Virus record (IMG/VR): IMGVR_UViG_3300043219_000566
Coordinates: 152,502 to 216,501 of that record
DNA: 64,000 nt
Reading direction: 5' to 3' (one strand)
Shown here: piece after piece, positions 1 to 64,000 of the stretch
Position numbering within the stretch: position 1 is the stretch's first letter
Layout of the letters: the number at the start of each line of letters is the position of its first letter
Made by a program: the position numbers and the translations under genes
The notes under the pieces: model-generated
Told to the model about the DNA's origin: nothing
The model's input: only the letters and a program-made list of their open reading frames with translations
Databases searched by the model: none

Positions 1-797
1 TTGGTATAGCGCTCGCCCAGCGTTTCCTGAGTGACTTCGGGGTCCAGCTGCATCTTCGCAAACGTTTCCTGCAGATCCCTCACCTTGTTGACGGGATCGT
101 CGGGCGAACGCTCGCCGTCCCCCAGCGCCGCCCGCCGCTGGGTGAATTTGGCCCAGGCTTTATCGAGATGCCGGACGTTGTCCTGCAGGGAATTGCTAGC
201 CAGTAGATCGCGGCCCCAGGCCTTCGATAGCTGCTCGTTGGTCACACCCAACGAACGCAGCAACGTGTAAAGCGGAAATTTCGACTGCCCAACCCGTACA
301 TGAAACACGCCGCTCTCCGCGTCCATAAAGACCCGGAAGCCCGGCCCGGAGCCAGGCATGATATTGAAGTGGCTCTCCAGCTCACCAGTCTCTTTCTTGC
401 GCGTGTAAACGCCGGGCTTGAGGCGCATCTGGTTGGCGAGCGTGTACTCGTTACCTCTGTAGATGAACGTGCCGCGGTCGGAGACGTGCGGAACCATCGC
501 AACCCGGCTTCGCCGCTCATCGATCACCTGCCCAGTCGCCTTGTCGATCATGCGCCAGGTGCCAGACAGCGAGCGGTGCATCGTCTTTCCGCCGATGATC
601 GCGCGCTTCTGCCGCTCCAGCCCGGCGGGCTCAGGCTGATCGTAATCGACATCGCCCAGCTCCACGCGGTACTGCGTGTTCTCGATCGGATAGTGATCCT
701 GAGATGATTGACGTACGTTAGCGTAGACGCGCTGGCGCAAGGCGCTCACATCGTCGAAAGCCCGAGTCGTTGGTTCCTTGGTTCCAAGCACATCCAC
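1..797 (-). CDS. rpoB: Phage-encoded DNA-directed RNA polymerase beta subunit-like protein, N-terminal part (runs off window start)
   Basis: Hand translation from GTG at 797: MDVLGTKEPTTRAFDD...RVAMVPHVSDRGTFIYRGNEYTLANQMRLKPGVY...KFPLYTLLRSLG. This matches RpoB motifs IPxMTxxGTFIINGxERVxVSQLxRSPGVY and KIPxxxLLRALG. The frame is open to position 1 and is not in the ORF track. Confidence 0.85.
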   Translation of the reverse strand, partial: MDVLGTKEPTTRAFDDVSALRQRVYANVRQSSQDHYPIENTQYRVELGDVDYDQPEPAGLERQKRAIIGGKTMHRSLSGTWRMIDKATGQVIDERRSRVAMVPHVSDRGTFIYRGNEYTLANQMRLKPGVYTRKKETGELESHFNIMPGSGPGFRVFMDAESGVFHVRVGQSKFPLYTLLRSLGVTNEQLSKAWGRDLLASNSLQDNVRHLDKAWAKFTQRRAALGDGERSPDDPVNKVRDLQETFAKMQLDPEVTQETLGERYT

Positions 798-813
798 AAT
801 TCACCCAACACCT

Positions 814-2007
814 CTACGAGTACGCCGGAGCCCCGTAGCCCGGCCACTTCTGCTGCTGTCGAGGATTATTCAGCAAATAGGCCATCAAGCGCCCCACCAC
901 CGGGCGCTGCTGAGTCATGCGCTGCGTAATCGCGGGCATCATCTGCTGGTAGATCTGGCCCATAACGTGCGGATTACTCAACATGTGCTGAGTTTGCGAG
1001 CGCATGAACTTCGGGTCCTTCATCAGATCCTTTGTCCGCGCAGAAGCCCACCGTCTTCCCAGATCCGTGTTCGTCATCAGCCAACTCAGACCGAGCCCCG
1101 TGCCCGCCGACGTCCCCAAATGACGCAAAGCACGTCCAATTGCAGCGCGCTTATCGTACGCAGTCTTGGATAGATCGCTGTCGCGGTAAGGATTATCGTT
1201 GGGTTTCTCTTCCTCGTCGTCGTCGGTCTGCGTGTGAGACTCCACCTGGGGGCGAGCCATCAAGCTAACCGGGCGCTCGGCCCGCCGACGACGCTGCGCC
1301 TCGCGGTAGGCCTTCAACTCGTCGGCCTGATCGCCCGCGCCGACCATACGCCAGCCGCCGTAAGCCCCCAGCCCAGCCATGATCGCCGCAATTGTTATCG
1401 CAGTAGGCTTAATGCCTCTGCCCACATTGCCGACTGCTTTCACTGCCGACGAACCCGGTATCCAATCCGCGACCTTCCCCAGCGTCTCGTTCAACTCGCC
1501 CTGCTCGTACGCCTCGGCCAAAGCGTGCAAGTCCACCGAGAACTTCAGCGTGCGCTCCTCGGCCAGCGCATCCTCGAACTCCTGCTTGGCTTTGTCCAGC
1601 TCTTGCTGCTCGCGATGACGACGATAGGTCTTCATCAGCTTGCCCATTCCGGCCCAACCAGCAGCTCCCGCCAGCGGCGGGCCGATTACTGCAGCCGGAG
1701 CGAACCAGTCCGGACGTGGCTTACCGTCGAACAACGCCGACTTCACCGGCAACGAGATCTCGTAGCGCGGCTTCTCGTCCAGATCGCGGTCACGTTTGCG
1801 CCGAAGATTCCGCGCTATGTTTCCGTAGACCCCAACCGCGCCACGTGTCGCGGCTCCAGCAGCCAGCATAGCCAGCAGCAACTTGCCGAGATCCTTAGCA
1901 GCGTACTGGTTCACAAAAGTGTCGGCTTGCCCGCGCGTCATAGACGAACGCGACTGCGTCGGCTGCGTCGCAGATGAGCGTGCACAACGTTTCGTTAAAG
2001 CCAGCAT
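814..2007 (-). CDS. Hypothetical virion/head-associated protein with Gly/Ala-rich hydrophobic segments and K-x-A motifs
   Basis: GGAGGT RBS upstream of ATG; motifs VKSA, GKVA, SKTA, DKRA; three hydrophobic G/A-rich stretches each followed by basic residues. Confidence 0.6.
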   Translation of the reverse strand: MLALTKRCARSSATQPTQSRSSMTRGQADTFVNQYAAKDLGKLLLAMLAAGAATRGAVGVYGNIARNLRRKRDRDLDEKPRYEISLPVKSALFDGKPRPDWFAPAAVIGPPLAGAAGWAGMGKLMKTYRRHREQQELDKAKQEFEDALAEERTLKFSVDLHALAEAYEQGELNETLGKVADWIPGSSAVKAVGNVGRGIKPTAITIAAIMAGLGAYGGWRMVGAGDQADELKAYREAQRRRRAERPVSLMARPQVESHTQTDDDEEEKPNDNPYRDSDLSKTAYDKRAAIGRALRHLGTSAGTGLGLSWLMTNTDLGRRWASARTKDLMKDPKFMRSQTQHMLSNPHVMGQIYQQMMPAITQRMTQQRPVVGRLMAYLLNNPRQQQKWPGYGAPAYS

Positions 2008-2011
2008 CCGG

Positions 2012-2470
2012 TTACCTCCGGCGAAGAATACCGGGCTCAGCCTGCGAGTACTGTCGCTGGCTCATGGTGTCGTAGGTAAACACCTCGACCCACTCTAACA
2101 AGATCGTCCAGTTGTCATTGACAAACTGCCGATCGACCGCCGTGATAATAGCACTGCCGCGTTGTGCCATCGAGTAAACCAAAGACGCCACCATCTCGTA
2201 CCGCTTCTTGTCCTCAGCATTTCCGATATTGAACAACTCGCAACGGATACGACCGGCCGTCTGCGGTTGCAAGTGCTCCGGATCATCCTTCCGCAGGTAA
2301 CGAACACCGCGTGCTCGATGCGGTACACCGTCGAGCCCTTGAAAGGTCTGGTACCCATTGTCGTTCTCGCCACTCAGCGAGGAAATTACGCTCGCCAGCG
2401 GATCGCCCGGGTTAACCGAAGCAACCGGCTGTGAGTGGTGACCACTACCCTGTTCTCCGTTCTCGTTCAC
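2012..2470 (-). CDS. Hypothetical protein
   Basis: Co-directional ORF packed between neighbours. Confidence 0.6.
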   Translation of the reverse strand: MNENGEQGSGHHSQPVASVNPGDPLASVISSLSGENDNGYQTFQGLDGVPHRARGVRYLRKDDPEHLQPQTAGRIRCELFNIGNAEDKKRYEMVASLVYSMAQRGSAIITAVDRQFVNDNWTILLEWVEVFTYDTMSQRQYSQAEPGILRRR

Positions 2471-2765
2471 GTCGTGTACGCTCCCTGACCTCTTGAGCCA
2501 GTTGTCGGTACTGAGCCGCCAACTCCTGCGTCTTTAGCTCGCTCACATCGAGGTCGTCGGCCCGCGAAGCATGTCGGGCACCCATGCCCACAAGCGCGCC
2601 GCCAGCCAACGGTAAGCCCAGCGCTAGCGCCAAGCCGCCCTTTCCGAGTGAGCCAAGCAGCGAGTTGGCTACCTTCTCCACCGCTACTTCGATGTCGCCG
2701 GGAGTGAGCCCTATTTCCGCCAGCTTGGTCAAAAATCCGATTTTGAACTGCTCTGCGTTCCGCAC
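2445..2765 (-). CDS. Small hypothetical protein with hydrophobic segment and K-x-A motifs
   Basis: TKLA, EKVA motifs; GGLALALGLPLAGGALVGMGA hydrophobic stretch. Confidence 0.6.
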   Translation of the reverse strand: MRNAEQFKIGFLTKLAEIGLTPGDIEVAVEKVANSLLGSLGKGGLALALGLPLAGGALVGMGARHASRADDLDVSELKTQELAAQYRQLAQEVRERTRRERERRTG

Positions 2766-2874
2766 GGGCTCTGCTCCACAGCTCCAGGCTATTCGCCTGG
2801 GTCCTTACGTCGTAGTCTTCCGCGACTTTACCCTAACCAGCTCCCGACCCCAAATCACGACTCCTCGCTACTAG

Positions 2875-3279
2875 CTACGGACCAGCCGACGAGCTTTCCT
2901 CAGCAGGCGACGCAGCAGCCGACGAGCTTTCCTCAGCAGGCGACGCAGCAGCCGAGGAGCTTTCCTCAGCAGGCGACGCAGCAGCCGAGGAGCTTTCCTC
3001 AGCAGGCGACGCAGCAGCCGAGGAGCTTTCCTCGTCCGGCGGCACCACGGCGATCGGAGGAAGCCGAGACTCAAACTTCGGCTTCACGCCGCTAGGACCG
3101 CCGCCACGTCCGCCGTAGGTCTCGTGCTGGGCCAAATCGTCCAGCGGAATATCCACCCCCGCACCCGGCCGTCCGCCACGGCGCGTATCCGGCAGAATCT
3201 GCCCGATCGGCGTAGCTTCCTGCTGCTGCCCGGTGCGGTCGCTCACTCGCGGCTTAACATGTTCGTCAGAACTACTCAT
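2875..3279 (-). CDS. Hypothetical low-complexity protein with EESSSAAASPA tandem repeats
   Basis: GAGGT RBS + ATG; C-terminal half is encoded by the 33-bp repeat. Confidence 0.65.
   Translation of the reverse strand: MSSSDEHVKPRVSDRTGQQQEATPIGQILPDTRRGGRPGAGVDIPLDDLAQHETYGGRGGGPSGVKPKFESRLPPIAVVPPDEESSSAAASPAEESSSAAASPAEESSSAAASPAEESSSAAASPAEESSSAGP
2883..3033. repeat. 33-bp coding tandem repeat, about 4.6 copies
   Basis: Unit cagccga(c/g)gagctttcctcagcaggcgacgcag, head-to-tail with no spacers. Confidence 0.95.
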
Positions 3280-3293
3280 TTTGCTTACCTCAC

Positions 3294-5051
3294 TTAGCGA
3301 AAGTGTTTGTTCGCGCGCTCAGACTCCATGCGCTTCAACCACGCGCAGTGACCATCCGACCAGTCTTTGTTGTGCATAGGAATGCGCACAGCGAAATCCG
3401 GGTCCATGGCTTGCTCTGTTACCGCGCGCATGGCGCGCAAGTATAGCTGGCCAGGCTCCGACGCGGTTTTCTTCAACTCGTTACCGCTACCCGTCGGTTT
3501 GTAACCCTGCCGCCCGTAAAAACCCGTCAGCTGCTCGTTGTTTAGCGGACGGTCACTAAAGGCGTCGACCTTCAGGCACAACGATTTACCTTTGTGCTCA
3601 CCCTCGGCCACGGCTAGCAGATACTTGGCTAGCCCCTGCCGACGATGAGGCTTGCGTACTTGCAAGCTGCCAACAGTGAGCTTGCCGTTACCGCCCCGCA
3701 TAACTCGTACCGCGCCAGCCAACTTGCCGTCGTCGGTATCAACGTAGTAGCTCTTGAGCGACGGGCGCTCCGAGCGCCGCAACTTGTACCCGTCGGGAGT
3801 GGCCACAGATCGTTTGGTCATGAAGCTCTTGAGCGCTGAGTAAATCAGCGCCGAGCCGATATTCGTGTTCTTCAACCAGCGCGGAGCACCTAGCAGCTTG
3901 GAAACGGCCCAAGCACCCCCGGCCGCCGGGACCGCGTGGACCACGACCTTGGGCAACGCCTTTATCAAAGCTCCGGCGCTGGCTAACCCAGTTCGTCCAA
4001 CACCTTGTTCCTGTCCAGCTTGCGCGACAAGCTGCTTCATCAGCACCCGGTGGCTACCGGGGATCGCCGGGTTCGTAGCGATCTCGTCCATGGCTTGCGC
4101 CACAGGAAACGTCGGGTTCCAAAGCGCCTCGCTGTAGACCATCGGGTCCGCCGCGCCTTCCTTGATCTCCTCGGGCGCTCTGGTCGCGCGTGGGCGGCCC
4201 AACGAAGCTCGCAAGAAGCGCATCATCTCCTGGGGATTCTGCGGCGCACCGCCGGGGTGGAAGAACTTCCCGTAGACTCCCTTGCGCGACAAACCGAGCA
4301 CGGCACCGGGGGTAAGCCCGGCACCGAGCCCAGCAAGAGTGAAGAATCGACGCGCCGCTCGACGGTCTAAGCCAAGCAGACGCGAGAGCAGGGGGGCCGC
4401 CAGATAGCGGCCAGCCAGAGCACCACCAGCCCCGCCAGCAGCCAACCAAGCTGGTACGTTAGTCTTCCAGCTAGGCTTGCCGTACACGGATGGATCATCT
4501 CCGGCAGTTTTCAACGCGCGCAACGAAATCGAAGTCTTCCGCCCGCCCTTCTGGGCAAACAACACCTCGTTGAACGTGTGGGTTCTTCCCTCCAGATCAT
4601 TGCGGTCTGCGTACCGTTGACCGCGCCCCTTCTTGACCCGGGCTACAGTCACGTGCGGCTGGTACTGAGGATGATTCTCCGTGTGCGGCAACAGCCGCTT
4701 GAGCCGCGCGTTGATCCGCCGCAGATCCGGGCTGAAGACCTTCACCACAACCACATCGTCGCCGTCGGTGTGCTTCGAGGCCGGGAAGCACTCGGTGCGC
4801 CCGAAGCGCACGTGGATCGACGGCTCGGCAGTCAGAATAGCGCGCACCGGCTCAGCATTCGCGGTGTGCAGCCCGTATTTCAACGTGATGTGATGACTCG
4901 TCCGTACAGCAGAAACCAGATCCTCAGACCGGATGTCCTGCGCGATTCGCCGTACCGCGGCCGACAACTCCTCCGGCAAGTTGACTTGAGTCGAAGCGAA
5001 CTCGTAAGCCGACTTTTCGATCGCGTCGAGATAGCACAGGAACGAACGCAT
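3294..5051 (-). CDS. Multidomain protein: 2H phosphoesterase (Acb1/gp57B-like) + hydrophobic central region + GNAT acetyltransferase
   Basis: Two HxT motifs (HHITLKYGLH, QPHVTVARV); GNAT motif A (LQVRKPHRRQGLAKYLL) and motif B (LTGFYGRQGY); domains bounded by EKSA, LKTA, TKRS, KKTA. Confidence 0.75.
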   Translation of the reverse strand: MRSFLCYLDAIEKSAYEFASTQVNLPEELSAAVRRIAQDIRSEDLVSAVRTSHHITLKYGLHTANAEPVRAILTAEPSIHVRFGRTECFPASKHTDGDDVVVVKVFSPDLRRINARLKRLLPHTENHPQYQPHVTVARVKKGRGQRYADRNDLEGRTHTFNEVLFAQKGGRKTSISLRALKTAGDDPSVYGKPSWKTNVPAWLAAGGAGGALAGRYLAAPLLSRLLGLDRRAARRFFTLAGLGAGLTPGAVLGLSRKGVYGKFFHPGGAPQNPQEMMRFLRASLGRPRATRAPEEIKEGAADPMVYSEALWNPTFPVAQAMDEIATNPAIPGSHRVLMKQLVAQAGQEQGVGRTGLASAGALIKALPKVVVHAVPAAGGAWAVSKLLGAPRWLKNTNIGSALIYSALKSFMTKRSVATPDGYKLRRSERPSLKSYYVDTDDGKLAGAVRVMRGGNGKLTVGSLQVRKPHRRQGLAKYLLAVAEGEHKGKSLCLKVDAFSDRPLNNEQLTGFYGRQGYKPTGSGNELKKTASEPGQLYLRAMRAVTEQAMDPDFAVRIPMHNKDWSDGHCAWLKRMESERANKHFR

Positions 5052-5606
5052 CTACCTCGGTCTTCCGAAGACCGCCTTGAAGTAGTTAGGAATTCGAGGG
5101 CGCGCGTACTGCGCCGCGTTGTACCCCATCGGCAACATGCCGGGTCCGACAGCGTTCATGTACTGCTGCGCTTGCGGACCTATCCCGGCTATTCTCCGAC
5201 TTCTAGGATCGCCAACCGGAAAGCCGTGAATATTCCTCTCGCCTTGATTCGCGTCCGGCGGCTGACCACCAAACAGTTTTCCGAGTCCCGCCGCGCCCGC
5301 CGCGAAACCAACTGTGGACTTCGGGTACTTGTAGAGCCAGTACGCCGAGCTAAGCGGATTGGGAATTACCCCGGCTACACTGCCACCGAATGCAGCCAAG
5401 TCGGCTTTGCCGCCTCGGAGCATCTTCGGTAGCAGCGGCTCAGGCGTAGCCTTCCCGAACGTCGTCGCGCGCTGCGCCCAGTTCTTAGCAACCGGCGCAG
5501 CCTTTTGCGCTTTAGAAGCCAGCCATGGCAATGCTTTGCTAGCAAAGCGGCCTGCAGACTTGTCCATGGCCAACCGCTCACCAAGTTGGTAAGCGTAGCT
5601 CGGCAT
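5052..5606 (-). CDS. Hypothetical virion-associated protein
   Basis: RBS + ATG; MDKSA motif near N-terminus; G/A-rich. Confidence 0.6.
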   Translation of the reverse strand: MPSYAYQLGERLAMDKSAGRFASKALPWLASKAQKAAPVAKNWAQRATTFGKATPEPLLPKMLRGGKADLAAFGGSVAGVIPNPLSSAYWLYKYPKSTVGFAAGAAGLGKLFGGQPPDANQGERNIHGFPVGDPRSRRIAGIGPQAQQYMNAVGPGMLPMGYNAAQYARPRIPNYFKAVFGRPR

Positions 5607-5615
5607 GAACCACCT

Positions 5616-6036
5616 CTACAGAGTTTTCTTTTCGCTCTGCGCAGGCGGGTCGCCCGCTGGAGCAGGCGCACGCGCCCGCAAGCGGCCTACCAACCCGGCA
5701 GCGCCGATCGGCGCAGAAGCCCCTGCCGCCGCCGCCACTGGTGCCGGGGCTGGCGGCGGAGCAGGCGGCATCGGCATAGAATGCTTGAGCAAGCCCGCCT
5801 GTTTGAGCAACGTGAAATTCGTCACGAGGTTAGCCGCTCTGCGAACCGCGGCAACTTTCTCTTCCTTCTTCATGGGAAGTCCCTTGTGCTTGGTCTTGGC
5901 GAAATCCAACGCATCAGACTTAGAGATCGTCTTCGCCGTCTCGGCGACCTCCTTGGACGGTGGGCTGATGTCGCCCTTCTGCACAGCGTGTACCATCCCG
6001 AAAAAAGCGCTGTTGCTTGCGTGATTTAGCAGGAAC
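5616..6036 (-). pseudogene. DUF3008-like small phage protein with apparent frameshift (or sequence error)
   Basis: AAGGAGGT RBS (6049-6042), then VPAKSRKQQRFF in one frame and FFGMVHAVQKG...DFAKTKHKGLP in the next; frames switch in a T6 run (6001-6006). Confidence 0.6.
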
Positions 6037-6079
6037 AGTACACCTCCTTCCGCAACCGCGCACACGCGGCACAAGCTAC

Positions 6080-6304
6080 CTAGATTTGCGGCCGCGCAAC
6101 ACCCGGCGCAGCCACTGTGGGCTTGCCAGCCTTGGGAGACTTACGCGCCAGAAGCTGACCGGCCAAGTGGCCAAATTGCCCAATCTGGCCTCCGCCCCCG
6201 CCTACCTCGGGTCCAACAACCTTGTCTCCAGCAGGCGGAATCCCGGCAGCCTTCATCAACTCGACGTTGACAACCGCTGCAGCCAAATCATCCATATCAC
6301 TCAT
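6080..6304 (-). CDS. Small hypothetical protein (MKAA motif)
   Basis: GAGGAG RBS before ATG at 6304 (MSDMDD...). Confidence 0.55.
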   Translation of the reverse strand: MSDMDDLAAAVVNVELMKAAGIPPAGDKVVGPEVGGGGGQIGQFGHLAGQLLARKSPKAGKPTVAAPGVARPQI

Positions 6305-6314
6305 GCTCGTCTCC

Positions 6315-7268
6315 TCAAAATCGTTCTCCGCGCTGATGGCGCGCCCACAAATCCGGGAACATGCCCGGCATGTTAGCCTGCAACACATCCGGCCTGCCAC
6401 GATAATCGCGCAGCCACCGATTAAACGAATTTACGCGTTGTTTCGCCGGGTCGGTTTCCGCCGCTTCGCGATTGGCCCGCAGTGTCTTCGCTACGTTACC
6501 GCTAATTTCAGGAATATCGTGCGTTACTGCTTTCGCCGTCGCAAGAGGCGCATAAATCATTCGCTGCTCAAACGACGGACCCGGCAACTCCGCTCCAGCC
6601 ATCGCTAATCCGGCTCGCGCTTTCCAACCTATACCAGGAACGAAATGAAGCGCACCCTGGCCAGCTGCGCCTACTCCTTCACCAACTCGGCGTGACCATG
6701 ACTTTTGCCGCTCTGTGTCGTTGTAAGCATCTACCGCACCATGCAAATCGCCTTTCCATACTTTCTGAAAAAACGGCGACCAGAAAGGTTCATCACCTGA
6801 GTCTTGCGCGCTTTGAGCAGGCTGCTCCTCGCGCATGATCTTCAACCCGCGGCCCAGCTGGCTGCCCAGCGTGTTCCGCGGCATGGACTGCAAACCTTGA
6901 TGTACGATATGGTTAAACGCCATCGCTCCGGCGTTGGGCACCGGCTTCCCCAGATCTGAGTAGTTGAAGCCTCCAGACTTGATCACTGACGGCGGCGTCG
7001 AACGACGTTTCTTCTTCAGCAACATTTTCCAATGCCGCTGCCGATCAGCTTCCGAGACCGACGCACGCTTGCGAACCGACCCGACCAACTGCACGTAGAA
7101 TTCAGCCACGTCGCTGCGCTTGGGCATCGGCTTGCGCCCGGAACGCCAGGGCATGATCTTGTTATGCACCCGGGAATCGATGTCGGCATGCGCCTTGGCC
7201 GATTCACTGGCCGGAACCGTCGCCGAGACGCTGACAGCCGACTTTACCAATTCAAGCAGCGTGAGCAT
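6315..7268 (-). CDS. Hypothetical virion-associated protein
   Basis: VKSA, RKRA, IKSG motifs; directly downstream of the portal-like gene. Confidence 0.6.
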   Translation of the reverse strand: MLTLLELVKSAVSVSATVPASESAKAHADIDSRVHNKIMPWRSGRKPMPKRSDVAEFYVQLVGSVRKRASVSEADRQRHWKMLLKKKRRSTPPSVIKSGGFNYSDLGKPVPNAGAMAFNHIVHQGLQSMPRNTLGSQLGRGLKIMREEQPAQSAQDSGDEPFWSPFFQKVWKGDLHGAVDAYNDTERQKSWSRRVGEGVGAAGQGALHFVPGIGWKARAGLAMAGAELPGPSFEQRMIYAPLATAKAVTHDIPEISGNVAKTLRANREAAETDPAKQRVNSFNRWLRDYRGRPDVLQANMPGMFPDLWARHQRGERF

Positions 7269-7311
7269 GGTGTGATTCTACGTCTGCCGCTCGGCAGCTC
7301 CCAAAAATGCC

Positions 7312-7323
7312 GTAGCGCGCTAC
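7312..7323. repeat. 12-bp palindrome GTAGCGCGCTAC (overlaps portal TAG stop)
   Basis: Exact sequence; one of at least 7 copies. Confidence 0.9.
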
Positions 7324-9134
7324 ATCCCGCCCGGTGCCCCGCCCGGTGCCCCACCCGCCATCTGGGCGATGACCTGGTCCTGACCAACGCTCCGGGCTTG
7401 GCTGCGCATGTTCTGGAGCTTCTGCTTCACCACGGCATGCAGAGTCTCGTCGGTCTGCCGCAACTGGTTGAGCTGGCGTCGTCGCTCACCTTCCGGCATC
7501 GCCAGCAGCTGCTGAGCCATCTGCTCAGCCTGATCGAGCACATCTCCCGGCTGCATCGCCCCTCCGCCACCGCCGCCGCCCGGCATCCCCGGCGCACCAC
7601 CACCAGCAGCCATCGGTGGCATCCCCTGACGGGCCGCGCTGGTTTCGTTCAACCGTCGCTGCATATCCTGCGCCTGCATCTCTTCCTTCTCGATCTTCTG
7701 CTGCTCCTCGCGCAACATGCGTTGCTCGTCGAAGATGCGCCGGATCTCGTCGCGCACGTCGATCCCAAACGGAGCCAACGCCGTCTGATCCGAGATCTTG
7801 TTCGCAGCCGACAACTGCAACCGGACCAACCGCGCTTCCATGTCGTCAGCGCGAGTGACCGGAGTCATACGCCCACGCGCTCGCTCCCAGTTGAAAACCA
7901 TCGAGAGATTTTCGAGCAGCCAGTTTATCCAGTTGTTGAACCCGGCAACCAGGTGCGGCCACGTTGCCTCGAACAGCCGCAAAGCCGGAGGCATGGCCTT
8001 TAGCTCCAACGAGCCCTTGTAGAGATCTGCCGGGACGCCGCACGAATTAAGCAGCTCGTCCAGCGCCACCGTTATCAGCTCGTGCGGTGCAAGCTGATTA
8101 GCCTCGCCGCCCAGCGCCTGATACTCAATTGGAAAAGGCAAACTGTGCATCGCGAGTGGATCACGCCGATGCTCGGCAATCATGCCGCGCACCCGCGACG
8201 AGAAATTGCCCAAGTTAGCGTTCAGCAGCGGATCGACTTTGCCCTGCGGACCGCCCGGACGTCCGGGCGTAACTACGCGCCAGGGCACGATGTAGTCCAT
8301 GGCCAGCGCCTCGTTGTAGCGCTTGAGCACCTGGATGTAGAACCCCTGCTTGAAATTCGACAAGGCCCGTGGGATACCCCAGCCGCGGTTGTGCAGCCCC
8401 GCCAGCGTGTCCTCCTTGAGATGGAACACGATGCCGTCGTTGAACCCGAACAACTGATCCTTCTGGATCGCTTCAATGTATTCCCAGGGGGTGTACTGCA
8501 AATAGAACGGCACGCCACGCTGGATCTGACTTTTGAAATCTTGAGGAATACGCCACAAGTAACGGTGGTCGTGGCTAAGCGGATGGAACAAAATCTCCAT
8601 CTGGTGCGGGCTCCAGCGGATGATCCGCAACCGGTCCTGCTCCATCGAGCGGCGGTCCACCACATCGAACTCGCCGTTGCATTTACACTTCGGGCACTGC
8701 CCGTAGAACTTAAAGCCCCGGAACGTATAGAGCATACGCTCGATCGGACGATCCAACTTGCAGCTCTTGCAACGCAGATAGCGTCGGAACGGAACGAAAA
8801 TGCTCGTAAACGAGTTACCGTAGAACAGAAAATCGAGCCCCACCATCCGCAGTTGCGCAGCGACTCGCAGCGTATCGTCCAGAAATTCGTTGTACTGCTT
8901 CTTGATCTCGTCGGCGACGTCCAGGATCTCGACCTTGGTCAGGAAATACGCACACACGCGCTCCAGCGCCATCCGGTACGTACCGTTGTGCGCCCAGAAC
9001 AACTCACACCAGCGGAGCATGCTCCGCAAGTTGCGAGGCGTGTACATCCCGGAGTAGTCGAGGAAAGGGTCGGGAAACCACTGAACCCCGCCGCTGGACC
9101 CGGACGATGAGTTAGGAACAATGCTATCTGGCAT
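7320..9134 (-). CDS. Portal-like protein with internal CxxC...CxxC zinc ribbon
   Basis: 604 aa; portal-type motifs DFLFYGNSF, WGIP, LLNSCGVPADLYKG; Q/G/M-rich low-complexity C-terminus; CKSC...CPKC insert. Confidence 0.65.
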   Translation of the reverse strand: MPDSIVPNSSSGSSGGVQWFPDPFLDYSGMYTPRNLRSMLRWCELFWAHNGTYRMALERVCAYFLTKVEILDVADEIKKQYNEFLDDTLRVAAQLRMVGLDFLFYGNSFTSIFVPFRRYLRCKSCKLDRPIERMLYTFRGFKFYGQCPKCKCNGEFDVVDRRSMEQDRLRIIRWSPHQMEILFHPLSHDHRYLWRIPQDFKSQIQRGVPFYLQYTPWEYIEAIQKDQLFGFNDGIVFHLKEDTLAGLHNRGWGIPRALSNFKQGFYIQVLKRYNEALAMDYIVPWRVVTPGRPGGPQGKVDPLLNANLGNFSSRVRGMIAEHRRDPLAMHSLPFPIEYQALGGEANQLAPHELITVALDELLNSCGVPADLYKGSLELKAMPPALRLFEATWPHLVAGFNNWINWLLENLSMVFNWERARGRMTPVTRADDMEARLVRLQLSAANKISDQTALAPFGIDVRDEIRRIFDEQRMLREEQQKIEKEEMQAQDMQRRLNETSAARQGMPPMAAGGGAPGMPGGGGGGGAMQPGDVLDQAEQMAQQLLAMPEGERRRQLNQLRQTDETLHAVVKQKLQNMRSQARSVGQDQVIAQMAGGAPGGAPGGM

Positions 9135-9139
9135 AGTTA

Positions 9140-9331
9140 CTATCCGTGACGATTGACAAACCGCGGATTCGAGCCGAGTTCACTCAGCGACTGCTGGCAA
9201 CGGGCTTGCTTCTCCGACGCGCACCGTGGGCACTTCGCCGCGCCGTCTACCAGCACGTTCGCAGTCCCGGCGCAATCAGGCGTGCTGCAAGGCGTCACAG
9301 ATGGTTCAACCACGTTCTTCTTGTTCATCAT
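9140..9331 (-). CDS. Small Cys-rich hypothetical protein
   Basis: GGAGG RBS; C-x4-C...CPRC followed by EKQA. Confidence 0.5.
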   Translation of the reverse strand: MMNKKNVVEPSVTPCSTPDCAGTANVLVDGAAKCPRCASEKQARCQQSLSELGSNPRFVNRHG

Positions 9332-10145
9332 GCTCAACAGCCTCCGGCTGCTCATCTGCGCGGGGCAAAACAACCAGGGTACCGACGCCTGGGATAACTG
9401 TCGTCAGTCCAAAATGCCGAACGGTGAACTCCTTGAAGCTACTGTCGTCCATCGGCACCTTGAGCTTAAACGTCTGGTCCATAGGCGGTTCGTACGCCAA
9501 GTCTCCGTCACCTACCCCGGCAGTATACAAAAGCGCGATGTGTTTCTCGCAAATAATAACGTCCGTCGCCTTAGAGCGGAAGCGACCAAACCCTCCCTCC
9601 AAAACGACCAGCACGAACAACTTAGCGCTTTCTTCCCCCGGCGATTTACGCTCGTCCTCCCGGTCGGGCGACAACGCGGCGCGCAACGTAGCCGCCACGT
9701 TCGGATCAGATAACGCAGCCGCTAGCGCCGTCGCGTCGACCGGCGGCGTAGAAACGACCGCTGGACCAGGAACCGCGACTGGCGTAGTTGTTGCCGGAGC
9801 TGATGGTTGATCACCCACGGGAGCCTCCCTTGCGGGTCGTCCGCTAGTTGGTAGAGGTGGTAACGCACGCGGCACAGCTTGCGCGCAACTCGGCTCGGAA
9901 CGCGATGCCGCCGGATCAGGCGCTGAAGCAGGTTGAACCGGCGACGCGACTGCCTGGCGAACAGGCTCGCCGTCCATCGGCGGATCATCGATCGGCGGCG
10001 GCAAGATCGTCGCGCCCGTGAGCCCCGGCCGACCACCGAAACTGTCCTCGAACGCGTTGGGCACCTTGGTGCCTACGGCCCCAACTTCGACTTCGGAAAC
10101 GACTTCTTTCTTCCAGCCTTGCCCGATGTCTTTGAACTCGGTCAT
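9306..10145 (-). CDS. Hypothetical protein with Pro/Ala-rich linker
   Basis: GGAGGAG RBS + ATG; 279 aa. Confidence 0.7.
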   Translation of the reverse strand: MTEFKDIGQGWKKEVVSEVEVGAVGTKVPNAFEDSFGGRPGLTGATILPPPIDDPPMDGEPVRQAVASPVQPASAPDPAASRSEPSCAQAVPRALPPLPTSGRPAREAPVGDQPSAPATTTPVAVPGPAVVSTPPVDATALAAALSDPNVAATLRAALSPDREDERKSPGEESAKLFVLVVLEGGFGRFRSKATDVIICEKHIALLYTAGVGDGDLAYEPPMDQTFKLKVPMDDSSFKEFTVRHFGLTTVIPGVGTLVVLPRADEQPEAVEHDEQEERG

Positions 10146-10183
10146 TTTTCTCCTCCGCGTGAGTTCGTTGTACCTGATAGCTA

Positions 10184-10227
10184 AGAAAAAAGAAAACGGT
10201 TACCCCGCCAAAAGCGAGGCAACCGTT
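10184..10227 (-). terminator. Rho-independent terminator
   Basis: On the - strand, hairpin AACGGTTGCCTCGC...GCGGGGTAACCGTT followed by TTCTTTTTTC, just after the stop of 10235..11035. Confidence 0.75.
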
Positions 10228-10234
10228 GAGCAAT

Positions 10235-11035
10235 TCATACCGTCGCGCTACTACGCCCGCGTTGCTGGCGCGCGCCACTCAAGCGCACCGGTGGACGCAA
10301 ACTGACGCGAAATGATCCCGCCTCGACATCCAGCGCAGCCGGATTTGAGAAGTGAAGCACAGACGGAACATCTGCTACTACCACTACGGCATCGTGCGAG
10401 ACAATGTGGCTAAGCCAGCGCGCCGGAACCAGTGTCATTCCGTGCTCGTTCTCGGTGTGCTCCCTCAGCAGATCCCGTATCAGAGTCATGATCGTGTTGT
10501 TCGGTATCACGCTACGGAAATGATCCTCCAGATCGAGGAAGGGAATTTCCGGCAGGATGCGCGGGCGCATCCGACGTGACAACTTGTAATCGAACGGCAC
10601 CATGCCATTCAGCCCACGCATCACGTCGTACTCCAGCATATCCCAATCCAGCGGACCAGACCGAGATGTGGAACTGTCGACGTATATCGGCAAATCCACG
10701 CCAAATGGTGCGCGAAGGTCGCGCTGCAACGCGTTTTGCAGCGTCACCAGCGCGTGGTGCGCGCCCCCTAGCCCCCGCACTTGCTTTTTGTACGCTGCGC
10801 TTAAAGCATCTGTATCCCACCACTTGAGACAATGACTTACCAACTTTCCGTGCTCATCCAAGCTCAAGCGCATGCGCGCCAGCCGATAACGAACCACGGT
10901 GTGGCCGCGCCTCCGAATCGGGTCAGGGTACAGACAAAATAACGATGCTTCGCCGAGCGGCACGTACTGCGTCTGATGCCGCGACATCGCTACAACGGCA
11001 ACTGGGTGTCCCATCAACTCTCGATTGTCCTGCAT
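10235..11035 (-). CDS. Hypothetical protein
   Basis: AAGGAG RBS + ATG; 266 aa. Confidence 0.7.
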   Translation of the reverse strand: MQDNRELMGHPVAVVAMSRHQTQYVPLGEASLFCLYPDPIRRRGHTVVRYRLARMRLSLDEHGKLVSHCLKWWDTDALSAAYKKQVRGLGGAHHALVTLQNALQRDLRAPFGVDLPIYVDSSTSRSGPLDWDMLEYDVMRGLNGMVPFDYKLSRRMRPRILPEIPFLDLEDHFRSVIPNNTIMTLIRDLLREHTENEHGMTLVPARWLSHIVSHDAVVVVADVPSVLHFSNPAALDVEAGSFRVSLRPPVRLSGARQQRGRSSATV

Positions 11036-11052
11036 CGCAGACTCCTTCCACG

Positions 11053-11085
11053 AAAAAAAACCCGATGGGCTGCAGTCCCATCGGG
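11053..11085 (-). terminator. Rho-independent terminator
   Basis: CCCGATGGG-actgcag-CCCATCGGG followed by T8 on the - strand. Confidence 0.85.
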
Positions 11086-11112
11086 CCAGGTCACGTTGAC
11101 AACGCGTCGACG

Positions 11113-11547
11113 TTATTCGCTAGGTGGTTCCGGAGTTGTAATCGGTGTAATGACATCACCCGACACATTCACGGAATGATCAGCGCTAGACAGCTGCACA
11201 CGCGTCGTTTGCACGACGTTGCCCGTCAGCTGGTGCCCGTAAAAGGCGTAAGTCGTCACCGCGTCCCGGCGCTGGCGAGCCGCGGCAAAAGCCTCCAAAA
11301 AAGCCTCTTCGTCGTCAAAGACTGTTAGTTCGTCCCGGCGCTCACCCACGATCAGCAAGTGGTATTGCTCGCCGAGCGAAGCATCCGCTTCCCCAGCAAC
11401 TTGCGGTTCTCCGGAACTCTCCTCCAGAAGAGGCGACTCCAGGCCAGGAATCTCAGCCGCCGTGGGTGAAGGCAGCGAGCTATCGTGGTCCGCCAGCGCC
11501 TCGGCAAAACCGGGCGCGACCTGATCATCTGGGGTTTTCTTAACCAC
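11113..11547 (-). CDS. Acidic hypothetical protein
   Basis: Coupled to the upstream ORF and followed by a terminator. Confidence 0.65.
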   Translation of the reverse strand: MVKKTPDDQVAPGFAEALADHDSSLPSPTAAEIPGLESPLLEESSGEPQVAGEADASLGEQYHLLIVGERRDELTVFDDEEAFLEAFAAARQRRDAVTTYAFYGHQLTGNVVQTTRVQLSSADHSVNVSGDVITPITTPEPPSE

Positions 11548-12097
11548 CGTGCGCTCCCGGATTAGGCAGCGGAGCCGCTGGGAAAGTCGCAGCTCCTTCA
11601 GCAGCGCCTGGTGCTACCGGAGCAGTATCACCCAACTGGTCTACCTTGACAGGCGTGATGCCACCACCAACAGGCGGCGTACCGGCCGGGGCCGCATTTG
11701 CTGCCTGTCCAGTAGGCAACGGACCAGGAGCTGCACCCGGAGCACCTCCGCCAGGCGAATTGATCCCACGTAGCAGGCGCTCCACCTGCTCGCGGTAAGA
11801 CAACTCCAGCATTCCCTGGTCCCGACGGCTCATAACAGACGCGCACAGTACGTGCAACATTGTGATCCGGTTCGGAGCTTCCTGAATCTGAAGCGTCGTA
11901 ATGGAACACGCGCCGTGCGGGTTCATGTCCCGCGAATCAGCCCATTCGTTGAACTGCTCGCTCACCGGCTTGTCCCGGGAAATCACGGTCCACTGATTAG
12001 ACTGCGCGTCCAGCTCCCACGTTTCACGTGCAGTCATCTCGACCAGGCGCACCTCGGCGTTAAGCATTGGCTGTGCTGACATCGTTCCCTGCCTCAC
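11540..12097 (-). CDS. Hypothetical protein
   Basis: Operon-like overlaps with neighbours. Confidence 0.6.
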   Translation of the reverse strand: MRQGTMSAQPMLNAEVRLVEMTARETWELDAQSNQWTVISRDKPVSEQFNEWADSRDMNPHGACSITTLQIQEAPNRITMLHVLCASVMSRRDQGMLELSYREQVERLLRGINSPGGGAPGAAPGPLPTGQAANAAPAGTPPVGGGITPVKVDQLGDTAPVAPGAAEGAATFPAAPLPNPGAHGG

Positions 12098-12360
12098 TTG
12101 CTAGAAGAATCTGGTCTCTCTTCTCCCCGCTCAATAACGGGCTTAACTTCCTCGTTGCGATGCAAGATCGTGAGCTTGCCCTTACCACTTACCTGGAAGA
12201 CACCACGATCAAGCACGTTACCCTTGCTGTCAGCCACCACTAGCGTGCCCAGTACGGCCGGACCAACGGAGCTGTAGAACCGCGGAGTAATCGTCATGCT
12301 CTTGGCGTCGCCCTTAACGCCCGCGTCGATTTCGGACGGTGGCAGAAATCTAACTTCCAC
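12094..12360 (-). CDS. Hypothetical protein
   Basis: Operon-like overlaps with neighbours. Confidence 0.6.
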   Translation of the reverse strand: MEVRFLPPSEIDAGVKGDAKSMTITPRFYSSVGPAVLGTLVVADSKGNVLDRGVFQVSGKGKLTILHRNEEVKPVIERGEERPDSSSK

Positions 12361-12943
12361 TTTCGATTCTCCCTTGGCACTTTAGAACCATGTCGGACAT
12401 CTCGACAATCCGCTGATGCGGCTTATTCCACCACAACTTAGCGGGATAGCCGCCTTTGACGTTCATGCGGCCGCGATTGCCGTCTGGCAGAAACACGGTC
12501 AAGCGCACCGGCAACTGCCGCGGACGCACAACCGCCCCCACGTCAGCGGTGCCCTCTACGTTAATCGCTTGCGCTGAAACTTGCCACACGACTTGCTTCG
12601 TGAACGAAACAAACAAGACCGTCGACAGGTAGTGACAGAAATCATCCCAGACCTCCGTAGCAAGACCCTCGACATAACGACCCCAGCGGCCCAGACCCGC
12701 GACCACAGTGCGCTGGTAGTCCACCAGAAGACGCTTCTGCTCTCCAGCCTCGATCTCAAACTGGTCCGGCATCGAGTAGCCCACCCCGGCGTGAACGTAC
12801 AGGGGCGCTAACGTGAAGAACGTGTACTCCTGCAAGTAGGGCTCGATCGACATGGTGCGCACCATCTGCACCTTGCGCCGTCCCGCCCTGGTCTTGTGCG
12901 AAAACTCCTTCTTCCACTGATCTCCGCGCCCAAGCAAATACAT
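12350..12943 (-). CDS. Hypothetical protein
   Basis: ATG overlaps the upstream TGA (TGATG). Confidence 0.65.
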   Translation of the reverse strand: MYLLGRGDQWKKEFSHKTRAGRRKVQMVRTMSIEPYLQEYTFFTLAPLYVHAGVGYSMPDQFEIEAGEQKRLLVDYQRTVVAGLGRWGRYVEGLATEVWDDFCHYLSTVLFVSFTKQVVWQVSAQAINVEGTADVGAVVRPRQLPVRLTVFLPDGNRGRMNVKGGYPAKLWWNKPHQRIVEMSDMVLKCQGRIESGS

Positions 12944-13167
12944 CAGATCGCGACTACCTCGACTTCGCAAAGACAGCGAGTCTCCGGCCGCTGCCACCCG
13001 TCACGATAGCGCTCGTTCTCCGAAGTAACGACTCGGCAGAAATAGCGCCGTTGCTGACGTTGAAAATACGACAGATCGCCGGGGTAAAGCAAGCGCCGCC
13101 GACCCGTCCGGATCGTAAAGCGCTCGCCCACCGCCAGCGGGAAGTTGTTCGGCGGGCGAGCGCTCAT
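12943..13167 (-). CDS. Small hypothetical protein
   Basis: GAGGAG RBS; stop coupled to the next start. Confidence 0.55.
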   Translation of the reverse strand: MSARPPNNFPLAVGERFTIRTGRRRLLYPGDLSYFQRQQRRYFCRVVTSENERYRDGWQRPETRCLCEVEVVAI

Positions 13168-13188
13168 ATCGCACTCCTCTCAGAAGGT

Positions 13189-13842
13189 TCAAATGCCGTA
13201 CGCTTTGTCGAGCCCGAAGGATCGCCACACGCCCCGAACAAACTGGGCCTGTTGCTCCGGATTCTCCGGATTGAACACTGCGCGCAGAGAACCACTCTGG
13301 CGCTGCGCCAGGTGCTTCTCCAGCAGCTCCACCTTAGCGATCGAGAGACCTTCGGAACCCAGTACCAGCCGCGCCGGGTCCCAGACCTCGACGACGTTCC
13401 TGATTGGCTGCGGCATGGACATGAACGCTTCCAGATACAAACCCCAGGACGCAATCAGCTTGCCCTCGCGTGCAGCTTGCACCGCGCATAAGTGCAGCAG
13501 CTTCCGCCCCTCAATGGCCCATAGCCGTAGCGGCGGCACATCGGCATCTCGGTAGTCGGCCAAACGGCCGCTAAGCGAGGTATACAGCTCAACGCCGGTA
13601 CCGTAACCAACTTGTTGACCATCCGCGTCGATCACGCAAGCCGCCTGCACGTCGCCAGCCAGCGGCATTTGAGCTGCCTGCTCCTGACGCAGCTTCCAGG
13701 CCACTTGTAGCCAGTTCTCGATGGTTTCCGGTTTGGTGTAGTTCTTGGGTACCTGGGGCTCGGTCACCAGATCTTTCCAGTTGCTGACCGGCACACACGT
13801 GAAGCCCAGAAACAAATCCTCGTAAAGATCCTTGTTATCCAC
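13189..13842 (-). CDS. PolB-type 3'-5' exonuclease-like fold, probably degenerate
   Basis: PKNYTKPETI...AAQMPLAGDV resembles stand-alone phage PolB-exo proteins; the expected N-terminal DxE reads LGFTCVP. Confidence 0.4.
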   Translation of the reverse strand: MDNKDLYEDLFLGFTCVPVSNWKDLVTEPQVPKNYTKPETIENWLQVAWKLRQEQAAQMPLAGDVQAACVIDADGQQVGYGTGVELYTSLSGRLADYRDADVPPLRLWAIEGRKLLHLCAVQAAREGKLIASWGLYLEAFMSMPQPIRNVVEVWDPARLVLGSEGLSIAKVELLEKHLAQRQSGSLRAVFNPENPEQQAQFVRGVWRSFGLDKAYGI

Positions 13843-14470
13843 TGGTCATCTCCTCTGCTACCGGCGCGCCAGGCGCGCCAACGCCGTGAATGAACACCCG
13901 GCGGCAGTACTCGGCAATGAGCAACGCCGCCGCTTTTTCCGCACTCTTCTGAAGTCGTAGATCTACGCTCGGAAACATCTTGCGAGCCTTAGACAGGTAA
14001 GCCGCGCGCAGCATCTTGGGATCGTCGTGCGCGATCCCCTGCAACATCACTGCCTGCCAAGCCTTGGGCTTGACCAGCTCGTAGCCGACCCCGCGGTCAG
14101 CTAGCGCTTGCTGCAACGCCCAGAACGAGCCACCGAAGGTAAAGGCCCCCGTGACCGAGTCGCGAGGCATAGATGCGACCGCTTCGACCATACCCAGCAC
14201 CTTGCCGGGCAGCGTCACGATACGATCGAACAGACTGGCAATCCCGTTGAAATCGAACTCGCGGTTGTAGCCCTGTACCCGAACGCTTTTCAGCTCGCCG
14301 GTCTTCTTGTCCTTGCGCTTCTTGTAGCGCGCAGCCTTCGGGCTCTCGTTGATCGGAAAGTCCTCGCAGACCAAAACCAAACGATCCCGGCGAATCGCGG
14401 CAACTGCGCCATGTAAGCCGGGATCGATGCCGAGAAAAACGAACTCTGTCTCATCAATTGGTGAACTCAT
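13835..14470 (-). CDS. RuvC-like Holliday junction resolvase
   Basis: LGIDPGLHGAVA, MVEAV, GAFTFG, VKPKAWQ, ALLIAEY. Confidence 0.8.
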   Translation of the reverse strand: MSSPIDETEFVFLGIDPGLHGAVAAIRRDRLVLVCEDFPINESPKAARYKKRKDKKTGELKSVRVQGYNREFDFNGIASLFDRIVTLPGKVLGMVEAVASMPRDSVTGAFTFGGSFWALQQALADRGVGYELVKPKAWQAVMLQGIAHDDPKMLRAAYLSKARKMFPSVDLRLQKSAEKAAALLIAEYCRRVFIHGVGAPGAPVAEEMTSG

Positions 14471-15237
14471 GCTGCTAATTCCGCAAACCTTTCTCGCATC
14501 TCCTTGTAGAGATAATGCGTCATCAGCGTATCCGCGGCCGCGTCGTGTGCAGCGCTGGTATCGATACTGTGCTTCTCCACCAACCCATACTCACGCACAG
14601 CGAACGCTAAATTCCACAACACGCCTCTGGCTCGAATGTCGCGTACCCGGCAGAAGAAATCCCAAACGGGCTCGTCATCGCGCGGTAACAGGCCCAGTCG
14701 ATTGGCCTTGAACATCGCGCCGGTGTCGAACACACGCTCGCGGTCGAACTTGAACGGGAACCCTTCTTTCTGCATGTGGTATTCGACAAACGGGATATCG
14801 AAACCCGTTAAGTTGTGGCCCACCACGACTGCTTCCGGCAGCTGCATCGTTGTCTGCAGCAACTCCCGCAGCACGTGGTAAACCTTGGGGCGAGACACGC
14901 CGTGCTGGCGCACGTCAGCGGCTTTGACATAGCCATCGTTACCGTCGCGGATCTGCCGCTGCACGTACGAACCCTGCTCGTACATGCGCAGCTCGTCCTC
15001 GGGGCACGCTACAAAAATGCCGCCACGGCTAGTGACCTCGGCGCGTATGCACTGCAACCAGCCAAACTGCAGGATACAACCCTGAGCCGGTTGCAACGAA
15101 GTCGTCTCGATGTCCAGCACTAGATAACTATCTGATAGGTTCATGTCTCGCGTCCTCAGAATTTGAGCGATTAGTTGCCACTGCCGTTCGTACGGCATTT
15201 CCCAATCACCCACGTGAGTCGGACGCTTCTCCGTCAT
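14467..15237 (-). CDS. DEDDh 3'-5' exonuclease (DnaQ/epsilon-like)
   Basis: LDIETT (ExoI), GHNLTGFDIPF (ExoII), AHDAAADT (ExoIII). Confidence 0.9.
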   Translation of the reverse strand: MTEKRPTHVGDWEMPYERQWQLIAQILRTRDMNLSDSYLVLDIETTSLQPAQGCILQFGWLQCIRAEVTSRGGIFVACPEDELRMYEQGSYVQRQIRDGNDGYVKAADVRQHGVSRPKVYHVLRELLQTTMQLPEAVVVGHNLTGFDIPFVEYHMQKEGFPFKFDRERVFDTGAMFKANRLGLLPRDDEPVWDFFCRVRDIRARGVLWNLAFAVREYGLVEKHSIDTSAAHDAAADTLMTHYLYKEMRERFAELAA

Positions 15238-15715
15238 TACATGGTTGCTCCGCAAACGCTTCCAACATTGCCAAACACTCTTTCAGATCCTTCTGATTCG
15301 GGTCATGCTCGCCACGATGAAGAGTCTCGCCGTACTTGGAGCAGAACAACGTCGTGAACTGCTCCAGCGCGACAGCACCCACCAACGCGTAAACGCGATG
15401 CGCGCAGAACCCGGACGTCTCGATTGCGCTTTGTAGATCCTCACCCCGCTTGATCACACAGACGATGATCTTGGCAAACATGCGCGCCGCGTTCCCGAGT
15501 TCCTCCTCGGTAATTCCCATGCGCTGCTTGATCGCTCGCCAAGACTCAGGCCAGTCCTCTTCCGGCTGGCTGAGAAGCTGGAAGACCTGCCGCAATAACC
15601 CCGGGTAAACAACGGTGATATCGCGGTTAGGAGACCACCATCGGCCATCGCCGCTACGCTGATCGCGTATCTGCAATAACCCGCGCTTCTGCTGTTGCTT
15701 CGAGCGGCTACCCAT
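15206..15715 (-). CDS. Hypothetical protein
   Basis: AGGAGG RBS + ATG. Confidence 0.65.
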   Translation of the reverse strand: MGSRSKQQQKRGLLQIRDQRSGDGRWWSPNRDITVVYPGLLRQVFQLLSQPEEDWPESWRAIKQRMGITEEELGNAARMFAKIIVCVIKRGEDLQSAIETSGFCAHRVYALVGAVALEQFTTLFCSKYGETLHRGEHDPNQKDLKECLAMLEAFAEQPCNDGEASDSRG

Positions 15716-15725
15716 GAATTGCCTC

Positions 15726-16661
15726 CTACTGCAGCGACACCTTCACGCTCGGAGGGCGTCTCCGACAGTCGGCACACTCGCGCCCGTCGTGATAGGTCTC
15801 TTTACCGCACACCGCACAGGAGACTAGCTTTAACGTCTGCGGCCTGCAAGCGCGCTTGGGCTCCGGGCACGCATCTGCCAGATCGGTGGCATCCGCACCC
15901 AGAGTGCAATTGTGGCAAGACCAGCCGCAACCCACCGGACACAGCTTGACCCGCAGCTCCATCAAATTGCGGTTGTACCCGCCAAACTGGCCGAGCTTGA
16001 CTCGATCGAACGTGATCGCGTTGGTCTCGTACTTCGAGTTAGTCAGCGTAGCTACGAAACGCATGCCGACCAGCTGCGTGCGGTGCCCGGCATAGCGCCG
16101 CCGCGCGCGGTAGTTACCGATACCCAGCTCACGCGCTAACACCCACAGAAAATTGTTCGGAAACCAGCGCAAGAACTGAAACGGGCAATACTCGCCGTCG
16201 ATGACCTTGAAGGTCAGCGTCGTACCGACTCGCGGGTGCGCCCCCCGGCTCCAACCAACCTTGGCATGCACGATCTGCAGCGGTGCGATCACCGCCTGAA
16301 ATACGCCCCGCATGGGTGTAAGAGCGATACCAGCCTTGAGATGTTCGTAATTTGCCGCCAGCCGCCAGCAAACGAACTCGATCTCCTTTTGATCCAGCTC
16401 ACCGCCGTGCAACGCCGCCATCGAAGAATGAATCACACGGAGATCGAGATCGCCGCCCAGCGATCTAGCTGCTTGCTCTGCCAGCTCGAACTGCTGGGCG
16501 ATGTCTTTGCTCAGATCAACTGTAACCCAGGAATTGACCAGCCCGGACTCGCCGGGACCTGCGAACGCCAGACGCTTCGCCCGACGTTCGGTGACGTGGG
16601 GGCGAAACTCCGCGCCCATCACGATCTCCTTTTTCGTCGGGATGAATGTACCGACCGGCAC
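15726..16661 (-). CDS. Hypothetical protein with Cys-rich (zinc-binding) C-terminus
   Basis: CPVGC..CHNC...C..C...CAVC...CADC. Confidence 0.65.
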   Translation of the reverse strand: MPVGTFIPTKKEIVMGAEFRPHVTERRAKRLAFAGPGESGLVNSWVTVDLSKDIAQQFELAEQAARSLGGDLDLRVIHSSMAALHGGELDQKEIEFVCWRLAANYEHLKAGIALTPMRGVFQAVIAPLQIVHAKVGWSRGAHPRVGTTLTFKVIDGEYCPFQFLRWFPNNFLWVLARELGIGNYRARRRYAGHRTQLVGMRFVATLTNSKYETNAITFDRVKLGQFGGYNRNLMELRVKLCPVGCGWSCHNCTLGADATDLADACPEPKRACRPQTLKLVSCAVCGKETYHDGRECADCRRRPPSVKVSLQ

Positions 16662-16714
16662 GGTCCGCGGACGTCACTGGCGCTTGTTCGCACAGGCTCC
16701 GGCAGGGTCGTCAG

Positions 16715-19700
16715 CTAACCACACGCGCCTTCGCCACAGACAGAGCACTTCTGACAACCTTCGGCCCATACCAGCTCTCCCAGACAATCGAGTGTCTGAC
16801 AAGGCACCCGATACGTGCCGGTCATCGCCATAGCGCTATTCACGCGATCCAAAAAAGCCTGAGAGCGCTCGACCCCGTGTCCGTTGCCGCCAGAGACCTG
16901 CGCCGCAGCTACAACAGAAGAAGCGACAGGCTCGGGCCGCTTGTTCGGACCAGGGCGCACATCGGGCAGCTGGGTCAGAAAACCGTCGTCGTCGCGGAAA
17001 GCCTGGGTCTTAGCGAAATAGCTCAACAGCGCCATAGCCAGCTCGTTGGGTGGGCTAGTAGCCTTGTTGCTGCTGCCGTTACGAGAGGGGTGGTTGCCCA
17101 GCACGTGACTACGCATCTGCTCGATAACCAATTCCAGGCTACCGTCCAAGCGCAAGATCAAACTAGCTAAGCGCCCAAAGACCTCGATCATCGGGTGTAC
17201 GCCGTCGCCGGACCGCCCCAGGTTGAAGAACAGCTCTCGCTCGCGATAGCGCCCATCCGGGGTCAGCTCCAGCGAGATCTGCATGTGCAGATTACCGTAA
17301 GCGCTGTGGTAACGCGTGCGTGTCGCGTGCATGAACTCCGGGATCTCGACCGGAACACGGAAGTGCGGAACATCCGGTACGACCAGGACCTCGTCTTGCT
17401 CGCTGGATTTACTCAACGCCATCGGCTGATTCGCTCGACAGCCGTTTCGGTACACCGTCACGCCCTTGCAACGACTCGCGTAAGCCAGAATGTACGCCTC
17501 GCGCACGCTGCTCTCAGTAGCTTCGTGCGGCATGTTGATCGTCTTGCTGATCGAACTCGTCGTATGTCGCTGAAACGCGGCCTGCATCCGCACGTGCCAC
17601 TCCGGGCTCACATCGCGCGCCGTACGGAAAATCTCCTTCATCGGAGCGGGTACCTTCTTGGCATCCTGCAACGTGCCGTTGTCGAACATGTGCTGCTGTA
17701 GCTCCGGGCTATCGAACTGCTGTTGCTGCGCCAACTCAGCGAAATCGGGATGGCACTCCATCATCGTCTCGCCCCCGAGTATCTGGCGCTGGAACACGAA
17801 GCTGAACAACGGCTCGATGCCGCAGCTAGCGTTGGCGATGATGCTGATCGTGCCGGTCGGGGCCACGCTGGTCACGCAGGCATTACGCAGCGGGCGATCG
17901 AGACGCGCAGCCCAACGACTTTGCTCGTAGTTCTCGAACGCACCCCGTTCCTCTGCTAGACCCTGGCTAGCGCTAATCGCATTGTCGTTGACGAACTTCA
18001 TAAAGCGTTCGCCCCACCGCAAGCCCCCCTCCGAGTCGTAACGCACCCCCAGCCGAATCAACGCATCGGCAAAGCCCATGACGCCCAAGCCGATTTTGCG
18101 ATTGGTGTGGCAAATCCGCTCGATGTTCTCAGTGGGGTAGCGATTCACCGATACCACGTTGTCAAGAAGCCGCGTAGAAGTGCAGATGTCATCCTGCAGC
18201 CGGTCCCAGTCCACCAGATCATCACGCTCGTCCGCGCTAAGACTATCCGGGTTACAGGCATCGGGATGCTCGATGTAAAACGGACGCACGTAGCGCCCTA
18301 AGTTGAGCGAGCCCAAGTTACAGGACTCGTTCGGCATCAGCGGCTGTTCCCCGCAGTTACACGACACCACGCCCGACCACAAGCCCGCAGCAGAATCGCC
18401 GCGGTATTCCGGGTCAACGATCACGTAAGTATGCACATCATCGACGGTCCCGTTGTACACGGCAGCACGCCCAGCTGATCGAATCGCAACCACCTTGTGG
18501 TTGTCTCCGTAATAGCGCCTTACACCATCAGCAATCTTGGCATGCACCTCGGCCGCAGCAGTCTTCCAGCCGTGGCGTCCAAACCCGCCTGCCTCGCGCT
18601 CCGGGTAATGACGGCTATTATGTTCTTCCGGCGTCATAACCCGCAGGTTCTCGGGGCGATTGTTGTCCGGGTTTCTATCGATATGGTCGGTTACAAGGCC
18701 CTCGGGTATTTCTACGCCGAAGCAATCCAGCGCCATGCGATGGACCCACTGATGCGCGCAGCGATTAGCCACCCACGCGTGAGCACGCTGGTGGCCGTCG
18801 CGATGCCGCGAGACTGCGTAAGCCCGAACTGACTGCCCGATCCGCAGGTCTTGCGCCGTGATCTTATTGCCACGAAACGTCCGAAAGTTGTGGCCCGCCG
18901 TACAGCGAACTTTGAGCCCGCTGTCGAACTCGACCTCGATGATGTCTGCGGCGTGCTCTGTTCGCCGAATATCACGCATCATGCGGATTACAGGCAGCTT
19001 AGTATCGGAGTCCCACGCATGAACCAACGTGCTCCCGACGCCGGATTCGACCAGCTCCTCAAATGAACGCGGGCCGTCAATAGTCAAGATCTGCGTATCG
19101 CCAGTTACGCATGGATTAGTAGCTTGGATCAACCCCGCCGCAGGCGTAGCTTCCGACTCCCGGATACGGTCGATGAAGAACAACCCCGGTTCACCGGTCT
19201 GCCAGGCATTCTTGACGATCAAGTCCATCACATCGCCAACCGTCAGATATTGATCCTGCTCTCCAGCGACAATTGCCTGGCCCGTCAGCGTCAGATCCTG
19301 AATGCCGTAGCAAATATCCATCTCCCGCGGCTGCCCGTCGCTGGCAACTCCCGCCTGCACCGCTTTACGGCACCGCTCAACGATCTCTTTGGGTATAAGC
19401 CAGCCGTCCCCCTCGCGATCCGGCCAAGTCACGATGAAAGGCGCTCCCGGACGCTTGGTAACGAGTTCCATGAACTCGTCGTCGACCTTCACGCTGATGT
19501 TGTAGTTCTCGAACTGGCGCAAGTCCTGCTTAGCGAACAGGAACTTGATGATATCGGGATGGTTGACCCGCATCATCGCCATGTTGGCTCCCCGGCGGAA
19601 ACTGCCCTGCTGGATCGCCGACGTAGCCTCGCTGAACACGCGCCAGAACGCAATCGGGCCGCTGGACTGCCCGCCGCTCGAACTGACGAACGCCCCACAG

Positions 19701-20173
19701 GGGCGTAATTCGTCGAAAGCAAAACCGGTGCCACCCCCGGCCTTCTGGATGATGGCCGTGTCCTTGATCGCCTGAAAAATGCCACGAGTATCGTCTGGCA
19801 CCGGCAGCACGAAGCACGCGCTCAACAACCCCATCCGTCTGCCGCTGTTCATCAGCGTTGGACTATTGGGCATGAAGCGGCCGGAGCGCATCAGTTCGTA
19901 GAACCGCCCGCTCCACTCGTCACGCTGCGCCTCGTCCTCGCATCCAGCGACGTGGTCAGCCACGCGCTTGAACATCTCGTCGGGCGTTTCCGTGATCTCC
20001 CGTTCGTTCCGTATGAGATAGCGATTACGCAGAACTCGAACTGCGTTTTCAGTGAGAACTGGAACTTCGGGAACAATAGCCGACGCGGTACGTGACAATG
20101 TTGACACAACCCACTCCTTCGACGCTATGGGTTCGACGCTATTAGCGACCGTACATAAGGTGTACGGCGTCAC
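16715..20173 (-). CDS. nrdJ: Class II (adenosylcobalamin-dependent) ribonucleotide reductase with intein; C-terminal TSCPD-like and Zn-ribbon domains (start codon uncertain)
   Basis: FMPNSPTLMN, LSACFV, GGGTG, RRGANM, GEPG, ATNP/CGE, ESCNLGSLNL, RKIGLGVMG, APTGTISI, SISKTIN, KGVTVYR. Confidence 0.95.
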   Translation of the reverse strand: MTPYTLCTVANSVEPIASKEWVVSTLSRTASAIVPEVPVLTENAVRVLRNRYLIRNEREITETPDEMFKRVADHVAGCEDEAQRDEWSGRFYELMRSGRFMPNSPTLMNSGRRMGLLSACFVLPVPDDTRGIFQAIKDTAIIQKAGGGTGFAFDELRPCGAFVSSSGGQSSGPIAFWRVFSEATSAIQQGSFRRGANMAMMRVNHPDIIKFLFAKQDLRQFENYNISVKVDDEFMELVTKRPGAPFIVTWPDREGDGWLIPKEIVERCRKAVQAGVASDGQPREMDICYGIQDLTLTGQAIVAGEQDQYLTVGDVMDLIVKNAWQTGEPGLFFIDRIRESEATPAAGLIQATNPCVTGDTQILTIDGPRSFEELVESGVGSTLVHAWDSDTKLPVIRMMRDIRRTEHAADIIEVEFDSGLKVRCTAGHNFRTFRGNKITAQDLRIGQSVRAYAVSRHRDGHQRAHAWVANRCAHQWVHRMALDCFGVEIPEGLVTDHIDRNPDNNRPENLRVMTPEEHNSRHYPEREAGGFGRHGWKTAAAEVHAKIADGVRRYYGDNHKVVAIRSAGRAAVYNGTVDDVHTYVIVDPEYRGDSAAGLWSGVVSCNCGEQPLMPNESCNLGSLNLGRYVRPFYIEHPDACNPDSLSADERDDLVDWDRLQDDICTSTRLLDNVVSVNRYPTENIERICHTNRKIGLGVMGFADALIRLGVRYDSEGGLRWGERFMKFVNDNAISASQGLAEERGAFENYEQSRWAARLDRPLRNACVTSVAPTGTISIIANASCGIEPLFSFVFQRQILGGETMMECHPDFAELAQQQQFDSPELQQHMFDNGTLQDAKKVPAPMKEIFRTARDVSPEWHVRMQAAFQRHTTSSISKTINMPHEATESSVREAYILAYASRCKGVTVYRNGCRANQPMALSKSSEQDEVLVVPDVPHFRVPVEIPEFMHATRTRYHSAYGNLHMQISLELTPDGRYRERELFFNLGRSGDGVHPMIEVFGRLASLILRLDGSLELVIEQMRSHVLGNHPSRNGSSNKATSPPNELAMALLSYFAKTQAFRDDDGFLTQLPDVRPGPNKRPEPVASSVVAAAQVSGGNGHGVERSQAFLDRVNSAMAMTGTYRVPCQTLDCLGELVWAEGCQKCSVCGEGACG
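18356..19111 (-). mobile_element. Intein (252 aa) carrying an HNH homing endonuclease, inserted in the RNR NP|CGE active-site motif
   Basis: Starts CVTGDT after ATNP; block B CTAGH; VHR...DHIDRNPDNNRPENL...H HNH motif; block F VYNGTV; ends VVSCN followed by CGEQPL. Confidence 0.93.
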
Positions 20174-20423
20174 TCTTGCTGGCAGTCATTAGGTAGTAGC
20201 AAACTGAGATAAACCGACCGATCCCCGGTAACTCTGTACTGGCATGCACTGTTGCGGGCTGAAAAACGATATGCTCGGCGCGCTCCATCCACCGCTGCAT
20301 CTGGGGCACAACTGGCTCGGTGAGCATGACGTCGGTCTGCTCGTCGATCAACGACCCCTGCACCGGTTTACGCACTCTGCATTCGTTGAATTCCTGAAGA
20401 CGCAACCTGGGGAAAACAAACAT
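20142..20423 (-). CDS. Small hypothetical protein
   Basis: GGAG RBS + ATG upstream of nrdJ. Confidence 0.5.
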   Translation of the reverse strand: MFVFPRLRLQEFNECRVRKPVQGSLIDEQTDVMLTEPVVPQMQRWMERAEHIVFQPATVHASTELPGIGRFISVCYYLMTASKSDAVHLMYGR

Positions 20424-20510
20424 TTGCTCCGCTCCACACTAGCACACACCAGCGACCGTTCTTTAGTCGACACTGCTCAAATGCGCCCAGATAGACGACG
20501 CGCACCAAGC

Positions 20511-20539
20511 AGTATACTCGACCAGGCAAGCCCGTCCAA
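20511..20539 (-). promoter_or_regulatory. Possible sigma70-type promoter for the nrdJ/replication operon
   Basis: TTGGAC-N17-TATACT on the - strand in a ~200-bp intergenic gap; the -35 match is weak. Confidence 0.3.
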
Positions 20540-20621
20540 TCGAGCCAGTCAAGCGCACACACCCCTCCGGTTCCCGCTCCCCGCACAGTTCCAGCCGCCA
20601 CCACCAACCGCCGGAAGCGCG

Positions 20622-21236
20622 CTACTGCAGCTGCCTATACGGAGCAGCCAAGATACGAGAAACCGGAGGGGCGATTTCAACTTGGAAATCGTTCAGCCTG
20701 AATCTCTCGATCCACGCCGAATTACACTTCCCGCAACGCGCGGTGCAACGCGCCAAGTAGCGCGCTACGATTTTGGTCGTCAAGTGCACCGGGCTACCGT
20801 CCTCCAGCCCACACAACGGGCAGGTAAGCTGCGGAATCGCATCGAACTTGAACAACTGCTTCCAAAGCTGCGGTTTCCAGCGCCGGGACGGAGCTGGAGG
20901 ATCGATCGATTGATGATCGCCAGATGGAGACAACGCCTCCATAGAGATGACCTGATGCAGACGCCAGTTGAGTTTCACATCCGAACCGCGGCAACCAAGT
21001 TCGACCTCGTGTCGAATAAAAACCTCGGTGATCTCTCCGCCACAAGAAGCACAACGCACTCGCATCAGCACCGCGTTGGACAACTCTTTGCAGCGCTCAG
21101 GCGGCAGCAGCAGCATGAGCGCTGCCTCACAAAATGGACAGAAACGCTCCTCGCTTTCGAGATAACGAGCGCGGGTCTCCAAGTCGACCGCCGCGTTGAT
21201 GTCGAGTTTATCGACCGCGGACAAGATCATGACCAA
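20622..21236 (-). CDS. Double zinc-ribbon protein
   Basis: CPFC...CASC and CPLC...CGKC. Confidence 0.65.
   Translation of the reverse strand: MVMILSAVDKLDINAAVDLETRARYLESEERFCPFCEAALMLLLPPERCKELSNAVLMRVRCASCGGEITEVFIRHEVELGCRGSDVKLNWRLHQVISMEALSPSGDHQSIDPPAPSRRWKPQLWKQLFKFDAIPQLTCPLCGLEDGSPVHLTTKIVARYLARCTARCGKCNSAWIERFRLNDFQVEIAPPVSRILAAPYRQLQ
20757..20768. repeat. 12-bp palindrome GTAGCGCGCTAC (in frame, encodes VARY)
   Basis: Exact sequence; a 1-mismatch copy at 20614-20625 overlaps the same gene's TAG stop. Confidence 0.9.
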
Positions 21237-21667
21237 AGCCCCCGCGGATGCGTCTTCAGCACCCGCAAATTGGCCTTGCTGGGACGTACGCCCGCATAAC
21301 GTCTTCTGCGCTTGTTCCGTACCCGGCGGATCTTGCGGGGATCACCGGCGCGGCGAGCCACTTGCCCAGAGACGCTGCCTTCCTGAATCACCACAACATC
21401 GACCAGCTTCATCATGTCGTGCCAAATAGCGCCGCAAGTCAAACACTCGTGCTCGATGTAGATCGCGCGATTGTGGAAATCTTCGTGATCAAGGTGAACT
21501 TGGCGACCGTCCAGGTAGACCCCCGGACGCCGCTTCCCGACTTGCTCGTCAATCAGCTCTGTACGCGGGAAATCCAAAACACGCTGACCGATCCGCCCGC
21601 AGTAGGGACAATGATCAGGACGCGACAGGTACAGAGCTTTGGCCGCGTTCATCTGCATTCGATCCAT
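21227..21667 (-). CDS. Zinc-ribbon protein, likely paralog of the downstream gene
   Basis: ALYLSRPDHCPYCG...CLTCGAIW versus ARYLESEERFCPFCE...CASCGGEI. Confidence 0.6.
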   Translation of the reverse strand: MDRMQMNAAKALYLSRPDHCPYCGRIGQRVLDFPRTELIDEQVGKRRPGVYLDGRQVHLDHEDFHNRAIYIEHECLTCGAIWHDMMKLVDVVVIQEGSVSGQVARRAGDPRKIRRVRNKRRRRYAGVRPSKANLRVLKTHPRGLWS

Positions 21668-21962
21668 GCGTAGACTCCGTAGACTCTGTGCTCCTTCCTC
21701 GCTGTGCCGCTAGCTCCTTGTTGTAGGAGCCAAGCGCGACGCGTAGCTCAGGATAAAGCCACGTGTCGTACTGGGAAGACCGTTGCGAAGGTCCAAACGC
21801 CTCCGTAGCTACAACCGCAGCTTTGTCAGCAAGACGCTTCGCCTGGTCGAGATCGTCCGTGAGTTCCTTCACCCTCTGACGCAATGCGACCCGGTCCTCC
21901 TCGTCGATTTCGCCTAACGTTGGTTGTCCAGGCGGAGGACCAAATCCGTCGTTCGTACTCAT
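21615..21962 (-). CDS. Hypothetical coiled-coil protein
   Basis: GAGGAG RBS + ATG. Confidence 0.6.
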   Translation of the reverse strand: MSTNDGFGPPPGQPTLGEIDEEDRVALRQRVKELTDDLDQAKRLADKAAVVATEAFGPSQRSSQYDTWLYPELRVALGSYNKELAAQRGRSTESTESTHGSNADERGQSSVPVAS

Positions 21963-21993
21963 CAGTCTCTCCTCGTTTTAGAAACCAAAAATC

Positions 21994-22005
21994 GTAGCGC
22001 GCTAC
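21994..22005. repeat. 12-bp palindrome GTAGCGCGCTAC (overlaps thyX TAG stop)
   Basis: Exact sequence. Confidence 0.9.
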
Positions 22006-22817
22006 ACCTTGTCGTGCTCGGGCACCCAGGCCCCGTCCTTCTCGACGAAGTCGCCGAACAGGTTGGGCTCGTTGCGGACCAGCTCGCGCGCGATCTTGCG
22101 AAAGACGTGAGCGATCTCCTCCTCAGCCGCCGGGCTAGTGCGCATCGTGACGATGTGGCGCATGGCCCGGACGTTCATCGACCAGAACCCGCCGGTGCAG
22201 CAGCCCATTGGCAATATCCGCCGGAGCATCGAGGTGACTTTCTTCTTCTCGGACATCGGCAGCTTGTCGATTTCCCACGCGCCCGCCAGCTCCTGGTACA
22301 CGTCCTCGATCGTAGTGAATATCTTCACAAAGCTGCGGCGCGTTATCCGCTTCTTCGCGGCCAACACCTCGTCATCGTCGGCGCACTCGCGAAGCGACAG
22401 CGGCAGCCAGACGTCGATACCGCGCTCGATGTTCTGCAAAATGAAGCGCATCGAGCCCTCGCTGATCGCCACGCCCGCCCGGTGCCGGTTCATCTCTCCG
22501 GTGAAAACCCGCGTGACGCCCTCGATCGCGAAGGTGTAGCTGGAGTGCTCCAGAATGCTGCCGTGCTTCGAGCGCAGCACGTTCGCAAAGAACTCTCCCA
22601 GGTCGCGACGCACCCGGGTAACGTTCAGATTAGCTCCAGGCTCGAAACTCATATAACAGCGCTTCGCCGCGCAAGCCGGAACCAGCTCCATGTCAGTCGC
22701 GTTTTCTGGAAGCGCGTGGCTTTCGCACTCCGGAAATTCCCTGATGTAAGCGAGAAGCGCCTCGCGATCGGGAACGCTGTGCTGCACCATCCACACTCGG
22801 ATGTCTTTCCAGTTCAT
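22002..22817 (-). CDS. thyX: FAD-dependent thymidylate synthase
   Basis: HGSILEH, RHRAGVAISEGSMRF (ThyX motif), MNVRAMRHIVTMR, AEEEI. Confidence 0.92.
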   Translation of the reverse strand: MNWKDIRVWMVQHSVPDREALLAYIREFPECESHALPENATDMELVPACAAKRCYMSFEPGANLNVTRVRRDLGEFFANVLRSKHGSILEHSSYTFAIEGVTRVFTGEMNRHRAGVAISEGSMRFILQNIERGIDVWLPLSLRECADDDEVLAAKKRITRRSFVKIFTTIEDVYQELAGAWEIDKLPMSEKKKVTSMLRRILPMGCCTGGFWSMNVRAMRHIVTMRTSPAAEEEIAHVFRKIARELVRNEPNLFGDFVEKDGAWVPEHDKV

Positions 22818-22819
22818 AT

Positions 22820-22945
22820 CTACCTCTCGATATAGTCGGCTACTTCACAGCGGCGGCAGCGCACGAACGCCACAGTCCCGCTGCGATGCACCTCGTCCCA
22901 GCTGTGCCAGCCCAGCCAACACAGCAACCGGCCGAACCACTTCAT
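22820..22945 (-). CDS. Tiny DUF1660-like Zn-binding phage protein
   Basis: RLLCWLGWHSW...CRRC. Confidence 0.55.
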   Translation of the reverse strand: MKWFGRLLCWLGWHSWDEVHRSGTVAFVRCRRCEVADYIER

Positions 22946-23181
22946 CAGAACAGATTTCCCTGGCTGTCGATCATGCCCTCGTAGCCACACCACTTGCAAC
23001 GCGCATGTTGCGAGCAACCATCGTGAGATGACAGATCGTAATTTCTGCTGTGCCAGCCCCTTCGGCAAAGATAGATCTTCGCCAGACGCGAGCTAAACGG
23101 CCAGATCACATACGGCGTGATCGCCCATCCCGCGAGTCCGCCCACCGCCGTAACAAGGATCAATATCAGAATGTCTCCCAT
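22945..23181 (-). CDS. Small membrane-anchored DUF1660-like protein
   Basis: N-terminal hydrophobic helix, then CRRGWH...CKWCG. Confidence 0.55.
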   Translation of the reverse strand: MGDILILILVTAVGGLAGWAITPYVIWPFSSRLAKIYLCRRGWHSRNYDLSSHDGCSQHARCKWCGYEGMIDSQGNLF

Positions 23182-23195
23182 AGGTCACCTCATTC

Positions 23196-23783
23196 CTACC
23201 TGTCGTCGAGCGCTTGTTCAAAACATCGGCACCGCACCGGATGCTGCAGCTTGCGTATAGCCTGCGCCTCTATTTGCCGCGCCCGTTCTCTAGACACGCC
23301 GATGATTTTGCCTATTTCCTCCCACTCATGGGGTTCGGTAACCGAGCCAAGCCCCAACCGCAATTCGATCACCAAACGATGTCGCTCGGACAATGTCCAC
23401 TTGACCCTGTCCCAGATCTCGCTGACCGTGGCTTCGGTAGAGGACAACACGGCCAACGGAGACGGAGCCACCAGCCGCGCCTGCGCGCCCGCGGCAGCAA
23501 GCAAACGCTCGGTAGTCGCGTGCTTGTACATCACGCGCTCCATCCCGAGCTTCATCCCGCCGAGTTCAGGAGGACAAATATCCTCGGGCTCCGAGCCAAG
23601 CAATGAAGCAATCGCAACGAGGCTACTCAACGACGTTTGACTGAAGTCCATCCGTTCAACAGCGCCCCAGGATGTTGTAGAAACCCCGGCCAAGCTCGCC
23701 GCGGCACTCTGGCTCAATTTGCGCTGACGACGAAAGCGGATCAACGATCCGCTCCGTGTTTTAGCAATTACGGCAATTTCCAT
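23196..23783 (-). CDS. XRE-type HTH fused to sigma70 region 4 domain
   Basis: RRQRKLSQSAAASLAGVSTTSWGAVE (HTH_3); LSERHRLVIELRLGL...EEIGKIIGVSRERARQIEAQAIRKLQHP (sigma 4.2). Confidence 0.85.
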   Translation of the reverse strand: MEIAVIAKTRSGSLIRFRRQRKLSQSAAASLAGVSTTSWGAVERMDFSQTSLSSLVAIASLLGSEPEDICPPELGGMKLGMERVMYKHATTERLLAAAGAQARLVAPSPLAVLSSTEATVSEIWDRVKWTLSERHRLVIELRLGLGSVTEPHEWEEIGKIIGVSRERARQIEAQAIRKLQHPVRCRCFEQALDDR

Positions 23784-23790
23784 AGCTACC

Positions 23791-24522
23791 TCACTTCACA
23801 ATCTTGGTGATTTCATCCGGCGGGAACCGCAGCCGCTGCACACGGTTGGCCTCAAACAGATGAATCTCGCAGTCGTCCTGACAAACCTTCAAGTGCTGCA
23901 TGAACGTCTTCGGGGCGCGCGGGTCGTGCTCGTCGCAAAAATGCCGCGAGCGCACGCTGTCCTCATGAGTGATGTGACGCAGCATGGCAGGTGGATAGCC
24001 CGAAACACGGCCGCCCGCTTTCTGCGACCGGACAATCAAGTCCGTGTCCTCGTAGCCCCAGGCATAGTCGAGATTCTCGTTGTAGCCCCGAATCCGCTCG
24101 AACAGCCAACGCTGGATCGCCAGAGTGCCAGTCGCGCCGCCCATATCCTTGCTACTGAGCAACGGCGAGTTCACCACGATATCAAACCGCCGCTTCAACT
24201 GCGCCACACAGAAACTCACCCAGTTGGGGTCCAGCGCAATATCGGCATCGACGAAGCACAGGATCTCGCCGGTAGCGGCCAGCACCCCCAAATTACGCAT
24301 GTAGCTCGCCCGGTAGTGCGGGGCATTGCGCACATGCAATAGAGTACCGTGGAAGTACTCATTCTGCGGCAACAGTTTCAATCCGTCGTCCTGGGGTCCG
24401 CCGACGATCACGTATTCGACCTGGGGGTAATCCTGCCGGTACCAAGACTGCACCGAATGCTGCAAGTGATGCCACCGATCGTAGCACACAGTGATAATGC
24501 TAGCCTTCCGGAAGAACATCAC
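23791..24522 (-). CDS. Glycosyltransferase (GT-A; GT2/GT7-like)
   Basis: RNLG, FVDAD (DxD), GYNENL..WGYEDTDL. Confidence 0.9.
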   Translation of the reverse strand: MMFFRKASIITVCYDRWHHLQHSVQSWYRQDYPQVEYVIVGGPQDDGLKLLPQNEYFHGTLLHVRNAPHYRASYMRNLGVLAATGEILCFVDADIALDPNWVSFCVAQLKRRFDIVVNSPLLSSKDMGGATGTLAIQRWLFERIRGYNENLDYAWGYEDTDLIVRSQKAGGRVSGYPPAMLRHITHEDSVRSRHFCDEHDPRAPKTFMQHLKVCQDDCEIHLFEANRVQRLRFPPDEITKIVK

Positions 24523-25015
24523 TCTCCTCCGCGCGCCAGTGCTCGAAGTACAAATCGAGTTCTTTCAACCCGAACACCACGTCCCGGGACTGTAGCGTCG
24601 CGATCATCACGTAGAAAACACCCGACATGAACGGGCGGTAACCAGTGCGCAGCAATGAGGAATACAGCTCGGCCTGCTTGCCTTTCAGTTTGGCAGCGCG
24701 CTTGCCCTCGGACAACACCCTGCTGATCGCGTCGGCTCGCCGAGTCCAACCACGACGCACCAGCAGCCTGAGACAGTTCATAATGTAGTCGGTGTCCATC
24801 TCGTCGACATGCACATACTCCATGTTGGATGTGAACCAGACGTGAGCACGCATCTGCAGGCGCGAAGGCGTATGCTGGAACAAAAGATCTTCGGTAGCAT
24901 CGAAAAAGTAGCCGCAGTGCTGACACACCCGGCCGCTCGCGCTGTCTTGGTCGCAATGCTGACAATGGCAGCGGCGGCCCGAGTCGGGTCGCGCCGTAAA
25001 CCGACGTTTCGACAT
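24500..25015 (-). CDS. Hypothetical protein with N-terminal zinc ribbon
   Basis: CQHC...CQHC; AGGAG RBS. Confidence 0.6.
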   Translation of the reverse strand: MSKRRFTARPDSGRRCHCQHCDQDSASGRVCQHCGYFFDATEDLLFQHTPSRLQMRAHVWFTSNMEYVHVDEMDTDYIMNCLRLLVRRGWTRRADAISRVLSEGKRAAKLKGKQAELYSSLLRTGYRPFMSGVFYVMIATLQSRDVVFGLKELDLYFEHWRAEESDVLPEG

Positions 25016-25024
25016 GGGCAGCTC

Positions 25025-25792
25025 CTACCACACTTGTCCCCAGTCCTGTCCGCGATTGGCCTCCCAACCGATCTCTTGGCGATACCACGCCGAGTAGGCT
25101 TCGTGAGCCTGATAGCTGGCTCGAAGATCTGGCGCATCGTACGGAGCAGAACGCTCCTCGTCGGAATGCAACAATACGGCAACAGTCTCAGTGAGATAAT
25201 CGCCGATTGAGCAACCAGCCGTTTTCAACATGGCCTCGGCACGCAGCCGATAGTCGATGCACTCGTAACCCCAACCGTGTGGATTCTCCATCAACGGCTC
25301 GTGGAACCCGCGAAGCCGGGTATGGACCCAACGCTTGACAGCAACCAGACCCTCCAACGTCGGGTCGTAAGGCACGCGGCGAGTAATCCCCTCTGCCACC
25401 CACATGTCAAAATCGTCCCAGTGCACCATCAGCCGAGCAATAAACTCCGGGTCCACCAGAAAATCAGCAGTAGTGAAAATCAACAGCGTGCCGTACGCGT
25501 TGCGTGCTCCCAGATTTCTGGCTCGACACGGATTCCAACGCGTATCCTGCGGACGAAGCAAACGCACACGGCTCAAATCGACAGACGAAGGTTCATCCGA
25601 GAAGTCCACGACCACGATACCGATGTGACCGGTATACTTCTGCTGGAACCACGCTTCGAGAGCCTGGTTGAGATGCTTCTCTCGATCCAGGTAAGGAATG
25701 ACAACAGTGACCGGCGCGCTAGTCGTCCTTGTCTGGTCCAAAGAAGTTTTCTGGCTCTGGGTAACTATCTTCATCGGGATCGGATACCTCAC
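25025..25792 (-). CDS. Glycosyltransferase (GT-A; GT2/GT7-like) with variant catalytic motifs
   Basis: VTVVIPY, VVDFS, ARNLGA, FTTAD (DxD altered), GFHE...GWGYECIDY. Confidence 0.8.
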   Translation of the reverse strand: MRYPIPMKIVTQSQKTSLDQTRTTSAPVTVVIPYLDREKHLNQALEAWFQQKYTGHIGIVVVDFSDEPSSVDLSRVRLLRPQDTRWNPCRARNLGARNAYGTLLIFTTADFLVDPEFIARLMVHWDDFDMWVAEGITRRVPYDPTLEGLVAVKRWVHTRLRGFHEPLMENPHGWGYECIDYRLRAEAMLKTAGCSIGDYLTETVAVLLHSDEERSAPYDAPDLRASYQAHEAYSAWYRQEIGWEANRGQDWGQVW

Positions 25793-25994
25793 CGAAGTCC
25801 TCCCCAGACTGCGGCCCCGCGCTGCACTGATCTTGTTGGGCTTGTTGGTCCGTTAACACTTGCTGAATCGCGCCGAAGACCCGCTTCGGATCTATGTTGG
25901 TAGCGACCTCTTTTAACTCCTCCTCATCACCGTATCCGGTATCGACATCGTCGACGGGCTCAGGCAAGACTCCCATCGCGTCTTTGTAACTCAT
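25719..25994 (-). CDS. Small acidic hypothetical protein
   Basis: GAGGAG RBS; ATGA coupling. Confidence 0.5.
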   Translation of the reverse strand: MSYKDAMGVLPEPVDDVDTGYGDEEELKEVATNIDPKRVFGAIQQVLTDQQAQQDQCSAGPQSGEDFGEVSDPDEDSYPEPENFFGPDKDD

Positions 25995-26668
25995 CTCGTT
26001 CTCCTCGCGATGCGCTTCAGCTGATTGCACATGATGTTCGCCAGAAAAGAATGTGCCCACTCAACGCAGTACCCGGCCGGATCACGCTCGTCCGCCTGCT
26101 GTATCCGCACCTTCGTCGAAGCGAAACGGACCAGCGGAGTGCCGGGGTAGTGGGTGAACACGATCACAGGGATCTTCAACTCTTTGCTGGCGCGCGTAGC
26201 TACACCCAGTAAAGCGCGCGAACCAGGATCGCTGGCGAAGCACCACAGTGCATCTCCACGGCGACCCTGAACCATCAATTCAGCCCCCAGGGACTCGTCG
26301 GTTCCGCACTTGCCGTACGAAGTGGTGGAAGTCGCGACGTTCAGTCCCAAAACACTGGCGCGCGTAGGCCGCTCGTACTTGGACGTGGTCGTCGAGAGCT
26401 TATGGCACACGTCGACCGCCAAGCAAAATCCCGGGCCGTTGCCCGCCAGCCATAAGCTGCCGCAGTTCTCCACAGTTAAGGACATGGCTTCGAGCGCGCG
26501 CTCGATTTCTCTCAGCACAAGCTCGTCTCTGATCTGCCGAGCAGCTGTGTCGCAGGCTTTCCCGGTCGCGCGGATCTCCTCCCGAACGCTGATAAGCCGA
26601 GATAGCGCTCGCCGAGTAGACTTAGTTGCTGCTACTTTTTTCTTGGACACGGCGCTCACTTTGGCCAC
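25991..26668 (-). CDS. Hypothetical protein
   Basis: Packed co-directional ORF. Confidence 0.6.
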   Translation of the reverse strand: MAKVSAVSKKKVAATKSTRRALSRLISVREEIRATGKACDTAARQIRDELVLREIERALEAMSLTVENCGSLWLAGNGPGFCLAVDVCHKLSTTTSKYERPTRASVLGLNVATSTTSYGKCGTDESLGAELMVQGRRGDALWCFASDPGSRALLGVATRASKELKIPVIVFTHYPGTPLVRFASTKVRIQQADERDPAGYCVEWAHSFLANIMCNQLKRIARRTR

Positions 26669-26671
26669 AGA

Positions 26672-27085
26672 TCAAACCTCCGAGTCGTCGGACTCCCGTA
26701 ACTCGCCGCCCTTGAAGAACTTAGCGAGCAACATCGATGTCGCCGATTGACCTTTCGCTCTCTCGGCCAGTTGATCCCGAATGTCCTTGACCTCGGAGTC
26801 TACCGTAAATTCTCTCGCGCCGCTGAGGAAAGCAGCTGTAGATCGGTCGAATATGCCGCTCACCAGAGCCAGCAACTGCGCAAATAGCTGAGACAGCTCG
26901 CAATGTTCGGCCTTGGTAGCTTTGGCAACGTACTCGAACGGATTAAGTGCCAGCTCCTTGTGGAGAGTCGCGATCTCCTGCATGACCCCGGTCAGTTCCA
27001 GGATCGACTGCGGCGTCAGCGTCTCGGGCATCCGCTCCAGCACGTCCAGGAGCTTGCCGCGAAGGCGGTACCGGCTGTAAGCCAT
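26672..27085 (-). CDS. Hypothetical helical protein
   Basis: GGGAG RBS before ATG at 27085. Confidence 0.6.
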   Translation of the reverse strand: MAYSRYRLRGKLLDVLERMPETLTPQSILELTGVMQEIATLHKELALNPFEYVAKATKAEHCELSQLFAQLLALVSGIFDRSTAAFLSGAREFTVDSEVKDIRDQLAERAKGQSATSMLLAKFFKGGELRESDDSEV

Positions 27086-27410
27086 GTTGATCACTCCCGA
27101 ACAGCTCCGCGAGGCCGGTCTCGGCGACCACCATCTCGGAGCTATGGTGTAAACGCCAAACCTCGATCCAGGCCTCGCCCTCATCGTCATTCCATTCGCA
27201 GCCCTCGATGAGCGCGGCCAAACGCGTGTGAACCTGCTGCTCCCATAGCTGATCTATGTCTGCAAGCTGCGCAGACGAACCGCGAACATTGAACAAGCGC
27301 TCGATCGCGAGCTTGCCGAGCACCGCCTCGTAGCGGCTAACCCGCTTGGCGTCCAGACGCCGCTGAAGCGCCAGTAGCACCGTCCACTTGTTGGTTAATC
27401 GCGCAGCCAT
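26943..27410 (-). CDS. Hypothetical protein (3' end overlaps the next gene by about 140 nt)
   Basis: ATG at 27410 fills the gap between neighbours. Confidence 0.45.
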   Translation of the reverse strand: MAARLTNKWTVLLALQRRLDAKRVSRYEAVLGKLAIERLFNVRGSSAQLADIDQLWEQQVHTRLAALIEGCEWNDDEGEAWIEVWRLHHSSEMVVAETGLAELFGSDQHGLQPVPPSRQAPGRAGADARDADAAVDPGTDRGHAGDRDSPQGAGT

Positions 27411-27646
27411 TTCTTCGCACCTTCCAGCCAGTTCTCGGCCGCCCCAAGCTGTCCCGGCGTAACTCGCTCGTCCGCGCATATTCGCTCGTCCATACTCGTA
27501 GCTTGCTCACGGACGCTCTCAACAAAATCCTGCGCCGGGTCGCCAACTTCCTCCTCTACACGATCGAGAGTCTCGAATAAATCCTTCAACGTATCCAGCA
27601 CATCCCCGTAATCGGGACCCTCTGGACGACGTATTCCAAAGCCCAT
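27395..27646 (-). CDS. Small acidic hypothetical protein
   Basis: GGAG RBS before ATG at 27646. Confidence 0.55.
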   Translation of the reverse strand: MGFGIRRPEGPDYGDVLDTLKDLFETLDRVEEEVGDPAQDFVESVREQATSMDERICADERVTPGQLGAAENWLEGAKKWLRD

Positions 27647-27662
27647 AGTTACTCTCCAGCAG

Positions 27663-28373
27663 TCACACGCAGCACAGCCGACAAATACGGTGCTCCAGCA
27701 CCTCATTCCACAGCTCACGACTTAGCTGCTCCGCGCGCTTGTGAGGACCAAACTCGATCGCAACACAATCTTCCCCGAGGTAAGGATACTCCGCCCGCAC
27801 CGCCAGCATCCGCCGGTAACAGGCGTCCAGCTGCTCCATGCGCCGTCGGCCTTCCTGCTCAAACACGTCCGGGCGATCTCCAGACACCTGGTGCCAGCGT
27901 TCGATAGCCAACTCGACGTCCGCCAACAACACAATCGTGATGTCGGGGACGAAGGAATTGCAGATCCGCAACAACGCCGTGATGTTCTCACGCCCTGAGT
28001 AATCGCCGAATTTCTCTCGATACTCTCTAGTTCCAGCCGCCTGCTCGAAGGCATCCTCACCGTAGGCGTAGAAGCTCGCTGAATAGCGATCGAGCACAAC
28101 GATATCGCCCACAGCAACATAATGACGCACCGTGGTGATCAACTCGCACCGCGCAGCCATGTACAACATCATCCGCGTCATCGGGTTGCCCCAGTCCGCG
28201 AACCGCGCCAGCGGACGAAGCTGCAAATGCGCGGAATGCTGCTCGTGCACACCGGGGTCCTGCAGCAGATGAACACCCCGGTCGGGATACTCGTCACGCA
28301 ACCGAGCAAGCAGTGCTCGGGCCTGAGTAGTCTTGCCTACGCCGTTTAGCCCTTCAAAACAAACGATCGCCAT
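27663..28373 (-). CDS. tmk: Thymidylate kinase-like nucleotide monophosphate kinase
   Basis: FEGLNGVGKTTQ P-loop, LYMAAR, VLDRYSASFYAY, VPDITIVL. Confidence 0.88.
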   Translation of the reverse strand: MAIVCFEGLNGVGKTTQARALLARLRDEYPDRGVHLLQDPGVHEQHSAHLQLRPLARFADWGNPMTRMMLYMAARCELITTVRHYVAVGDIVVLDRYSASFYAYGEDAFEQAAGTREYREKFGDYSGRENITALLRICNSFVPDITIVLLADVELAIERWHQVSGDRPDVFEQEGRRRMEQLDACYRRMLAVRAEYPYLGEDCVAIEFGPHKRAEQLSRELWNEVLEHRICRLCCV

Positions 28374-28864
28374 CAGTGGTCATCCTCCTGCTCGAACAGA
28401 TCAAATGGATCGCGCACTCCGTCCGGCAGAGCTTCCTTGAGTAAAAAGGCCAGCTGAGACCTCCGCTGGTCCCACAGCTTCTTCACCTCCGGGTTCCGCA
28501 GCTGCGCGCTGTTCTCCAGCAGCGCCAACAAGAACACGACGTCGCAGGCTGGCAGACTCAGCACCAACACCTTATCAACGTCGTCAACCTCCTCACCGAC
28601 GAGGCACGGGAGACGCGCCTCCAACCGCGTCACCGCCAGTTTCTTACCCCGGATCTCGCCGAGCAACAAGCGATAGCTAGTGCCCGTGGCATCCCGCGTG
28701 CGCTCCAGAGTAAATCCCCCGAACTTGGCCTCACGCAAGTGCCGCGCGCGGCGAACACCCTTCTCTCCGCAGCGCCGCCGTAGCTCATCGGCAGAGTGCC
28801 ACTTCCCGTCCTTCAGCACCGCGAACGCACCGTACGCGCTGCCATCAATGGTCTTGGTAGGCAT
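28373..28864 (-). CDS. Hypothetical protein, N-terminal winged-helix-like
   Basis: LKDGKWHSADEL...RRARHLRE..FGG. Confidence 0.55.
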   Translation of the reverse strand: MPTKTIDGSAYGAFAVLKDGKWHSADELRRRCGEKGVRRARHLREAKFGGFTLERTRDATGTSYRLLLGEIRGKKLAVTRLEARLPCLVGEEVDDVDKVLVLSLPACDVVFLLALLENSAQLRNPEVKKLWDQRRSQLAFLLKEALPDGVRDPFDLFEQEDDH

Positions 28865-28874
28865 GAGTACCTCC

Positions 28875-28886
28875 GTAGCGCGCTAC
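28875..28886. repeat. 12-bp palindrome GTAGCGCGCTAC (overlaps TAG stop; extends to 14 bp)
   Basis: cGTAGCGCGCTACg. Confidence 0.9.
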
Positions 28887-29728
28887 GCAGACGGTTCCTT
28901 GGCCGCATCGTCGCTGTCCACCCCCGGGCCGCTATGCACAACGCAATCCACGAACTGTGGGGGAAGCTCGGTCATAACACGCATTTCGCACTCGACTACC
29001 GGCATCCCCGCGGCCAGCCGCCGCTTGCGCTCCTCGGTGATCATGTCGATCACGCCCCAGTAGCCAGCTCCATCAACGCGATTACCGCGCTTCGCGCAAT
29101 GAACCTCCCTGCCGAGCTTCATGCACTCGACAATCATCGGAATGTGCTCAGCCTTGAACGCGCGGCCGGGCTTGAGCATCTCGTGGAACAACCCCGTGAC
29201 CATCGTGGACACTTTGGTGTAGTCGTCGAGCGGATGACCGTAGCTGTCGCGCCGCGCACCATGGATCAAGCTCTCGGCTACCTGCAAAATCGAGCGCAGA
29301 TCGCGATCGTCGTCGGTATCGGTGCTGTACGGCCGCCGCTCGGGGATCAGGTCAACCGGCGTCAGCTCGAATTCGTCCGGCCTGCGCTCGGGTCCTTCTG
29401 GACCAGCTGGCGCGGTGGGCCAACAAAGCAAGAACCCCGGCTTGCCGCACTGCCAAGCCACCATTGCTTCGGTATTCGCGCCGTCGGACTCGGTCCATTC
29501 CTTCAGGAACACGATCCCGTCGGCCTCGATAACCTTGGGGATGTCCCGTTTCATGAAAAACGCTCGATCGGTGATACCTTGCTTGAGCGGCTCCTCGCTC
29601 ATCTCGCCCGGGCAAAAGACAGTATGACCCGCTGCGCGCAACGCCTCGCGCGCCCGCTTAAACGCGGGCATGTTGTGATCTGCGAAACCGGTCATCGGCC
29701 CGGCCAAGTACAATTTCATAACGTCCAT
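28883..29728 (-). CDS. DUF4406 (nucleoside deoxyribosyltransferase-like fold) fused to DUF6378-like domain
   Basis: YLAGPMTG..HNMPAF...WTESDGANTE; ILQVAESLIHGARRDSYGHP...KLGRE...DGAGY. Confidence 0.75.
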   Translation of the reverse strand: MDVMKLYLAGPMTGFADHNMPAFKRAREALRAAGHTVFCPGEMSEEPLKQGITDRAFFMKRDIPKVIEADGIVFLKEWTESDGANTEAMVAWQCGKPGFLLCWPTAPAGPEGPERRPDEFELTPVDLIPERRPYSTDTDDDRDLRSILQVAESLIHGARRDSYGHPLDDYTKVSTMVTGLFHEMLKPGRAFKAEHIPMIVECMKLGREVHCAKRGNRVDGAGYWGVIDMITEERKRRLAAGMPVVECEMRVMTELPPQFVDCVVHSGPGVDSDDAAKEPSA

Positions 29729-29737
29729 AGCCTCTCC

Positions 29738-30646
29738 TCACACTGCGGATTCCATACGGGCTCGTCTCCGGGAGTCCGTCTCCGGATTGTCCGACATGCG
29801 CAAGAGTGCTTTCTGCAGCGTCTTGCCGTCCATCGCGAATTTGTTGGTCAAGTGGTTCACCGGAGTCTTGAACGGATTCCACTCCTTGAGGTACCGGTTA
29901 CGTACGTCGCTGCGCCCGCCACCCCAGACCACGTGCGGTGTACCAGTAGCCGCAGCCAGGTGCATCGGCCCCGAAGAGGAACCGACCACCATTCCACCCA
30001 AATGGAAAATGGCCAGCAAATCGTCGAGGCTGGTCTTGTTCAACAGATCGATCCCGCGGATCTCGAACAGCGGAGCGAACCCGGCCGTGCGCCCGACAGT
30101 GACGAACTGACGCTTGTGCTTGCGTGCCCACCGATAAGCCGCTTCGTACGCGCCCAGCGGCGTGTTCTTCTTCTTGCTGCGCGAGATATGCCGAAGATGA
30201 AAAATCACCGCCTTGGGCTTGATCGTCTCAGCCCAGTGCTCCAGCTGCTCATCTGACGGCCGTAGCAACGCGAAAGCCCGGTGCCGCATCTTGAAGCGAT
30301 GGTAGCGGTACTTCGACTTGGGCAAACGCACCGACACAACGTCGTGCCCGCTGGCCACCAGCTTCTCGACCTGCTGATCGCAGCGCACACAGTGCGCCTT
30401 GTAGTGGTTGTAGGCATCAGGGCGGTGCAGCACGAAAGCGTTGCCCTCGGTGCAATCTTCGTGCTCGGCGAAGGTGTCGAACTCCGCAACGAAGTCGCGG
30501 TAAATACCCTCGTGCCCAGAACGAACCACGGCGAACGTGTGCTCGAACGGACCTTGCTCCTGGAACACAAACCGGCAGTGAGTTGCCCAATTTGTCAATT
30601 CCCATCCTAATTCTCCATAGAACGGGTAACAATACAACACACGCAT
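29738..30646 (-). CDS. GT-B glycosyltransferase, GT9 (heptosyltransferase)-like
   Basis: DLLNKTSLDDLLAIF...VGSSSGPMHLAAATGTPHVVW. Confidence 0.8.
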   Translation of the reverse strand: MRVLYCYPFYGELGWELTNWATHCRFVFQEQGPFEHTFAVVRSGHEGIYRDFVAEFDTFAEHEDCTEGNAFVLHRPDAYNHYKAHCVRCDQQVEKLVASGHDVVSVRLPKSKYRYHRFKMRHRAFALLRPSDEQLEHWAETIKPKAVIFHLRHISRSKKKNTPLGAYEAAYRWARKHKRQFVTVGRTAGFAPLFEIRGIDLLNKTSLDDLLAIFHLGGMVVGSSSGPMHLAAATGTPHVVWGGGRSDVRNRYLKEWNPFKTPVNHLTNKFAMDGKTLQKALLRMSDNPETDSRRRARMESAV

Positions 30647-30650
30647 ATTG

Positions 30651-31478
30651 CTACTCGATCCCGAACTGGTGCTTCAGCTCGTCGGTTAACGGCACTTGCC
30701 CGCTCCCGGTCTGCTTGATACCGGAGTAGTTGAAGCCAGTTCCGGTCACGTAGATCGCTGCGCGGAAAGGCAACTTGGCCGTATCACGCCCCGTATTACG
30801 CAGCCGCTTGAACACGGACGCGTGCCCCGCAAACAGCCAGTGGGTCTTGCGCTCGAACGTGTTGACGCTGTGCGTCGCAGCGAACTGGTCCTTCTCCCAC
30901 TGAACCAGCCGCACGACGTTGCAAGTCCCGCAGATCTTGTGGAACCCGTTCACCTCGCGAAGAGAGTCCTCACCCACCCGCCAGGAGTAGCCGCGCGTCA
31001 CAGTATGCCCGCCCGGCCACTCGCCGTCATGCGCCAGCGCGTGCGCTACCACGTCGCGGTGCACCAGGTCGTCCGAGTCGACGAACATCACCCACTGCGC
31101 CTCGGGGTCAGCAAGCGCCGCGCTCAAGTTGATCTTGAGCTTCGAGTATTTATCGCCTATGCGCCGACGACGCACGTCCGGCAATTTGTCCAGCACCTTG
31201 CCAGCCAGCTGATTGTACATGTCCAGATTGATATCGGGCGGCCTCGGGAAATCAGCAGAATGAACTGCTATGCGCTGCGGATCTGCCACGTGCAACGGCG
31301 GCAACTCATGCGCCGCCAGGTGAATCATAAAGTCTCGCTCGCTCTGATTAAGCAGCGACTTCAAGCAACGGTCCAGCGTCGCCTCGACACTGCCGCCGCC
31401 TGGAGCATCGGACGCGTCCCAACGCCCGCGCGCCATCACCGACGACATCACCGGCACGCAGAAATGGAATCTAGCCAT
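30651..31478 (-). CDS. GT-A glycosyltransferase-like
   Basis: LDRCLKSLLNQS, DKYSK, WVMFVDSDDLVH, FHKICGT. Confidence 0.75.
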   Translation of the reverse strand: MARFHFCVPVMSSVMARGRWDASDAPGGGSVEATLDRCLKSLLNQSERDFMIHLAAHELPPLHVADPQRIAVHSADFPRPPDINLDMYNQLAGKVLDKLPDVRRRRIGDKYSKLKINLSAALADPEAQWVMFVDSDDLVHRDVVAHALAHDGEWPGGHTVTRGYSWRVGEDSLREVNGFHKICGTCNVVRLVQWEKDQFAATHSVNTFERKTHWLFAGHASVFKRLRNTGRDTAKLPFRAAIYVTGTGFNYSGIKQTGSGQVPLTDELKHQFGIE

Positions 31479-31674
31479 GCCGCTCCCCCAGTACCAGTAG
31501 CACGATCATCGTAACCAGCGTTGCTACACCGACTACGACCACCAAGATAGCAAGAAAGCTGGGCTCGGGTTTCCCAGCCGCACGAAACCCAGACACCTTG
31601 ATCATCTCCGGCTCAAAGTCGAACTTCGGAGGCTCAGAGACGTTATCACAATCCGGCAATTTCACCGGGGGCAT
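31471..31674 (-). CDS. Small membrane protein
   Basis: C-terminal TM helix; GGAGGTGA RBS. Confidence 0.55.
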   Translation of the reverse strand: MPPVKLPDCDNVSEPPKFDFEPEMIKVSGFRAAGKPEPSFLAILVVVVGVATLVTMIVLLVLGERHG

Positions 31675-31687
31675 GATCACCTCCGCA

Positions 31688-31912
31688 TTAGAACAGCGCG
31701 TTGAACAAAACGTCCATCGCGCTCTCTCCCCCGAACATCTCTGTGTTGTCCTGGAACAGCTGCCAACAGGTCTCGCGCCCAGACGAAGACTCCAAGCACG
31801 CCGACAGATCCATGCCATCGACGTCCTCGGCAAACGGAGCGAACGGCGTCAGCAAGCAGCCGGGAAAAGCCAACAGAACCACGGGTAACAACCAACGCAG
31901 CTTGCGTCTCAT
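31688..31912 (-). CDS. Small putative lipoprotein
   Basis: MRRKLRWLLPVVLLAFPG-C signal/lipobox-like sequence. Confidence 0.5.
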   Translation of the reverse strand: MRRKLRWLLPVVLLAFPGCLLTPFAPFAEDVDGMDLSACLESSSGRETCWQLFQDNTEMFGGESAMDVLFNALF

Positions 31913-32030
31913 AGCTACTCCACCTTTCTATGCGGCCACCGCCACAGCGCGAGGCCAAGCACCCACGGCGCGAGACGCCCCAGCGGGACGTCCCACGCAA
32001 CCCAAATCAGAAATCGCTGCAACATCCTCC

Positions 32031-32294
32031 TCATGCGCCGACCTCGAACCAGTCCTCGGCCAGCACGTCGGTCTGGCTCGCGAGCCACGGGACCAGATCG
32101 CCCTGCACAGTCGTGATGAAGATGTACGGCAAGCTCATCTTGAAAACAATCTTGCCTTCGCGAGCAATGCGGGTGTCGCTCTCGGGTACTTGAAGCATGA
32201 GATTCTGGTTCGGACCGTTCCATCCCTTCCGTGCCACTCGTTTACCTGCCTTCAGTCGAGCAATTGCCTCTCCAAAACCAAAGTCCGGTTCCAT
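32031..32294 (-). CDS. DUF2829 / Tad2-like protein (Thoeris anti-defence sponge family)
   Basis: FGEAIARLKAGKRVARKGWNG...PYI...VPWLASQTDVLAEDW. Confidence 0.85.
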   Translation of the reverse strand: MEPDFGFGEAIARLKAGKRVARKGWNGPNQNLMLQVPESDTRIAREGKIVFKMSLPYIFITTVQGDLVPWLASQTDVLAEDWFEVGA

Positions 32295-32321
32295 CTGTGT
32301 TCTCCTGATAGAAATCCAACC

Positions 32322-33296
32322 TCATACCGCGCCCCCGATTATTCGCAGAATGTGTCTAGCCGCGACCGGAAGCGACAACTCCCGCTCATAGTACTCCCGC
32401 GGGCGGAACGATCTCCAGTCGCCCAGCACTTCGGAGAGAACTTTCACAAACGTGTCCTTGGTGAAGGTACGTCCCGTCTCAGGCGTGATGTATTGGCTGT
32501 GCCAGAGCCGCGTGCCCTCCGAGACAACGATCGGAGTATCGCAGGCCAGAGCCTCGGGAATCACCCGCGGGCAGCTGTCCTTGCCCGCCGTCATCACTAC
32601 GGCGACCTTGGCGCGCGCGTACAGACTCGGCAAGTCAGCACGCCGTACCCAGCCAGTGAAGCTAGTATTGGGAAATTTAGCAGGCCAGCCCCGCCGTCCG
32701 ATTCCCACGTGCAGCAAACGCACCCCGCGCAAATTCGGCAACAGAAAACGATGGCCCTTATTGGCGTTGTGGTTGAAATTGGCCACGTAGATCACGTCGA
32801 ACTCGGGATGAGCAGATATCGGGGAAGCAGGCCGGAAGATATTGTCGGCCGCCGGTTTGACGAACAACTGCGCGTTGTAGCCGTTAGCTTGCGCCCGCTC
32901 CAGCTGCTCGGGTGTGTCTACCAGCACCAGATCCCAGTGCTGCCTCGGCCCGGGGATCACCCGCTGCCCGGCCCCGTAGTGGATCTTGAAGGCCTTCGGG
33001 AACTGCGCAGCCTTGGCCCGATGGATTTTGAAGCCGCCGCGGGTGAACACGACATCCGGGTCAAAGGACACCGGCGTCTGAGCGTAGCGCGCTACCCAGC
33101 GCTCCACGAAGTTCTCGCGGTACTGCGCCCTCCGCTTGCCCTTCTCGTACCACACCTCGCCGTAGCCGCCCGTCTGGTTGACCAGCTCCCAGGCCAGTTG
33201 CGTCCACATGTCGTCGTTCTGCTCCAGCTTGTCGAACATGATCTGACGCGCCGGACGATCGCTAGGCACTTGCCCGCGCAGGAATAACAGTTTCAT
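32322..33296 (-). CDS. GT-B glycosyltransferase (GT4-like)
   Basis: FDVIYVA...KGH...FTGWV...DSCPRVIPEALACDTPIVV. Confidence 0.85.
   Translation of the reverse strand: MKLLFLRGQVPSDRPARQIMFDKLEQNDDMWTQLAWELVNQTGGYGEVWYEKGKRRAQYRENFVERWVARYAQTPVSFDPDVVFTRGGFKIHRAKAAQFPKAFKIHYGAGQRVIPGPRQHWDLVLVDTPEQLERAQANGYNAQLFVKPAADNIFRPASPISAHPEFDVIYVANFNHNANKGHRFLLPNLRGVRLLHVGIGRRGWPAKFPNTSFTGWVRRADLPSLYARAKVAVVMTAGKDSCPRVIPEALACDTPIVVSEGTRLWHSQYITPETGRTFTKDTFVKVLSEVLGDWRSFRPREYYERELSLPVAARHILRIIGGAV
33084..33095. repeat. 12-bp palindrome GTAGCGCGCTAC (in frame, encodes VARY)
   Basis: Exact sequence. Confidence 0.9.
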
Positions 33297-33338
33297 GCAG
33301 TTTCCTCGACGAGAACCGATCACCACAGCTCAACGACG

Positions 33339-33677
33339 TTACATCGACTTCTCTTGCTTCCGCTGCAACCGCAAGCGGACAAATTGCATCGACTCCCAAC
33401 ACGCCCGCAACCAGAGTTTCTCTCCCTGGTTCAACACAATTCCGCCGCCGTCCTCGTCGTCCAAACGCAACGGATCAGGTTTCAACGTCAGCTTCTTCTC
33501 CCAACCGCAATCGCCCATTCGCACAACGATTTCGCCGGTCTCCAAATTACCCTCGAAGACCGCCTGTTCGCCGTGTTCGTTTTCGTAGTAACCGTGCTGA
33601 ATTTCCTGTCGGTCACCATCGATCTCGGGCGGTGGGCCACTATCCTTGCACTGGTGATTAGAAACTCTGAACAGCAT
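33339..33677 (-). CDS. Hypothetical protein
   Basis: AGGGAG RBS; 112 aa. Confidence 0.6.
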   Translation of the reverse strand: MLFRVSNHQCKDSGPPPEIDGDRQEIQHGYYENEHGEQAVFEGNLETGEIVVRMGDCGWEKKLTLKPDPLRLDDEDGGGIVLNQGEKLWLRACWESMQFVRLRLQRKQEKSM

Positions 33678-33692
33678 ACCGATCTCCCTTTG

Positions 33693-34463
33693 TCAAAACC
33701 ATTCGTCAACGCGCCCGCCCATGATCTCGAACAACTTCCGATTCCACGGTTTGTAAAACTTCCGCAGCTCGGCCCGTAAGCCGGGGTCCATGTCGCAGCC
33801 GTGATCCGTCTTCCAATTGCGAAACGCGCCTGCCACCGGAGCAGGCCGGTCCCGCTCAACGAACTTCATCTCGACTGTCTTGGGGGTGTAGGGATCAACA
33901 CCCAGCCACGCGAACAGCTTATTGGTCTCGACAGTCGTGTTAGCCGCCATGCGCTCCTGCACCAAGAAGTACAGCTGCGCGCGCCAGTCGGAGAAAAATG
34001 GGAATACCGCCCGCTCCAACTGCTGGAAATACTGCCCACGTTTCCGTGGGCTCGACCCAGCCGAGAACCGCTTGAACTTCTTGATCTTCACCGGCTTGAG
34101 ATGGTGCATCCAGAACTCGCTCAACATCCGGTCCACCGGCTCACGCACACAGAGAATCAGCTTCACCCCGGGGATCTGGCTGCTGATCCGGCGCAGAGCC
34201 ATCGGGCTCTCGATGTAGTTGGCGCACTTCTCCCCGGCCAACTGCGTTGCGTTGCTGAAGCAACCCTGATACCAGCCGGTACCCCGGGAGAAAACGTGAT
34301 ACGGCCCATCGTTGTTCCAGAAGCGGATCTCCGTCGAAGTCCGCTTCGGGTCCTCCGCATTCTTGCCCATCGTGATCTGCGGGTGCTCATTCAAATTCCG
34401 CCACAGCGCAGTCGTCCCGCACTTCATGGAACCAACAATGATGAAATCAGGAAACTTGGGCAC
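33693..34463 (-). CDS. PAPS-dependent sulfotransferase (Sulfotransfer_1 type)
   Basis: 5'-PSB loop PDFIIVGSMKCGTTAL; GEKCANY; 3'-PB motif VREPVDRMLS; LRKFYKPWN. Confidence 0.9.
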   Translation of the reverse strand: MPKFPDFIIVGSMKCGTTALWRNLNEHPQITMGKNAEDPKRTSTEIRFWNNDGPYHVFSRGTGWYQGCFSNATQLAGEKCANYIESPMALRRISSQIPGVKLILCVREPVDRMLSEFWMHHLKPVKIKKFKRFSAGSSPRKRGQYFQQLERAVFPFFSDWRAQLYFLVQERMAANTTVETNKLFAWLGVDPYTPKTVEMKFVERDRPAPVAGAFRNWKTDHGCDMDPGLRAELRKFYKPWNRKLFEIMGGRVDEWF

Positions 34464-34496
34464 GCCGGATCTCCAGAGCACAACGAGTATGGCTTA

Positions 34497-34817
34497 CTAC
34501 GTACCCGACTCGCGCTTTCGCCGGTCCAGTTCAATGCGTAGTCTTTTGCCCGCAGTAAGCATATTCGTAAGCAACGCTTGCAAGCGCGCGTCGTACGCGG
34601 CCGGAGTAGCGCACTCGTGCTCGTACGGAACGGGCACAAAATGGTCAGGTTCAAACCACATGCGGTTGATAAATTTTGAATCCACCGGCAAATTGCCGCT
34701 CTCATCGCGCGCAAAAATACGATTGGCCAATCGATCCACTTCGTCCTTGAACTTGTTGAACGCGAGATCAAACTCTCGCGGATCAGCATCCCCGCCTAGT
34801 CCGCCACTTTTAGCCAT
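34497..34817 (-). CDS. Hypothetical protein
   Basis: GGAGGT RBS + ATG. Confidence 0.6.
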   Translation of the reverse strand: MAKSGGLGGDADPREFDLAFNKFKDEVDRLANRIFARDESGNLPVDSKFINRMWFEPDHFVPVPYEHECATPAAYDARLQALLTNMLTAGKRLRIELDRRKRESGT

Positions 34818-34838
34818 CGAACACCTCCATCATGCGTA

Positions 34839-35672
34839 TCAATGGGCTGCAACGCCCAAATCGACCTCGATTGGTCCGAATACCGCGTCGCTCAGGCGAC
34901 GCACCTCCGCGTCATCCACTACGCGCTGCAGCGGGCGTGCTAGCCCGCGATGCTCCCCGGTGAGCTGCTCCCAGCGCCGCAACACGTTCATGTCCTGGCC
35001 GCGTCCGTCCAGATCCAAGTAGTCGAACGAACTGCCTTGCCCGTGACGAGACACACGCTGCAGCCCAGCGTCGCTGAACGGTACGTCCAGCCATTCGGCC
35101 AACTCACGCCGGTACTCCTCGTCGACGAACCAGCGGTTGTAGTTCACCCGGAGCGCGTCTGGGTAGTGCTCCAGCTCGCCCAGGAACTCGCGCGCGTGCG
35201 CCTTCCACAGCTCCACAGCCCAGTCCAGATGCAGCGGGCTCATCGCTATTCGCAAAGGAAGTTTCTCGGGGGTCTGATTCCACGGAGCCACTGACCACAC
35301 CAGACGGCTAGCAAACGTGTTGTACGGATCTCGCAGCACCAAGATGCAGCGCCGACGACGAGCGCGCCCCAAATGCAGTTGTTCGTAAGCCCCGTAGCGT
35401 GAATTAGCCGCGATCTGCGACGGAATCACGTGAGGAAAGTACTCCTCGAAATTGACGATTGCGGTATTCAGAAATCCGGGACGGCGCGCAGTCTGCCGAT
35501 GCTTCTGCCAAGGACTCAACAGCGACAGGTTGTTGAAGAACTGCGCATCGTCGCCCCACAACCCGAGCATCCAGTTAATCACCGCGTGGTGCCCAGTCCG
35601 GCGCATAGCCACGACGTAGATTATTTCGGCAGTGCGAAGTTCAATCGGATTGACTTCCAGACGGATTCTCAA
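34839..35672 (-). CDS. Sulfotransferase-fold protein (paralog of the upstream gene)
   Basis: AMRRTGHHAVINW, LRDPYNTFASR, VNYNRW, GQGSSFD; GGAGG RBS before TTG at 35672. Confidence 0.75.
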   Translation of the reverse strand: MRIRLEVNPIELRTAEIIYVVAMRRTGHHAVINWMLGLWGDDAQFFNNLSLLSPWQKHRQTARRPGFLNTAIVNFEEYFPHVIPSQIAANSRYGAYEQLHLGRARRRRCILVLRDPYNTFASRLVWSVAPWNQTPEKLPLRIAMSPLHLDWAVELWKAHAREFLGELEHYPDALRVNYNRWFVDEEYRRELAEWLDVPFSDAGLQRVSRHGQGSSFDYLDLDGRGQDMNVLRRWEQLTGEHRGLARPLQRVVDDAEVRRLSDAVFGPIEVDLGVAAH

Positions 35673-36393
35673 TTCCGCCTCCGGGGCCGAAGATTCTTTC
35701 TGCCAGGCGGCGCACGTCGACGTCGGATAGCACGGCCTGAAAAGCAGGCTGGTGCTCAACCGTACGCCAGCGACTCAACACGTCCATCGCCTGAGCATTG
35801 CCTTGATGTGCATACGAATCGAACGAGCTGCCGCCACCGGCCCGCGGGATTCGGTGCAAACCATCGTCAGAAAACTCCAGGCCCAGCTCCGCCGACAGCT
35901 CGCGGCGATAAGCCGCATCAACAAACCAGCGGTTGTAGTTGATGCGCAACAACCCCGGAAACGGCGGCGAACCCAAGTAGAAGCGCGCGTAGTCCTTCCA
36001 TTTCCGAATGTACTTGTCCGGACGCTTGCGAGCTTCTTTGCGAAACCACGGATGCGAAAGACGGCTGGCGAACGTGTTGTAAGGATCTCGCACGACCAGC
36101 AAGTAAATCCGCCGCACGATCTCGCCGAGGCACCGGCGCTCACAGCGACGATAGACACTCTGCGACTCCGGCCGCGTCTCCGCAAAACGATCGACCCGCA
36201 CATCCTCGAAGTTGACGGACAACACTCGCGCCGCTGCCTTGGCGCTGGCCTGCCACTTGAACTGCGGCTTAGTCAGCAACTCGTTGTTGAAATGATGCTG
36301 CGGACCCGGCAATTGCGCCATGACCCAGTCGAGCACAGCATGATGGCCGGAACGCCGCATACCGAGCGTGTACACCATCGTGTCGTATGGCAA
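35641..36393 (-). CDS. Sulfotransferase-fold protein
   Basis: GMRRSGHHAVLDW, VRDPYNTFASR, INYNRW, GGGSSFD. Confidence 0.75.
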   Translation of the reverse strand: MPYDTMVYTLGMRRSGHHAVLDWVMAQLPGPQHHFNNELLTKPQFKWQASAKAAARVLSVNFEDVRVDRFAETRPESQSVYRRCERRCLGEIVRRIYLLVVRDPYNTFASRLSHPWFRKEARKRPDKYIRKWKDYARFYLGSPPFPGLLRINYNRWFVDAAYRRELSAELGLEFSDDGLHRIPRAGGGSSFDSYAHQGNAQAMDVLSRWRTVEHQPAFQAVLSDVDVRRLAERIFGPGGGIENPSGSQSD

Positions 36394-36417
36394 AACAGGC
36401 CCCTACGTGCCGCGTCA

Positions 36418-37431
36418 TCAAGACAACTCGAACGACCGCTCAAGAGCTTCCAAATCGTCCAGACTGGTCAACGCTGCTCTGGTATTCAACAGATACATGC
36501 GCACCCAGCGCTCCGTTAACGACAGCTCGTGATCAACAAACGCACGTCGGAAGTGCAGGTAGCCGCGCCGAGCCATTTCCACTAGCCCCTCCGGCGCGCT
36601 GAGCAACCGCTCCAGACAAGGCACGATGTTTCTGTCCAGCGTGCAGTAGTGATCCTCCGCGCGAAAATCGGCGATCTGGACCTGTTCTCGCTCGTTGATC
36701 GCATCCAGCAGCAACCCGCTGCCCGCCGCCATCACTTCCCACTCACGACGACAACGAAAACCGGAGCCCGGCGGAGAGTAGCACAACAACGCTCGGCCCA
36801 TTCCCCGCAGGTACCCCCGGGGCCTGAGCGCCGCGTTCGAGATACGAAACCGCAGCCCCAGCCGCTTACAGGCCTCGCGCAGCTCGTTAACCCGGCGATG
36901 CCGGTACCGGCGCTTGGGCTCGGCCGCGTTCATGTTGCCAATGAAAAATACGTCTAGCTCACGCGGTCCATCCTTGGGCACCGGCGGAGGATTAGCGAGC
37001 CAGGCATAATGCACCCGCGGCACTGGAAATTGCGGGAAAACCCACAAATTGTAGGTCTGCTGAGCGACGTCAACCGACGTACCCCCCAACGAGCGCCGCG
37101 ACAAGTTGGCCTTGAGGTACACGTGCCGCTCGCAGCAATGCTCCAACAAATGCGGACGCACGATCGAGCCATCGTAGATATCGGTGAACAGCACGCGAGC
37201 TTCGGTATCGCGCAGCAACCGCGCCCAGTATTCGTCGGGCACCATACGCATCCCGAGCTTACACACGGCAACGTAGCCCGGCCCCCGCGGAAACGTCGCA
37301 TGGACCTCGGGCATGAACCCCCGTACAGCTGCCTCGTCTTTGAAATACAGGAATCCCGGGTGCTTGCCCAAATGAATGACCGGATGCCCGTGGTAATGAT
37401 CGGCTTTGTAGCCGCGATCAACTAAGCGCAT
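36418..37431 (-). CDS. GT-B glycosyltransferase-like (CgeB/exostosin-like C-terminus)
   Basis: DVFFIGN...YLRGM...CYSPPGSGFRCRREWEVMAAG...EMARRGY. Confidence 0.7.
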   Translation of the reverse strand: MRLVDRGYKADHYHGHPVIHLGKHPGFLYFKDEAAVRGFMPEVHATFPRGPGYVAVCKLGMRMVPDEYWARLLRDTEARVLFTDIYDGSIVRPHLLEHCCERHVYLKANLSRRSLGGTSVDVAQQTYNLWVFPQFPVPRVHYAWLANPPPVPKDGPRELDVFFIGNMNAAEPKRRYRHRRVNELREACKRLGLRFRISNAALRPRGYLRGMGRALLCYSPPGSGFRCRREWEVMAAGSGLLLDAINEREQVQIADFRAEDHYCTLDRNIVPCLERLLSAPEGLVEMARRGYLHFRRAFVDHELSLTERWVRMYLLNTRAALTSLDDLEALERSFELS

Positions 37432-37447
37432 CAGTTGTTCTCCCGGA

Positions 37448-38176
37448 TCAATATCCGTACACGTCCAGCATGCCCCCAGCCTCGCGGCGAATGATACGCC
37501 GGTCATTTGGCGTCAATCGCGCCCGCGACTCAGCGTCGAAATCAGGATGGCGGCCCAATGGGAACGGGCGACCGTACATGTTCTGCCGCCGGACCGGCGC
37601 GGACAGATCGACCGGCACCGACGCGAGCCCCAGCTCCGCAAGAATACGATCCACGCTGGCCTGGGGCTCGGCGACCAGCGCCTCGTACCGCACCACCAAA
37701 TGACGAACCTGAGCAGCATCGTCCCGCATGATCCGATTGGCCTCACGCCACTGCCTAGCACAGCGCGCGATATCGTGCCCGCGCCGACGCCGCAAACCCT
37801 CGGCCACGGCGTAACCGTCGCGAACCAGGCAGATGAAGATTGCCGGAACGAAGACCGCATTCATGAAGCGCAGGCGCAGAGCATTGTGCGGGCTCTTTTC
37901 CAGCAAGACCTCCCGGTTGCGATCCCACTTGCGGTAGAACGCATTTCGCAATCGTGCCACGTCGCGCGTCGCCACGTCCCGCTCGGTCATACAGAACTTC
38001 TTGGGGTACAAGGCGAACAGCCGCTTGGTCTTCGGCCCACGATCGCGCGGCAGTACCCGGCTGTAGTGATGACCCTCCTTGGGTAAAGTCGACACGGCAG
38101 GATGTTGAGCCAGTAATCCGCGAAGCAAACCGCTCCCGGAGTTGGTCGTTCCCGCGATAAAAGCATGCAGCCGCAT
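37448..38176 (-). CDS. Sulfotransferase (Sulfotransfer_3 type)
   Basis: FIAGTTNSGSGLL..LLAQHP, LEKSPHN, VRDGYAVAEG, VRYEALV; likely start ATG at 38176. Confidence 0.85.
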   Translation of the reverse strand: MRLHAFIAGTTNSGSGLLRGLLAQHPAVSTLPKEGHHYSRVLPRDRGPKTKRLFALYPKKFCMTERDVATRDVARLRNAFYRKWDRNREVLLEKSPHNALRLRFMNAVFVPAIFICLVRDGYAVAEGLRRRRGHDIARCARQWREANRIMRDDAAQVRHLVVRYEALVAEPQASVDRILAELGLASVPVDLSAPVRRQNMYGRPFPLGRHPDFDAESRARLTPNDRRIIRREAGGMLDVYGY

Positions 38177-38178
38177 CG

Positions 38179-38847
38179 TCACACCCACCGTGTGAAACGA
38201 GCTTTTGGCCCCCGCCGGGCAATCTGATGCCGCGCCGCCCACGGCCGCCCGATATCGCGCACCAATACCACGCCCTTGCGCGACGAGTGCATGACCGCGC
38301 AGCGCTCGCGGGAAGCAATACCCCAGGCTTTCCAGCGATACACCTCGTGCAGCTGCGTCTCCGGGTTGAAGCTCTCGTCCAACTTCCCGGCCACCCGGCT
38401 GTAAAACGCGCGACACGTCACGCCCGGAGCCAACGCGATCCGCTGCGACTTGTGCGACTGCGCCCGTCCGACGAAACGAACCTGGTAAATTCCTGGATGA
38501 GCATCGAAAGCACGGTAGACATCGGCCATGCGCGTATCGTTGATCATCTCCCAGTCGTCCTCCAGGTGCAGGATGAACTGGGTATCGGCCTGAGACCAGA
38601 GCCAGTTGATCGCTGCCGTAAAGTTGGGTTTCGCCGAGCAACGCGACACGACCGTGCCAAAGAACCTCCGCGCCACGGCGAGTACGTCGTCGGCCGTGTA
38701 TTTACCTGCCGGAGCTGGATCGACGTTGATATACAGCGTCAGATACTTGAAATCCACATCCTTCAAATGCTTCTGAAATGAAGCGTAGGTACGCCGCAGC
38801 AGGTCCGGCCGCAGCATAGCCGTCGTCGTCACCGAGAGCAGCTTCAT
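38179..38847 (-). CDS. GT-A glycosyltransferase-like
   Basis: TTTAMLRPDLL, INVD, FILHLEDDW, DIGR. Confidence 0.75.
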   Translation of the reverse strand: MKLLSVTTTAMLRPDLLRRTYASFQKHLKDVDFKYLTLYINVDPAPAGKYTADDVLAVARRFFGTVVSRCSAKPNFTAAINWLWSQADTQFILHLEDDWEMINDTRMADVYRAFDAHPGIYQVRFVGRAQSHKSQRIALAPGVTCRAFYSRVAGKLDESFNPETQLHEVYRWKAWGIASRERCAVMHSSRKGVVLVRDIGRPWAARHQIARRGPKARFTRWV

Positions 38848-39572
38848 GCGATTACCCACTCGCTGCCGTAGATCGCTCGGTACTGTTCCCAGACCCCGGC
38901 TCGCAACTGCTCGTCGAACTCGGGCAACAACTGCCCGGGATTGCGCCGGGAGCTATCCCACTTGTTGAATATCTCCCGCGGCGCGGCATCGAGCGTGCGG
39001 GCATTGCTCTGGGCATACTCGTAACGTACGATCCGCCCTCCAGATTCCAGCGCGTCCTGAGCAAACAAGCTCCATTCCCGAATCCAGAAGCTGATACTCG
39101 CTGCCGCATTTACCCCGCCAGTATTAGCGACGAACTCGAAGTGGCGTTTGGGCTTGGTCAAGCTGATGTACTGGTGCACCGGATGCCGAACAATGCAGAT
39201 CAGATCTCGGATCACGTCTCGGTTGCGGGAGAAGAAACCAAACATGGGAGCCCGACTGAACATCGTGACTTTGCGCGGACGACCCTTCATCCAGTGACAG
39301 TAGGCCAGCAAGTTCTGCTCGATGGTTAACCGCTCGTCGCACTGGTAACCAGTACGCCGGTGGAAACCCGCGATTGAAGCCGCAGACGGCCGCGCCGCGT
39401 AACCACGGTGGTCTAACTGCTGATCGAACTTGGTAGCCGACTTTTGTTGCTGCGGAAAGTACCACGGCAACCAATAGGTCTCCGGACGGTAGTGACCGGT
39501 GTAACGTCGCTCAAGCCGTCGTTTCAGCCACGTCGAGCCCGAACCCCCGTAGCAAGCGAAAGCGTACTTCAC
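38844..39572 (-). CDS. Sulfotransferase-fold protein
   Basis: CYGGSGSTWL, VRHPVHQYIS, IVRYE; GTGA-coupled start. Confidence 0.65.
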   Translation of the reverse strand: MKYAFACYGGSGSTWLKRRLERRYTGHYRPETYWLPWYFPQQQKSATKFDQQLDHRGYAARPSAASIAGFHRRTGYQCDERLTIEQNLLAYCHWMKGRPRKVTMFSRAPMFGFFSRNRDVIRDLICIVRHPVHQYISLTKPKRHFEFVANTGGVNAAASISFWIREWSLFAQDALESGGRIVRYEYAQSNARTLDAAPREIFNKWDSSRRNPGQLLPEFDEQLRAGVWEQYRAIYGSEWVIA

Positions 39573-40303
39573 AGCATCTCCCTTCCGAAGCGCCGACGCA
39601 ATTGTCGCGCAAACCGCGGCAGCAGCAGCGCGTACGGAAACGGGCGCGGTGACGACGGAATCTTCCACCGCGCAAGATACCAGGCCAAGATAAACTCGGG
39701 TACGCCGCAGCGATACTTGCGAATCGCACCCAGAATCTCGTCACTCAGCAGCTCGGAGTACAACGCAGCATAAACCCGCATCTGCGCGGGACGCCCTGCC
39801 AGAAACGTGTCGTTGATAGCGTAGCCCGCGCTCGGCAAGCCCTTCACCTTGAAGTTCGAGTAGCACAGCTCCGTGCGAGTCCACGCCAGCAACTTATCCC
39901 AGTCGAGACAGAACGTCGGGTACCAGTCGAAACGGCAACGCAGAATGATGTCGTACTCGTCGAGGTTCCCGATCAACTCGAAAGCACTTTGAATCGTCAA
40001 ATACTGGGCAAATAGCCCGGTCTTGATGCTGAAGCGCTTGCGTTGAAACGGCAGTTGTTCGACCTGTGCGGCTTTGGCCGTGACCTCAGCCGCGACCGCG
40101 TCCCAGGAATGAAGCACCAGCTTACGTGGGCTGTACGTATCCGCAAGCGCCGCCCGGCCCTGCTCACAGCTGTAACCCTCGTCAAACGTGTCCCAGGCAT
40201 AGACATACGTATCGACCTCCTGATCACCGAGCATCTTCCGCCAGGCCGGGGCCGTCTTGGCGAACGTCCGCGGCATACCGCCGAACACCACAGCTACTTT
40301 CAT
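39569..40303 (-). CDS. Putative glycosyl/phospho-transferase-like protein of phage glycan loci
   Basis: MKVAVVFGGMPRTF...YDIILRCRFD...INDTFLAG...PE; ATGA-coupled to the GDPD-like gene. Confidence 0.55.
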   Translation of the reverse strand: MKVAVVFGGMPRTFAKTAPAWRKMLGDQEVDTYVYAWDTFDEGYSCEQGRAALADTYSPRKLVLHSWDAVAAEVTAKAAQVEQLPFQRKRFSIKTGLFAQYLTIQSAFELIGNLDEYDIILRCRFDWYPTFCLDWDKLLAWTRTELCYSNFKVKGLPSAGYAINDTFLAGRPAQMRVYAALYSELLSDEILGAIRKYRCGVPEFILAWYLARWKIPSSPRPFPYALLLPRFARQLRRRFGREML

Positions 40304-40749
40304 GACGTCGCTCCAATGTAACGAGCTGGGTAATCCGAGCAAATCGCGTAGCAGCCCCGCAGCTCATCCGGCGTGTAATTGGCCTGCTCGGGCAATACCG
40401 CGATGCTGCGCTGGGTCAACTGCGCACCGGTCCGCGTCCACACAAGCCCGCACGAAGTCAACGCTACCGCATCCTGGTCGTGAAAGAACACGTGTGCGTA
40501 ATTGAGCAGACGGCAAAGCGCTTCGACATTCTTGGCATGAACCCAAATGTCAGGCTGAGCCAGCCAAAATAGCTCAATGGGCTCCGACGGGCCGTCATGC
40601 CCTAGCCACAGCTCACCCTCATGCCACCAAACGTCGACCTCGACCTGAAAGCCCGCCGCACGCGCAGATTCCAGATACTCAAGCCGATTCTCGCGATTTA
40701 CCACCCGTCCAGCTACATTTCCGCGATGGCTGATGGGTCTTTGATCCAT
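40300..40749 (-). CDS. Minimal glycerophosphodiester phosphodiesterase (GDPD)-like protein
   Basis: ISHRGN, EN, VEVDVW, LGHD, HAKN, ICSDY. Confidence 0.8.
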   Translation of the reverse strand: MDQRPISHRGNVAGRVVNRENRLEYLESARAAGFQVEVDVWWHEGELWLGHDGPSEPIELFWLAQPDIWVHAKNVEALCRLLNYAHVFFHDQDAVALTSCGLVWTRTGAQLTQRSIAVLPEQANYTPDELRGCYAICSDYPARYIGATS

Positions 40750-41336
40750 TTCCGTACCACCGTAATGCCCCAGTCATCGTCGCGCTCCTTGAAGAACTGG
40801 TTCACGTCGAACAGCTCGCGATCGATAGCCGGGAGCAATGCAACCGGACCGGGATGAAAATTCGTGTCATGCAGCACAATAACGCCGAACGGCGAGACAA
40901 ACTCGGCGTAGCGCCAATCGCGCACTACCTGATCGACCGAGTGCCAACCGTCGATGTGTAAGAAGTCGATCACCCGCTCACCGCATAGCTCCTCGACCTT
41001 GGCCATCACGCGCTCTAGGTCCGAGGAGTCGCAGCGCAACGTATGCACGTTGGCGCGCTCGATGTAGCACTTGTCCTGCGTGTCCACGCCCAGGTAAAGC
41101 ACGTCGGCGGGCAATTCCACCAGCAGCACCTGCGTACCGGATGCACCGTCCCCGTGATTGGATACGCCAATTTCCAAAACCAAACGCCTCTGTCCCGCTA
41201 GCGAACGAAATGCTTCGCGCAACACGCTCTGATCGCGCGTAGAGTACACTCTGGAAATGCGCTTCTTAGCCGCAGCAAAATTGGGCGGACGATCCTTGTC
41301 ACCGTTGCTCGGAACATAGGTTAATCCGTAACTCAT
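40713..41336 (-). CDS. Class I SAM-dependent methyltransferase (Methyltransf_24-like)
   Basis: VLEIGV, YLGVD, CDS, IDFLHIDGWHS, GVIVLHDT. Confidence 0.85.
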   Translation of the reverse strand: MSYGLTYVPSNGDKDRPPNFAAAKKRISRVYSTRDQSVLREAFRSLAGQRRLVLEIGVSNHGDGASGTQVLLVELPADVLYLGVDTQDKCYIERANVHTLRCDSSDLERVMAKVEELCGERVIDFLHIDGWHSVDQVVRDWRYAEFVSPFGVIVLHDTNFHPGPVALLPAIDRELFDVNQFFKERDDDWGITVVRKWIKDPSAIAEM

Positions 41337-42529
41337 TCAGTTACTCCCCATAGTCGAATAGCCTGACGGTACTCAGCTCCGTGCTCACCGTCGATCGCCT
41401 GGCGCATCGCCCGCGCGCCTGCCAAGGTTCCGCCGGGATGACCGTGAATACTGCCGCCACAATTCGCCAGCCAGTCGTTACCGAAGCGCTTGACAATCGC
41501 TTGCACCAGCCCCGGGTGCAACCCGCAGCTGAGCGCAGGCAGCACGTCGGCTTGCCGCAGGACGGCCAGCGTCGCGCTCAGCTCATCCTCCGGATCAGAC
41601 AGATACCCGCCCCACATCCCGGCATGAATGAAGTCGACGCCCATCAGGCCCGCCAGCTTGCAAATCACGTTCCAAGAGATGTACGCGCGGTCGGTCGGCG
41701 TGGTCATGATGCGATCGCCGCTTTTCTGAAAGAACAACGCCAACGGCAGATCCAGGCGGCGCACGGCCCGATAGGCTCCCAAGCCACTCCAGATATTGAG
41801 ATGCACAGCATTGCCGCCCAGCTCGTGCACCAACGCTACGCGATCCAGCAGTTCCGGTCCGTCGGCGGTCACACAGACCGCGTAGATCACGTGCTTGTCG
41901 TGCAAGTAGTCCATGATCAGCGGCACCCGCTCCTTCAGCGAGCAGCACGCCGGGTTCGACATGATCTCGTCTTCCTTGATGAAATTGACCCCGCCCGCGA
42001 CCAGCTCCTTGACCACAGCTAGTAACGTGGACGGGCTAATACCCACCTTGGGCTTGATAATCCCACCCAGCAGCGGTTTATCGTGGCAACGGGTAGCCTG
42101 ACGGATGCCGCCGAGCCCGTAGCGCGGCGGCAAGAAGCCCGCGCAAGCTGACTTCGGGATCTCCAGCCCGAGCAATCCGCAGCCCTCGATGAGATCGATG
42201 TCGAGCTGACCACCCATCAACTGACACAGCAATTGAGATATGCCGTCGTTCGGCAAATCGATATTAGCCAGTGGAAACGCGATCTTCACTTCGCCCTTCC
42301 GGCGGCGCGCCAGATCGTCCGGGTCGTGCGGGATCAGACAACCGTGCTTGCGGAACAGCTCGGGGCTCTCCCACGCGCTGCGCATATTCGGGTTGCCAAT
42401 ACTCTGGCCCACCGCCAATGCCCAAGCTGCCTCCTTCAGCGTAGTACGCGAGCGCAAGTTGTAACGCGCAACGATGTACTCCTCGGGGTCGTACTGGCTC
42501 GTGAAAACAATCGACTCAACTGACGACAT
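41333..42529 (-). CDS. RuBisCO-like protein (form IV, divergent)
   Basis: KPLLGGIIKPKVG, GGVNFIKEDE, GVDFIHAG, PALSCGLHPG, CGGSIHGHPGGTLAGARAMRQAI; 398 aa. Confidence 0.93.
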   Translation of the reverse strand: MSSVESIVFTSQYDPEEYIVARYNLRSRTTLKEAAWALAVGQSIGNPNMRSAWESPELFRKHGCLIPHDPDDLARRRKGEVKIAFPLANIDLPNDGISQLLCQLMGGQLDIDLIEGCGLLGLEIPKSACAGFLPPRYGLGGIRQATRCHDKPLLGGIIKPKVGISPSTLLAVVKELVAGGVNFIKEDEIMSNPACCSLKERVPLIMDYLHDKHVIYAVCVTADGPELLDRVALVHELGGNAVHLNIWSGLGAYRAVRRLDLPLALFFQKSGDRIMTTPTDRAYISWNVICKLAGLMGVDFIHAGMWGGYLSDPEDELSATLAVLRQADVLPALSCGLHPGLVQAIVKRFGNDWLANCGGSIHGHPGGTLAGARAMRQAIDGEHGAEYRQAIRLWGVTE

Positions 42530-42839
42530 GCTTGTCTCCCGGCCGCGAAGGGATCTTGACCACGATCAGCTCGCAGTCCTCGTGGAAGACGGGGTCCGCT
42601 AGCTCAAAGGGATGCAGGACAAATACGTCACCGGCCTGCAACTCGCGGTCTTGGATACGCATTCTTCCACGGATGAGGTAGTTGACCTCTACGGATTTCT
42701 TGTGATAGTGCCTCGGCCACTCCTCGCCTTGCCGATGCCGCAGATACCCGACCTCGCAGTCGGCAGTCTGAAAGGCCGCAGGCTCGAAGTTGCCTACGAA
42801 CCAGCCGCCTTCCATCGTCTTGATGTGGCGAATGTCCAT
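42516..42839 (-). CDS. Cupin-fold protein
   Basis: GGWFVGNFEP, HYHKKSVEVNYLIRG, GDVFVL, VVKIPS. Confidence 0.85.
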   Translation of the reverse strand: MDIRHIKTMEGGWFVGNFEPAAFQTADCEVGYLRHRQGEEWPRHYHKKSVEVNYLIRGRMRIQDRELQAGDVFVLHPFELADPVFHEDCELIVVKIPSRPGDKHVVS

Positions 42840-42840
42840 G

Positions 42841-43566
42841 CTACTCGTGGGGCAAGTCTCCCCGCCTCAACTTCTCCAGGAACAACTCCAAGTCCTCGGG
42901 AATCCCAATCGCGTGATGAACCTCCGCCGGAATGCGGTAGACCACCACCTTTGAGCCTGCCTTGATCATGGCGTTGTACGTCGGGCACACGTACGGCTCG
43001 CCATCGTGAGCGCGTTCACCGGTCTGAGCAGCTCGAATGAAGTCCCGCCCGTGACGCCACCAGTGAATGCCGTTGCTGGCGATATCGCTGATGACCCGCT
43101 TCTCGACGATAAGGTCGACGACGTCGTTGTCGTCGACGCGCACGAAGCAGTCCGTCGCCCGACTGCACGGATAGCAAACCACGATGCCGTCTGCGCTAGT
43201 GTGCTCGATGAAAGTCAGAAAGCGCTGCGGGTTCCACGTCATGTACTGATCGCAGTTGGCGATCACCAGCTCGTCGTCGTTGTTGATCAACGCCACAGCC
43301 TGTATGCACGTGTCTGCCGGTCCAGCGGTATCGTCGACAATCACGATCTCCGCCTCGGGATAGTGCTCCAGCACGACCGCATCGATCCCGTAGCGCCTCA
43401 CATGCTCACGATGCAGACAGAAAATCAACCGACCCGGCAGATCCAACGTATCGACCGCCCGCTTGAACATCGGCTCCCCCGCCACGTCGATAAGAGGTTT
43501 GATCGTGTCGATGTTGCCGAACCGCGCTCCACGGCCTGCCATAGGGATAAGAACGTTCCTGCTCAT
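42841..43566 (-). CDS. Sugar-phosphate nucleotidyltransferase
   Basis: IPMAGRGARF, KPLIDV.GEPM, T.GPA.T, IANCDQ, IVEK, IGIPEDL. Confidence 0.9.
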   Translation of the reverse strand: MSRNVLIPMAGRGARFGNIDTIKPLIDVAGEPMFKRAVDTLDLPGRLIFCLHREHVRRYGIDAVVLEHYPEAEIVIVDDTAGPADTCIQAVALINNDDELVIANCDQYMTWNPQRFLTFIEHTSADGIVVCYPCSRATDCFVRVDDNDVVDLIVEKRVISDIASNGIHWWRHGRDFIRAAQTGERAHDGEPYVCPTYNAMIKAGSKVVVYRIPAEVHHAIGIPEDLELFLEKLRRGDLPHE

Positions 43567-44477
43567 CAGCTCTCCAATCGTGTAACGAATTCGCGCATCC
43601 GTTCAGCCCGCGTACCGAACTTCGCGTGCAGCAACTCCACCATATTGGTATTGAGACGCTGCCGCAAACTCTCATCTCGCAACAACCGCGAAACGTAACG
43701 AGCCGCAGTATCGATGTCGCGCGCCGGGTAAACCAACGCAGTCTGCTCGTGGATAGCGTAGTCCTGCATCCCGCTGCGCGGGTGATCGGTACAGACCAGC
43801 GCGCAGCCCGCCAGCGCCGCCTCGATCGGTGGATTGTGCAGGCCCTCCAGCTCGGTGGGCGCAAACCAGACCTTCAGTCCGTTGTACCAGTTGTTCAGCC
43901 GCTCCGGAGTCGGACGCTTGATATGGCGATTGAGCTGCTGGATCGGCTGATCAAGCTGACGTTCGAGAAAGTCGATGTCGCCGTTGCGCTTGGTCGCATG
44001 GCGATTGTTGCGCAGAGCCCCCGCCCCGGCCCGCACGCGCGGAACCAGGTGAAACCAGTGCGGGTCCAGCCCCGGGTACTGCAGCATCACCGAGATCCCG
44101 TACTCTCGCATGTAGGCGTAGAGCCACTGGGAGTTCACGAAGACGCGATCGACCGCCCGAAACGAGCGCAGTAACGTCGCCTCGGTGGCTTTCCACAGCT
44201 CCAGGCCGCGCACGTAGTAGGTCTGCAACCGAGCGGAAGTGTAGCGCGCTACAGATCTGACGCTGTTGATCCCGGTCGCGATGGTCACGTCGCAGGGCGG
44301 ATGCGTCTCGCCCCCGATGCACTCGATCTTCGCCGGATGCCAAGTGTAACGGCTACGTCCACAATGAAAGAAGGCCTTGTGCCCTAGCTCGCGCAGCGTC
44401 TCCACGCAACGCACCAGCGTACGGGAGCCGCCGTTGTTAGCTAGCCCCACGCCGCGCATGTTAAAGCAAATTCTCAT
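43566..44477 (-). CDS. GT-B glycosyltransferase (GT4-like)
   Basis: NNGGSRTL, VNSQWL, EGLHNPPIEAALAGC. Confidence 0.85.
   Translation of the reverse strand: MRICFNMRGVGLANNGGSRTLVRCVETLRELGHKAFFHCGRSRYTWHPAKIECIGGETHPPCDVTIATGINSVRSVARYTSARLQTYYVRGLELWKATEATLLRSFRAVDRVFVNSQWLYAYMREYGISVMLQYPGLDPHWFHLVPRVRAGAGALRNNRHATKRNGDIDFLERQLDQPIQQLNRHIKRPTPERLNNWYNGLKVWFAPTELEGLHNPPIEAALAGCALVCTDHPRSGMQDYAIHEQTALVYPARDIDTAARYVSRLLRDESLRQRLNTNMVELLHAKFGTRAERMREFVTRLES
44241..44252. repeat. 12-bp palindrome GTAGCGCGCTAC (in frame, VARY; extends to 14 bp)
   Basis: tGTAGCGCGCTACa. Confidence 0.9.
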
Positions 44478-44794
44478 AGCTTTATCCGTGCCCAGTGTTC
44501 TTCTGGCTCGTCACATTCGATCACGAGCATGCGAACAACCAGAGCCGGAATGGAAAAAGGCACAAAGCCCCTCAGCCCTCGGCGGCCCATGTTGATTTCC
44601 CAAAACTGCAGCTGCCCCCACTCACCATTCGGCTCGCCGTCTATCGCTCCTAAGAACCGCACCAGTTGCCCTTGGCCCTGAGACCCGAGTTTTCGGAAAG
44701 CATCGATGAACACCGGAACCACGCGGCCAATGTTGGATTCGTCGACAACTTGTCCATCGTACTCGGTAGATAACATCACCACGTACTCCTTCAT
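44474..44794 (-). CDS. Hypothetical protein
   Basis: Stop coupled (ATGA) to the glycosyltransferase start. Confidence 0.55.
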   Translation of the reverse strand: MKEYVVMLSTEYDGQVVDESNIGRVVPVFIDAFRKLGSQGQGQLVRFLGAIDGEPNGEWGQLQFWEINMGRRGLRGFVPFSIPALVVRMLVIECDEPEEHWARIKL

Positions 44795-44801
44795 CACCCG
44801 C

Positions 44802-45602
44802 CTACGTCGCACCAGGAATTTCGGCATCGGCGTCCACGGCATTGGGCCATAGGTCCAGCGCCTTCCGCGGGTCTTCGGCATCGTACTCCCAGAACAGCCG
44901 CCAACGCCAAGCCGGAGCAGGCGGGATTTTGCGGTGCTCAGCCGCGAGCACCACCGACGTCGGAGTATCCGGGTTCACGCGTAGCAAGTGGTTCAGATTG
45001 ATATTGCGATTTTGGCATTCCCAGTTACGTCGACGGACCTGACGAATCCGGATGTCACCGATCAACGTAAGGTGCTCGATGCACTTCTTGTACGGAAACT
45101 TTCCGGTCGCAAAGCCAGCAGCAGTCTCACAAAAACGCGTGAGCGTGAACGGCACCTGCTTGTCGCGCGCCTGCGTCATCAGTGAATCACCCGGAAACTT
45201 GATCTCGGGCATGACCACCACCGTTAGCTCAGGATTTGTCCTATTCGTCTGCGGATGCCAGTGGCCATCCATCTCGCGCTCAAAGAAACGACACCAACGC
45301 AACCACTCCCAATCCGGCTCGGACATAATCGCGCCTGGCCGATGAGTTCCGCGCGCCCGCTCGCCCCTGCAACGCAGCACGCGCTTACCCCGCACCGCAT
45401 CGAGCGCGTGACCAATGTGCGCAGCTGTGCTGCTAGAATAGGTTTCGTCGGGATGCCGAATGTAAAAGATATCCTCCCCCACCCTCCGTCCAATCTCGTA
45501 CCAACTGTGAGACCACAGACTGATCCCGTCTGTGGACATACGGGAACCCCCGCGCTGCTTCCTGGAGATCCAGGCCGCAGCCACGTCGCTATGACTAACC
45601 AT
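44802..45602 (-). CDS. Hypothetical protein
   Basis: GAGGT RBS before ATG at 45602. Confidence 0.6.
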   Translation of the reverse strand: MVSHSDVAAAWISRKQRGGSRMSTDGISLWSHSWYEIGRRVGEDIFYIRHPDETYSSSTAAHIGHALDAVRGKRVLRCRGERARGTHRPGAIMSEPDWEWLRWCRFFEREMDGHWHPQTNRTNPELTVVVMPEIKFPGDSLMTQARDKQVPFTLTRFCETAAGFATGKFPYKKCIEHLTLIGDIRIRQVRRRNWECQNRNINLNHLLRVNPDTPTSVVLAAEHRKIPPAPAWRWRLFWEYDAEDPRKALDLWPNAVDADAEIPGAT

Positions 45603-45615
45603 CGTTACCTCAGAA

Positions 45616-46029
45616 TCAATCGAAACCGGTGAATACCTCATTGGAGAATTTGTCTGCTTCGGAAGCCTCGGGCTGCAAAAGGCCCTGCTTCTCTTTGGCC
45701 CGCTCCCAACGCTGCATAACCGTTGCAACGAACTCGCTCATAACGGCCCGGCGCAATCGGTCGATCAGCTCGCGAAAGCGTGCGTTGTCAGTAGAGCGCA
45801 GATTCGCAAACCCGCGCGTAGCGGTAGAGACTCCGATAACCATGCCTTTGTGCTGAATGGGGTTGCTAGTCTGTACGATGTGATCGTACAGCGCATGACC
45901 GATGATCTTGGATTGCTCCGACGGGCCAAACTTACCTTTCAGCGGCACGCCCCGCCCTTGAAAATCGATACCATCGATCACCCGGTCGCGCTCGCGCTCG
46001 GCTAACTGCACTAGCTGCGCAAAAGTCAC
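45616..46029 (-). CDS. Hypothetical protein
   Basis: GTGA coupling to the upstream kinase. Confidence 0.55.
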   Translation of the reverse strand: MTFAQLVQLAERERDRVIDGIDFQGRGVPLKGKFGPSEQSKIIGHALYDHIVQTSNPIQHKGMVIGVSTATRGFANLRSTDNARFRELIDRLRRAVMSEFVATVMQRWERAKEKQGLLQPEASEADKFSNEVFTGFD

Positions 46030-47060
46030 AGCCCGTTCTCCTTGATGTGCCGATCCAGCGCTGCCAGCAACTGTTCGCGGCTGACCGCGTTCGTATCGTG
46101 GTGCTGCACCGCCTCGGCAGCAGCAACATTGGCGAGCAACGCCGCGTCCGGAGACGATAACCCGCAGGCACAAGCCCAGGCGTAGGTCGCCAGCACGGTA
46201 TCACCCGCGCCGGTGACATTGTACACCTCGCGCGCAAACCGCGGCAGGCAGAGCTGCTCAGCTAGATCATCGTAGACCAGCGTCATGCCGTCCCGCCCAC
46301 GAGTGATAAGCAGCTCATCGATACCCAGAGTCTTAGCAAACTCCCGCGGAGCAACAACCTTACCGGCGTCGTCCAGCTGCCCGCCCATGCGCTCGAACTC
46401 GCGCAAATTGGGCTTCAGCGTAGTGTGGCTGCCGACGTTGGCGCGGTACATGGGTAGCGATTCAGGCTTGCACTCCAGGTAGCAGCGCGCGCGGGACGCG
46501 CGGATGGGCTCCAGCACGTCTTCGGCTATCGTGCCCTTGTCGTAATCAGCCACCACGATGCCGCAGACCATGGAATTGGACAGCGCTGTACGCAGCTCCT
46601 GACACAGGCGATTACGACTTCTCTTGTCGCCGCGGCAGTCTGCGGCAAGAGTAACCGACTCGTCGACCCGCAGCAGCTGCTGCTGATGCTCGGCGATGTA
46701 CCGCGTCTTCCGCTCGGTTCGCAAAGCCGGGAAAGTTACTAGCTGAGCACTGCAGCAGCCAGAAAAGTACGCGGTCAGAAAAGCCCCGTCTTCGTCGCTA
46801 CCCACCCGGCCAACGAGAGCGACCAACGCACCTAACTTCATCAAGTTGTGGGCAACGTTAGCCGCCCCGCCAGGGCACAGGCGAGTACAAGACTGTTGTA
46901 AAACAGGCACCGGGGCTTCGGGCGAGATACGCTTCACCTCGCCGTAAACGTAGCAATCGACCATCACGTCGCCGATAACGACGAAGCGCGGAGCCACGCT
47001 AGAAACCTGACGCAAGTTCTTCGCCGCCGAAACGAGGAATCGTTTGGTGTCGTCGTTCAT
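46026..47060 (-). CDS. HldE/RfaE kinase domain-like (heptose-7-phosphate kinase, PfkB family), stand-alone
   Basis: VIGDVMVDCYVYGEVKRISPEAPVPV, GGAANVA, LLRVD, DYDKG, KPNLREF, NVTGAGDTV. Confidence 0.9.
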   Translation of the reverse strand: MNDDTKRFLVSAAKNLRQVSSVAPRFVVIGDVMVDCYVYGEVKRISPEAPVPVLQQSCTRLCPGGAANVAHNLMKLGALVALVGRVGSDEDGAFLTAYFSGCCSAQLVTFPALRTERKTRYIAEHQQQLLRVDESVTLAADCRGDKRSRNRLCQELRTALSNSMVCGIVVADYDKGTIAEDVLEPIRASRARCYLECKPESLPMYRANVGSHTTLKPNLREFERMGGQLDDAGKVVAPREFAKTLGIDELLITRGRDGMTLVYDDLAEQLCLPRFAREVYNVTGAGDTVLATYAWACACGLSSPDAALLANVAAAEAVQHHDTNAVSREQLLAALDRHIKENGL

Positions 47061-47069
47061 GCTCGCAGT

Positions 47070-47510
47070 CTACCGAACCACGGAAATGATTTCGACATCG
47101 AGGTTCTGCACGCCCCACTCCAGCGCTTCTTGGTGCGTAGGAAACATCACGTCCAGCTGCCTGTCGGACAACGGCCCGCGGTCTTGCACTTCCGCCTCTC
47201 CATAACCAGGGATAATGACGCGCGTACCGAAAGGCAGTGCTCTGGCCGCCACGATTCGGCCGTCATTGTGCGTCACCAGCCTGCCAGAGGCCGTATGTCC
47301 GTCAGACCAGCGCCCGCAACACTTCACGCACGGACAATACGCAGTTACTCTGGCGACGCGCTGCTCGCGGATCGCTTCAAGCTGCTCGGACGCCCGCTCC
47401 GGCAGCAACCAGAGAGCCAGTCCCCACCCAAATCCTCCACCCAAAAAGAAAGCCGCCGCTGCTAGCAAAACAGCTGAAAATAGACTTACTGACCATCTCA
47501 TCATCCTCAT
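47070..47510 (-). CDS. 3D-domain cell-wall hydrolase-like protein with N-terminal membrane anchor
   Basis: VTAYC, TASG, LPFGTRVIIPGYG, QDRG, LDV. Confidence 0.85.
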   Translation of the reverse strand: MRMMRWSVSLFSAVLLAAAAFFLGGGFGWGLALWLLPERASEQLEAIREQRVARVTAYCPCVKCCGRWSDGHTASGRLVTHNDGRIVAARALPFGTRVIIPGYGEAEVQDRGPLSDRQLDVMFPTHQEALEWGVQNLDVEIISVVR

Positions 47511-47623
47511 CGTCGTGCTCCATGTAACCAATCCCGTTACCGAACGTTAACCAGCCCGCCCTTGCCGCTGTCGAGATGCTTGACGATCGTTTCGATCAAG
47601 CCCTTGTCCTGCAGCGCAACTGC

Positions 47624-48016
47624 CTAGCGAGAGAAGTGCTTCCAAAGCCGCGCCCAATCGATCCTGGTCGGTTTCTGGACCCCCCAGATAGTGAATGCCG
47701 CCCGCCGCTCTAACTGCACGATGTCGCCGCGCTCCCGCAGAGCCTGGAACATCGACTCGGGCAACTTGCATTTTCGCTCATCACGCCGCAACTCACAGCG
47801 CGGCGGCCGATTGTGGCTACGCACGCGATTGGCCTGCTTGCGCCCATGGTGGAAATAAATGACCCACCCAGCTCGCAACCGCACCAGCACATCGCGCTGC
47901 ACCGAAGTCATCTCGCCCACAGGGTCCGGTGATTTCCGGCGCAGCGCGACCTGTATCCAGACCGGCAAGCGCTCACTCGGTTCGTTCGACGCTGTCCTTG
48001 GTCGTGAAGACGCCAC
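47624..48016 (-). CDS. Hypothetical protein
   Basis: Co-directional ORF filling the gap; start uncertain. Confidence 0.45.
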   Translation of the reverse strand: MASSRPRTASNEPSERLPVWIQVALRRKSPDPVGEMTSVQRDVLVRLRAGWVIYFHHGRKQANRVRSHNRPPRCELRRDERKCKLPESMFQALRERGDIVQLERRAAFTIWGVQKPTRIDWARLWKHFSR

Positions 48017-48587
48017 TGGGATACCGCTTTCGTAGCTTCTCGATGTTCATCTCCAGCACCGCGCTCAGCTTCATGGAGCAAGCGCTGGCCGCCAAACACT
48101 GCACTTCGTGGATAATGCTCCGGAGCGCCTTCTCGATCTTCTTGCTGTACTCCTCAGTCAAATCGTGCCCGTGGTAGACCACCCACTTCAGCAGCCCAGC
48201 CACCACCTCGACTTTCTCGCAGAGCCTGTAGAAACTGTACTGAATCTTCGAGTTGTCCGCGCTTAGCGCATTAACGAACGTTATGGCGCTAGTATTGGTC
48301 CGCCCGCTCGGCTCGCCACAGATCTCCGCCAGACTAAGATCCAGCGCACCAGCTATCCCGGCACTGTACCAGGTCAGGTCACCCAGCTCCTTGGCGATCT
48401 CCAGCTCTCGGTCCTTGCAGTGAGGCGCTGCGAGAAACTTGTACTCATTCCCCTTCGGAAACAGCCAAGTCGACAGCTCCAACGCCTCGCAGGCCAGCCC
48501 CATCCCGCACGTGCCCAGCCGCTCCAACAACGTCAATTCGGGGTTCAGCGTAGCTACGGCTTTAGGTTGATACTCGTTCAACGTCAT
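47973..48587 (-). CDS. MazG-like NTP pyrophosphohydrolase (internally duplicated)
   Basis: LNEYQ, GLACEALE, KELGDLTWY, NIEKLRKRYP.G.F. Confidence 0.85.
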   Translation of the reverse strand: MTLNEYQPKAVATLNPELTLLERLGTCGMGLACEALELSTWLFPKGNEYKFLAAPHCKDRELEIAKELGDLTWYSAGIAGALDLSLAEICGEPSGRTNTSAITFVNALSADNSKIQYSFYRLCEKVEVVAGLLKWVVYHGHDLTEEYSKKIEKALRSIIHEVQCLAASACSMKLSAVLEMNIEKLRKRYPSGVFTTKDSVERTE

Positions 48588-48709
48588 TGAGCCAACTCCT
48601 TCTTCAATGTGAAACGCACAGGCCGGTGTAGCCCGGCCTCGATCTCCAGCTGCAACTCACACGGAAATCATCTTCTTCTCCTGTTTCAATTGTTCAAGCC
48701 CCGCGCCCA

Positions 48710-48985
48710 TCAGACGCGAACGACCTGACTATCATCGGTAACGGCATCGGTGGGAACGATGCACCAAAGGCAACCGGGGCCGTTGCCTTCTGGATCACAC
48801 GACGGCACCACGACCGGCTTGAACGTGTCGTTCTCGGTCAACTCAGCAGGACGCGTAACCAACACAATGGGAGCGCCGTTTACTCCAAAAGGATACCCGA
48901 ACCCGCAGTGCTTTGCTTCTCTCTCCGTCATCGGACGCACGTCCACGATGACGTTGCCGACTAGAGGATGTTTGCCTTCACCCAT
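48710..48985 (-). CDS. Hypothetical protein
   Basis: AGGAG RBS; DVRPMT..EA...SCDPEGNGPG. Confidence 0.6.
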   Translation of the reverse strand: MGEGKHPLVGNVIVDVRPMTEREAKHCGFGYPFGVNGAPIVLVTRPAELTENDTFKPVVVPSCDPEGNGPGCLWCIVPTDAVTDDSQVVRV

Positions 48986-49071
48986 ATCGTTACTCCTGAC
49001 GCCGGATCTTGCCCCCAGCCTCCGGAGGCTTGATGCAGCCGTTATCGCTCCGTGTGAAATCATCCATTAGC

Positions 49072-49674
49072 TTACTCCAGTTGCTCAGGCTCATCGCGGA
49101 ACAAGCGCACTAGCTCCGCGGAAGCCACGATCTCCAGTTCCTCTGCCGTGCACACCAGCGCCATATCGTTCTGGAAAATACCGTCGTTAGTCATCCACGC
49201 CAGCGCGTAAGTGTAGTAGGGCTCCACGCCCTTCTGTTTGTCAGCGTAAGCTGCATTCAACAGAACGTCGACCACCGTCATGCGCAACCGCGCCGCCTGC
49301 TCAGACGTCACGTCCTGCGAAGCACTCACCACCTGCCCCAAGATGTAATGCGGTGCAGGCAGCATACCGCGCGCCGACTCAAACTCGGGCAGCTGGGAAG
49401 AGATCGGCACGCAGCCGTTGTCGTATACGTAGCCAAGCTTGTACTCCTGGCTCCGGGGCGACGGCAGCATCCGCACGTAGCGCAACGGACCCGCAGAATC
49501 GCAGCACATTCCAGAGATGTTCTCCAGAGTAACTAAGTCGATCCCCGCGAAGTCCTCGCGGTTAATCGGCCCTTCCAGACACAGGCACACGTGCTTCGTC
49601 ATCAGATCCAAGAACAGATCGCCTCCCAGAATCGTCTGACGGAGCGACGTACCCACGTCGTATGTGTTTGCCAT
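49072..49674 (-). CDS. Hypothetical protein
   Basis: AAGGAGG RBS + ATG. Confidence 0.65.
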   Translation of the reverse strand: MANTYDVGTSLRQTILGGDLFLDLMTKHVCLCLEGPINREDFAGIDLVTLENISGMCCDSAGPLRYVRMLPSPRSQEYKLGYVYDNGCVPISSQLPEFESARGMLPAPHYILGQVVSASQDVTSEQAARLRMTVVDVLLNAAYADKQKGVEPYYTYALAWMTNDGIFQNDMALVCTAEELEIVASAELVRLFRDEPEQLE

Positions 49675-49927
49675 GCTCAGCCGCCTCCTTCAGCGCGTTC
49701 GAGAACAAATCGAAGTCCGGGCCAGATGCGCCCATCAGCGACGCAACCTTGGACAGGAACAGCACGTTGACGGGGTGTTGCCGGTACTCATCTTCCGATT
49801 CAACCGAGCCGCGTACCGCTGAAATATGCAAAGCCCACGAGTTCAGAACTCCAGCTAGGTTGCTGGCGTCCTGAACCATGATAGCGTCCGCATAGGCGCG
49901 TTGCAGCTCCTGTGTAACTTCACCCAC
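49562..49927 (-). CDS. Hypothetical protein
   Basis: AAGGAGG RBS + GTG. Confidence 0.55.
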   Translation of the reverse strand: MGEVTQELQRAYADAIMVQDASNLAGVLNSWALHISAVRGSVESEDEYRQHPVNVLFLSKVASLMGASGPDFDLFSNALKEAAEHGKHIRRGYVAPSDDSGRRSVLGSDDEARVPVSGRAD

Positions 49928-49940
49928 GATCGGCCTCCTT

Positions 49941-50414
49941 TCATGCTACCGCTTTCTGTTTGAGCTTGCGGCAGCGTACGACATCGTTGCTGAAATACGT
50001 GCCCCCCTGCTCCTGGGCCAGGTGGATGCCCCACCACTCGTTGCCCGTGAAGTCTGTGAACCAGATATCGCGGCGCGAGCAGCAGTACCAATTGTGCCCA
50101 CCACCCTTGTGAGACTTGACAAAGCACCGGATCTTGAACGATTCAGCGCCGTCGGTAACGAACCACTGGTAACCAGGCATTAGCAAAGACGGCTTAGGCG
50201 GGAACACGGTCCAGTGGCTGCGCGCGCATGAGGCCCGCCAACGAGCTAAGCGCTCGCGATACTTGGCCGCGAGCTGAGCGCAACACAACCGCTCAGCCTC
50301 GTAGTTACCCAGCCGAGCGGCAATCAGCTGCAGCGTAGCCGACGGCAGAACCATGCGTTTCACCAGGTACAACACGGTCTTGTCCTGCTTGAGCATCCAG
50401 TCAGGGATCTTCAT
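49941..50414 (-). CDS. Hypothetical protein
   Basis: ATG at 50414 with purine-rich RBS. Confidence 0.55.
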   Translation of the reverse strand: MKIPDWMLKQDKTVLYLVKRMVLPSATLQLIAARLGNYEAERLCCAQLAAKYRERLARWRASCARSHWTVFPPKPSLLMPGYQWFVTDGAESFKIRCFVKSHKGGGHNWYCCSRRDIWFTDFTGNEWWGIHLAQEQGGTYFSNDVVRCRKLKQKAVA

Positions 50415-50727
50415 CGGAGCCCCTCTCCGACTGATTGTCCATACTTCTCCTCGCATGCCGCGCGATAAGCGTAGTCGGAGTGACCTCCACTTCACGCGCG
50501 GCGATAATGGGATCGGATACGTAAATACGGGACACGTCCGGGAGCAAGCGGAGGAGGCGTTCAGCGCGGATGACAATAGCACGATGCGGAATACCAGCCT
50601 CGTCCGCGGTGCTAATCACGCGAGCAAACGGACCCCACATTACAGTAAGCCCGCCCAACACTAATACGCGATCGCCCACCCTGATCACCTGCCCTCGCCG
50701 GTCCAGCGCGGGAGGTTCACGATTCAT
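50401..50727 (-). CDS. Hypothetical protein with KOW/SH3-like start
   Basis: IRVGDRVLVLGG. Confidence 0.5.
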   Translation of the reverse strand: MNREPPALDRRGQVIRVGDRVLVLGGLTVMWGPFARVISTADEAGIPHRAIVIRAERLLRLLPDVSRIYVSDPIIAAREVEVTPTTLIARHARRSMDNQSERGSDEDP

Positions 50728-50736
50728 GAATTGTTC

Positions 50737-51090
50737 CTATGGTCCAGGGCCGGGAATTCCAGAGCTAGCCAGCTTGGCCCAGGCAGAAATGATAGCGGCG
50801 ACAACGGAGAACAGCCCGGCCACCACGCAGACAATGACCATGATTACCAACACCCGTTTGGAGCGCCGGTCCTCGCGATCCTGCGTAGTGCCGCTCGCAA
50901 TCCGCTTAGACAGCTCCTGAACGACCCGGTCGCAGTTCTCCCGACAATTTCGAGCCTCGGAGCCCATTACCTCCTGCGTCGTATGCGTATCGTTATGCTC
51001 TGTACGCAGAAGCTCGACCTGGTCACTAAGGCGTTCTAACTCGGTTAGAACGTGCTTACTCCACTCCGCCCATCCGTCTTCACCAGCCAC
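50737..51090 (-). CDS. Coiled-coil membrane protein (holin/hemolysin-like topology)
   Basis: WAEWSKHVLTELERL coiled coil + C-terminal TM helix. Confidence 0.55.
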   Translation of the reverse strand: MAGEDGWAEWSKHVLTELERLSDQVELLRTEHNDTHTTQEVMGSEARNCRENCDRVVQELSKRIASGTTQDREDRRSKRVLVIMVIVCVVAGLFSVVAAIISAWAKLASSGIPGPGP

Positions 51091-51129
51091 GACCGCGCTC
51101 CTAGCTCAACAACTCTTCGGCGCGCGACG

Positions 51130-51612
51130 CTACTCAGGCCACTCGGGGGCGCGCGGAACTGTAATTCCGACATACCAGCAATCCTCAACGAAACATCCCG
51201 CGTGCTTGACCTCCGGCTCGATCACCACGCCCATGCCTGGCAGCAGCCGCTGGTCCTCGTGGCCGTCCCGTTTGAGTATCATCGATCCGGCGTAGATGAT
51301 CAGCCACTCACGCTGGGAATGCGTATGGACCGGGAACTCGGTACCGGCCGAACTAAACCAGCGCGCGCACGAGACTTCGTCCTGCGACAGCAAATTCCAC
51401 GACAGACTGGTGCCCTTGCTCATGACGTGCTGTTTGAGCCCATCGACATCGGGACCGGTGGTTTCCGGGAAATGAGGCAAACAGTCCGTCATGACCCGCA
51501 GCCGCTTCAGCGACTCGGGACGTGCCGAACAACTGCCGCGCTCCTCAGTTTCGCCAACAGGGCGGCAAGTTTCCCCAGTCTGGCACTCTCCGTCGTTGCA
51601 GGATCGTTTCAT
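51130..51612 (-). CDS. Cupin-fold protein
   Basis: GTEFPVHTHSQREWLIIYAG...PEVKH. Confidence 0.75.
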   Translation of the reverse strand: MKRSCNDGECQTGETCRPVGETEERGSCSARPESLKRLRVMTDCLPHFPETTGPDVDGLKQHVMSKGTSLSWNLLSQDEVSCARWFSSAGTEFPVHTHSQREWLIIYAGSMILKRDGHEDQRLLPGMGVVIEPEVKHAGCFVEDCWYVGITVPRAPEWPE

Positions 51613-51913
51613 CGTCGTTCTCCAACGGCACCGCAGAATCAGCAAAAATCCGCCCGGTCACCAGCGAGGTTTGATCAACGTCGGTATTGAAAACGATATC
51701 GAAGCCAAGGGAATTAGCTTCACCGCTCACTTCGACAGACGCTACACGCGCGTCACGAGACACTCTGCCCGCGACCTCCTTGGCCACCTGCAGACTCAAA
51801 CCAGGGTCCTGCACGTTCGCAAATACGCCGGTGCAGCCACGCGAGATCGCTTCGCTCGCGCATTCTAGCAACACAGCGGTTAACTGACATTTTGGACACG
51901 GATCGTCTGCCAT
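51545..51913 (-). CDS. Hypothetical protein
   Basis: GGAG RBS; CPKC. Confidence 0.5.
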   Translation of the reverse strand: MADDPCPKCQLTAVLLECASEAISRGCTGVFANVQDPGLSLQVAKEVAGRVSRDARVASVEVSGEANSLGFDIVFNTDVDQTSLVTGRIFADSAVPLENDDETILQRRRVPDWGNLPPCWRN

Positions 51914-51953
51914 GATGCTCTCCATTCTAAAACAGTGCGCCGAGACTAAGCAA

Positions 51954-52193
51954 CTACGACACCGCGTCAAGTTTCCCAGCTTCAGTTTCGTAAGGGCAGT
52001 CAGAGCACGGATCGCCTCGACAACGCCGCTCCTGCTCGTCCCAGCGTTTTCGATTTATCGCGCAGCAAATCGGGCAGCGGCGCGCGTATCGATCAAAGTA
52101 CTTGCTGCTTTCCGTAACCGGCAGCTTAGTCGCACCGCACATCGGTGCACCACCTGAACTACGCGCAAGGTGAAGATAATCCTCCACAAGCAC
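51954..52193 (-). CDS. Small Cys-rich hypothetical protein
   Basis: H...MCG...CPIC; GAGGA RBS. Confidence 0.45.
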   Translation of the reverse strand: MLVEDYLHLARSSGGAPMCGATKLPVTESSKYFDRYARRCPICCAINRKRWDEQERRCRGDPCSDCPYETEAGKLDAVS

Positions 52194-52351
52194 ATCCTCG
52201 TCAACAAGGTGTTTACCCCCGCCGCCTATCAGCCAAGCGGTAGGCTAGCACGATCTCTTCAGACACGGTCAGACGAAATACTCCTGCAGAGTACAAGCAA
52301 CCGATGCCCTCGAACAAATCAGAGGGCACGCCGCCCCACTCCAACAGCAAA

Positions 52352-52720
52352 TCAGCTCCCATGCTCAGCCCTCCAAGATCCCACGATCTGCATCGTCACG
52401 CTGGCCAGCACGCTGCACACGCGGCGACAAACAGCCTCGCGAGTGGGGTACCTCTCCTCGCCCTCGAATAGACCGAATATCGAAGGTGCAATACACACGA
52501 TCTCGAACAGGTAGTCACTCCGCGAGAACGCAGGTTTGGCCTGAATGATCGAAAGCGTACCGACCGAGCTGGACGCCAAAAGCTGGTACGGCCCCAGCGG
52601 AGTAAACGAAAACTTGCTAGCGACTCCGCTTAGCTTTTCCACGTCGACCCACAGCGGGTGTTCCCGTATTTCCAGCTCCAGCCCGCCCGCCGCCTGGAGC
52701 ATCTTCAGCAGCTTTTTCAT
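52352..52720 (-). CDS. Hypothetical protein
   Basis: AAGGAG RBS + ATG. Confidence 0.6.
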   Translation of the reverse strand: MKKLLKMLQAAGGLELEIREHPLWVDVEKLSGVASKFSFTPLGPYQLLASSSVGTLSIIQAKPAFSRSDYLFEIVCIAPSIFGLFEGEERYPTREAVCRRVCSVLASVTMQIVGSWRAEHGS

Positions 52721-53513
52721 GGTCGGGCTCCTTCAGCCACGCGGGGATCTCGGTCAGCACCCAGCCACTACGCTCGTCGTCAGAGTACCTGGGCTTGTAC
52801 TGCGGCGGATTCGCATCCGGCGTAAACACCGCCATCAGAGCATTGGCCCGCGCCACCCGACCGTAGCTAGCCCACGCCGGAGTACCGACGCGCTGCCAGG
52901 CGTAACGCAGCGACAACAGGTGGCACAGAACTTGTGTGCTGGGCCGATAGCCCAAGTCGCACAGCTCCCAGCTGTCCGAGCCAAACAGCTCGGGCATCTC
53001 GTTCAACATGGTTCCGCAGCTGTGCGGATCGTCGCACTCGGATCGCAGCCAGGCTTTCATCAACGACACCACGTTGTGGACGGAAACACCGCGCTCGCGC
53101 TCGATAAGCTTTCCGGCCCACTCAGCGGGATTCTGGTCCTCCGGCACGTTCTCCATCAGGTGCTGCCACAATCTCTCGGCCATCAGCTCCGAGTCCCACT
53201 CCCGGCCGCCACGCCCAGTATCGCTAGCAAGACACTTCTCGGCGAAGTAGCCCATGCCGAGCCCGGCTAGCCACTGGAAACTGATGACATCGGACCAGCG
53301 GTAGACCGCGTCACCCAGGTCACCGTAGACCATGAGCGTGCTGTGCCGGATAACGAAGCAGCAACAGTTGATGGTGCTCTTGGGGTTGCGCCAGTCCAGC
53401 ATGAACAACACGGTGCCGTCCGGATTGACCATCTTCCGGAAGCGGGCTTCGTGTCCGTTCTGCTGCTCGGCCAGATTGTTACAGTCATCTTTGTGACGTT
53501 GCAGAGCGGACAT
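52617..53513 (-). CDS. Hypothetical phage protein
   Basis: LMVYGDLGDAVYRW...YFAEK; GGAGG RBS. Confidence 0.65.
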   Translation of the reverse strand: MSALQRHKDDCNNLAEQQNGHEARFRKMVNPDGTVLFMLDWRNPKSTINCCCFVIRHSTLMVYGDLGDAVYRWSDVISFQWLAGLGMGYFAEKCLASDTGRGGREWDSELMAERLWQHLMENVPEDQNPAEWAGKLIERERGVSVHNVVSLMKAWLRSECDDPHSCGTMLNEMPELFGSDSWELCDLGYRPSTQVLCHLLSLRYAWQRVGTPAWASYGRVARANALMAVFTPDANPPQYKPRYSDDERSGWVLTEIPAWLKEPDHEKAAEDAPGGGRAGAGNTGTPAVGRRGKAKRSR

Positions 53514-54000
53514 AGATTTCCTCCGGGTTCCAGATGTTCCTCTTGTAAGAATCGGCCAGGACCTGCACCGGCGAAAGCTCGTTGCGCATCCAGTTCAGCG
53601 GAACTTCGGCCGAGATCAACGCAGTCTCCGAGTGTTTCGCACCGATACGCCAGTCGATCGAGCGCGCGTTGATTTCCAAGCGATCCCAGCCGACGCTACC
53701 AAAAGCATACTCGGGAATTGCCAGATTCCGCACAACCAAGATATCGCTGTTCGTAACCTCCTCGTAGACTTGCTCGCACTCGCTGCACCAGCCAAATATA
53801 GCCGGAGACCACTCGTAGTACGTCAGCTCACACAAGCCCCGATCCACGCCCCGTAAAGAGTTCAGCAGCGCGATGCGCGCAGCCATCCAGCCCACCAGCT
53901 CAGGCGAGAAATCGATCACCATCACGTCTTCGCCATCGTAGCCCTCGTAGTTCGCTGACAACCGCGCCAAGAGAGCGTACGGGTAGCGTCTCATTTCCAT
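53485..54000 (-). CDS. Hypothetical protein
   Basis: GAGGTGA RBS + ATG. Confidence 0.65.
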   Translation of the reverse strand: MEMRRYPYALLARLSANYEGYDGEDVMVIDFSPELVGWMAARIALLNSLRGVDRGLCELTYYEWSPAIFGWCSECEQVYEEVTNSDILVVRNLAIPEYAFGSVGWDRLEINARSIDWRIGAKHSETALISAEVPLNWMRNELSPVQVLADSYKRNIWNPEEIYVRSATSQR

Positions 54001-54012
54001 GGTTCACCTCGT

Positions 54013-54024
54013 GTAGCGCGCTAC
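54013..54024. repeat. 12-bp palindrome GTAGCGCGCTAC (overlaps TAG stop)
   Basis: Exact sequence. Confidence 0.9.
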
Positions 54025-55082
54025 GATACGCCCCTTGCGGCAGCTGCCATTGCTGAAAACTGACTCCAGAGCCTGCGGAGACGAACGGGCGTCTCAAGCG
54101 TAGAGGTGAATTGCCCTAGCTCGTGCAACGCCCGTTTGGCCCGTTCAACAACCTCCGTATGCGCGACATCCAGTTCATCGACGCCGAAGCGCTCCCGCAA
54201 ATCGTCAACAAGCTGCTTAGCAACTCCGAGCGCGCCGACCGGCTCGTCGATAAGCGTTTCCTGGCCCGTCACGCTCTTTATCCCCTCGGGAGTCGTAAGC
54301 AGCACGTCGACGATGGTAATACCGCAATGGTCCAGGTCCTCCAGCTCATCCCGCGTGCTGCAAATCGCTGTCTCCCAGTCGACCGCTTGAACGATGTGGT
54401 GCACGCATTGACGCGACTCGGCCCAGAACCCGATGACATGGAACTCCGACGTAAACTGGGGCTGCACCGCCCCGGGAGGAGCCGGAGCCTCCGCAGCTTG
54501 GGTCTGCTCCGCAGCCGGAGCCTGTGCGGCGGCCGCAGGCGTTCCCGTCGTCGGGAGCTGAGGCGGAGTCACCTGCACCACCTCGATAGCGTCGTTCTTG
54601 CCCACCCCTGGCGGCGGTGCCGCAGCAGCCTGATCTTTTTTGAACTCGTGGGGCATTTTGTTCCCTTTCTTCTCGTCGCAAGGCGCGCAAGCCAGGCACA
54701 AATTGTCGTACCCGTTCGAGCCGTCCTTGCTGAGTGGAATGATGTGGTCCAACCGAGCAGTCTCCAGCGTCAACAGCGCACCGCACCAGCTACATGCAGC
54801 CCGCTCACGCAGCAGCCTCCTCTTCTGGTTGCCGTAGCGCTTCTTGCGCTGAACAGTCGGGTTCTGCACCGCTGGTTCAAAAGCCAACTCGACCAGTGCT
54901 ACGATGCCGCCAGTAAACCGCTGACCTTTTCCAGTCCCGGCAATGTAGTACGTCGGACCACGGCGGCTGCGCGGATAGAAGTTCACCAGGTAGTCGCCAA
55001 TGACCTGCCAGTGACCTCCGCCGCAGTCCTTCACCTTAGCTCCGGAAGCCTGCGCGGTTTCCCTCAGATCGCTGAATTTCAT
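54021..55082 (-). CDS. HNH endonuclease domain protein with Pro/Ala linker and extra C-terminal domain
   Basis: CSWCG...LDHIIPLSKDGSNGYDNLCLACAPCDEKKGN. Confidence 0.85.
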   Translation of the reverse strand: MKFSDLRETAQASGAKVKDCGGGHWQVIGDYLVNFYPRSRRGPTYYIAGTGKGQRFTGGIVALVELAFEPAVQNPTVQRKKRYGNQKRRLLRERAACSWCGALLTLETARLDHIIPLSKDGSNGYDNLCLACAPCDEKKGNKMPHEFKKDQAAAAPPPGVGKNDAIEVVQVTPPQLPTTGTPAAAAQAPAAEQTQAAEAPAPPGAVQPQFTSEFHVIGFWAESRQCVHHIVQAVDWETAICSTRDELEDLDHCGITIVDVLLTTPEGIKSVTGQETLIDEPVGALGVAKQLVDDLRERFGVDELDVAHTEVVERAKRALHELGQFTSTLETPVRLRRLWSQFSAMAAAARGVS

Positions 55083-55137
55083 ATTGCCTGCCTCCAGACG
55101 ATACACTGACGTCGAACACAGTTTATGGAGAACGATT

Positions 55138-55479
55138 ATGGCTATCACCGACCCTACAGCCGTCGGGTTCTGCAACGAGAAAGTGCGCCCGCTCGCTAAC
55201 ATGCTGGCGCAAATGTACTACAGCGGCAAAGCGATCATCGACGAGTACGAAGCTCGTGGGGGCACCGAGTTCATCCCCAACGACCCCGACGAAGAGGTCA
55301 TGGACGGCGCACAGACCGACAGCCGCCCGGTAATCACCGGCCAGAACGTCACGCGCATCGGTCAAATCATGACCGAGATCATCGACGCCTTCGAGGCCAA
55401 CGACGAAGAGAAACTAGGCTGGATCTTCGCAGTTGCGCACCGGCCCACCATGTTGCCCCCAGGTAGCGAGATCGTCTAA
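55138..55479 (+). CDS. Small hypothetical protein (first gene of the + strand cassette)
   Basis: GGAG RBS before ATG at 55138; stop abuts the next ATG. Confidence 0.75.
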   Translation: MAITDPTAVGFCNEKVRPLANMLAQMYYSGKAIIDEYEARGGTEFIPNDPDEEVMDGAQTDSRPVITGQNVTRIGQIMTEIIDAFEANDEEKLGWIFAVAHRPTMLPPGSEIV

Positions 55480-56877
55480 ATGGCAATCGCAGCCGTCACA
55501 GAATGGGAGCTGCGCATCACCGGCCACGCCGACAACGGCGGCTGCTTCCGCTCGGATATTGCAGGCGGCACCGATTTCTCGCAGCAAGACAGCCCAGTGG
55601 AAACCTACAAAAAAACCCTTGCCACCTCGGGCGCGCTCTCGACAACGCTCACGCGCGGCTCCGGGAGCTGGGCCACGACCGCCGCCGGGAACTGCATCTA
55701 CATCACCGGCGGAACCAACTTTGCCGTAGGATTCTACCAAATTGTTCTATGGGTCAGCAGCTCATCGGTGGTCTTGGACCGTACACCTACCCCAGTCGGA
55801 GCAGGCAGCGCTGGCGACGGGCGGCTGGGCGGCGCGCAATCTGACCCAATTAGGCTCACCGCCGCGCTAGTCGCAGGCAATCGCGTCTGGTGCAAAGCCG
55901 GAACGCACACGATGGCTGGAGCCTGGCAACTGCCGCAAAGCATCGGTACCCACAAAGACAAAATCCGCTGGACCGGCTACCACTTCATCCGCGGCGACGG
56001 AGTCTACCCGGCTGCGATCTTCGACGGTAACGGAGCCTCGCGAGACGTGATGGAAGTCGGTACTTCCGCCGCGCTCTACGGTCAATACATCTTCGAGTTC
56101 CTAGGCTGGAAGGGCGCAGGTGGCTCCTACCCGGCTGTCGATGCCAACTGCCGCAACAACATTTTCTGGCGCTGCGGCACTTACGACACCAACTCCTCCG
56201 GGTTCTCTCTAGCAGCATTCGGCAACGTCGCCATAGGCTGCGAAGCCTACAACTTCGGAATCGGCGGAACAACCTCGTACGGCATTCAGCTCTATAACAA
56301 CTCAGCAGCCATCGGCTGCTACGCGCACTCACCTGTTGCGCGCGTTTGCACCGGCTTCCTAGCCTATTACGGAGCCACTCTTACGCGCTGCGTCGCAAGA
56401 AACGTATACCGCGGATTTTACTTCTCTACGTCCTCAGCCGCCTATCAAGGATTCCTAATAAACTGCGCAGCTTACGGCTGCGCCACCGACGGTATCTACA
56501 TCGCTGGCAACGTCGGGATGCTGAACCTGATCAACTGCCTGGGCGTAAACAACCTCGGGTTCGGAATCAACGACGCAAACTCCACAGGCGGGACAGTCAA
56601 CGTCTCTAACTTCGCGCACTACGGCAACGGTTCAGGAGGAATCGACACCGGCGGACCCAGCAACATGATCAGCCTGGGCGGCCTAAGCGAAATCGCGCTG
56701 GCCGAACAGCCCTTTATGAACCCAGCCGGACATGACTTTCGGATCAAGTCGCACATGACCGAGCTGCTGCGCACGGGGTTCCCCGAGAACGTGCTAGCCG
56801 AAGGCGTAATCGCCGATCTGCCCTACGGACTCGACTACGGACCAGCGGAGTCGCCCTGGCGCGGCCGGAGGACCTAA
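55480..56877 (+). CDS. Right-handed beta-helix (pectin-lyase-like) protein, putative tailspike/adhesin
   Basis: G/N/C-rich coils (NCAAYGCATDGIY, NCLGVNNLGFGI); WCKAGTH; C-terminal PFMNPAGHDFRI...LDYG. Confidence 0.7.
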   Translation: MAIAAVTEWELRITGHADNGGCFRSDIAGGTDFSQQDSPVETYKKTLATSGALSTTLTRGSGSWATTAAGNCIYITGGTNFAVGFYQIVLWVSSSSVVLDRTPTPVGAGSAGDGRLGGAQSDPIRLTAALVAGNRVWCKAGTHTMAGAWQLPQSIGTHKDKIRWTGYHFIRGDGVYPAAIFDGNGASRDVMEVGTSAALYGQYIFEFLGWKGAGGSYPAVDANCRNNIFWRCGTYDTNSSGFSLAAFGNVAIGCEAYNFGIGGTTSYGIQLYNNSAAIGCYAHSPVARVCTGFLAYYGATLTRCVARNVYRGFYFSTSSAAYQGFLINCAAYGCATDGIYIAGNVGMLNLINCLGVNNLGFGINDANSTGGTVNVSNFAHYGNGSGGIDTGGPSNMISLGGLSEIALAEQPFMNPAGHDFRIKSHMTELLRTGFPENVLAEGVIADLPYGLDYGPAESPWRGRRT

Positions 56878-56879
56878 CG

Positions 56880-57278
56880 ATGCAAGAATTCCACCTGGTC
56901 GCGGGCGTCGAGAAAATCCTTCACGTATTCGTCGAGGACACCAAGCGCAGCGACGGAGGCGGAAAAACCGGGCTAGTCTACGACTCGACCGATCTCGAAT
57001 GCCACTTCGTCCGGCCCGGAGACGAAGGCTCCACGCAGCTGGTCCTGGTAGACACCGAGCTAGGCATCTGGGTCTCCGGCGGATTCAAACAAGTCGATGC
57101 CACCAATATGGCCGGATGGTATGAGCTGCAGCTTGCTGCCGCATGCGTCGCGCCCAGCTTCGAGCACTGCATGCTCCACCTGTACGACGGAGGCAGCAGC
57201 GGCATGGCCGTTACCAGTATCCGCCTCCTGGAAGACCAGCGGCGGCTGTACTGCCGCCATCCGCGCGGCCAGAGCTAA
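56880..57278 (+). CDS. Putative virion structural (Ig/BppU-like) domain protein
   Basis: GGAGG RBS; DGGGKTGL...GGFKQVDATNMAGWYEL. Confidence 0.6.
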   Translation: MQEFHLVAGVEKILHVFVEDTKRSDGGGKTGLVYDSTDLECHFVRPGDEGSTQLVLVDTELGIWVSGGFKQVDATNMAGWYELQLAAACVAPSFEHCMLHLYDGGSSGMAVTSIRLLEDQRRLYCRHPRGQS

Positions 57279-58099
57279 CCTCCCGACGGCTTCTTCTCGG
57301 CAGTCTCCGGTACAGCCCTTCTCTGCAACATATCTTGGACCATCCCATCGGCGGTACCGGTACCCTCACAATGACTGCACTCATGCTCGTAGAATACCTT
57401 GGAACCCTCACACGCAGGGCACTGAGCCGCTTCCCCCTTCCCATCGAGCAGATCCATCAACAATTGCGCAGCCCATTGCACCCCGTTATTCCCCGATGAC
57501 CCCCGAGATATCAGAGCTGCGGCTCTGATTACGTTCCGTTCGCGTTCCGTCATCTCATCTCTCCAATCAAATGTTTCCTGGCACCCGCCTCGCGATCTAT
57601 GCCAGTCGCTATCCTCCGGAAGATGCGACGGCTGCACGACTTCGTAAGTCTCGGTAACGTCCGGAGGTTCGTGCTGCTCGGCCATCCGCTCGATCACCTC
57701 GACTAGATCTCGGCGCTCGTCTTTAAGCGCCTGAGCCACACAAGCGCCCGCGCTGGCCGGAAAGTACACGAACTCGGTCAGCACCCCCGGTTCGGACGTA
57801 TCCCAAGGCTGGAAACCGCGCCAAGGTAAACGCCGCTTCTTGGTATTGAACGTCCAGTCCAGAATCACGAGCTTGTGCCCGGCGCGGAACAATGCCTTGA
57901 CCATCAGCTCAACAGTCGCCCAAACGCGCTCCTCGGCCACCTGAACGTAAGCCTGCCCGTGCAATGCCTTCCGTACCTCGTCAGGGCTTACCACCGCCAC
58001 GCCGCGTTTGGACCGCAGCTGCTTGCGCGCCCAAGTAGACTTGCCGCTGCGCGGCAGGCCGATAGTTACCTTCAACAACAGCGGCTTCTTTTTAGGCAT
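57275..58099 (-). CDS. AAA_33 / polynucleotide-kinase-like P-loop protein with C-terminal DnaJ-like zinc finger
   Basis: GLPRSGKSTWA, SPDEVR, VILDWTF.TKKRR; CPACEG...CSHCEGTG. Confidence 0.85.
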   Translation of the reverse strand: MPKKKPLLLKVTIGLPRSGKSTWARKQLRSKRGVAVVSPDEVRKALHGQAYVQVAEERVWATVELMVKALFRAGHKLVILDWTFNTKKRRLPWRGFQPWDTSEPGVLTEFVYFPASAGACVAQALKDERRDLVEVIERMAEQHEPPDVTETYEVVQPSHLPEDSDWHRSRGGCQETFDWRDEMTERERNVIRAAALISRGSSGNNGVQWAAQLLMDLLDGKGEAAQCPACEGSKVFYEHECSHCEGTGTADGMVQDMLQRRAVPETAEKKPSGG

Positions 58100-58109
58100 C
58101 AGAGCTACC

Positions 58110-58454
58110 TCACTTTCGTTCGCCTACCAGCAGTGGTCTACCGCGCCCGTGCGGAACGTTGTCAGTCGCGGGGTTGTAAAGCCGAAATCCGGAGATCCGC
58201 CCATCGCTCTTTAGCTCCATCACGACCGGACCGCGGTCGTCGGCGCTCTCGCAAAACAAGCCGTTGATGAGCCCCAGCGGACCGAGCTTCGGCTTATCGA
58301 GCAAATCCGCCTGCACGACAACCCGCGGATGATCAGCGATCTCGCGCGAGCAATTGTACCTGCGCTGAAAAAGACTACGAATACAACCAGGATCGAGCTT
58401 GACCAGCTCAGTCAACAACTCGACCACGTCTTTCGGACTAACCGACGTTCGCAT
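58110..58454 (-). CDS. Hypothetical phage protein
   Basis: LDPGCI...HPRVVV...GPLGLINGLF. Confidence 0.6.
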   Translation of the reverse strand: MRTSVSPKDVVELLTELVKLDPGCIRSLFQRRYNCSREIADHPRVVVQADLLDKPKLGPLGLINGLFCESADDRGPVVMELKSDGRISGFRLYNPATDNVPHGRGRPLLVGERK

Positions 58455-58962
58455 CGCTACCCTCTCGCCAGCCCCCATCCACAGGAAAATGCGGCGGTTG
58501 AATGATCTCGTGGTACTCGGTGTCGTCCGGCGGCTCATGCCGCTCGGCCATCTGCAGTATCACATTCACCAGCTCGTGGCGCTCGTCCTTGTCCGCCTGG
58601 ATGATACATTCCTCCGGATCAGCCCGAAAGTACATGAACTTAGTTGTCACCTCGTAACCCATAATATCCCAGGGACGGAAATTGACCCAAGGCGCACGGC
58701 GCTTCTTGGTGTTAAATGTATCGTCCAGAATCACGATCTTGTGCCCGGCGCGAAATAGCGCCTTGACCATCAGCTTGACCGTCGCCCACACGAAATCCTC
58801 AGCTGACTGAAAGTAAGCCTGGCCATGCAGCGCCAAACGTATCTCGTCAGGACTGACCAGTACCGCACATCTGGCGGCGATCTGCTGACGCGCCCAGGTC
58901 GACTTGCCGCTGCGCGGCAGGCCAACAGTCACCAGCAGCATCGGCAACTTCTCTTTAGCCAT
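58438..58962 (-). CDS. AAA_33 / polynucleotide-kinase-like P-loop protein (paralog)
   Basis: GLPRSGKSTWA, SPDEIR, VILDDTFNTKKRR. Confidence 0.85.
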   Translation of the reverse strand: MAKEKLPMLLVTVGLPRSGKSTWARQQIAARCAVLVSPDEIRLALHGQAYFQSAEDFVWATVKLMVKALFRAGHKIVILDDTFNTKKRRAPWVNFRPWDIMGYEVTTKFMYFRADPEECIIQADKDERHELVNVILQMAERHEPPDDTEYHEIIQPPHFPVDGGWREGSDANVG

Positions 58963-59309
58963 CAGAGTTTCCTCACTTTCGTTATCTGGCTGCCGCTGGC
59001 CGGATCGAAGCTGATCGAGCGCAAACACGCATGCCCCCCGCCCTTCTTCTGACCGCAATCGCGACAGTGGGTTGTAGGCCCGGTCATTTCGGACAGGTCG
59101 GGTTTAGCATCAAGCAAACCAGCTACATAGGCCGCTTTGGTGCGTCCCAGCGCCCCGCACGTGAGGCAGTAGATCTCTGACCAGTCGCTAGGCGTGTAAT
59201 GACAACCGTTGAACGCCGAGTAATTGCAACGCCGGGCGATAACCACCCAGCGCCGCTGCCCTACGGGCTTTCTGCGCTCGGGGCATCTGCACCCGAATGA
59301 CACTGACAC
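58962..59309 (-). CDS. Cys-rich hypothetical protein
   Basis: CNYSAFNG.HYTPSDWS..CLTCG. Confidence 0.55.
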   Translation of the reverse strand: MSVSFGCRCPERRKPVGQRRWVVIARRCNYSAFNGCHYTPSDWSEIYCLTCGALGRTKAAYVAGLLDAKPDLSEMTGPTTHCRDCGQKKGGGHACLRSISFDPASGSQITKVRKL

Positions 59310-59620
59310 TGGTCACCTCCACACGTCCCCGCATCCGGAGCAGCGGGTAGCTCCTGCGCCTTGTCGCCCAGCAAATCGACCAGAGTGTCCCGAAGACTGG
59401 AAGCGTTCTCAACGGTCATCAAGACCTCGCCGCTAGTACGGCACTCGCCGCTCTCCAGCAAGCGAAAAGGACGCTCAGCGTTTTTGCCCTCGAAAGAGAC
59501 CCTCAACCTGATGTCATCCTTGAGATGAAAAATCTCCCCCCGCGAAACAGGCGCAGTAATATCGTCCGCGCGCTTCTGCGCATCCACACACTTTGCTTGA
59601 AGTTCAGAAAACTTGCTCAT
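59261..59620 (-). CDS. Hypothetical protein
   Basis: GAGGT RBS + ATG. Confidence 0.55.
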   Translation of the reverse strand: MSKFSELQAKCVDAQKRADDITAPVSRGEIFHLKDDIRLRVSFEGKNAERPFRLLESGECRTSGEVLMTVENASSLRDTLVDLLGDKAQELPAAPDAGTCGGDQCQCHSGADAPSAESP

Positions 59621-59641
59621 TGCGTCTACCTCTCGCTTGTC

Positions 59642-60463
59642 CTACGGAAACCAATCCATCTCCGGCCGAATACGTTTGTTCTGCTCCCACGTTGCCTTCA
59701 ACAGCAAGGGGTCGAAATCGCTGGTATGCAACTGCTCAATGAGAGCAGCGATATCCTTGGGAAAGCACGAGCCGCTGAAGCCGTGCACACCGTCATCCCC
59801 TGGTGCGCTGTAGTGGCTCCGGCCGATCCGCCCGTCGGACAACACGCCCTCGATCACGCGCTCCCAGTCCAACCCGAAGCGCGCCATGCCCAGGCTCATC
59901 TCGTTGAAAAAGAGCACCTTGACCGCCAGGAAGCAGTTGCTGACGTACTTGACTGCTTCTGACTCGCTCGCCGTCATCAACAGGATCGAGACGCCCGGGA
60001 ACCGCTGGGCGTACATACGCCCTACTTCCTCGATCAAGGGAATCGGGCCGCCCAACACCACCCGAGACGGCGTCAGGAAATCGATATCGGCGTTCTTGGC
60101 TGTAAGAAACTCGGGGTTGTGGATCAACCGCAAACCGTAGGTATCGGCCAGCTCATTCGTGGTCCAGACCGGCACAGTGGACTTGAGGACAAAGATCCCT
60201 TGCGGATTGAACGGCGTCTCACTGATGAGCTTGAACGCGTCGTGGATGATATCCAGCCGCGCCGCGCCACCGTCGGGCCGAGGCATCGGCGTAGGCAAGC
60301 AGACGAAGATCAGATCGCAAGCAAGCACCTCCTCCAGCGAATGCGTACGTCGCCGCTCGTCGATATCGTACCCGCGGGTCTCGGTCCAGCTGGAGAACCC
60401 GCGGAAAACGGCTCCGCCCACGAAGCCCATGCCGATCACGCCGATAATTGGGGGTTTATCCAC
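59642..60463 (-). CDS. UDP-glucose/GDP-mannose dehydrogenase family protein lacking the C-terminal UDP-binding domain
   Basis: GVIGMGFVG, FVCLPTP, KSTVP, HNPEFL, KYVSNCFLAVK..FFNE, GFSGSCFPKD; about 273 aa. Confidence 0.9.
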   Translation of the reverse strand: MDKPPIIGVIGMGFVGGAVFRGFSSWTETRGYDIDERRRTHSLEEVLACDLIFVCLPTPMPRPDGGAARLDIIHDAFKLISETPFNPQGIFVLKSTVPVWTTNELADTYGLRLIHNPEFLTAKNADIDFLTPSRVVLGGPIPLIEEVGRMYAQRFPGVSILLMTASESEAVKYVSNCFLAVKVLFFNEMSLGMARFGLDWERVIEGVLSDGRIGRSHYSAPGDDGVHGFSGSCFPKDIAALIEQLHTSDFDPLLLKATWEQNKRIRPEMDWFP

Positions 60464-60581
60464 TCTAAAACTCCTGCTTTCTCTTGGCAGGTTGCAAGCC
60501 CGCCTCAACCGGGGGCTCCACTACGTGGATTCCACGCTACGCTACTGCTGTATTTGGACTATCAATCTTCGCAGAATTGCA

Positions 60582-61247
60582 TCAGTCGAATTCCGCGATA
60601 TTCCACCGCCGAACTCTCCGCGCTGGAGGCGCTAGATCGGCCTCTGCCGCCGTGACCGTGATCCAGATATCGTAGATCTCGTCCAAGATGTTCCAACCGC
60701 CATACTCGTCGGTGATAGTGACTTCTGCATTGCCAAGATCACCCACGATATTCCAACCGGGGATCTCTTCGTCCAAGACGGCAGTCACTGAGCAATACCC
60801 ATACTCGTCGATAATCTCGATCCCAGCATCGCCAGGAGCAATCGCCATAAATTGAAACGTTGTGATATAAAGCCCCCCAGGCGTCGAGACAGCCGCTGGC
60901 TCTCCAAGCCAGCACCAAAGATGGTAGTAAGCATCGCCATCGTCAAACGAGTTATTAAGGCCGTCTAGCCCGTCGTCAGCTGGAAAACCAGAGAGCATCC
61001 AGACGCCAGGCTCGTCGTCCTCATTACCCAGTAGCGTCAAGCGGGTCTCGTCCCAAGTGACGATAAGCTGAGCAGCACAGAATGGATCATCGGCTCCGTT
61101 GTTGTCAGCTACGAAATAAAGATCAACTTCAACCACATTGCCGACTTCGACTATCTCCCCGTCCGACCGCAATTCCAGATCAACTTCAGCCTGCAACGAG
61201 CAAACACCTACGATTGCTGTCATCAGCGCCACTAGAAAAGTTCTCAT
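60582..61247 (-). CDS. Secreted acidic cohesin-like domain protein
   Basis: Signal peptide MRTFLVALMTAIVGVCSLQA; VGNVVEVDLY...AAQLIVTWD..L; TTFQF.A. Confidence 0.6.
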   Translation of the reverse strand: MRTFLVALMTAIVGVCSLQAEVDLELRSDGEIVEVGNVVEVDLYFVADNNGADDPFCAAQLIVTWDETRLTLLGNEDDEPGVWMLSGFPADDGLDGLNNSFDDGDAYYHLWCWLGEPAAVSTPGGLYITTFQFMAIAPGDAGIEIIDEYGYCSVTAVLDEEIPGWNIVGDLGNAEVTITDEYGGWNILDEIYDIWITVTAAEADLAPPARRVRRWNIAEFD

Positions 61248-61388
61248 GCTATTCTCTCTTTCGTTGTCGGTTAGAGCGAAGAACATCCCGGCACACACCT
61301 GAGACGCGGGACTCTAACACAGCTACCAGCTACCGCTCAAGTTCTCTCGACAGCGTACTATCTCGTCGCGCTGTTGCCACATCTTCGG

Positions 61389-63155
61389 TCATGTCAAATC
61401 TTTGAACGCGACGCTCAACGCCACGTGCCCCTTGCTCGGGTACGCCACGATGCCGCTGGTACGCAGCGACGAGATGGTGTTGTCGAAGTGACTGCTGGTA
61501 CGCGACTGCTCGATTGCGCCCGCCAGCCCTTCACGCGACAGCTCACCGTGGCGCACCAGCGCATCGAAGATCCGCAGCGGCAACCCGCCCTTCAACACCA
61601 ACCGCACGCGGTCGTGCAGCTCAGTCAACGTAGCAGGCTTGTCCGGAGCATTAGCCACACGGCGTCCCGCAGCAGTCAGAGCAATCCGCCCGCCAGCAGG
61701 GTAACTGAGTAGATCCTGGGTCCGTAGCGCCGAGATCGTGTTGTCAGAGTGGCTGCTTTTGGGCTTAGCACAAGCCGCAAAAGTCACCTGCCGCCGCGTC
61801 GGGTGCTCGACACCGGCCGAGTTCCACCACGCGACCGCGTCGAGGATGCGAGACTTGAGCGAGCCGCGCGGCACATCCTGAGTCGGGTGCACAGCCCGGC
61901 AAGCATACGTCCGCTCGTGGACTGAAATAATCGGCACCGCCGCCGAAGAAGCTGCGTCGGGCGGACTCCTCTTCTTGCGCGACGACGATGCCGAATTCGG
62001 AGCAGCGGGCAACGACACGTCCGGAACCGGCGGTAGCTGCAGCATATCTATCGCCGTCCCGACGCGCAGCACGATGTCCTTGATGTAGTCGCACATGCGC
62101 GACACGGTCTTGTCCGCCTGCTGTTTGTACAACGCAAGCTGCTGCTGCGTATCATCGGCATCGCGCTGGAGCTGCGCCAACTCCTCAGCACCCGGCTGCT
62201 GGCCGTTCGCAGCGCGCTGCTCCAGATTCTGCACTTCTCGCCGCAGCTCAGCAATCTTGGCCTTAGCCTGTTCCATGTCCTTGATCTCCTGCTCAGCCTG
62301 CTCCGGCAGGTCCTCGAACTCGTCCAACATGCCCTTGATGGCCTTCGACGGCGCAGGCATGACCAGCTGCCGCCGCTTGCCGGGGCGTGGGTGAGTCGTC
62401 TGTACATCGCCCACCTTGAAATCACCGACGCCGAGGAAACTCAGCGCCGGGCCAAAACCCCAGAACTCACCGGGGGAGAGGTGCATCAGCTTGGTACGCT
62501 CACGCGATCCCATGCCCAGCACCATCCCGGCCCGCTGCAAGTCGACGTCCAGTGTGGTGGAGCCGATCAACACGTTCTTGGCCTGAGCCGCGGCGTCCTT
62601 ACTAAGCGCGCTCAGCCGCTGGGTAGCGAGCAGTCCGCAGAATCCCCGCTTACGACCCTGTGTCATAAGCGTGATAACCGCATCCAGCGACTGAGCAGCT
62701 ACGTTCCCCTTCTCGGGAGCGAACACGTGTGCCTCGTCGATGATGACCAGCACATCGTGCCACAATTTCTTCGGTACGTTCATCAGCGCGTTGAGAAAGC
62801 CGCTGACGAACTCACGGCGTTGCGCTAGCTTCAGCTCGTACAGGTCCAGCACGGCCGAGACCTTCAGCTCAGCCAAGCGGCGCGCCAGCAGAGCCGCCGA
62901 CCGCACCTCGGGCTTCAGCTCGCCCTCCTCGCCAACCAGCAAGAAGTCGTGCTTCTCGCGCAGCGTGCCGAACTCGCCCTCGGGATCGAAGATGATGATC
63001 TGAAGGTGCTTGGCCGCCTCCTCGGCGATCTTCCGCAGCAGCCAGCTCTTGCCGCCGCCCGAAGAGGCCTGCACCAGCAAACGGGTGTCAATCAGCTTGA
63101 GCACGTCCAGCCGCACCGCACTGCGACCGGACGCGCCAATCTTGATGGCGCTCAT
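61389..63155 (-). CDS. HerA/FtsK-superfamily ATPase (DUF87-like) with coiled coil and two C-terminal winged-helix repeats
   Basis: QASSGGGKS Walker A, FDPEGEF, IIDEAH Walker B, GRKRG, ATQR; repeat SSH.DNTIS.LRT.....YP..G...L. Confidence 0.88.
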   Translation of the reverse strand: MSAIKIGASGRSAVRLDVLKLIDTRLLVQASSGGGKSWLLRKIAEEAAKHLQIIIFDPEGEFGTLREKHDFLLVGEEGELKPEVRSAALLARRLAELKVSAVLDLYELKLAQRREFVSGFLNALMNVPKKLWHDVLVIIDEAHVFAPEKGNVAAQSLDAVITLMTQGRKRGFCGLLATQRLSALSKDAAAQAKNVLIGSTTLDVDLQRAGMVLGMGSRERTKLMHLSPGEFWGFGPALSFLGVGDFKVGDVQTTHPRPGKRRQLVMPAPSKAIKGMLDEFEDLPEQAEQEIKDMEQAKAKIAELRREVQNLEQRAANGQQPGAEELAQLQRDADDTQQQLALYKQQADKTVSRMCDYIKDIVLRVGTAIDMLQLPPVPDVSLPAAPNSASSSRKKRSPPDAASSAAVPIISVHERTYACRAVHPTQDVPRGSLKSRILDAVAWWNSAGVEHPTRRQVTFAACAKPKSSHSDNTISALRTQDLLSYPAGGRIALTAAGRRVANAPDKPATLTELHDRVRLVLKGGLPLRIFDALVRHGELSREGLAGAIEQSRTSSHFDNTISSLRTSGIVAYPSKGHVALSVAFKDLT

Positions 63156-63178
63156 CGCGTCCTCCTCAAGCAGGTAGT

Positions 63179-64000
63179 TTAGCCGCCGTCGTTCAAGAAT
63201 TCCTCCACCTCATCGAAGCGATCGCTAAGCGCCTGTAGCACGTCCTGCTGACGACGCTCCTCGTGTAGCGCGGACGCCCAGAGTTTCTCGTCACGAAACT
63301 GCAGCACGTTGTCGCGAATGACCTGAGACAGCACGTCCGGAGGCAGCGCATCCAGCTCCCAGGAAGAACTCCCGTACTGGGATTCATAGTCCTTAAAGCG
63401 AGGATCGACCTGCTTCGCAGGGTTGGGCGGAGGATTGTGCTTCCGGATCTGCGGCATGTTCAAGGCGATGCGCTCGACCCGTAAGTCGGCCCCCAAGAAC
63501 AAACTGACCCGATCAGTGATGTCACGCGTCATATCGATCCCGGACGGATCGTGATCGCCCATGTGCAGCACGATCACTTCTTTGCCGCTATCGCGAATCT
63601 CCTGCAGGCGATTGTGCGCGCTATCGTGCAGCACCGACTGACTGGCGTAACCCTTGCAAGCGAAATAGTTCACCCGCAGTTCCTCACAAACCGGCTCGAT
63701 CACGCCCAGCAACGCCTCCTTCTCGACCCACACTTCGACGTGGTAATCCTGCTCAGCCCACAAGTCGATCTGATACTGCTTAGCGCAAGCCCGCAGGATC
63801 GAAGCCGGTTCGTCCCAGGTCAAGATCGTTTTGACCGCGCGGCCACGATCCTCGATCGCGTCCCAGTCGATCAGCCCGGCCAAGCGCCCATCGCTGACGA
63901 TACCGGCTAACCGCGAGTAGTTGGCTTGCTTGTTCTCCAGCAGACCTCGCGCGACAAACTGGTAGTACAACTGGCGCAACGTCATCTTGTAACCGTTGGC
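63179..64000 (-). CDS. Toprim-fold nuclease of the TopoVI-A/Spo11/JetD-like class (5' end beyond window)
   Basis: TLRQLYY winged helix, EVWVEK, KGYAS, GDHDPSGIDM, WELDAL. Confidence 0.8.
   Translation of the reverse strand, partial: ANGYKMTLRQLYYQFVARGLLENKQANYSRLAGIVSDGRLAGLIDWDAIEDRGRAVKTILTWDEPASILRACAKQYQIDLWAEQDYHVEVWVEKEALLGVIEPVCEELRVNYFACKGYASQSVLHDSAHNRLQEIRDSGKEVIVLHMGDHDPSGIDMTRDITDRVSLFLGADLRVERIALNMPQIRKHNPPPNPAKQVDPRFKDYESQYGSSSWELDALPPDVLSQVIRDNVLQFRDEKLWASALHEERRQQDVLQALSDRFDEVEEFLNDGG

What the first reader, a model, noticed from the sequence alone, without database searches (positions are those of the whole stretch)
41333..42529. RLP active site keeps enolisation residues but replaces the carboxylation set
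Seen by eye alignment (form I numbering): K175/K177 (IKPK), K201-x-D203-E204 (KEDE instead of KDDE), H327 (FIHAG), S379/G381 (SCG) and G403/G404 are retained. The E60 region reads AVGQSIG, the N123 region MGGQ, H294-R295 becomes QK (FFQKSG), and loop-6 K334 becomes Y (WGGY). Established: K334, H294, N123 and E60 are needed for CO2 fixation. Inference: it is not a carbon-fixation auxiliary gene; the Q-K and loop-6 Tyr signature points to a distinct substrate and reaction.
Basis: partly seen in the sequence, partly recalled or inferred. Interest (0 to 1): 0.7.

Follow-up and report, generated by a model that had tools for sequence, protein, structure and literature searches.

The report
Phage RuBisCO-like enzyme in sugar-activation cassette
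A 216-kb phage carries a RuBisCO look-alike that cannot fix CO2 but keeps the proton-abstracting core, and it is almost always paired (sometimes fused) with a sugar-nucleotide-forming enzyme inside surface-sugar gene islands, so it most likely helps build an unusual activated sugar rather than fix carbon.

Summary
ORF 41333-42529 (-) encodes a 398-aa RuBisCO large-subunit homologue. It keeps K175, K177, K201, D203, E204, H327, S379, G381, G403 and G404. It replaces E60 (G), N123 (G), H294 (Q), R295 (K), H298 (D), K334 (Y) and G380 (C). This signature is invariant in 110-120 homologues of 57-71% identity. It defines a clade with 99% support, separate from bona fide RuBisCO, MtnW-type and 3nwr/Oia-type RLPs.

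The window lies in a 216.5-kb phage genome with no phosphoribulokinase, R15P isomerase/MtnA or small subunit. The clade matches the uncharacterised "Form IV-like" phage/Beckwithbacteria RLPs of Jaffe et al. 2019, so it is described but has no known function.

New here is a conserved cassette seen across 120 loci:
- A dedicated nucleotidyltransferase is present in 111 loci, and RLP-nucleotidyltransferase fusions occur in both orders.
- A GDPD-type phosphodiesterase is present in 104 loci, either as a 149-aa mini form or, exclusively, as a full-length form.
- A 107-aa cupin is present in 57 loci.

The cassette sits in glycan islands of large phages, SAR11, CPR bacteria and DPANN archaea. The best reading is an enolising isomerase or epimerase of a phosphorylated keto-sugar that feeds a nucleotide-sugar pathway. 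The substrate is unknown.

The parts
41333..42529 (-). RuBisCO-like protein (Form IV-like clade), 398 aa. The carbamate/Mg site and the enolisation residues are kept. The carboxylation residues are replaced (Q268, K269, D272, Y309, C335).
   Evidence: for sequence, family scores and signature. AF2 model pLDDT 92.5. TM 0.87 to form III RuBisCO. Homodimer model score 0.93 against a best control of 0.00.
42535..42540 (-). GGGAGA ribosome-binding-like site 5 nt before the RLP ATG. It lies inside the 3' end of the cupin gene, which suggests translational coupling.
42516..42839 (-). 107-aa single-domain cupin with an H-x-H...E motif. It lies directly upstream of the RLP.
   Evidence: Same family in 57 of 120 loci, usually at position -1. 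Cupin_7/Cupin_2 hits and weak hits to CapF-type Polysacc_synt_C.
42841..43566 (-). Sugar-phosphate nucleotidyltransferase (NTP_transferase fold), 241 aa. It is the dedicated partner of the RLP.
   Evidence: Same family in 111 of 120 loci. Fused to the RLP in both orders, P0034-type and P0121. Best PDB match is 4evw, E 2e-33.
40713..41336 (-). Methyltransferase-like protein, 207 aa (Methyltransf_24/TylF type). Its start overlaps the RLP stop by 4 nt.
   Evidence: Same family in 23 of 120 loci. FkbM and TylF methyltransferases occupy this position in other loci.
40300..40749 (-). 149-aa miniature glycerophosphodiester-phosphodiesterase-like protein with the H-R...E-N...E-x-D...H-D...H-x-K motifs.
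   Evidence: Same family in 95 of 120 loci. PDB profile hit to GDPD 7e0v, E 1.2e-4. AF2 pLDDT 96. VIA Z about 10 to GDPDs. hhalign 96.4% to the full-length GDPDs that replace it in 9 loci.
43566..44477 (-). Family 1/4 glycosyltransferase, 303 aa, directly upstream of the nucleotidyltransferase.
46026..47060 (-). PfkB-family carbohydrate kinase, 344 aa. It is a possible supplier of a phosphorylated sugar but is not part of the conserved core (4 loci only).
25025..47060 (-). Glycan-biosynthesis island of about 22 kb around the cassette: GT2 (25025-25792), SIS isomerase (25991-26668), GT9 (29738-30646), GT1 (32322-33326), sulfotransferases (33693-34481 and 37448-38641), and several ORFs without a family.
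   Evidence: The same SIS, PfkB and GT9 set flanks the cassette in a Pelagibacter chromosome.

Best explanation
The gene encodes a functional, dimeric, non-carboxylating member of the RuBisCO superfamily. It belongs to the 'Form IV-like' RLP clade.

Mechanism. Like all characterised relatives, it most likely uses a carbamylated Lys (K185) with Mg2+ held by D187 and E188 to pull a proton from the carbon next to a keto group of a phosphorylated sugar. This forms a metal-bound enediolate. Where RuBisCO would add CO2, this enzyme re-protonates the intermediate, so the reaction is an isomerisation or epimerisation. The family-specific residues Y309 on loop 6, Q268 and C335 are the candidates for that step. 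The P1 phosphate cradle (G336, G358, G359) is intact. The distal site keeps a cation and a histidine (K/R269, H302), so the substrate probably carries an anionic group at both ends.

Pathway. The enzyme works in one pathway with a dedicated nucleotidyltransferase, a GDPD-type phosphodiesterase or phosphotransferase and often a small cupin and O-methyltransferases. Together they would make a nucleotide-activated rare sugar, or sugar-phosphate substituent. Glycosyltransferases of the phage's 22-kb glycan island would then place it on a glycan of the virion or the infected cell's envelope.

What is shown and what is inferred. Shown: the residue pattern, its conservation, the fold, the clade, the gene neighbourhood and the fusions. 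Inferred: carbamylation, enolisation, the kind of substrate, the order of steps and the glycan target.
For: Active-site pattern and conservation.
- Residue mapping and its invariance in 110-120 homologues.

Fold and dimer.
- Full RuBisCO large-subunit fold, pLDDT 92.5, TM 0.87 to form III enzymes, at most 29% identity to any solved or reviewed protein.
- Homodimer model: score 0.93, best of 3 controls 0.00. That mark was reached by 20 of 30 proteins solved as pairs of one chain and by 1 of 23 solved as single chains.
- N-domain residues 41-46 and 105-107 lie in the same interface as 159-164, 187-195, 309-310, 335 and 358-359.
- Because RuBisCO dimers are solved, this pass shows likeness, possibly from the model's memory.

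Clade.
- Separate clade with SH-aLRT 99.

Neighbourhood in 120 loci (80 IMG/VR, 34 genomes, 5 assemblies, the window).
- Nucleotidyltransferase in 111 loci.
- Mini-GDPD in 95 and full-length GDPD in 9, never both in one locus.
- Cupin in 57.

Fusions.
- NT-RLP fusions (P0034, P0086 and six others) and an RLP-NT fusion (P0121).
- In the same superfamily, R15P-isomerase-RuBisCO fusions join consecutive pathway enzymes (P0160, P0167).

Glycan context.
- Epimerase/dehydratases, DegT aminotransferase, CMP-sugar synthetases, GT families 1, 2, 8, 9 and 29, and FkbM/TylF methyltransferases.

Literature.
- All characterised RLPs share enediolate formation on RuBP-like substrates (review PMC10176493).
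Against: - There is no biochemical evidence for any member of this clade.
- The substrate, the nucleotide and the product are unknown.
- The role of a GDPD-type enzyme in a biosynthetic route has no close precedent that I could find.
- Neighbourhood in glycan islands could in part reflect co-regulation rather than one pathway, although fusions in both orders argue against that.
- The nucleotidyltransferase's best solved relative (4evw) is itself uncharacterised.
- The PfkB kinase that could supply a bisphosphate is in only 4 loci.
- In one Pelagibacter genome the mini-GDPD match carries two stops.
- Loop 6, which carries Y309, is the least confident part of the model: residues 307-309 have pLDDT below 50. 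This is expected for a mobile loop but prevents geometric arguments.
Confidence: 0.6

Rival explanations
1. The same cassette, but the RLP acts after the nucleotidyltransferase. Its substrate would be a nucleotide-linked keto-sugar (NDP-ulose), with the diphosphate sitting in one of the two phosphate sites. The RLP and the cupin would then be successive enolising epimerases or isomerases on the NDP-sugar.
For: - The gene order NT-cupin-RLP is conserved in phage loci.
- The cupin shows weak similarity to the CapF-type cupin domain (Polysacc_synt_C; 7 of 31 members, best E 0.0025).
- From my own knowledge of the literature, not tested here, that domain epimerises a UDP-4-hexulose.
- The distal site keeps K/R269 and H302.
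- The nucleotidyltransferase motif and PDB hits are of the sugar-1-phosphate type.
Against: - No known RuBisCO-superfamily enzyme takes a nucleotide-linked substrate.
- Fusions occur in both orders, so gene order says little.
- The cupin hits are below Pfam cut-offs.
Confidence: 0.2
2. A catabolic or salvage RLP acting as an auxiliary metabolic gene. It would be a decarboxylase, transcarboxylase or oxygenase on a branched or acid sugar phosphate (D-apiose or D-hamamelose type), helping the infected cell use a carbon source.
For: - The best PDB sequence match is the B. fungorum RLP 3nwr (E 3.6e-39).
- OiaX gives a weak NCBIfam hit.
- The characterised RLP reactions outside methionine metabolism listed in the review are decarboxylation in D-apiose catabolism and oxygenation in the D-hamamelose pathway (PMC10176493).
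Against: - OiaX scores 138.9 against a cut-off of 700.
- The 3nwr/Oia-like group keeps H294, R295 and K334 and forms a different clade.
- No transporter, dehydrogenase or DUF1537-type kinase is among the families recurrent around the RLP in the 120 loci.
- The neighbours are biosynthetic glycan genes instead.
Confidence: 0.08
3. A methionine-salvage or MTA-metabolism RLP: either a DK-MTP-1-P enolase like MtnW, or a 5-methylthioribulose-1-P isomerase like the R. rubrum RLP.
For: Weak NCBIfam hits to the MtnW models. Structural similarity to G. kaustophilus MtnW, TM 0.84.
Against: - MtnW models score 140.7 against 409 and 111.4 against 513.6.
- The MtnW-like signature (K at 123, H-P at 294/295, S/A at 298, L at 327, S at 334) differs at every variable site, and that clade is separate with support 100.
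- The distal site stays cationic here, instead of being small or hydrophobic as in MtnW-like rows.
- The phage has no MtnA/IF-2B gene.
- No mtn genes are among the recurrent neighbours.
- No named R. rubrum reference sequence was available, so that comparison is indirect.
Confidence: 0.04
4. A bona fide CO2-fixing RuBisCO, for example one feeding a form III nucleotide-salvage (AMP) pathway.
For: The highest NCBIfam score and the best fold matches are to form III enzymes.
Against: - E60, N123, H294 and K334 are all replaced, invariantly across the family.
- The type III model scores 172.6 against 497.
- The genome has no PRK, no R15P isomerase and no small subunit.
Confidence: 0.02
5. A catalytically dead scaffold or regulatory protein that merely keeps the fold.
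For: None specific. It is considered only because some superfamily members have no assigned activity.
Against: About 90 invariant columns, including the complete metal/carbamate triad, the K-P-K motif, the phosphate cradle and the family-specific Q, K, Y and C, in sequences only 57-71% identical. That is the pattern of a conserved active site.
Confidence: 0.02

Closest known systems
'Form IV-like' RuBisCO-like proteins of phages and Beckwithbacteria (Jaffe et al. 2019, Mol Biol Evol 36:435; PMC6389311)
   Same: - Carried by large phages from IMG/VR.
- Groups with Beckwithbacteria and Patescibacteria sequences (L012 59% identical, L008 60%).
- Branches outside the other RLPs.
- Key residues differ from the known type IV clades.
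   Different: That paper left the function open and did not report the nucleotidyltransferase/GDPD/cupin cassette, the fusions, or the presence in SAR11 glycan islands.
2,3-diketo-5-methylthiopentyl-1-phosphate enolase MtnW (IV-YkrW; G. kaustophilus, PDB 2oej/2oek/2oem)
   Same: Same fold (TM 0.84). Same K-P-K motif, the K-x-D-E carbamate/Mg site and the glycine phosphate cradle. No carboxylation. It works by enolisation.
   Different: At most 28% identity. Different residues at 123, 294, 295, 298, 327 and 334. Separate clade. The distal pocket is small or hydrophobic in MtnW-like rows and cationic here. No methionine-salvage neighbours.
Burkholderia fungorum RLP (PDB 3nwr) and the 3-oxo-isoapionate-4-phosphate decarboxylase OiaX group
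   Same: Best sequence match among solved structures (E 3.6e-39). Same metal site.
   Different: That group keeps H294, R295 and K334 (signature HR[W/F]HKF) and has S or N at position 177. It forms a different clade. OiaX scores 138.9 against a cut-off of 700. It has a catabolic rather than a glycan context.
Form III RuBisCO (T. kodakarensis 3a12/3a13; 8dht)
   Same: Closest overall structure (TM 0.87-0.89). Length and domain layout are similar. A dimer with shared active sites is predicted.
   Different: 25-27% identity. E60, N123, H294 and K334 are replaced. No R15P isomerase or AMP phosphorylase context.
Rhodospirillum rubrum RLP (5-methylthio-D-ribulose-1-phosphate isomerase; Imker et al. 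2008, cited in PMC10176493)
   Same: It is the precedent for the reaction type proposed here: enolisation followed by re-protonation, giving an isomer.
   Different: It works in MTA metabolism. No named reference sequence was available here. No representative outside the clade shares the Q/K/Y/C signature.

Membership tests
RuBisCO large-subunit superfamily (Pfam PF00016) | Significant match to the catalytic-domain model above the gathering score | tested here: met
   121.8 bits against a cut-off of 30.1, E 4.5e-35.
RuBisCO large-subunit superfamily (Pfam PF00016) | N-terminal alpha/beta domain plus C-terminal TIM barrel fold | tested here: met
   AF2 pLDDT 92.5. TM 0.84-0.89 to RuBisCOs and RLPs over the whole length.
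RuBisCO large-subunit superfamily (Pfam PF00016) | K-x-D-E carbamate/Mg2+ site and the K175-P-K177 motif | tested here: met
   K185, D187, E188, K159 and K161 are invariant in 120 homologues.
RuBisCO large-subunit superfamily (Pfam PF00016) | Head-to-tail dimer with active sites shared between subunits | tested here: met
   Prediction only. Score 0.93 against a best control of 0.00. The interface holds 41-46 and 105-107 together with 159-164, 187-195, 309-310, 335 and 358-359. The pass may come from the model's memory of solved dimers.
Bona fide RuBisCO (forms I-III) | Carboxylation residues E60, N123, H294 and K334 | tested here: not met
   G41, G107, Q268 and Y309, invariant in the family.
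Bona fide RuBisCO (forms I-III) | Score above the NCBIfam equivalog cut-offs | tested here: not met
   TIGR03326: 172.6 against 497.45. NF003252: 150.6 against 438. NF010002: 73 against 489.
Bona fide RuBisCO (forms I-III) | A supplier of RuBP in the genome (PRK or R15P isomerase), and a small subunit for form I | tested here: not met
   No PF00485, PF01008 or PF00101 match in the complete 216.5-kb genome, while the controls matched. A host could in principle supply them.
DK-MTP-1-P enolase MtnW (IV-YkrW) | Equivalog score, clade membership and the active-site signature (Lys at position 123) | tested here: not met
   NF007095: 140.7 against 409. TIGR03332: 111.4 against 513.6. Separate clade with a different signature.
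3-oxo-isoapionate-4-phosphate decarboxylase OiaX | Equivalog score and the H294/R295/K334-retaining signature | tested here: not met
   NF042437: 138.9 against 700. Signature and clade differ.
'Form IV-like' RLP clade (Jaffe et al. 2019) | Phage-borne sequences that group with Beckwithbacteria | tested here: met
   The window is a phage. Relatives are in 333 IMG/VR contigs. The window groups in a 95-row, mostly viral clade (SH-aLRT 95) with Beckwithbacteria L012 and Patescibacteria L008.
'Form IV-like' RLP clade (Jaffe et al. 2019) | Branches outside all other RLP clades | tested here: inconclusive
   The clade is one side of a branch with 99% support and falls opposite all other representatives under midpoint rooting. 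The root is not established, and named reference RLPs were not available.
'Form IV-like' RLP clade (Jaffe et al. 2019) | Identity with the sequences in that paper's data set | not testable with these tools
   No supplementary files are held.
Glycerophosphodiester phosphodiesterase (GDPD, PF03009), for the 149-aa partner | Catalytic motifs H-R, E-N, E-x-D, H-D and H-x-K | tested here: met
   H8, R9, E20, N21, E37, D39, H51, D52, H71 and K73 are invariant in 30 members.
Glycerophosphodiester phosphodiesterase (GDPD, PF03009), for the 149-aa partner | Homology to recognised GDPDs | tested here: met
   PDB profile hit 7e0v, E 1.2e-4. hhalign 96.4%, E 1.1e-9, to the full-length Pfam-positive GDPDs of sister loci. 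VIA Z 9.5-10.1 to many GDPDs.
Glycerophosphodiester phosphodiesterase (GDPD, PF03009), for the 149-aa partner | Pfam gathering score and full barrel length (about 220-250 aa) | tested here: not met
   No Pfam hit for any of 30 members. The protein has 149 aa, so about 100 residues of the barrel are missing. It is a reduced relative and not a typical member.

The most novel reading that the evidence does not exclude
This would be the first RuBisCO-superfamily enzyme with a biosynthetic role. A three-to-five-gene cassette (RLP, dedicated nucleotidyltransferase, GDPD-type enzyme, with or without a cupin and O-methyltransferases) would make a so far unknown nucleotide-activated sugar or sugar-phosphate decoration. 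The cassette is traded between jumbo phages, SAR11 hypervariable glycan islands, CPR bacteria and DPANN archaea. Phages would use it to redecorate their own particles or the surface of the infected cell.
Probability: 0.45. Interest if true: 0.8.

Novelty: new member of a known kind. Interest (0 to 1): 0.6.

Why it matters
Phage RuBisCO homologues are easily scored as carbon-fixation auxiliary genes in viromes, and this one clearly is not. The clade is abundant: 333 IMG/VR contigs carry it, more than 2,700 database homologues were found, and it occurs in SAR11, among the most numerous marine bacteria. It has had no function since it was described in 2018-2019.

The conserved partners found here make the open question a tractable experiment. 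A small cassette can be expressed and its nucleotide-sugar product identified. If the biosynthetic reading holds, it would extend the chemistry of the RuBisCO superfamily from catabolism and salvage to glycan building. It would also point to a new surface-sugar determinant in phage-host recognition in the ocean.

Tried and rejected
- tblastn of the RLP against 50,697 GenBank phage records gave no match.
- PHROGs gave only generic phage functions for the large ORFs.
- The Pfam Gp23 model found nothing, but it also matched none of the control genomes, so it says nothing about the phage type.
- The RLP active-site tables of Tabita et al. 2007 and 2008 could not be read because the papers are not held. 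A comparison with their IV-GOS clade was therefore not possible.
- No supplementary files of Jaffe et al. are held.
- Literature searches returned nothing for RLP with nucleotidyltransferase and glycosyltransferase, for RLP with huge phages, or for four RLP/viral auxiliary-gene terms together. A SAR11/RLP/hypervariable search returned one paper, on Antarctic soil microorganisms, which was not opened.
- A phylogenetic-profile test in the Pelagibacter family was dropped because only 2 of 201 sampled genomes carry the RLP.
- Pfam finds no family for the 149-aa partner. It was identified only by profile and fold comparison.
- Promoter and terminator scans of 38-48 kb gave no more sites than shuffled sequence.
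- No tRNA genes were found in the window.
- I considered a specific substrate (RuBP/XuBP epimerisation, pentulose-5-P to pentulose-1-P carbonyl migration, or branched-sugar rearrangement). Nothing computed discriminates between them, so I name none.
Full report
**What is there**

The window is the last 64 kb of a 216,501-bp IMG/VR virus record rated complete by CheckV. Several features mark it as a phage:
- a ribonucleotide reductase large subunit;
- a terminase large subunit;
- an RNA-ligase-like protein;
- HNH endonucleases.

G+C is an even 57-62% across the window, and the RLP locus has the same composition (0.591). Its ATG follows a GGGAGA site by 5 nt and lies inside the end of the preceding gene. 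No promoter-like or terminator-like excess interrupts the gene string. The string reads GT1, nucleotidyltransferase, cupin, RLP, methyltransferase, 149-aa protein, and the genes abut or overlap.

**Checking the observation**

All quoted motifs are present. I aligned the protein with 115 other superfamily representatives. In that alignment, bona fide-like rows display the canonical residues in every scored column, which validates the mapping.
- Kept: K175, K177, K201, D203, E204, H327, L335, S379, G381, G403 and G404.
- Replaced: E60->G41, T65->N46, N123->G107, H294->Q268, R295->K269, H298->D272, K334->Y309 and G380->C335.

HMMER alignments to 8dht, 3nwr and 2oej agree. The pattern is not a quirk of one sequence. 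Every one of these positions is invariant or nearly so in 120 homologues that are only 57-71% identical overall.

**What kind of protein**

- Pfam places it in RuBisCO_large.
- All NCBIfam equivalog models (type III, form I/II, MtnW, OiaX) score at a third or less of their cut-offs.
- The AlphaFold model is confident (pLDDT 92.5), with loop 6 the only poorly defined piece.
- The model superposes on form III RuBisCOs at TM 0.87-0.89 and on MtnW at 0.84. Identity to any solved or Swiss-Prot protein is never above 29%.
- A homodimer prediction passes. The score is 0.93 and the best of 3 controls is 0.00. That mark was reached by 20 of 30 proteins solved as pairs of one chain and by 1 of 23 solved as single chains.
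- In the predicted dimer, N-domain residues 41-46 and 105-107 lie in the same interface as the C-domain catalytic residues. Because RuBisCO dimers are solved, this shows likeness rather than independent proof.

**Which lineage**

An exhaustive HMMER search of 1.84 billion representatives finds a sharply bounded family, then a gap to other RLPs and RuBisCOs at about 35% identity or less. In a tree of 108 representatives, the 26 rows with the Q294/Y334/C380 signature form one clade (SH-aLRT 99). That clade is separate from MtnW-like, 3nwr/Oia-like and bona fide-like groups. None of those groups shares the signature.

Relatives are encoded on 333 IMG/VR contigs, many of 100-300 kb. In genomes they occur in:
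- Pelagibacterales, including a complete chromosome;
- Beckwithbacteria and other Patescibacteria;
- Woese-, Nano-, Pace- and Micrarchaeota;
- Verrucomicrobia and Planctomycetes.

Within the family, the window's protein sits on a long, compositionally deviant branch. That branch lies in the mostly viral sub-clade, which also holds the Beckwithbacteria and Patescibacteria sequences. This matches the 'Form IV-like' RLPs that Jaffe et al. reported from about 80-90 phage scaffolds, a phage of about 200 kb and Beckwithbacteria, whose function they left 'unclear'. I found no later paper that assigns a function. So the lineage is described but uncharacterised.

**Not carbon fixation, not methionine salvage**

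Four residues required for carboxylation are gone. The complete phage genome has no phosphoribulokinase, no IF-2B-type isomerase (R15P isomerase or MtnA) and no small subunit, while the controls matched. The MtnW-like group has small or hydrophobic residues in the distal pocket (P295, S/A298, L327). This family keeps K or R at 295 and His at 327, which points to an anionic distal group.

**The surroundings**

This is the new information. I called ORFs in 120 loci and clustered them: 80 viral contigs, 34 genome contigs, 5 assembly contigs and the window.

| Partner | Window coordinates | Loci (of 120) | Usual position |
|---|---|---|---|
| Nucleotidyltransferase family | 42841-43566 | 111 | within two genes in 95 loci |
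| 149-aa protein | 40300-40749 | 95 | directly downstream |
| 107-aa cupin | 42516-42839 | 57 | directly upstream |
| TylF/Methyltransf_24-like methyltransferase | 40713-41336 | 23 | FkbM-type methyltransferases take the slot elsewhere |

Most loci that lack a partner end at a contig edge.

The RLP is also fused to the nucleotidyltransferase in both orders. NT-RLP proteins of 634-651 aa include P0034, P0086 and six others. P0121 is an RLP-NT fusion of 667 aa. In the same superfamily search, R15P-isomerase-RuBisCO fusions appear (P0160, P0167). Those join two consecutive enzymes of the AMP pathway, so fusion here is a reasonable sign of pathway coupling.

**The partners**

*Nucleotidyltransferase.* It has the sugar-1-phosphate-type glycine-rich motif. 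Its best solved relative is an uncharacterised V. cholerae NDP-sugar pyrophosphorylase (4evw, E 2e-33). That is far ahead of mannose-1-P, heptose-1-P and glucose-1-P enzymes, which score E 1e-9 to 1e-8.

*The 149-aa protein.* It has no Pfam hit, but several lines of evidence point to a GDPD relative:
- It carries the GDPD catalytic motifs H-R, E-N, E-x-D, H-D and H-x-K, all invariant.
- It matches GDPD 7e0v by profile, E 1.2e-4.
- It folds with pLDDT 96.
- GDPDs are its top structural matches: Foldseek probability 0.99, VIA Z about 10 over all 149 residues.
- Nine loci, mostly of DPANN type, lack it. Each of these has instead a full-length, Pfam-positive GDPD within a few genes, and no locus has both.
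- Profile-profile comparison of the two gives 96.4% probability, E 1.1e-9, end to end.

A GDPD-type activity is therefore part of the module in 104 of 120 loci.

*Cupin.* It has an H-x-H...E motif and generic cupin hits. Seven of 31 members give weak hits to the CapF-type cupin.

**Wider context**

In phages and cells alike, the cassette sits among glycan genes:
- SDR epimerase/dehydratases (47 loci);
- DegT aminotransferase;
- UDP-GlcNAc 2-epimerase;
- UDP-sugar dehydrogenase;
- CMP-sugar synthetases;
- GT families 1, 2, 8, 9 and 29;
- WavE.

In the window, a glycan island of about 22 kb holds GT2, SIS, GT9, GT1 and two sulfotransferases, as well as a PfkB kinase. In the complete Pelagibacter chromosome the cassette lies beside SIS, PfkB, a cytidylyltransferase-like protein, a HAD-NTP-transferase protein, GT9 and a CMP-sugar synthetase. 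Only 2 of 201 sampled genomes of that family carry the RLP. This is typical of strain-variable surface-glycan genes.

**How it most likely works**

Shown: the metal/carbamate triad, the K-P-K motif, the P1 phosphate cradle and His327 are conserved. The carboxylation residues are replaced by an invariant Q, K/R, Y and C. The enzyme is tied to a nucleotidyltransferase and a GDPD-type enzyme in glycan islands.

Established knowledge: all characterised RLPs begin with formation of an enediolate on a RuBP-like substrate. They differ in what follows, which may be re-protonation, isomerisation, decarboxylation or oxygenation (PMC10176493).

Inference: this enzyme enolises a phosphorylated keto-sugar that has an anionic group at both ends and then re-protonates it, so the reaction is an isomerisation or epimerisation. 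Y309 on loop 6 or C335 is the likely second acid/base. Either the product is activated by the nucleotidyltransferase, or the RLP acts on the activated keto-sugar (rival 1). The GDPD-type enzyme then handles a phosphodiester step, either transfer of a sugar-phosphate or a cyclisation or cleavage. Methyltransferases and the cupin tailor the sugar, and the island's glycosyltransferases install it. Which glycan is modified is unknown; it could be on the virion or on the host envelope. I put 0.6 on the general statement and much less on any single step.

**Comparison and novelty**

The gene is a member of the RuBisCO superfamily and, on the features I could test, of the Form IV-like clade. It fails the membership tests for bona fide RuBisCO, MtnW and OiaX. 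It works like the enolising RLPs, with the R. rubrum isomerase as the closest mechanistic precedent, but it belongs to none of the characterised families.

The gene itself is a new member of a known, uncharacterised kind. What appears not to have been reported is the conserved cassette, the two-way fusions, the reduced GDPD partner and its exclusive alternation with a full-length GDPD, and the link to SAR11, CPR and DPANN glycan islands.

**Verdict**

The gene is ordinary in that the clade has been described. It is of more than ordinary interest because the context now offers a concrete, testable function for an abundant orphan branch of the RuBisCO superfamily.

Noticed in passing
window 16715-20173 (-): The ribonucleotide reductase large subunit is 1152 aa. 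An HNH-endonuclease-like stretch at about aa 434-570 is embedded in the RNR match. It looks like an intein or homing-endonuclease insertion.
   Followed up: no
window 25025-47060 (-): A glycan island of about 22 kb, unusually large for a phage: GT2, SIS isomerase, GT9, GT1, two sulfotransferases, a PfkB kinase and many ORFs with no family. The sulfotransferases suggest a sulfated glycan.
   Followed up: partly
window 27663-29728 (-): A thymidylate-kinase-like gene lies close to a DUF4406 / nucleoside 2-deoxyribosyltransferase-like plus DUF6378 protein. This is possibly nucleotide or DNA-modification metabolism.
   Followed up: no
window 54021-55202 (-) and 61389-63155 (-): A free-standing HNH endonuclease of 393 aa. 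The terminase large subunit lies near the end of the record.
   Followed up: no
proteins P0160, P0167, P0173 (representative search): Other fusions in the superfamily: IF-2B (R15P-isomerase-like)-RuBisCO proteins of 726 and 742 aa, and a TIR-domain-RLP fusion of 583 aa. The TIR fusion hints at a defence-related use of an RLP.
   Followed up: no
L123 / G001:C1:126106-126495 (Ca. Pelagibacter sp. Uisw_094): The mini-GDPD match next to the RLP has two TAA stops inside it, so the partner may be decaying in this isolate.
   Followed up: no
L014 vs L092; L016 vs L120; L015 vs L112: In three cases an RLP on a contig binned into a MAG (Crocinitomicaceae, Methanobacteriota, Phycisphaerales) pairs with an IMG/VR viral one. 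L014 and L092 are identical; the other two are close sister pairs. These contigs are probably phage DNA binned into cellular MAGs, so the cellular host range of the family is overstated.
   Followed up: partly
L017, L023, L030, L032, L033, L035, L038 (mostly DPANN-type loci): These loci carry two copies of the nucleotidyltransferase family. One is next to the RLP. The other is usually next to the full-length GDPD on the opposite strand, which suggests two paired sub-modules.
   Followed up: no
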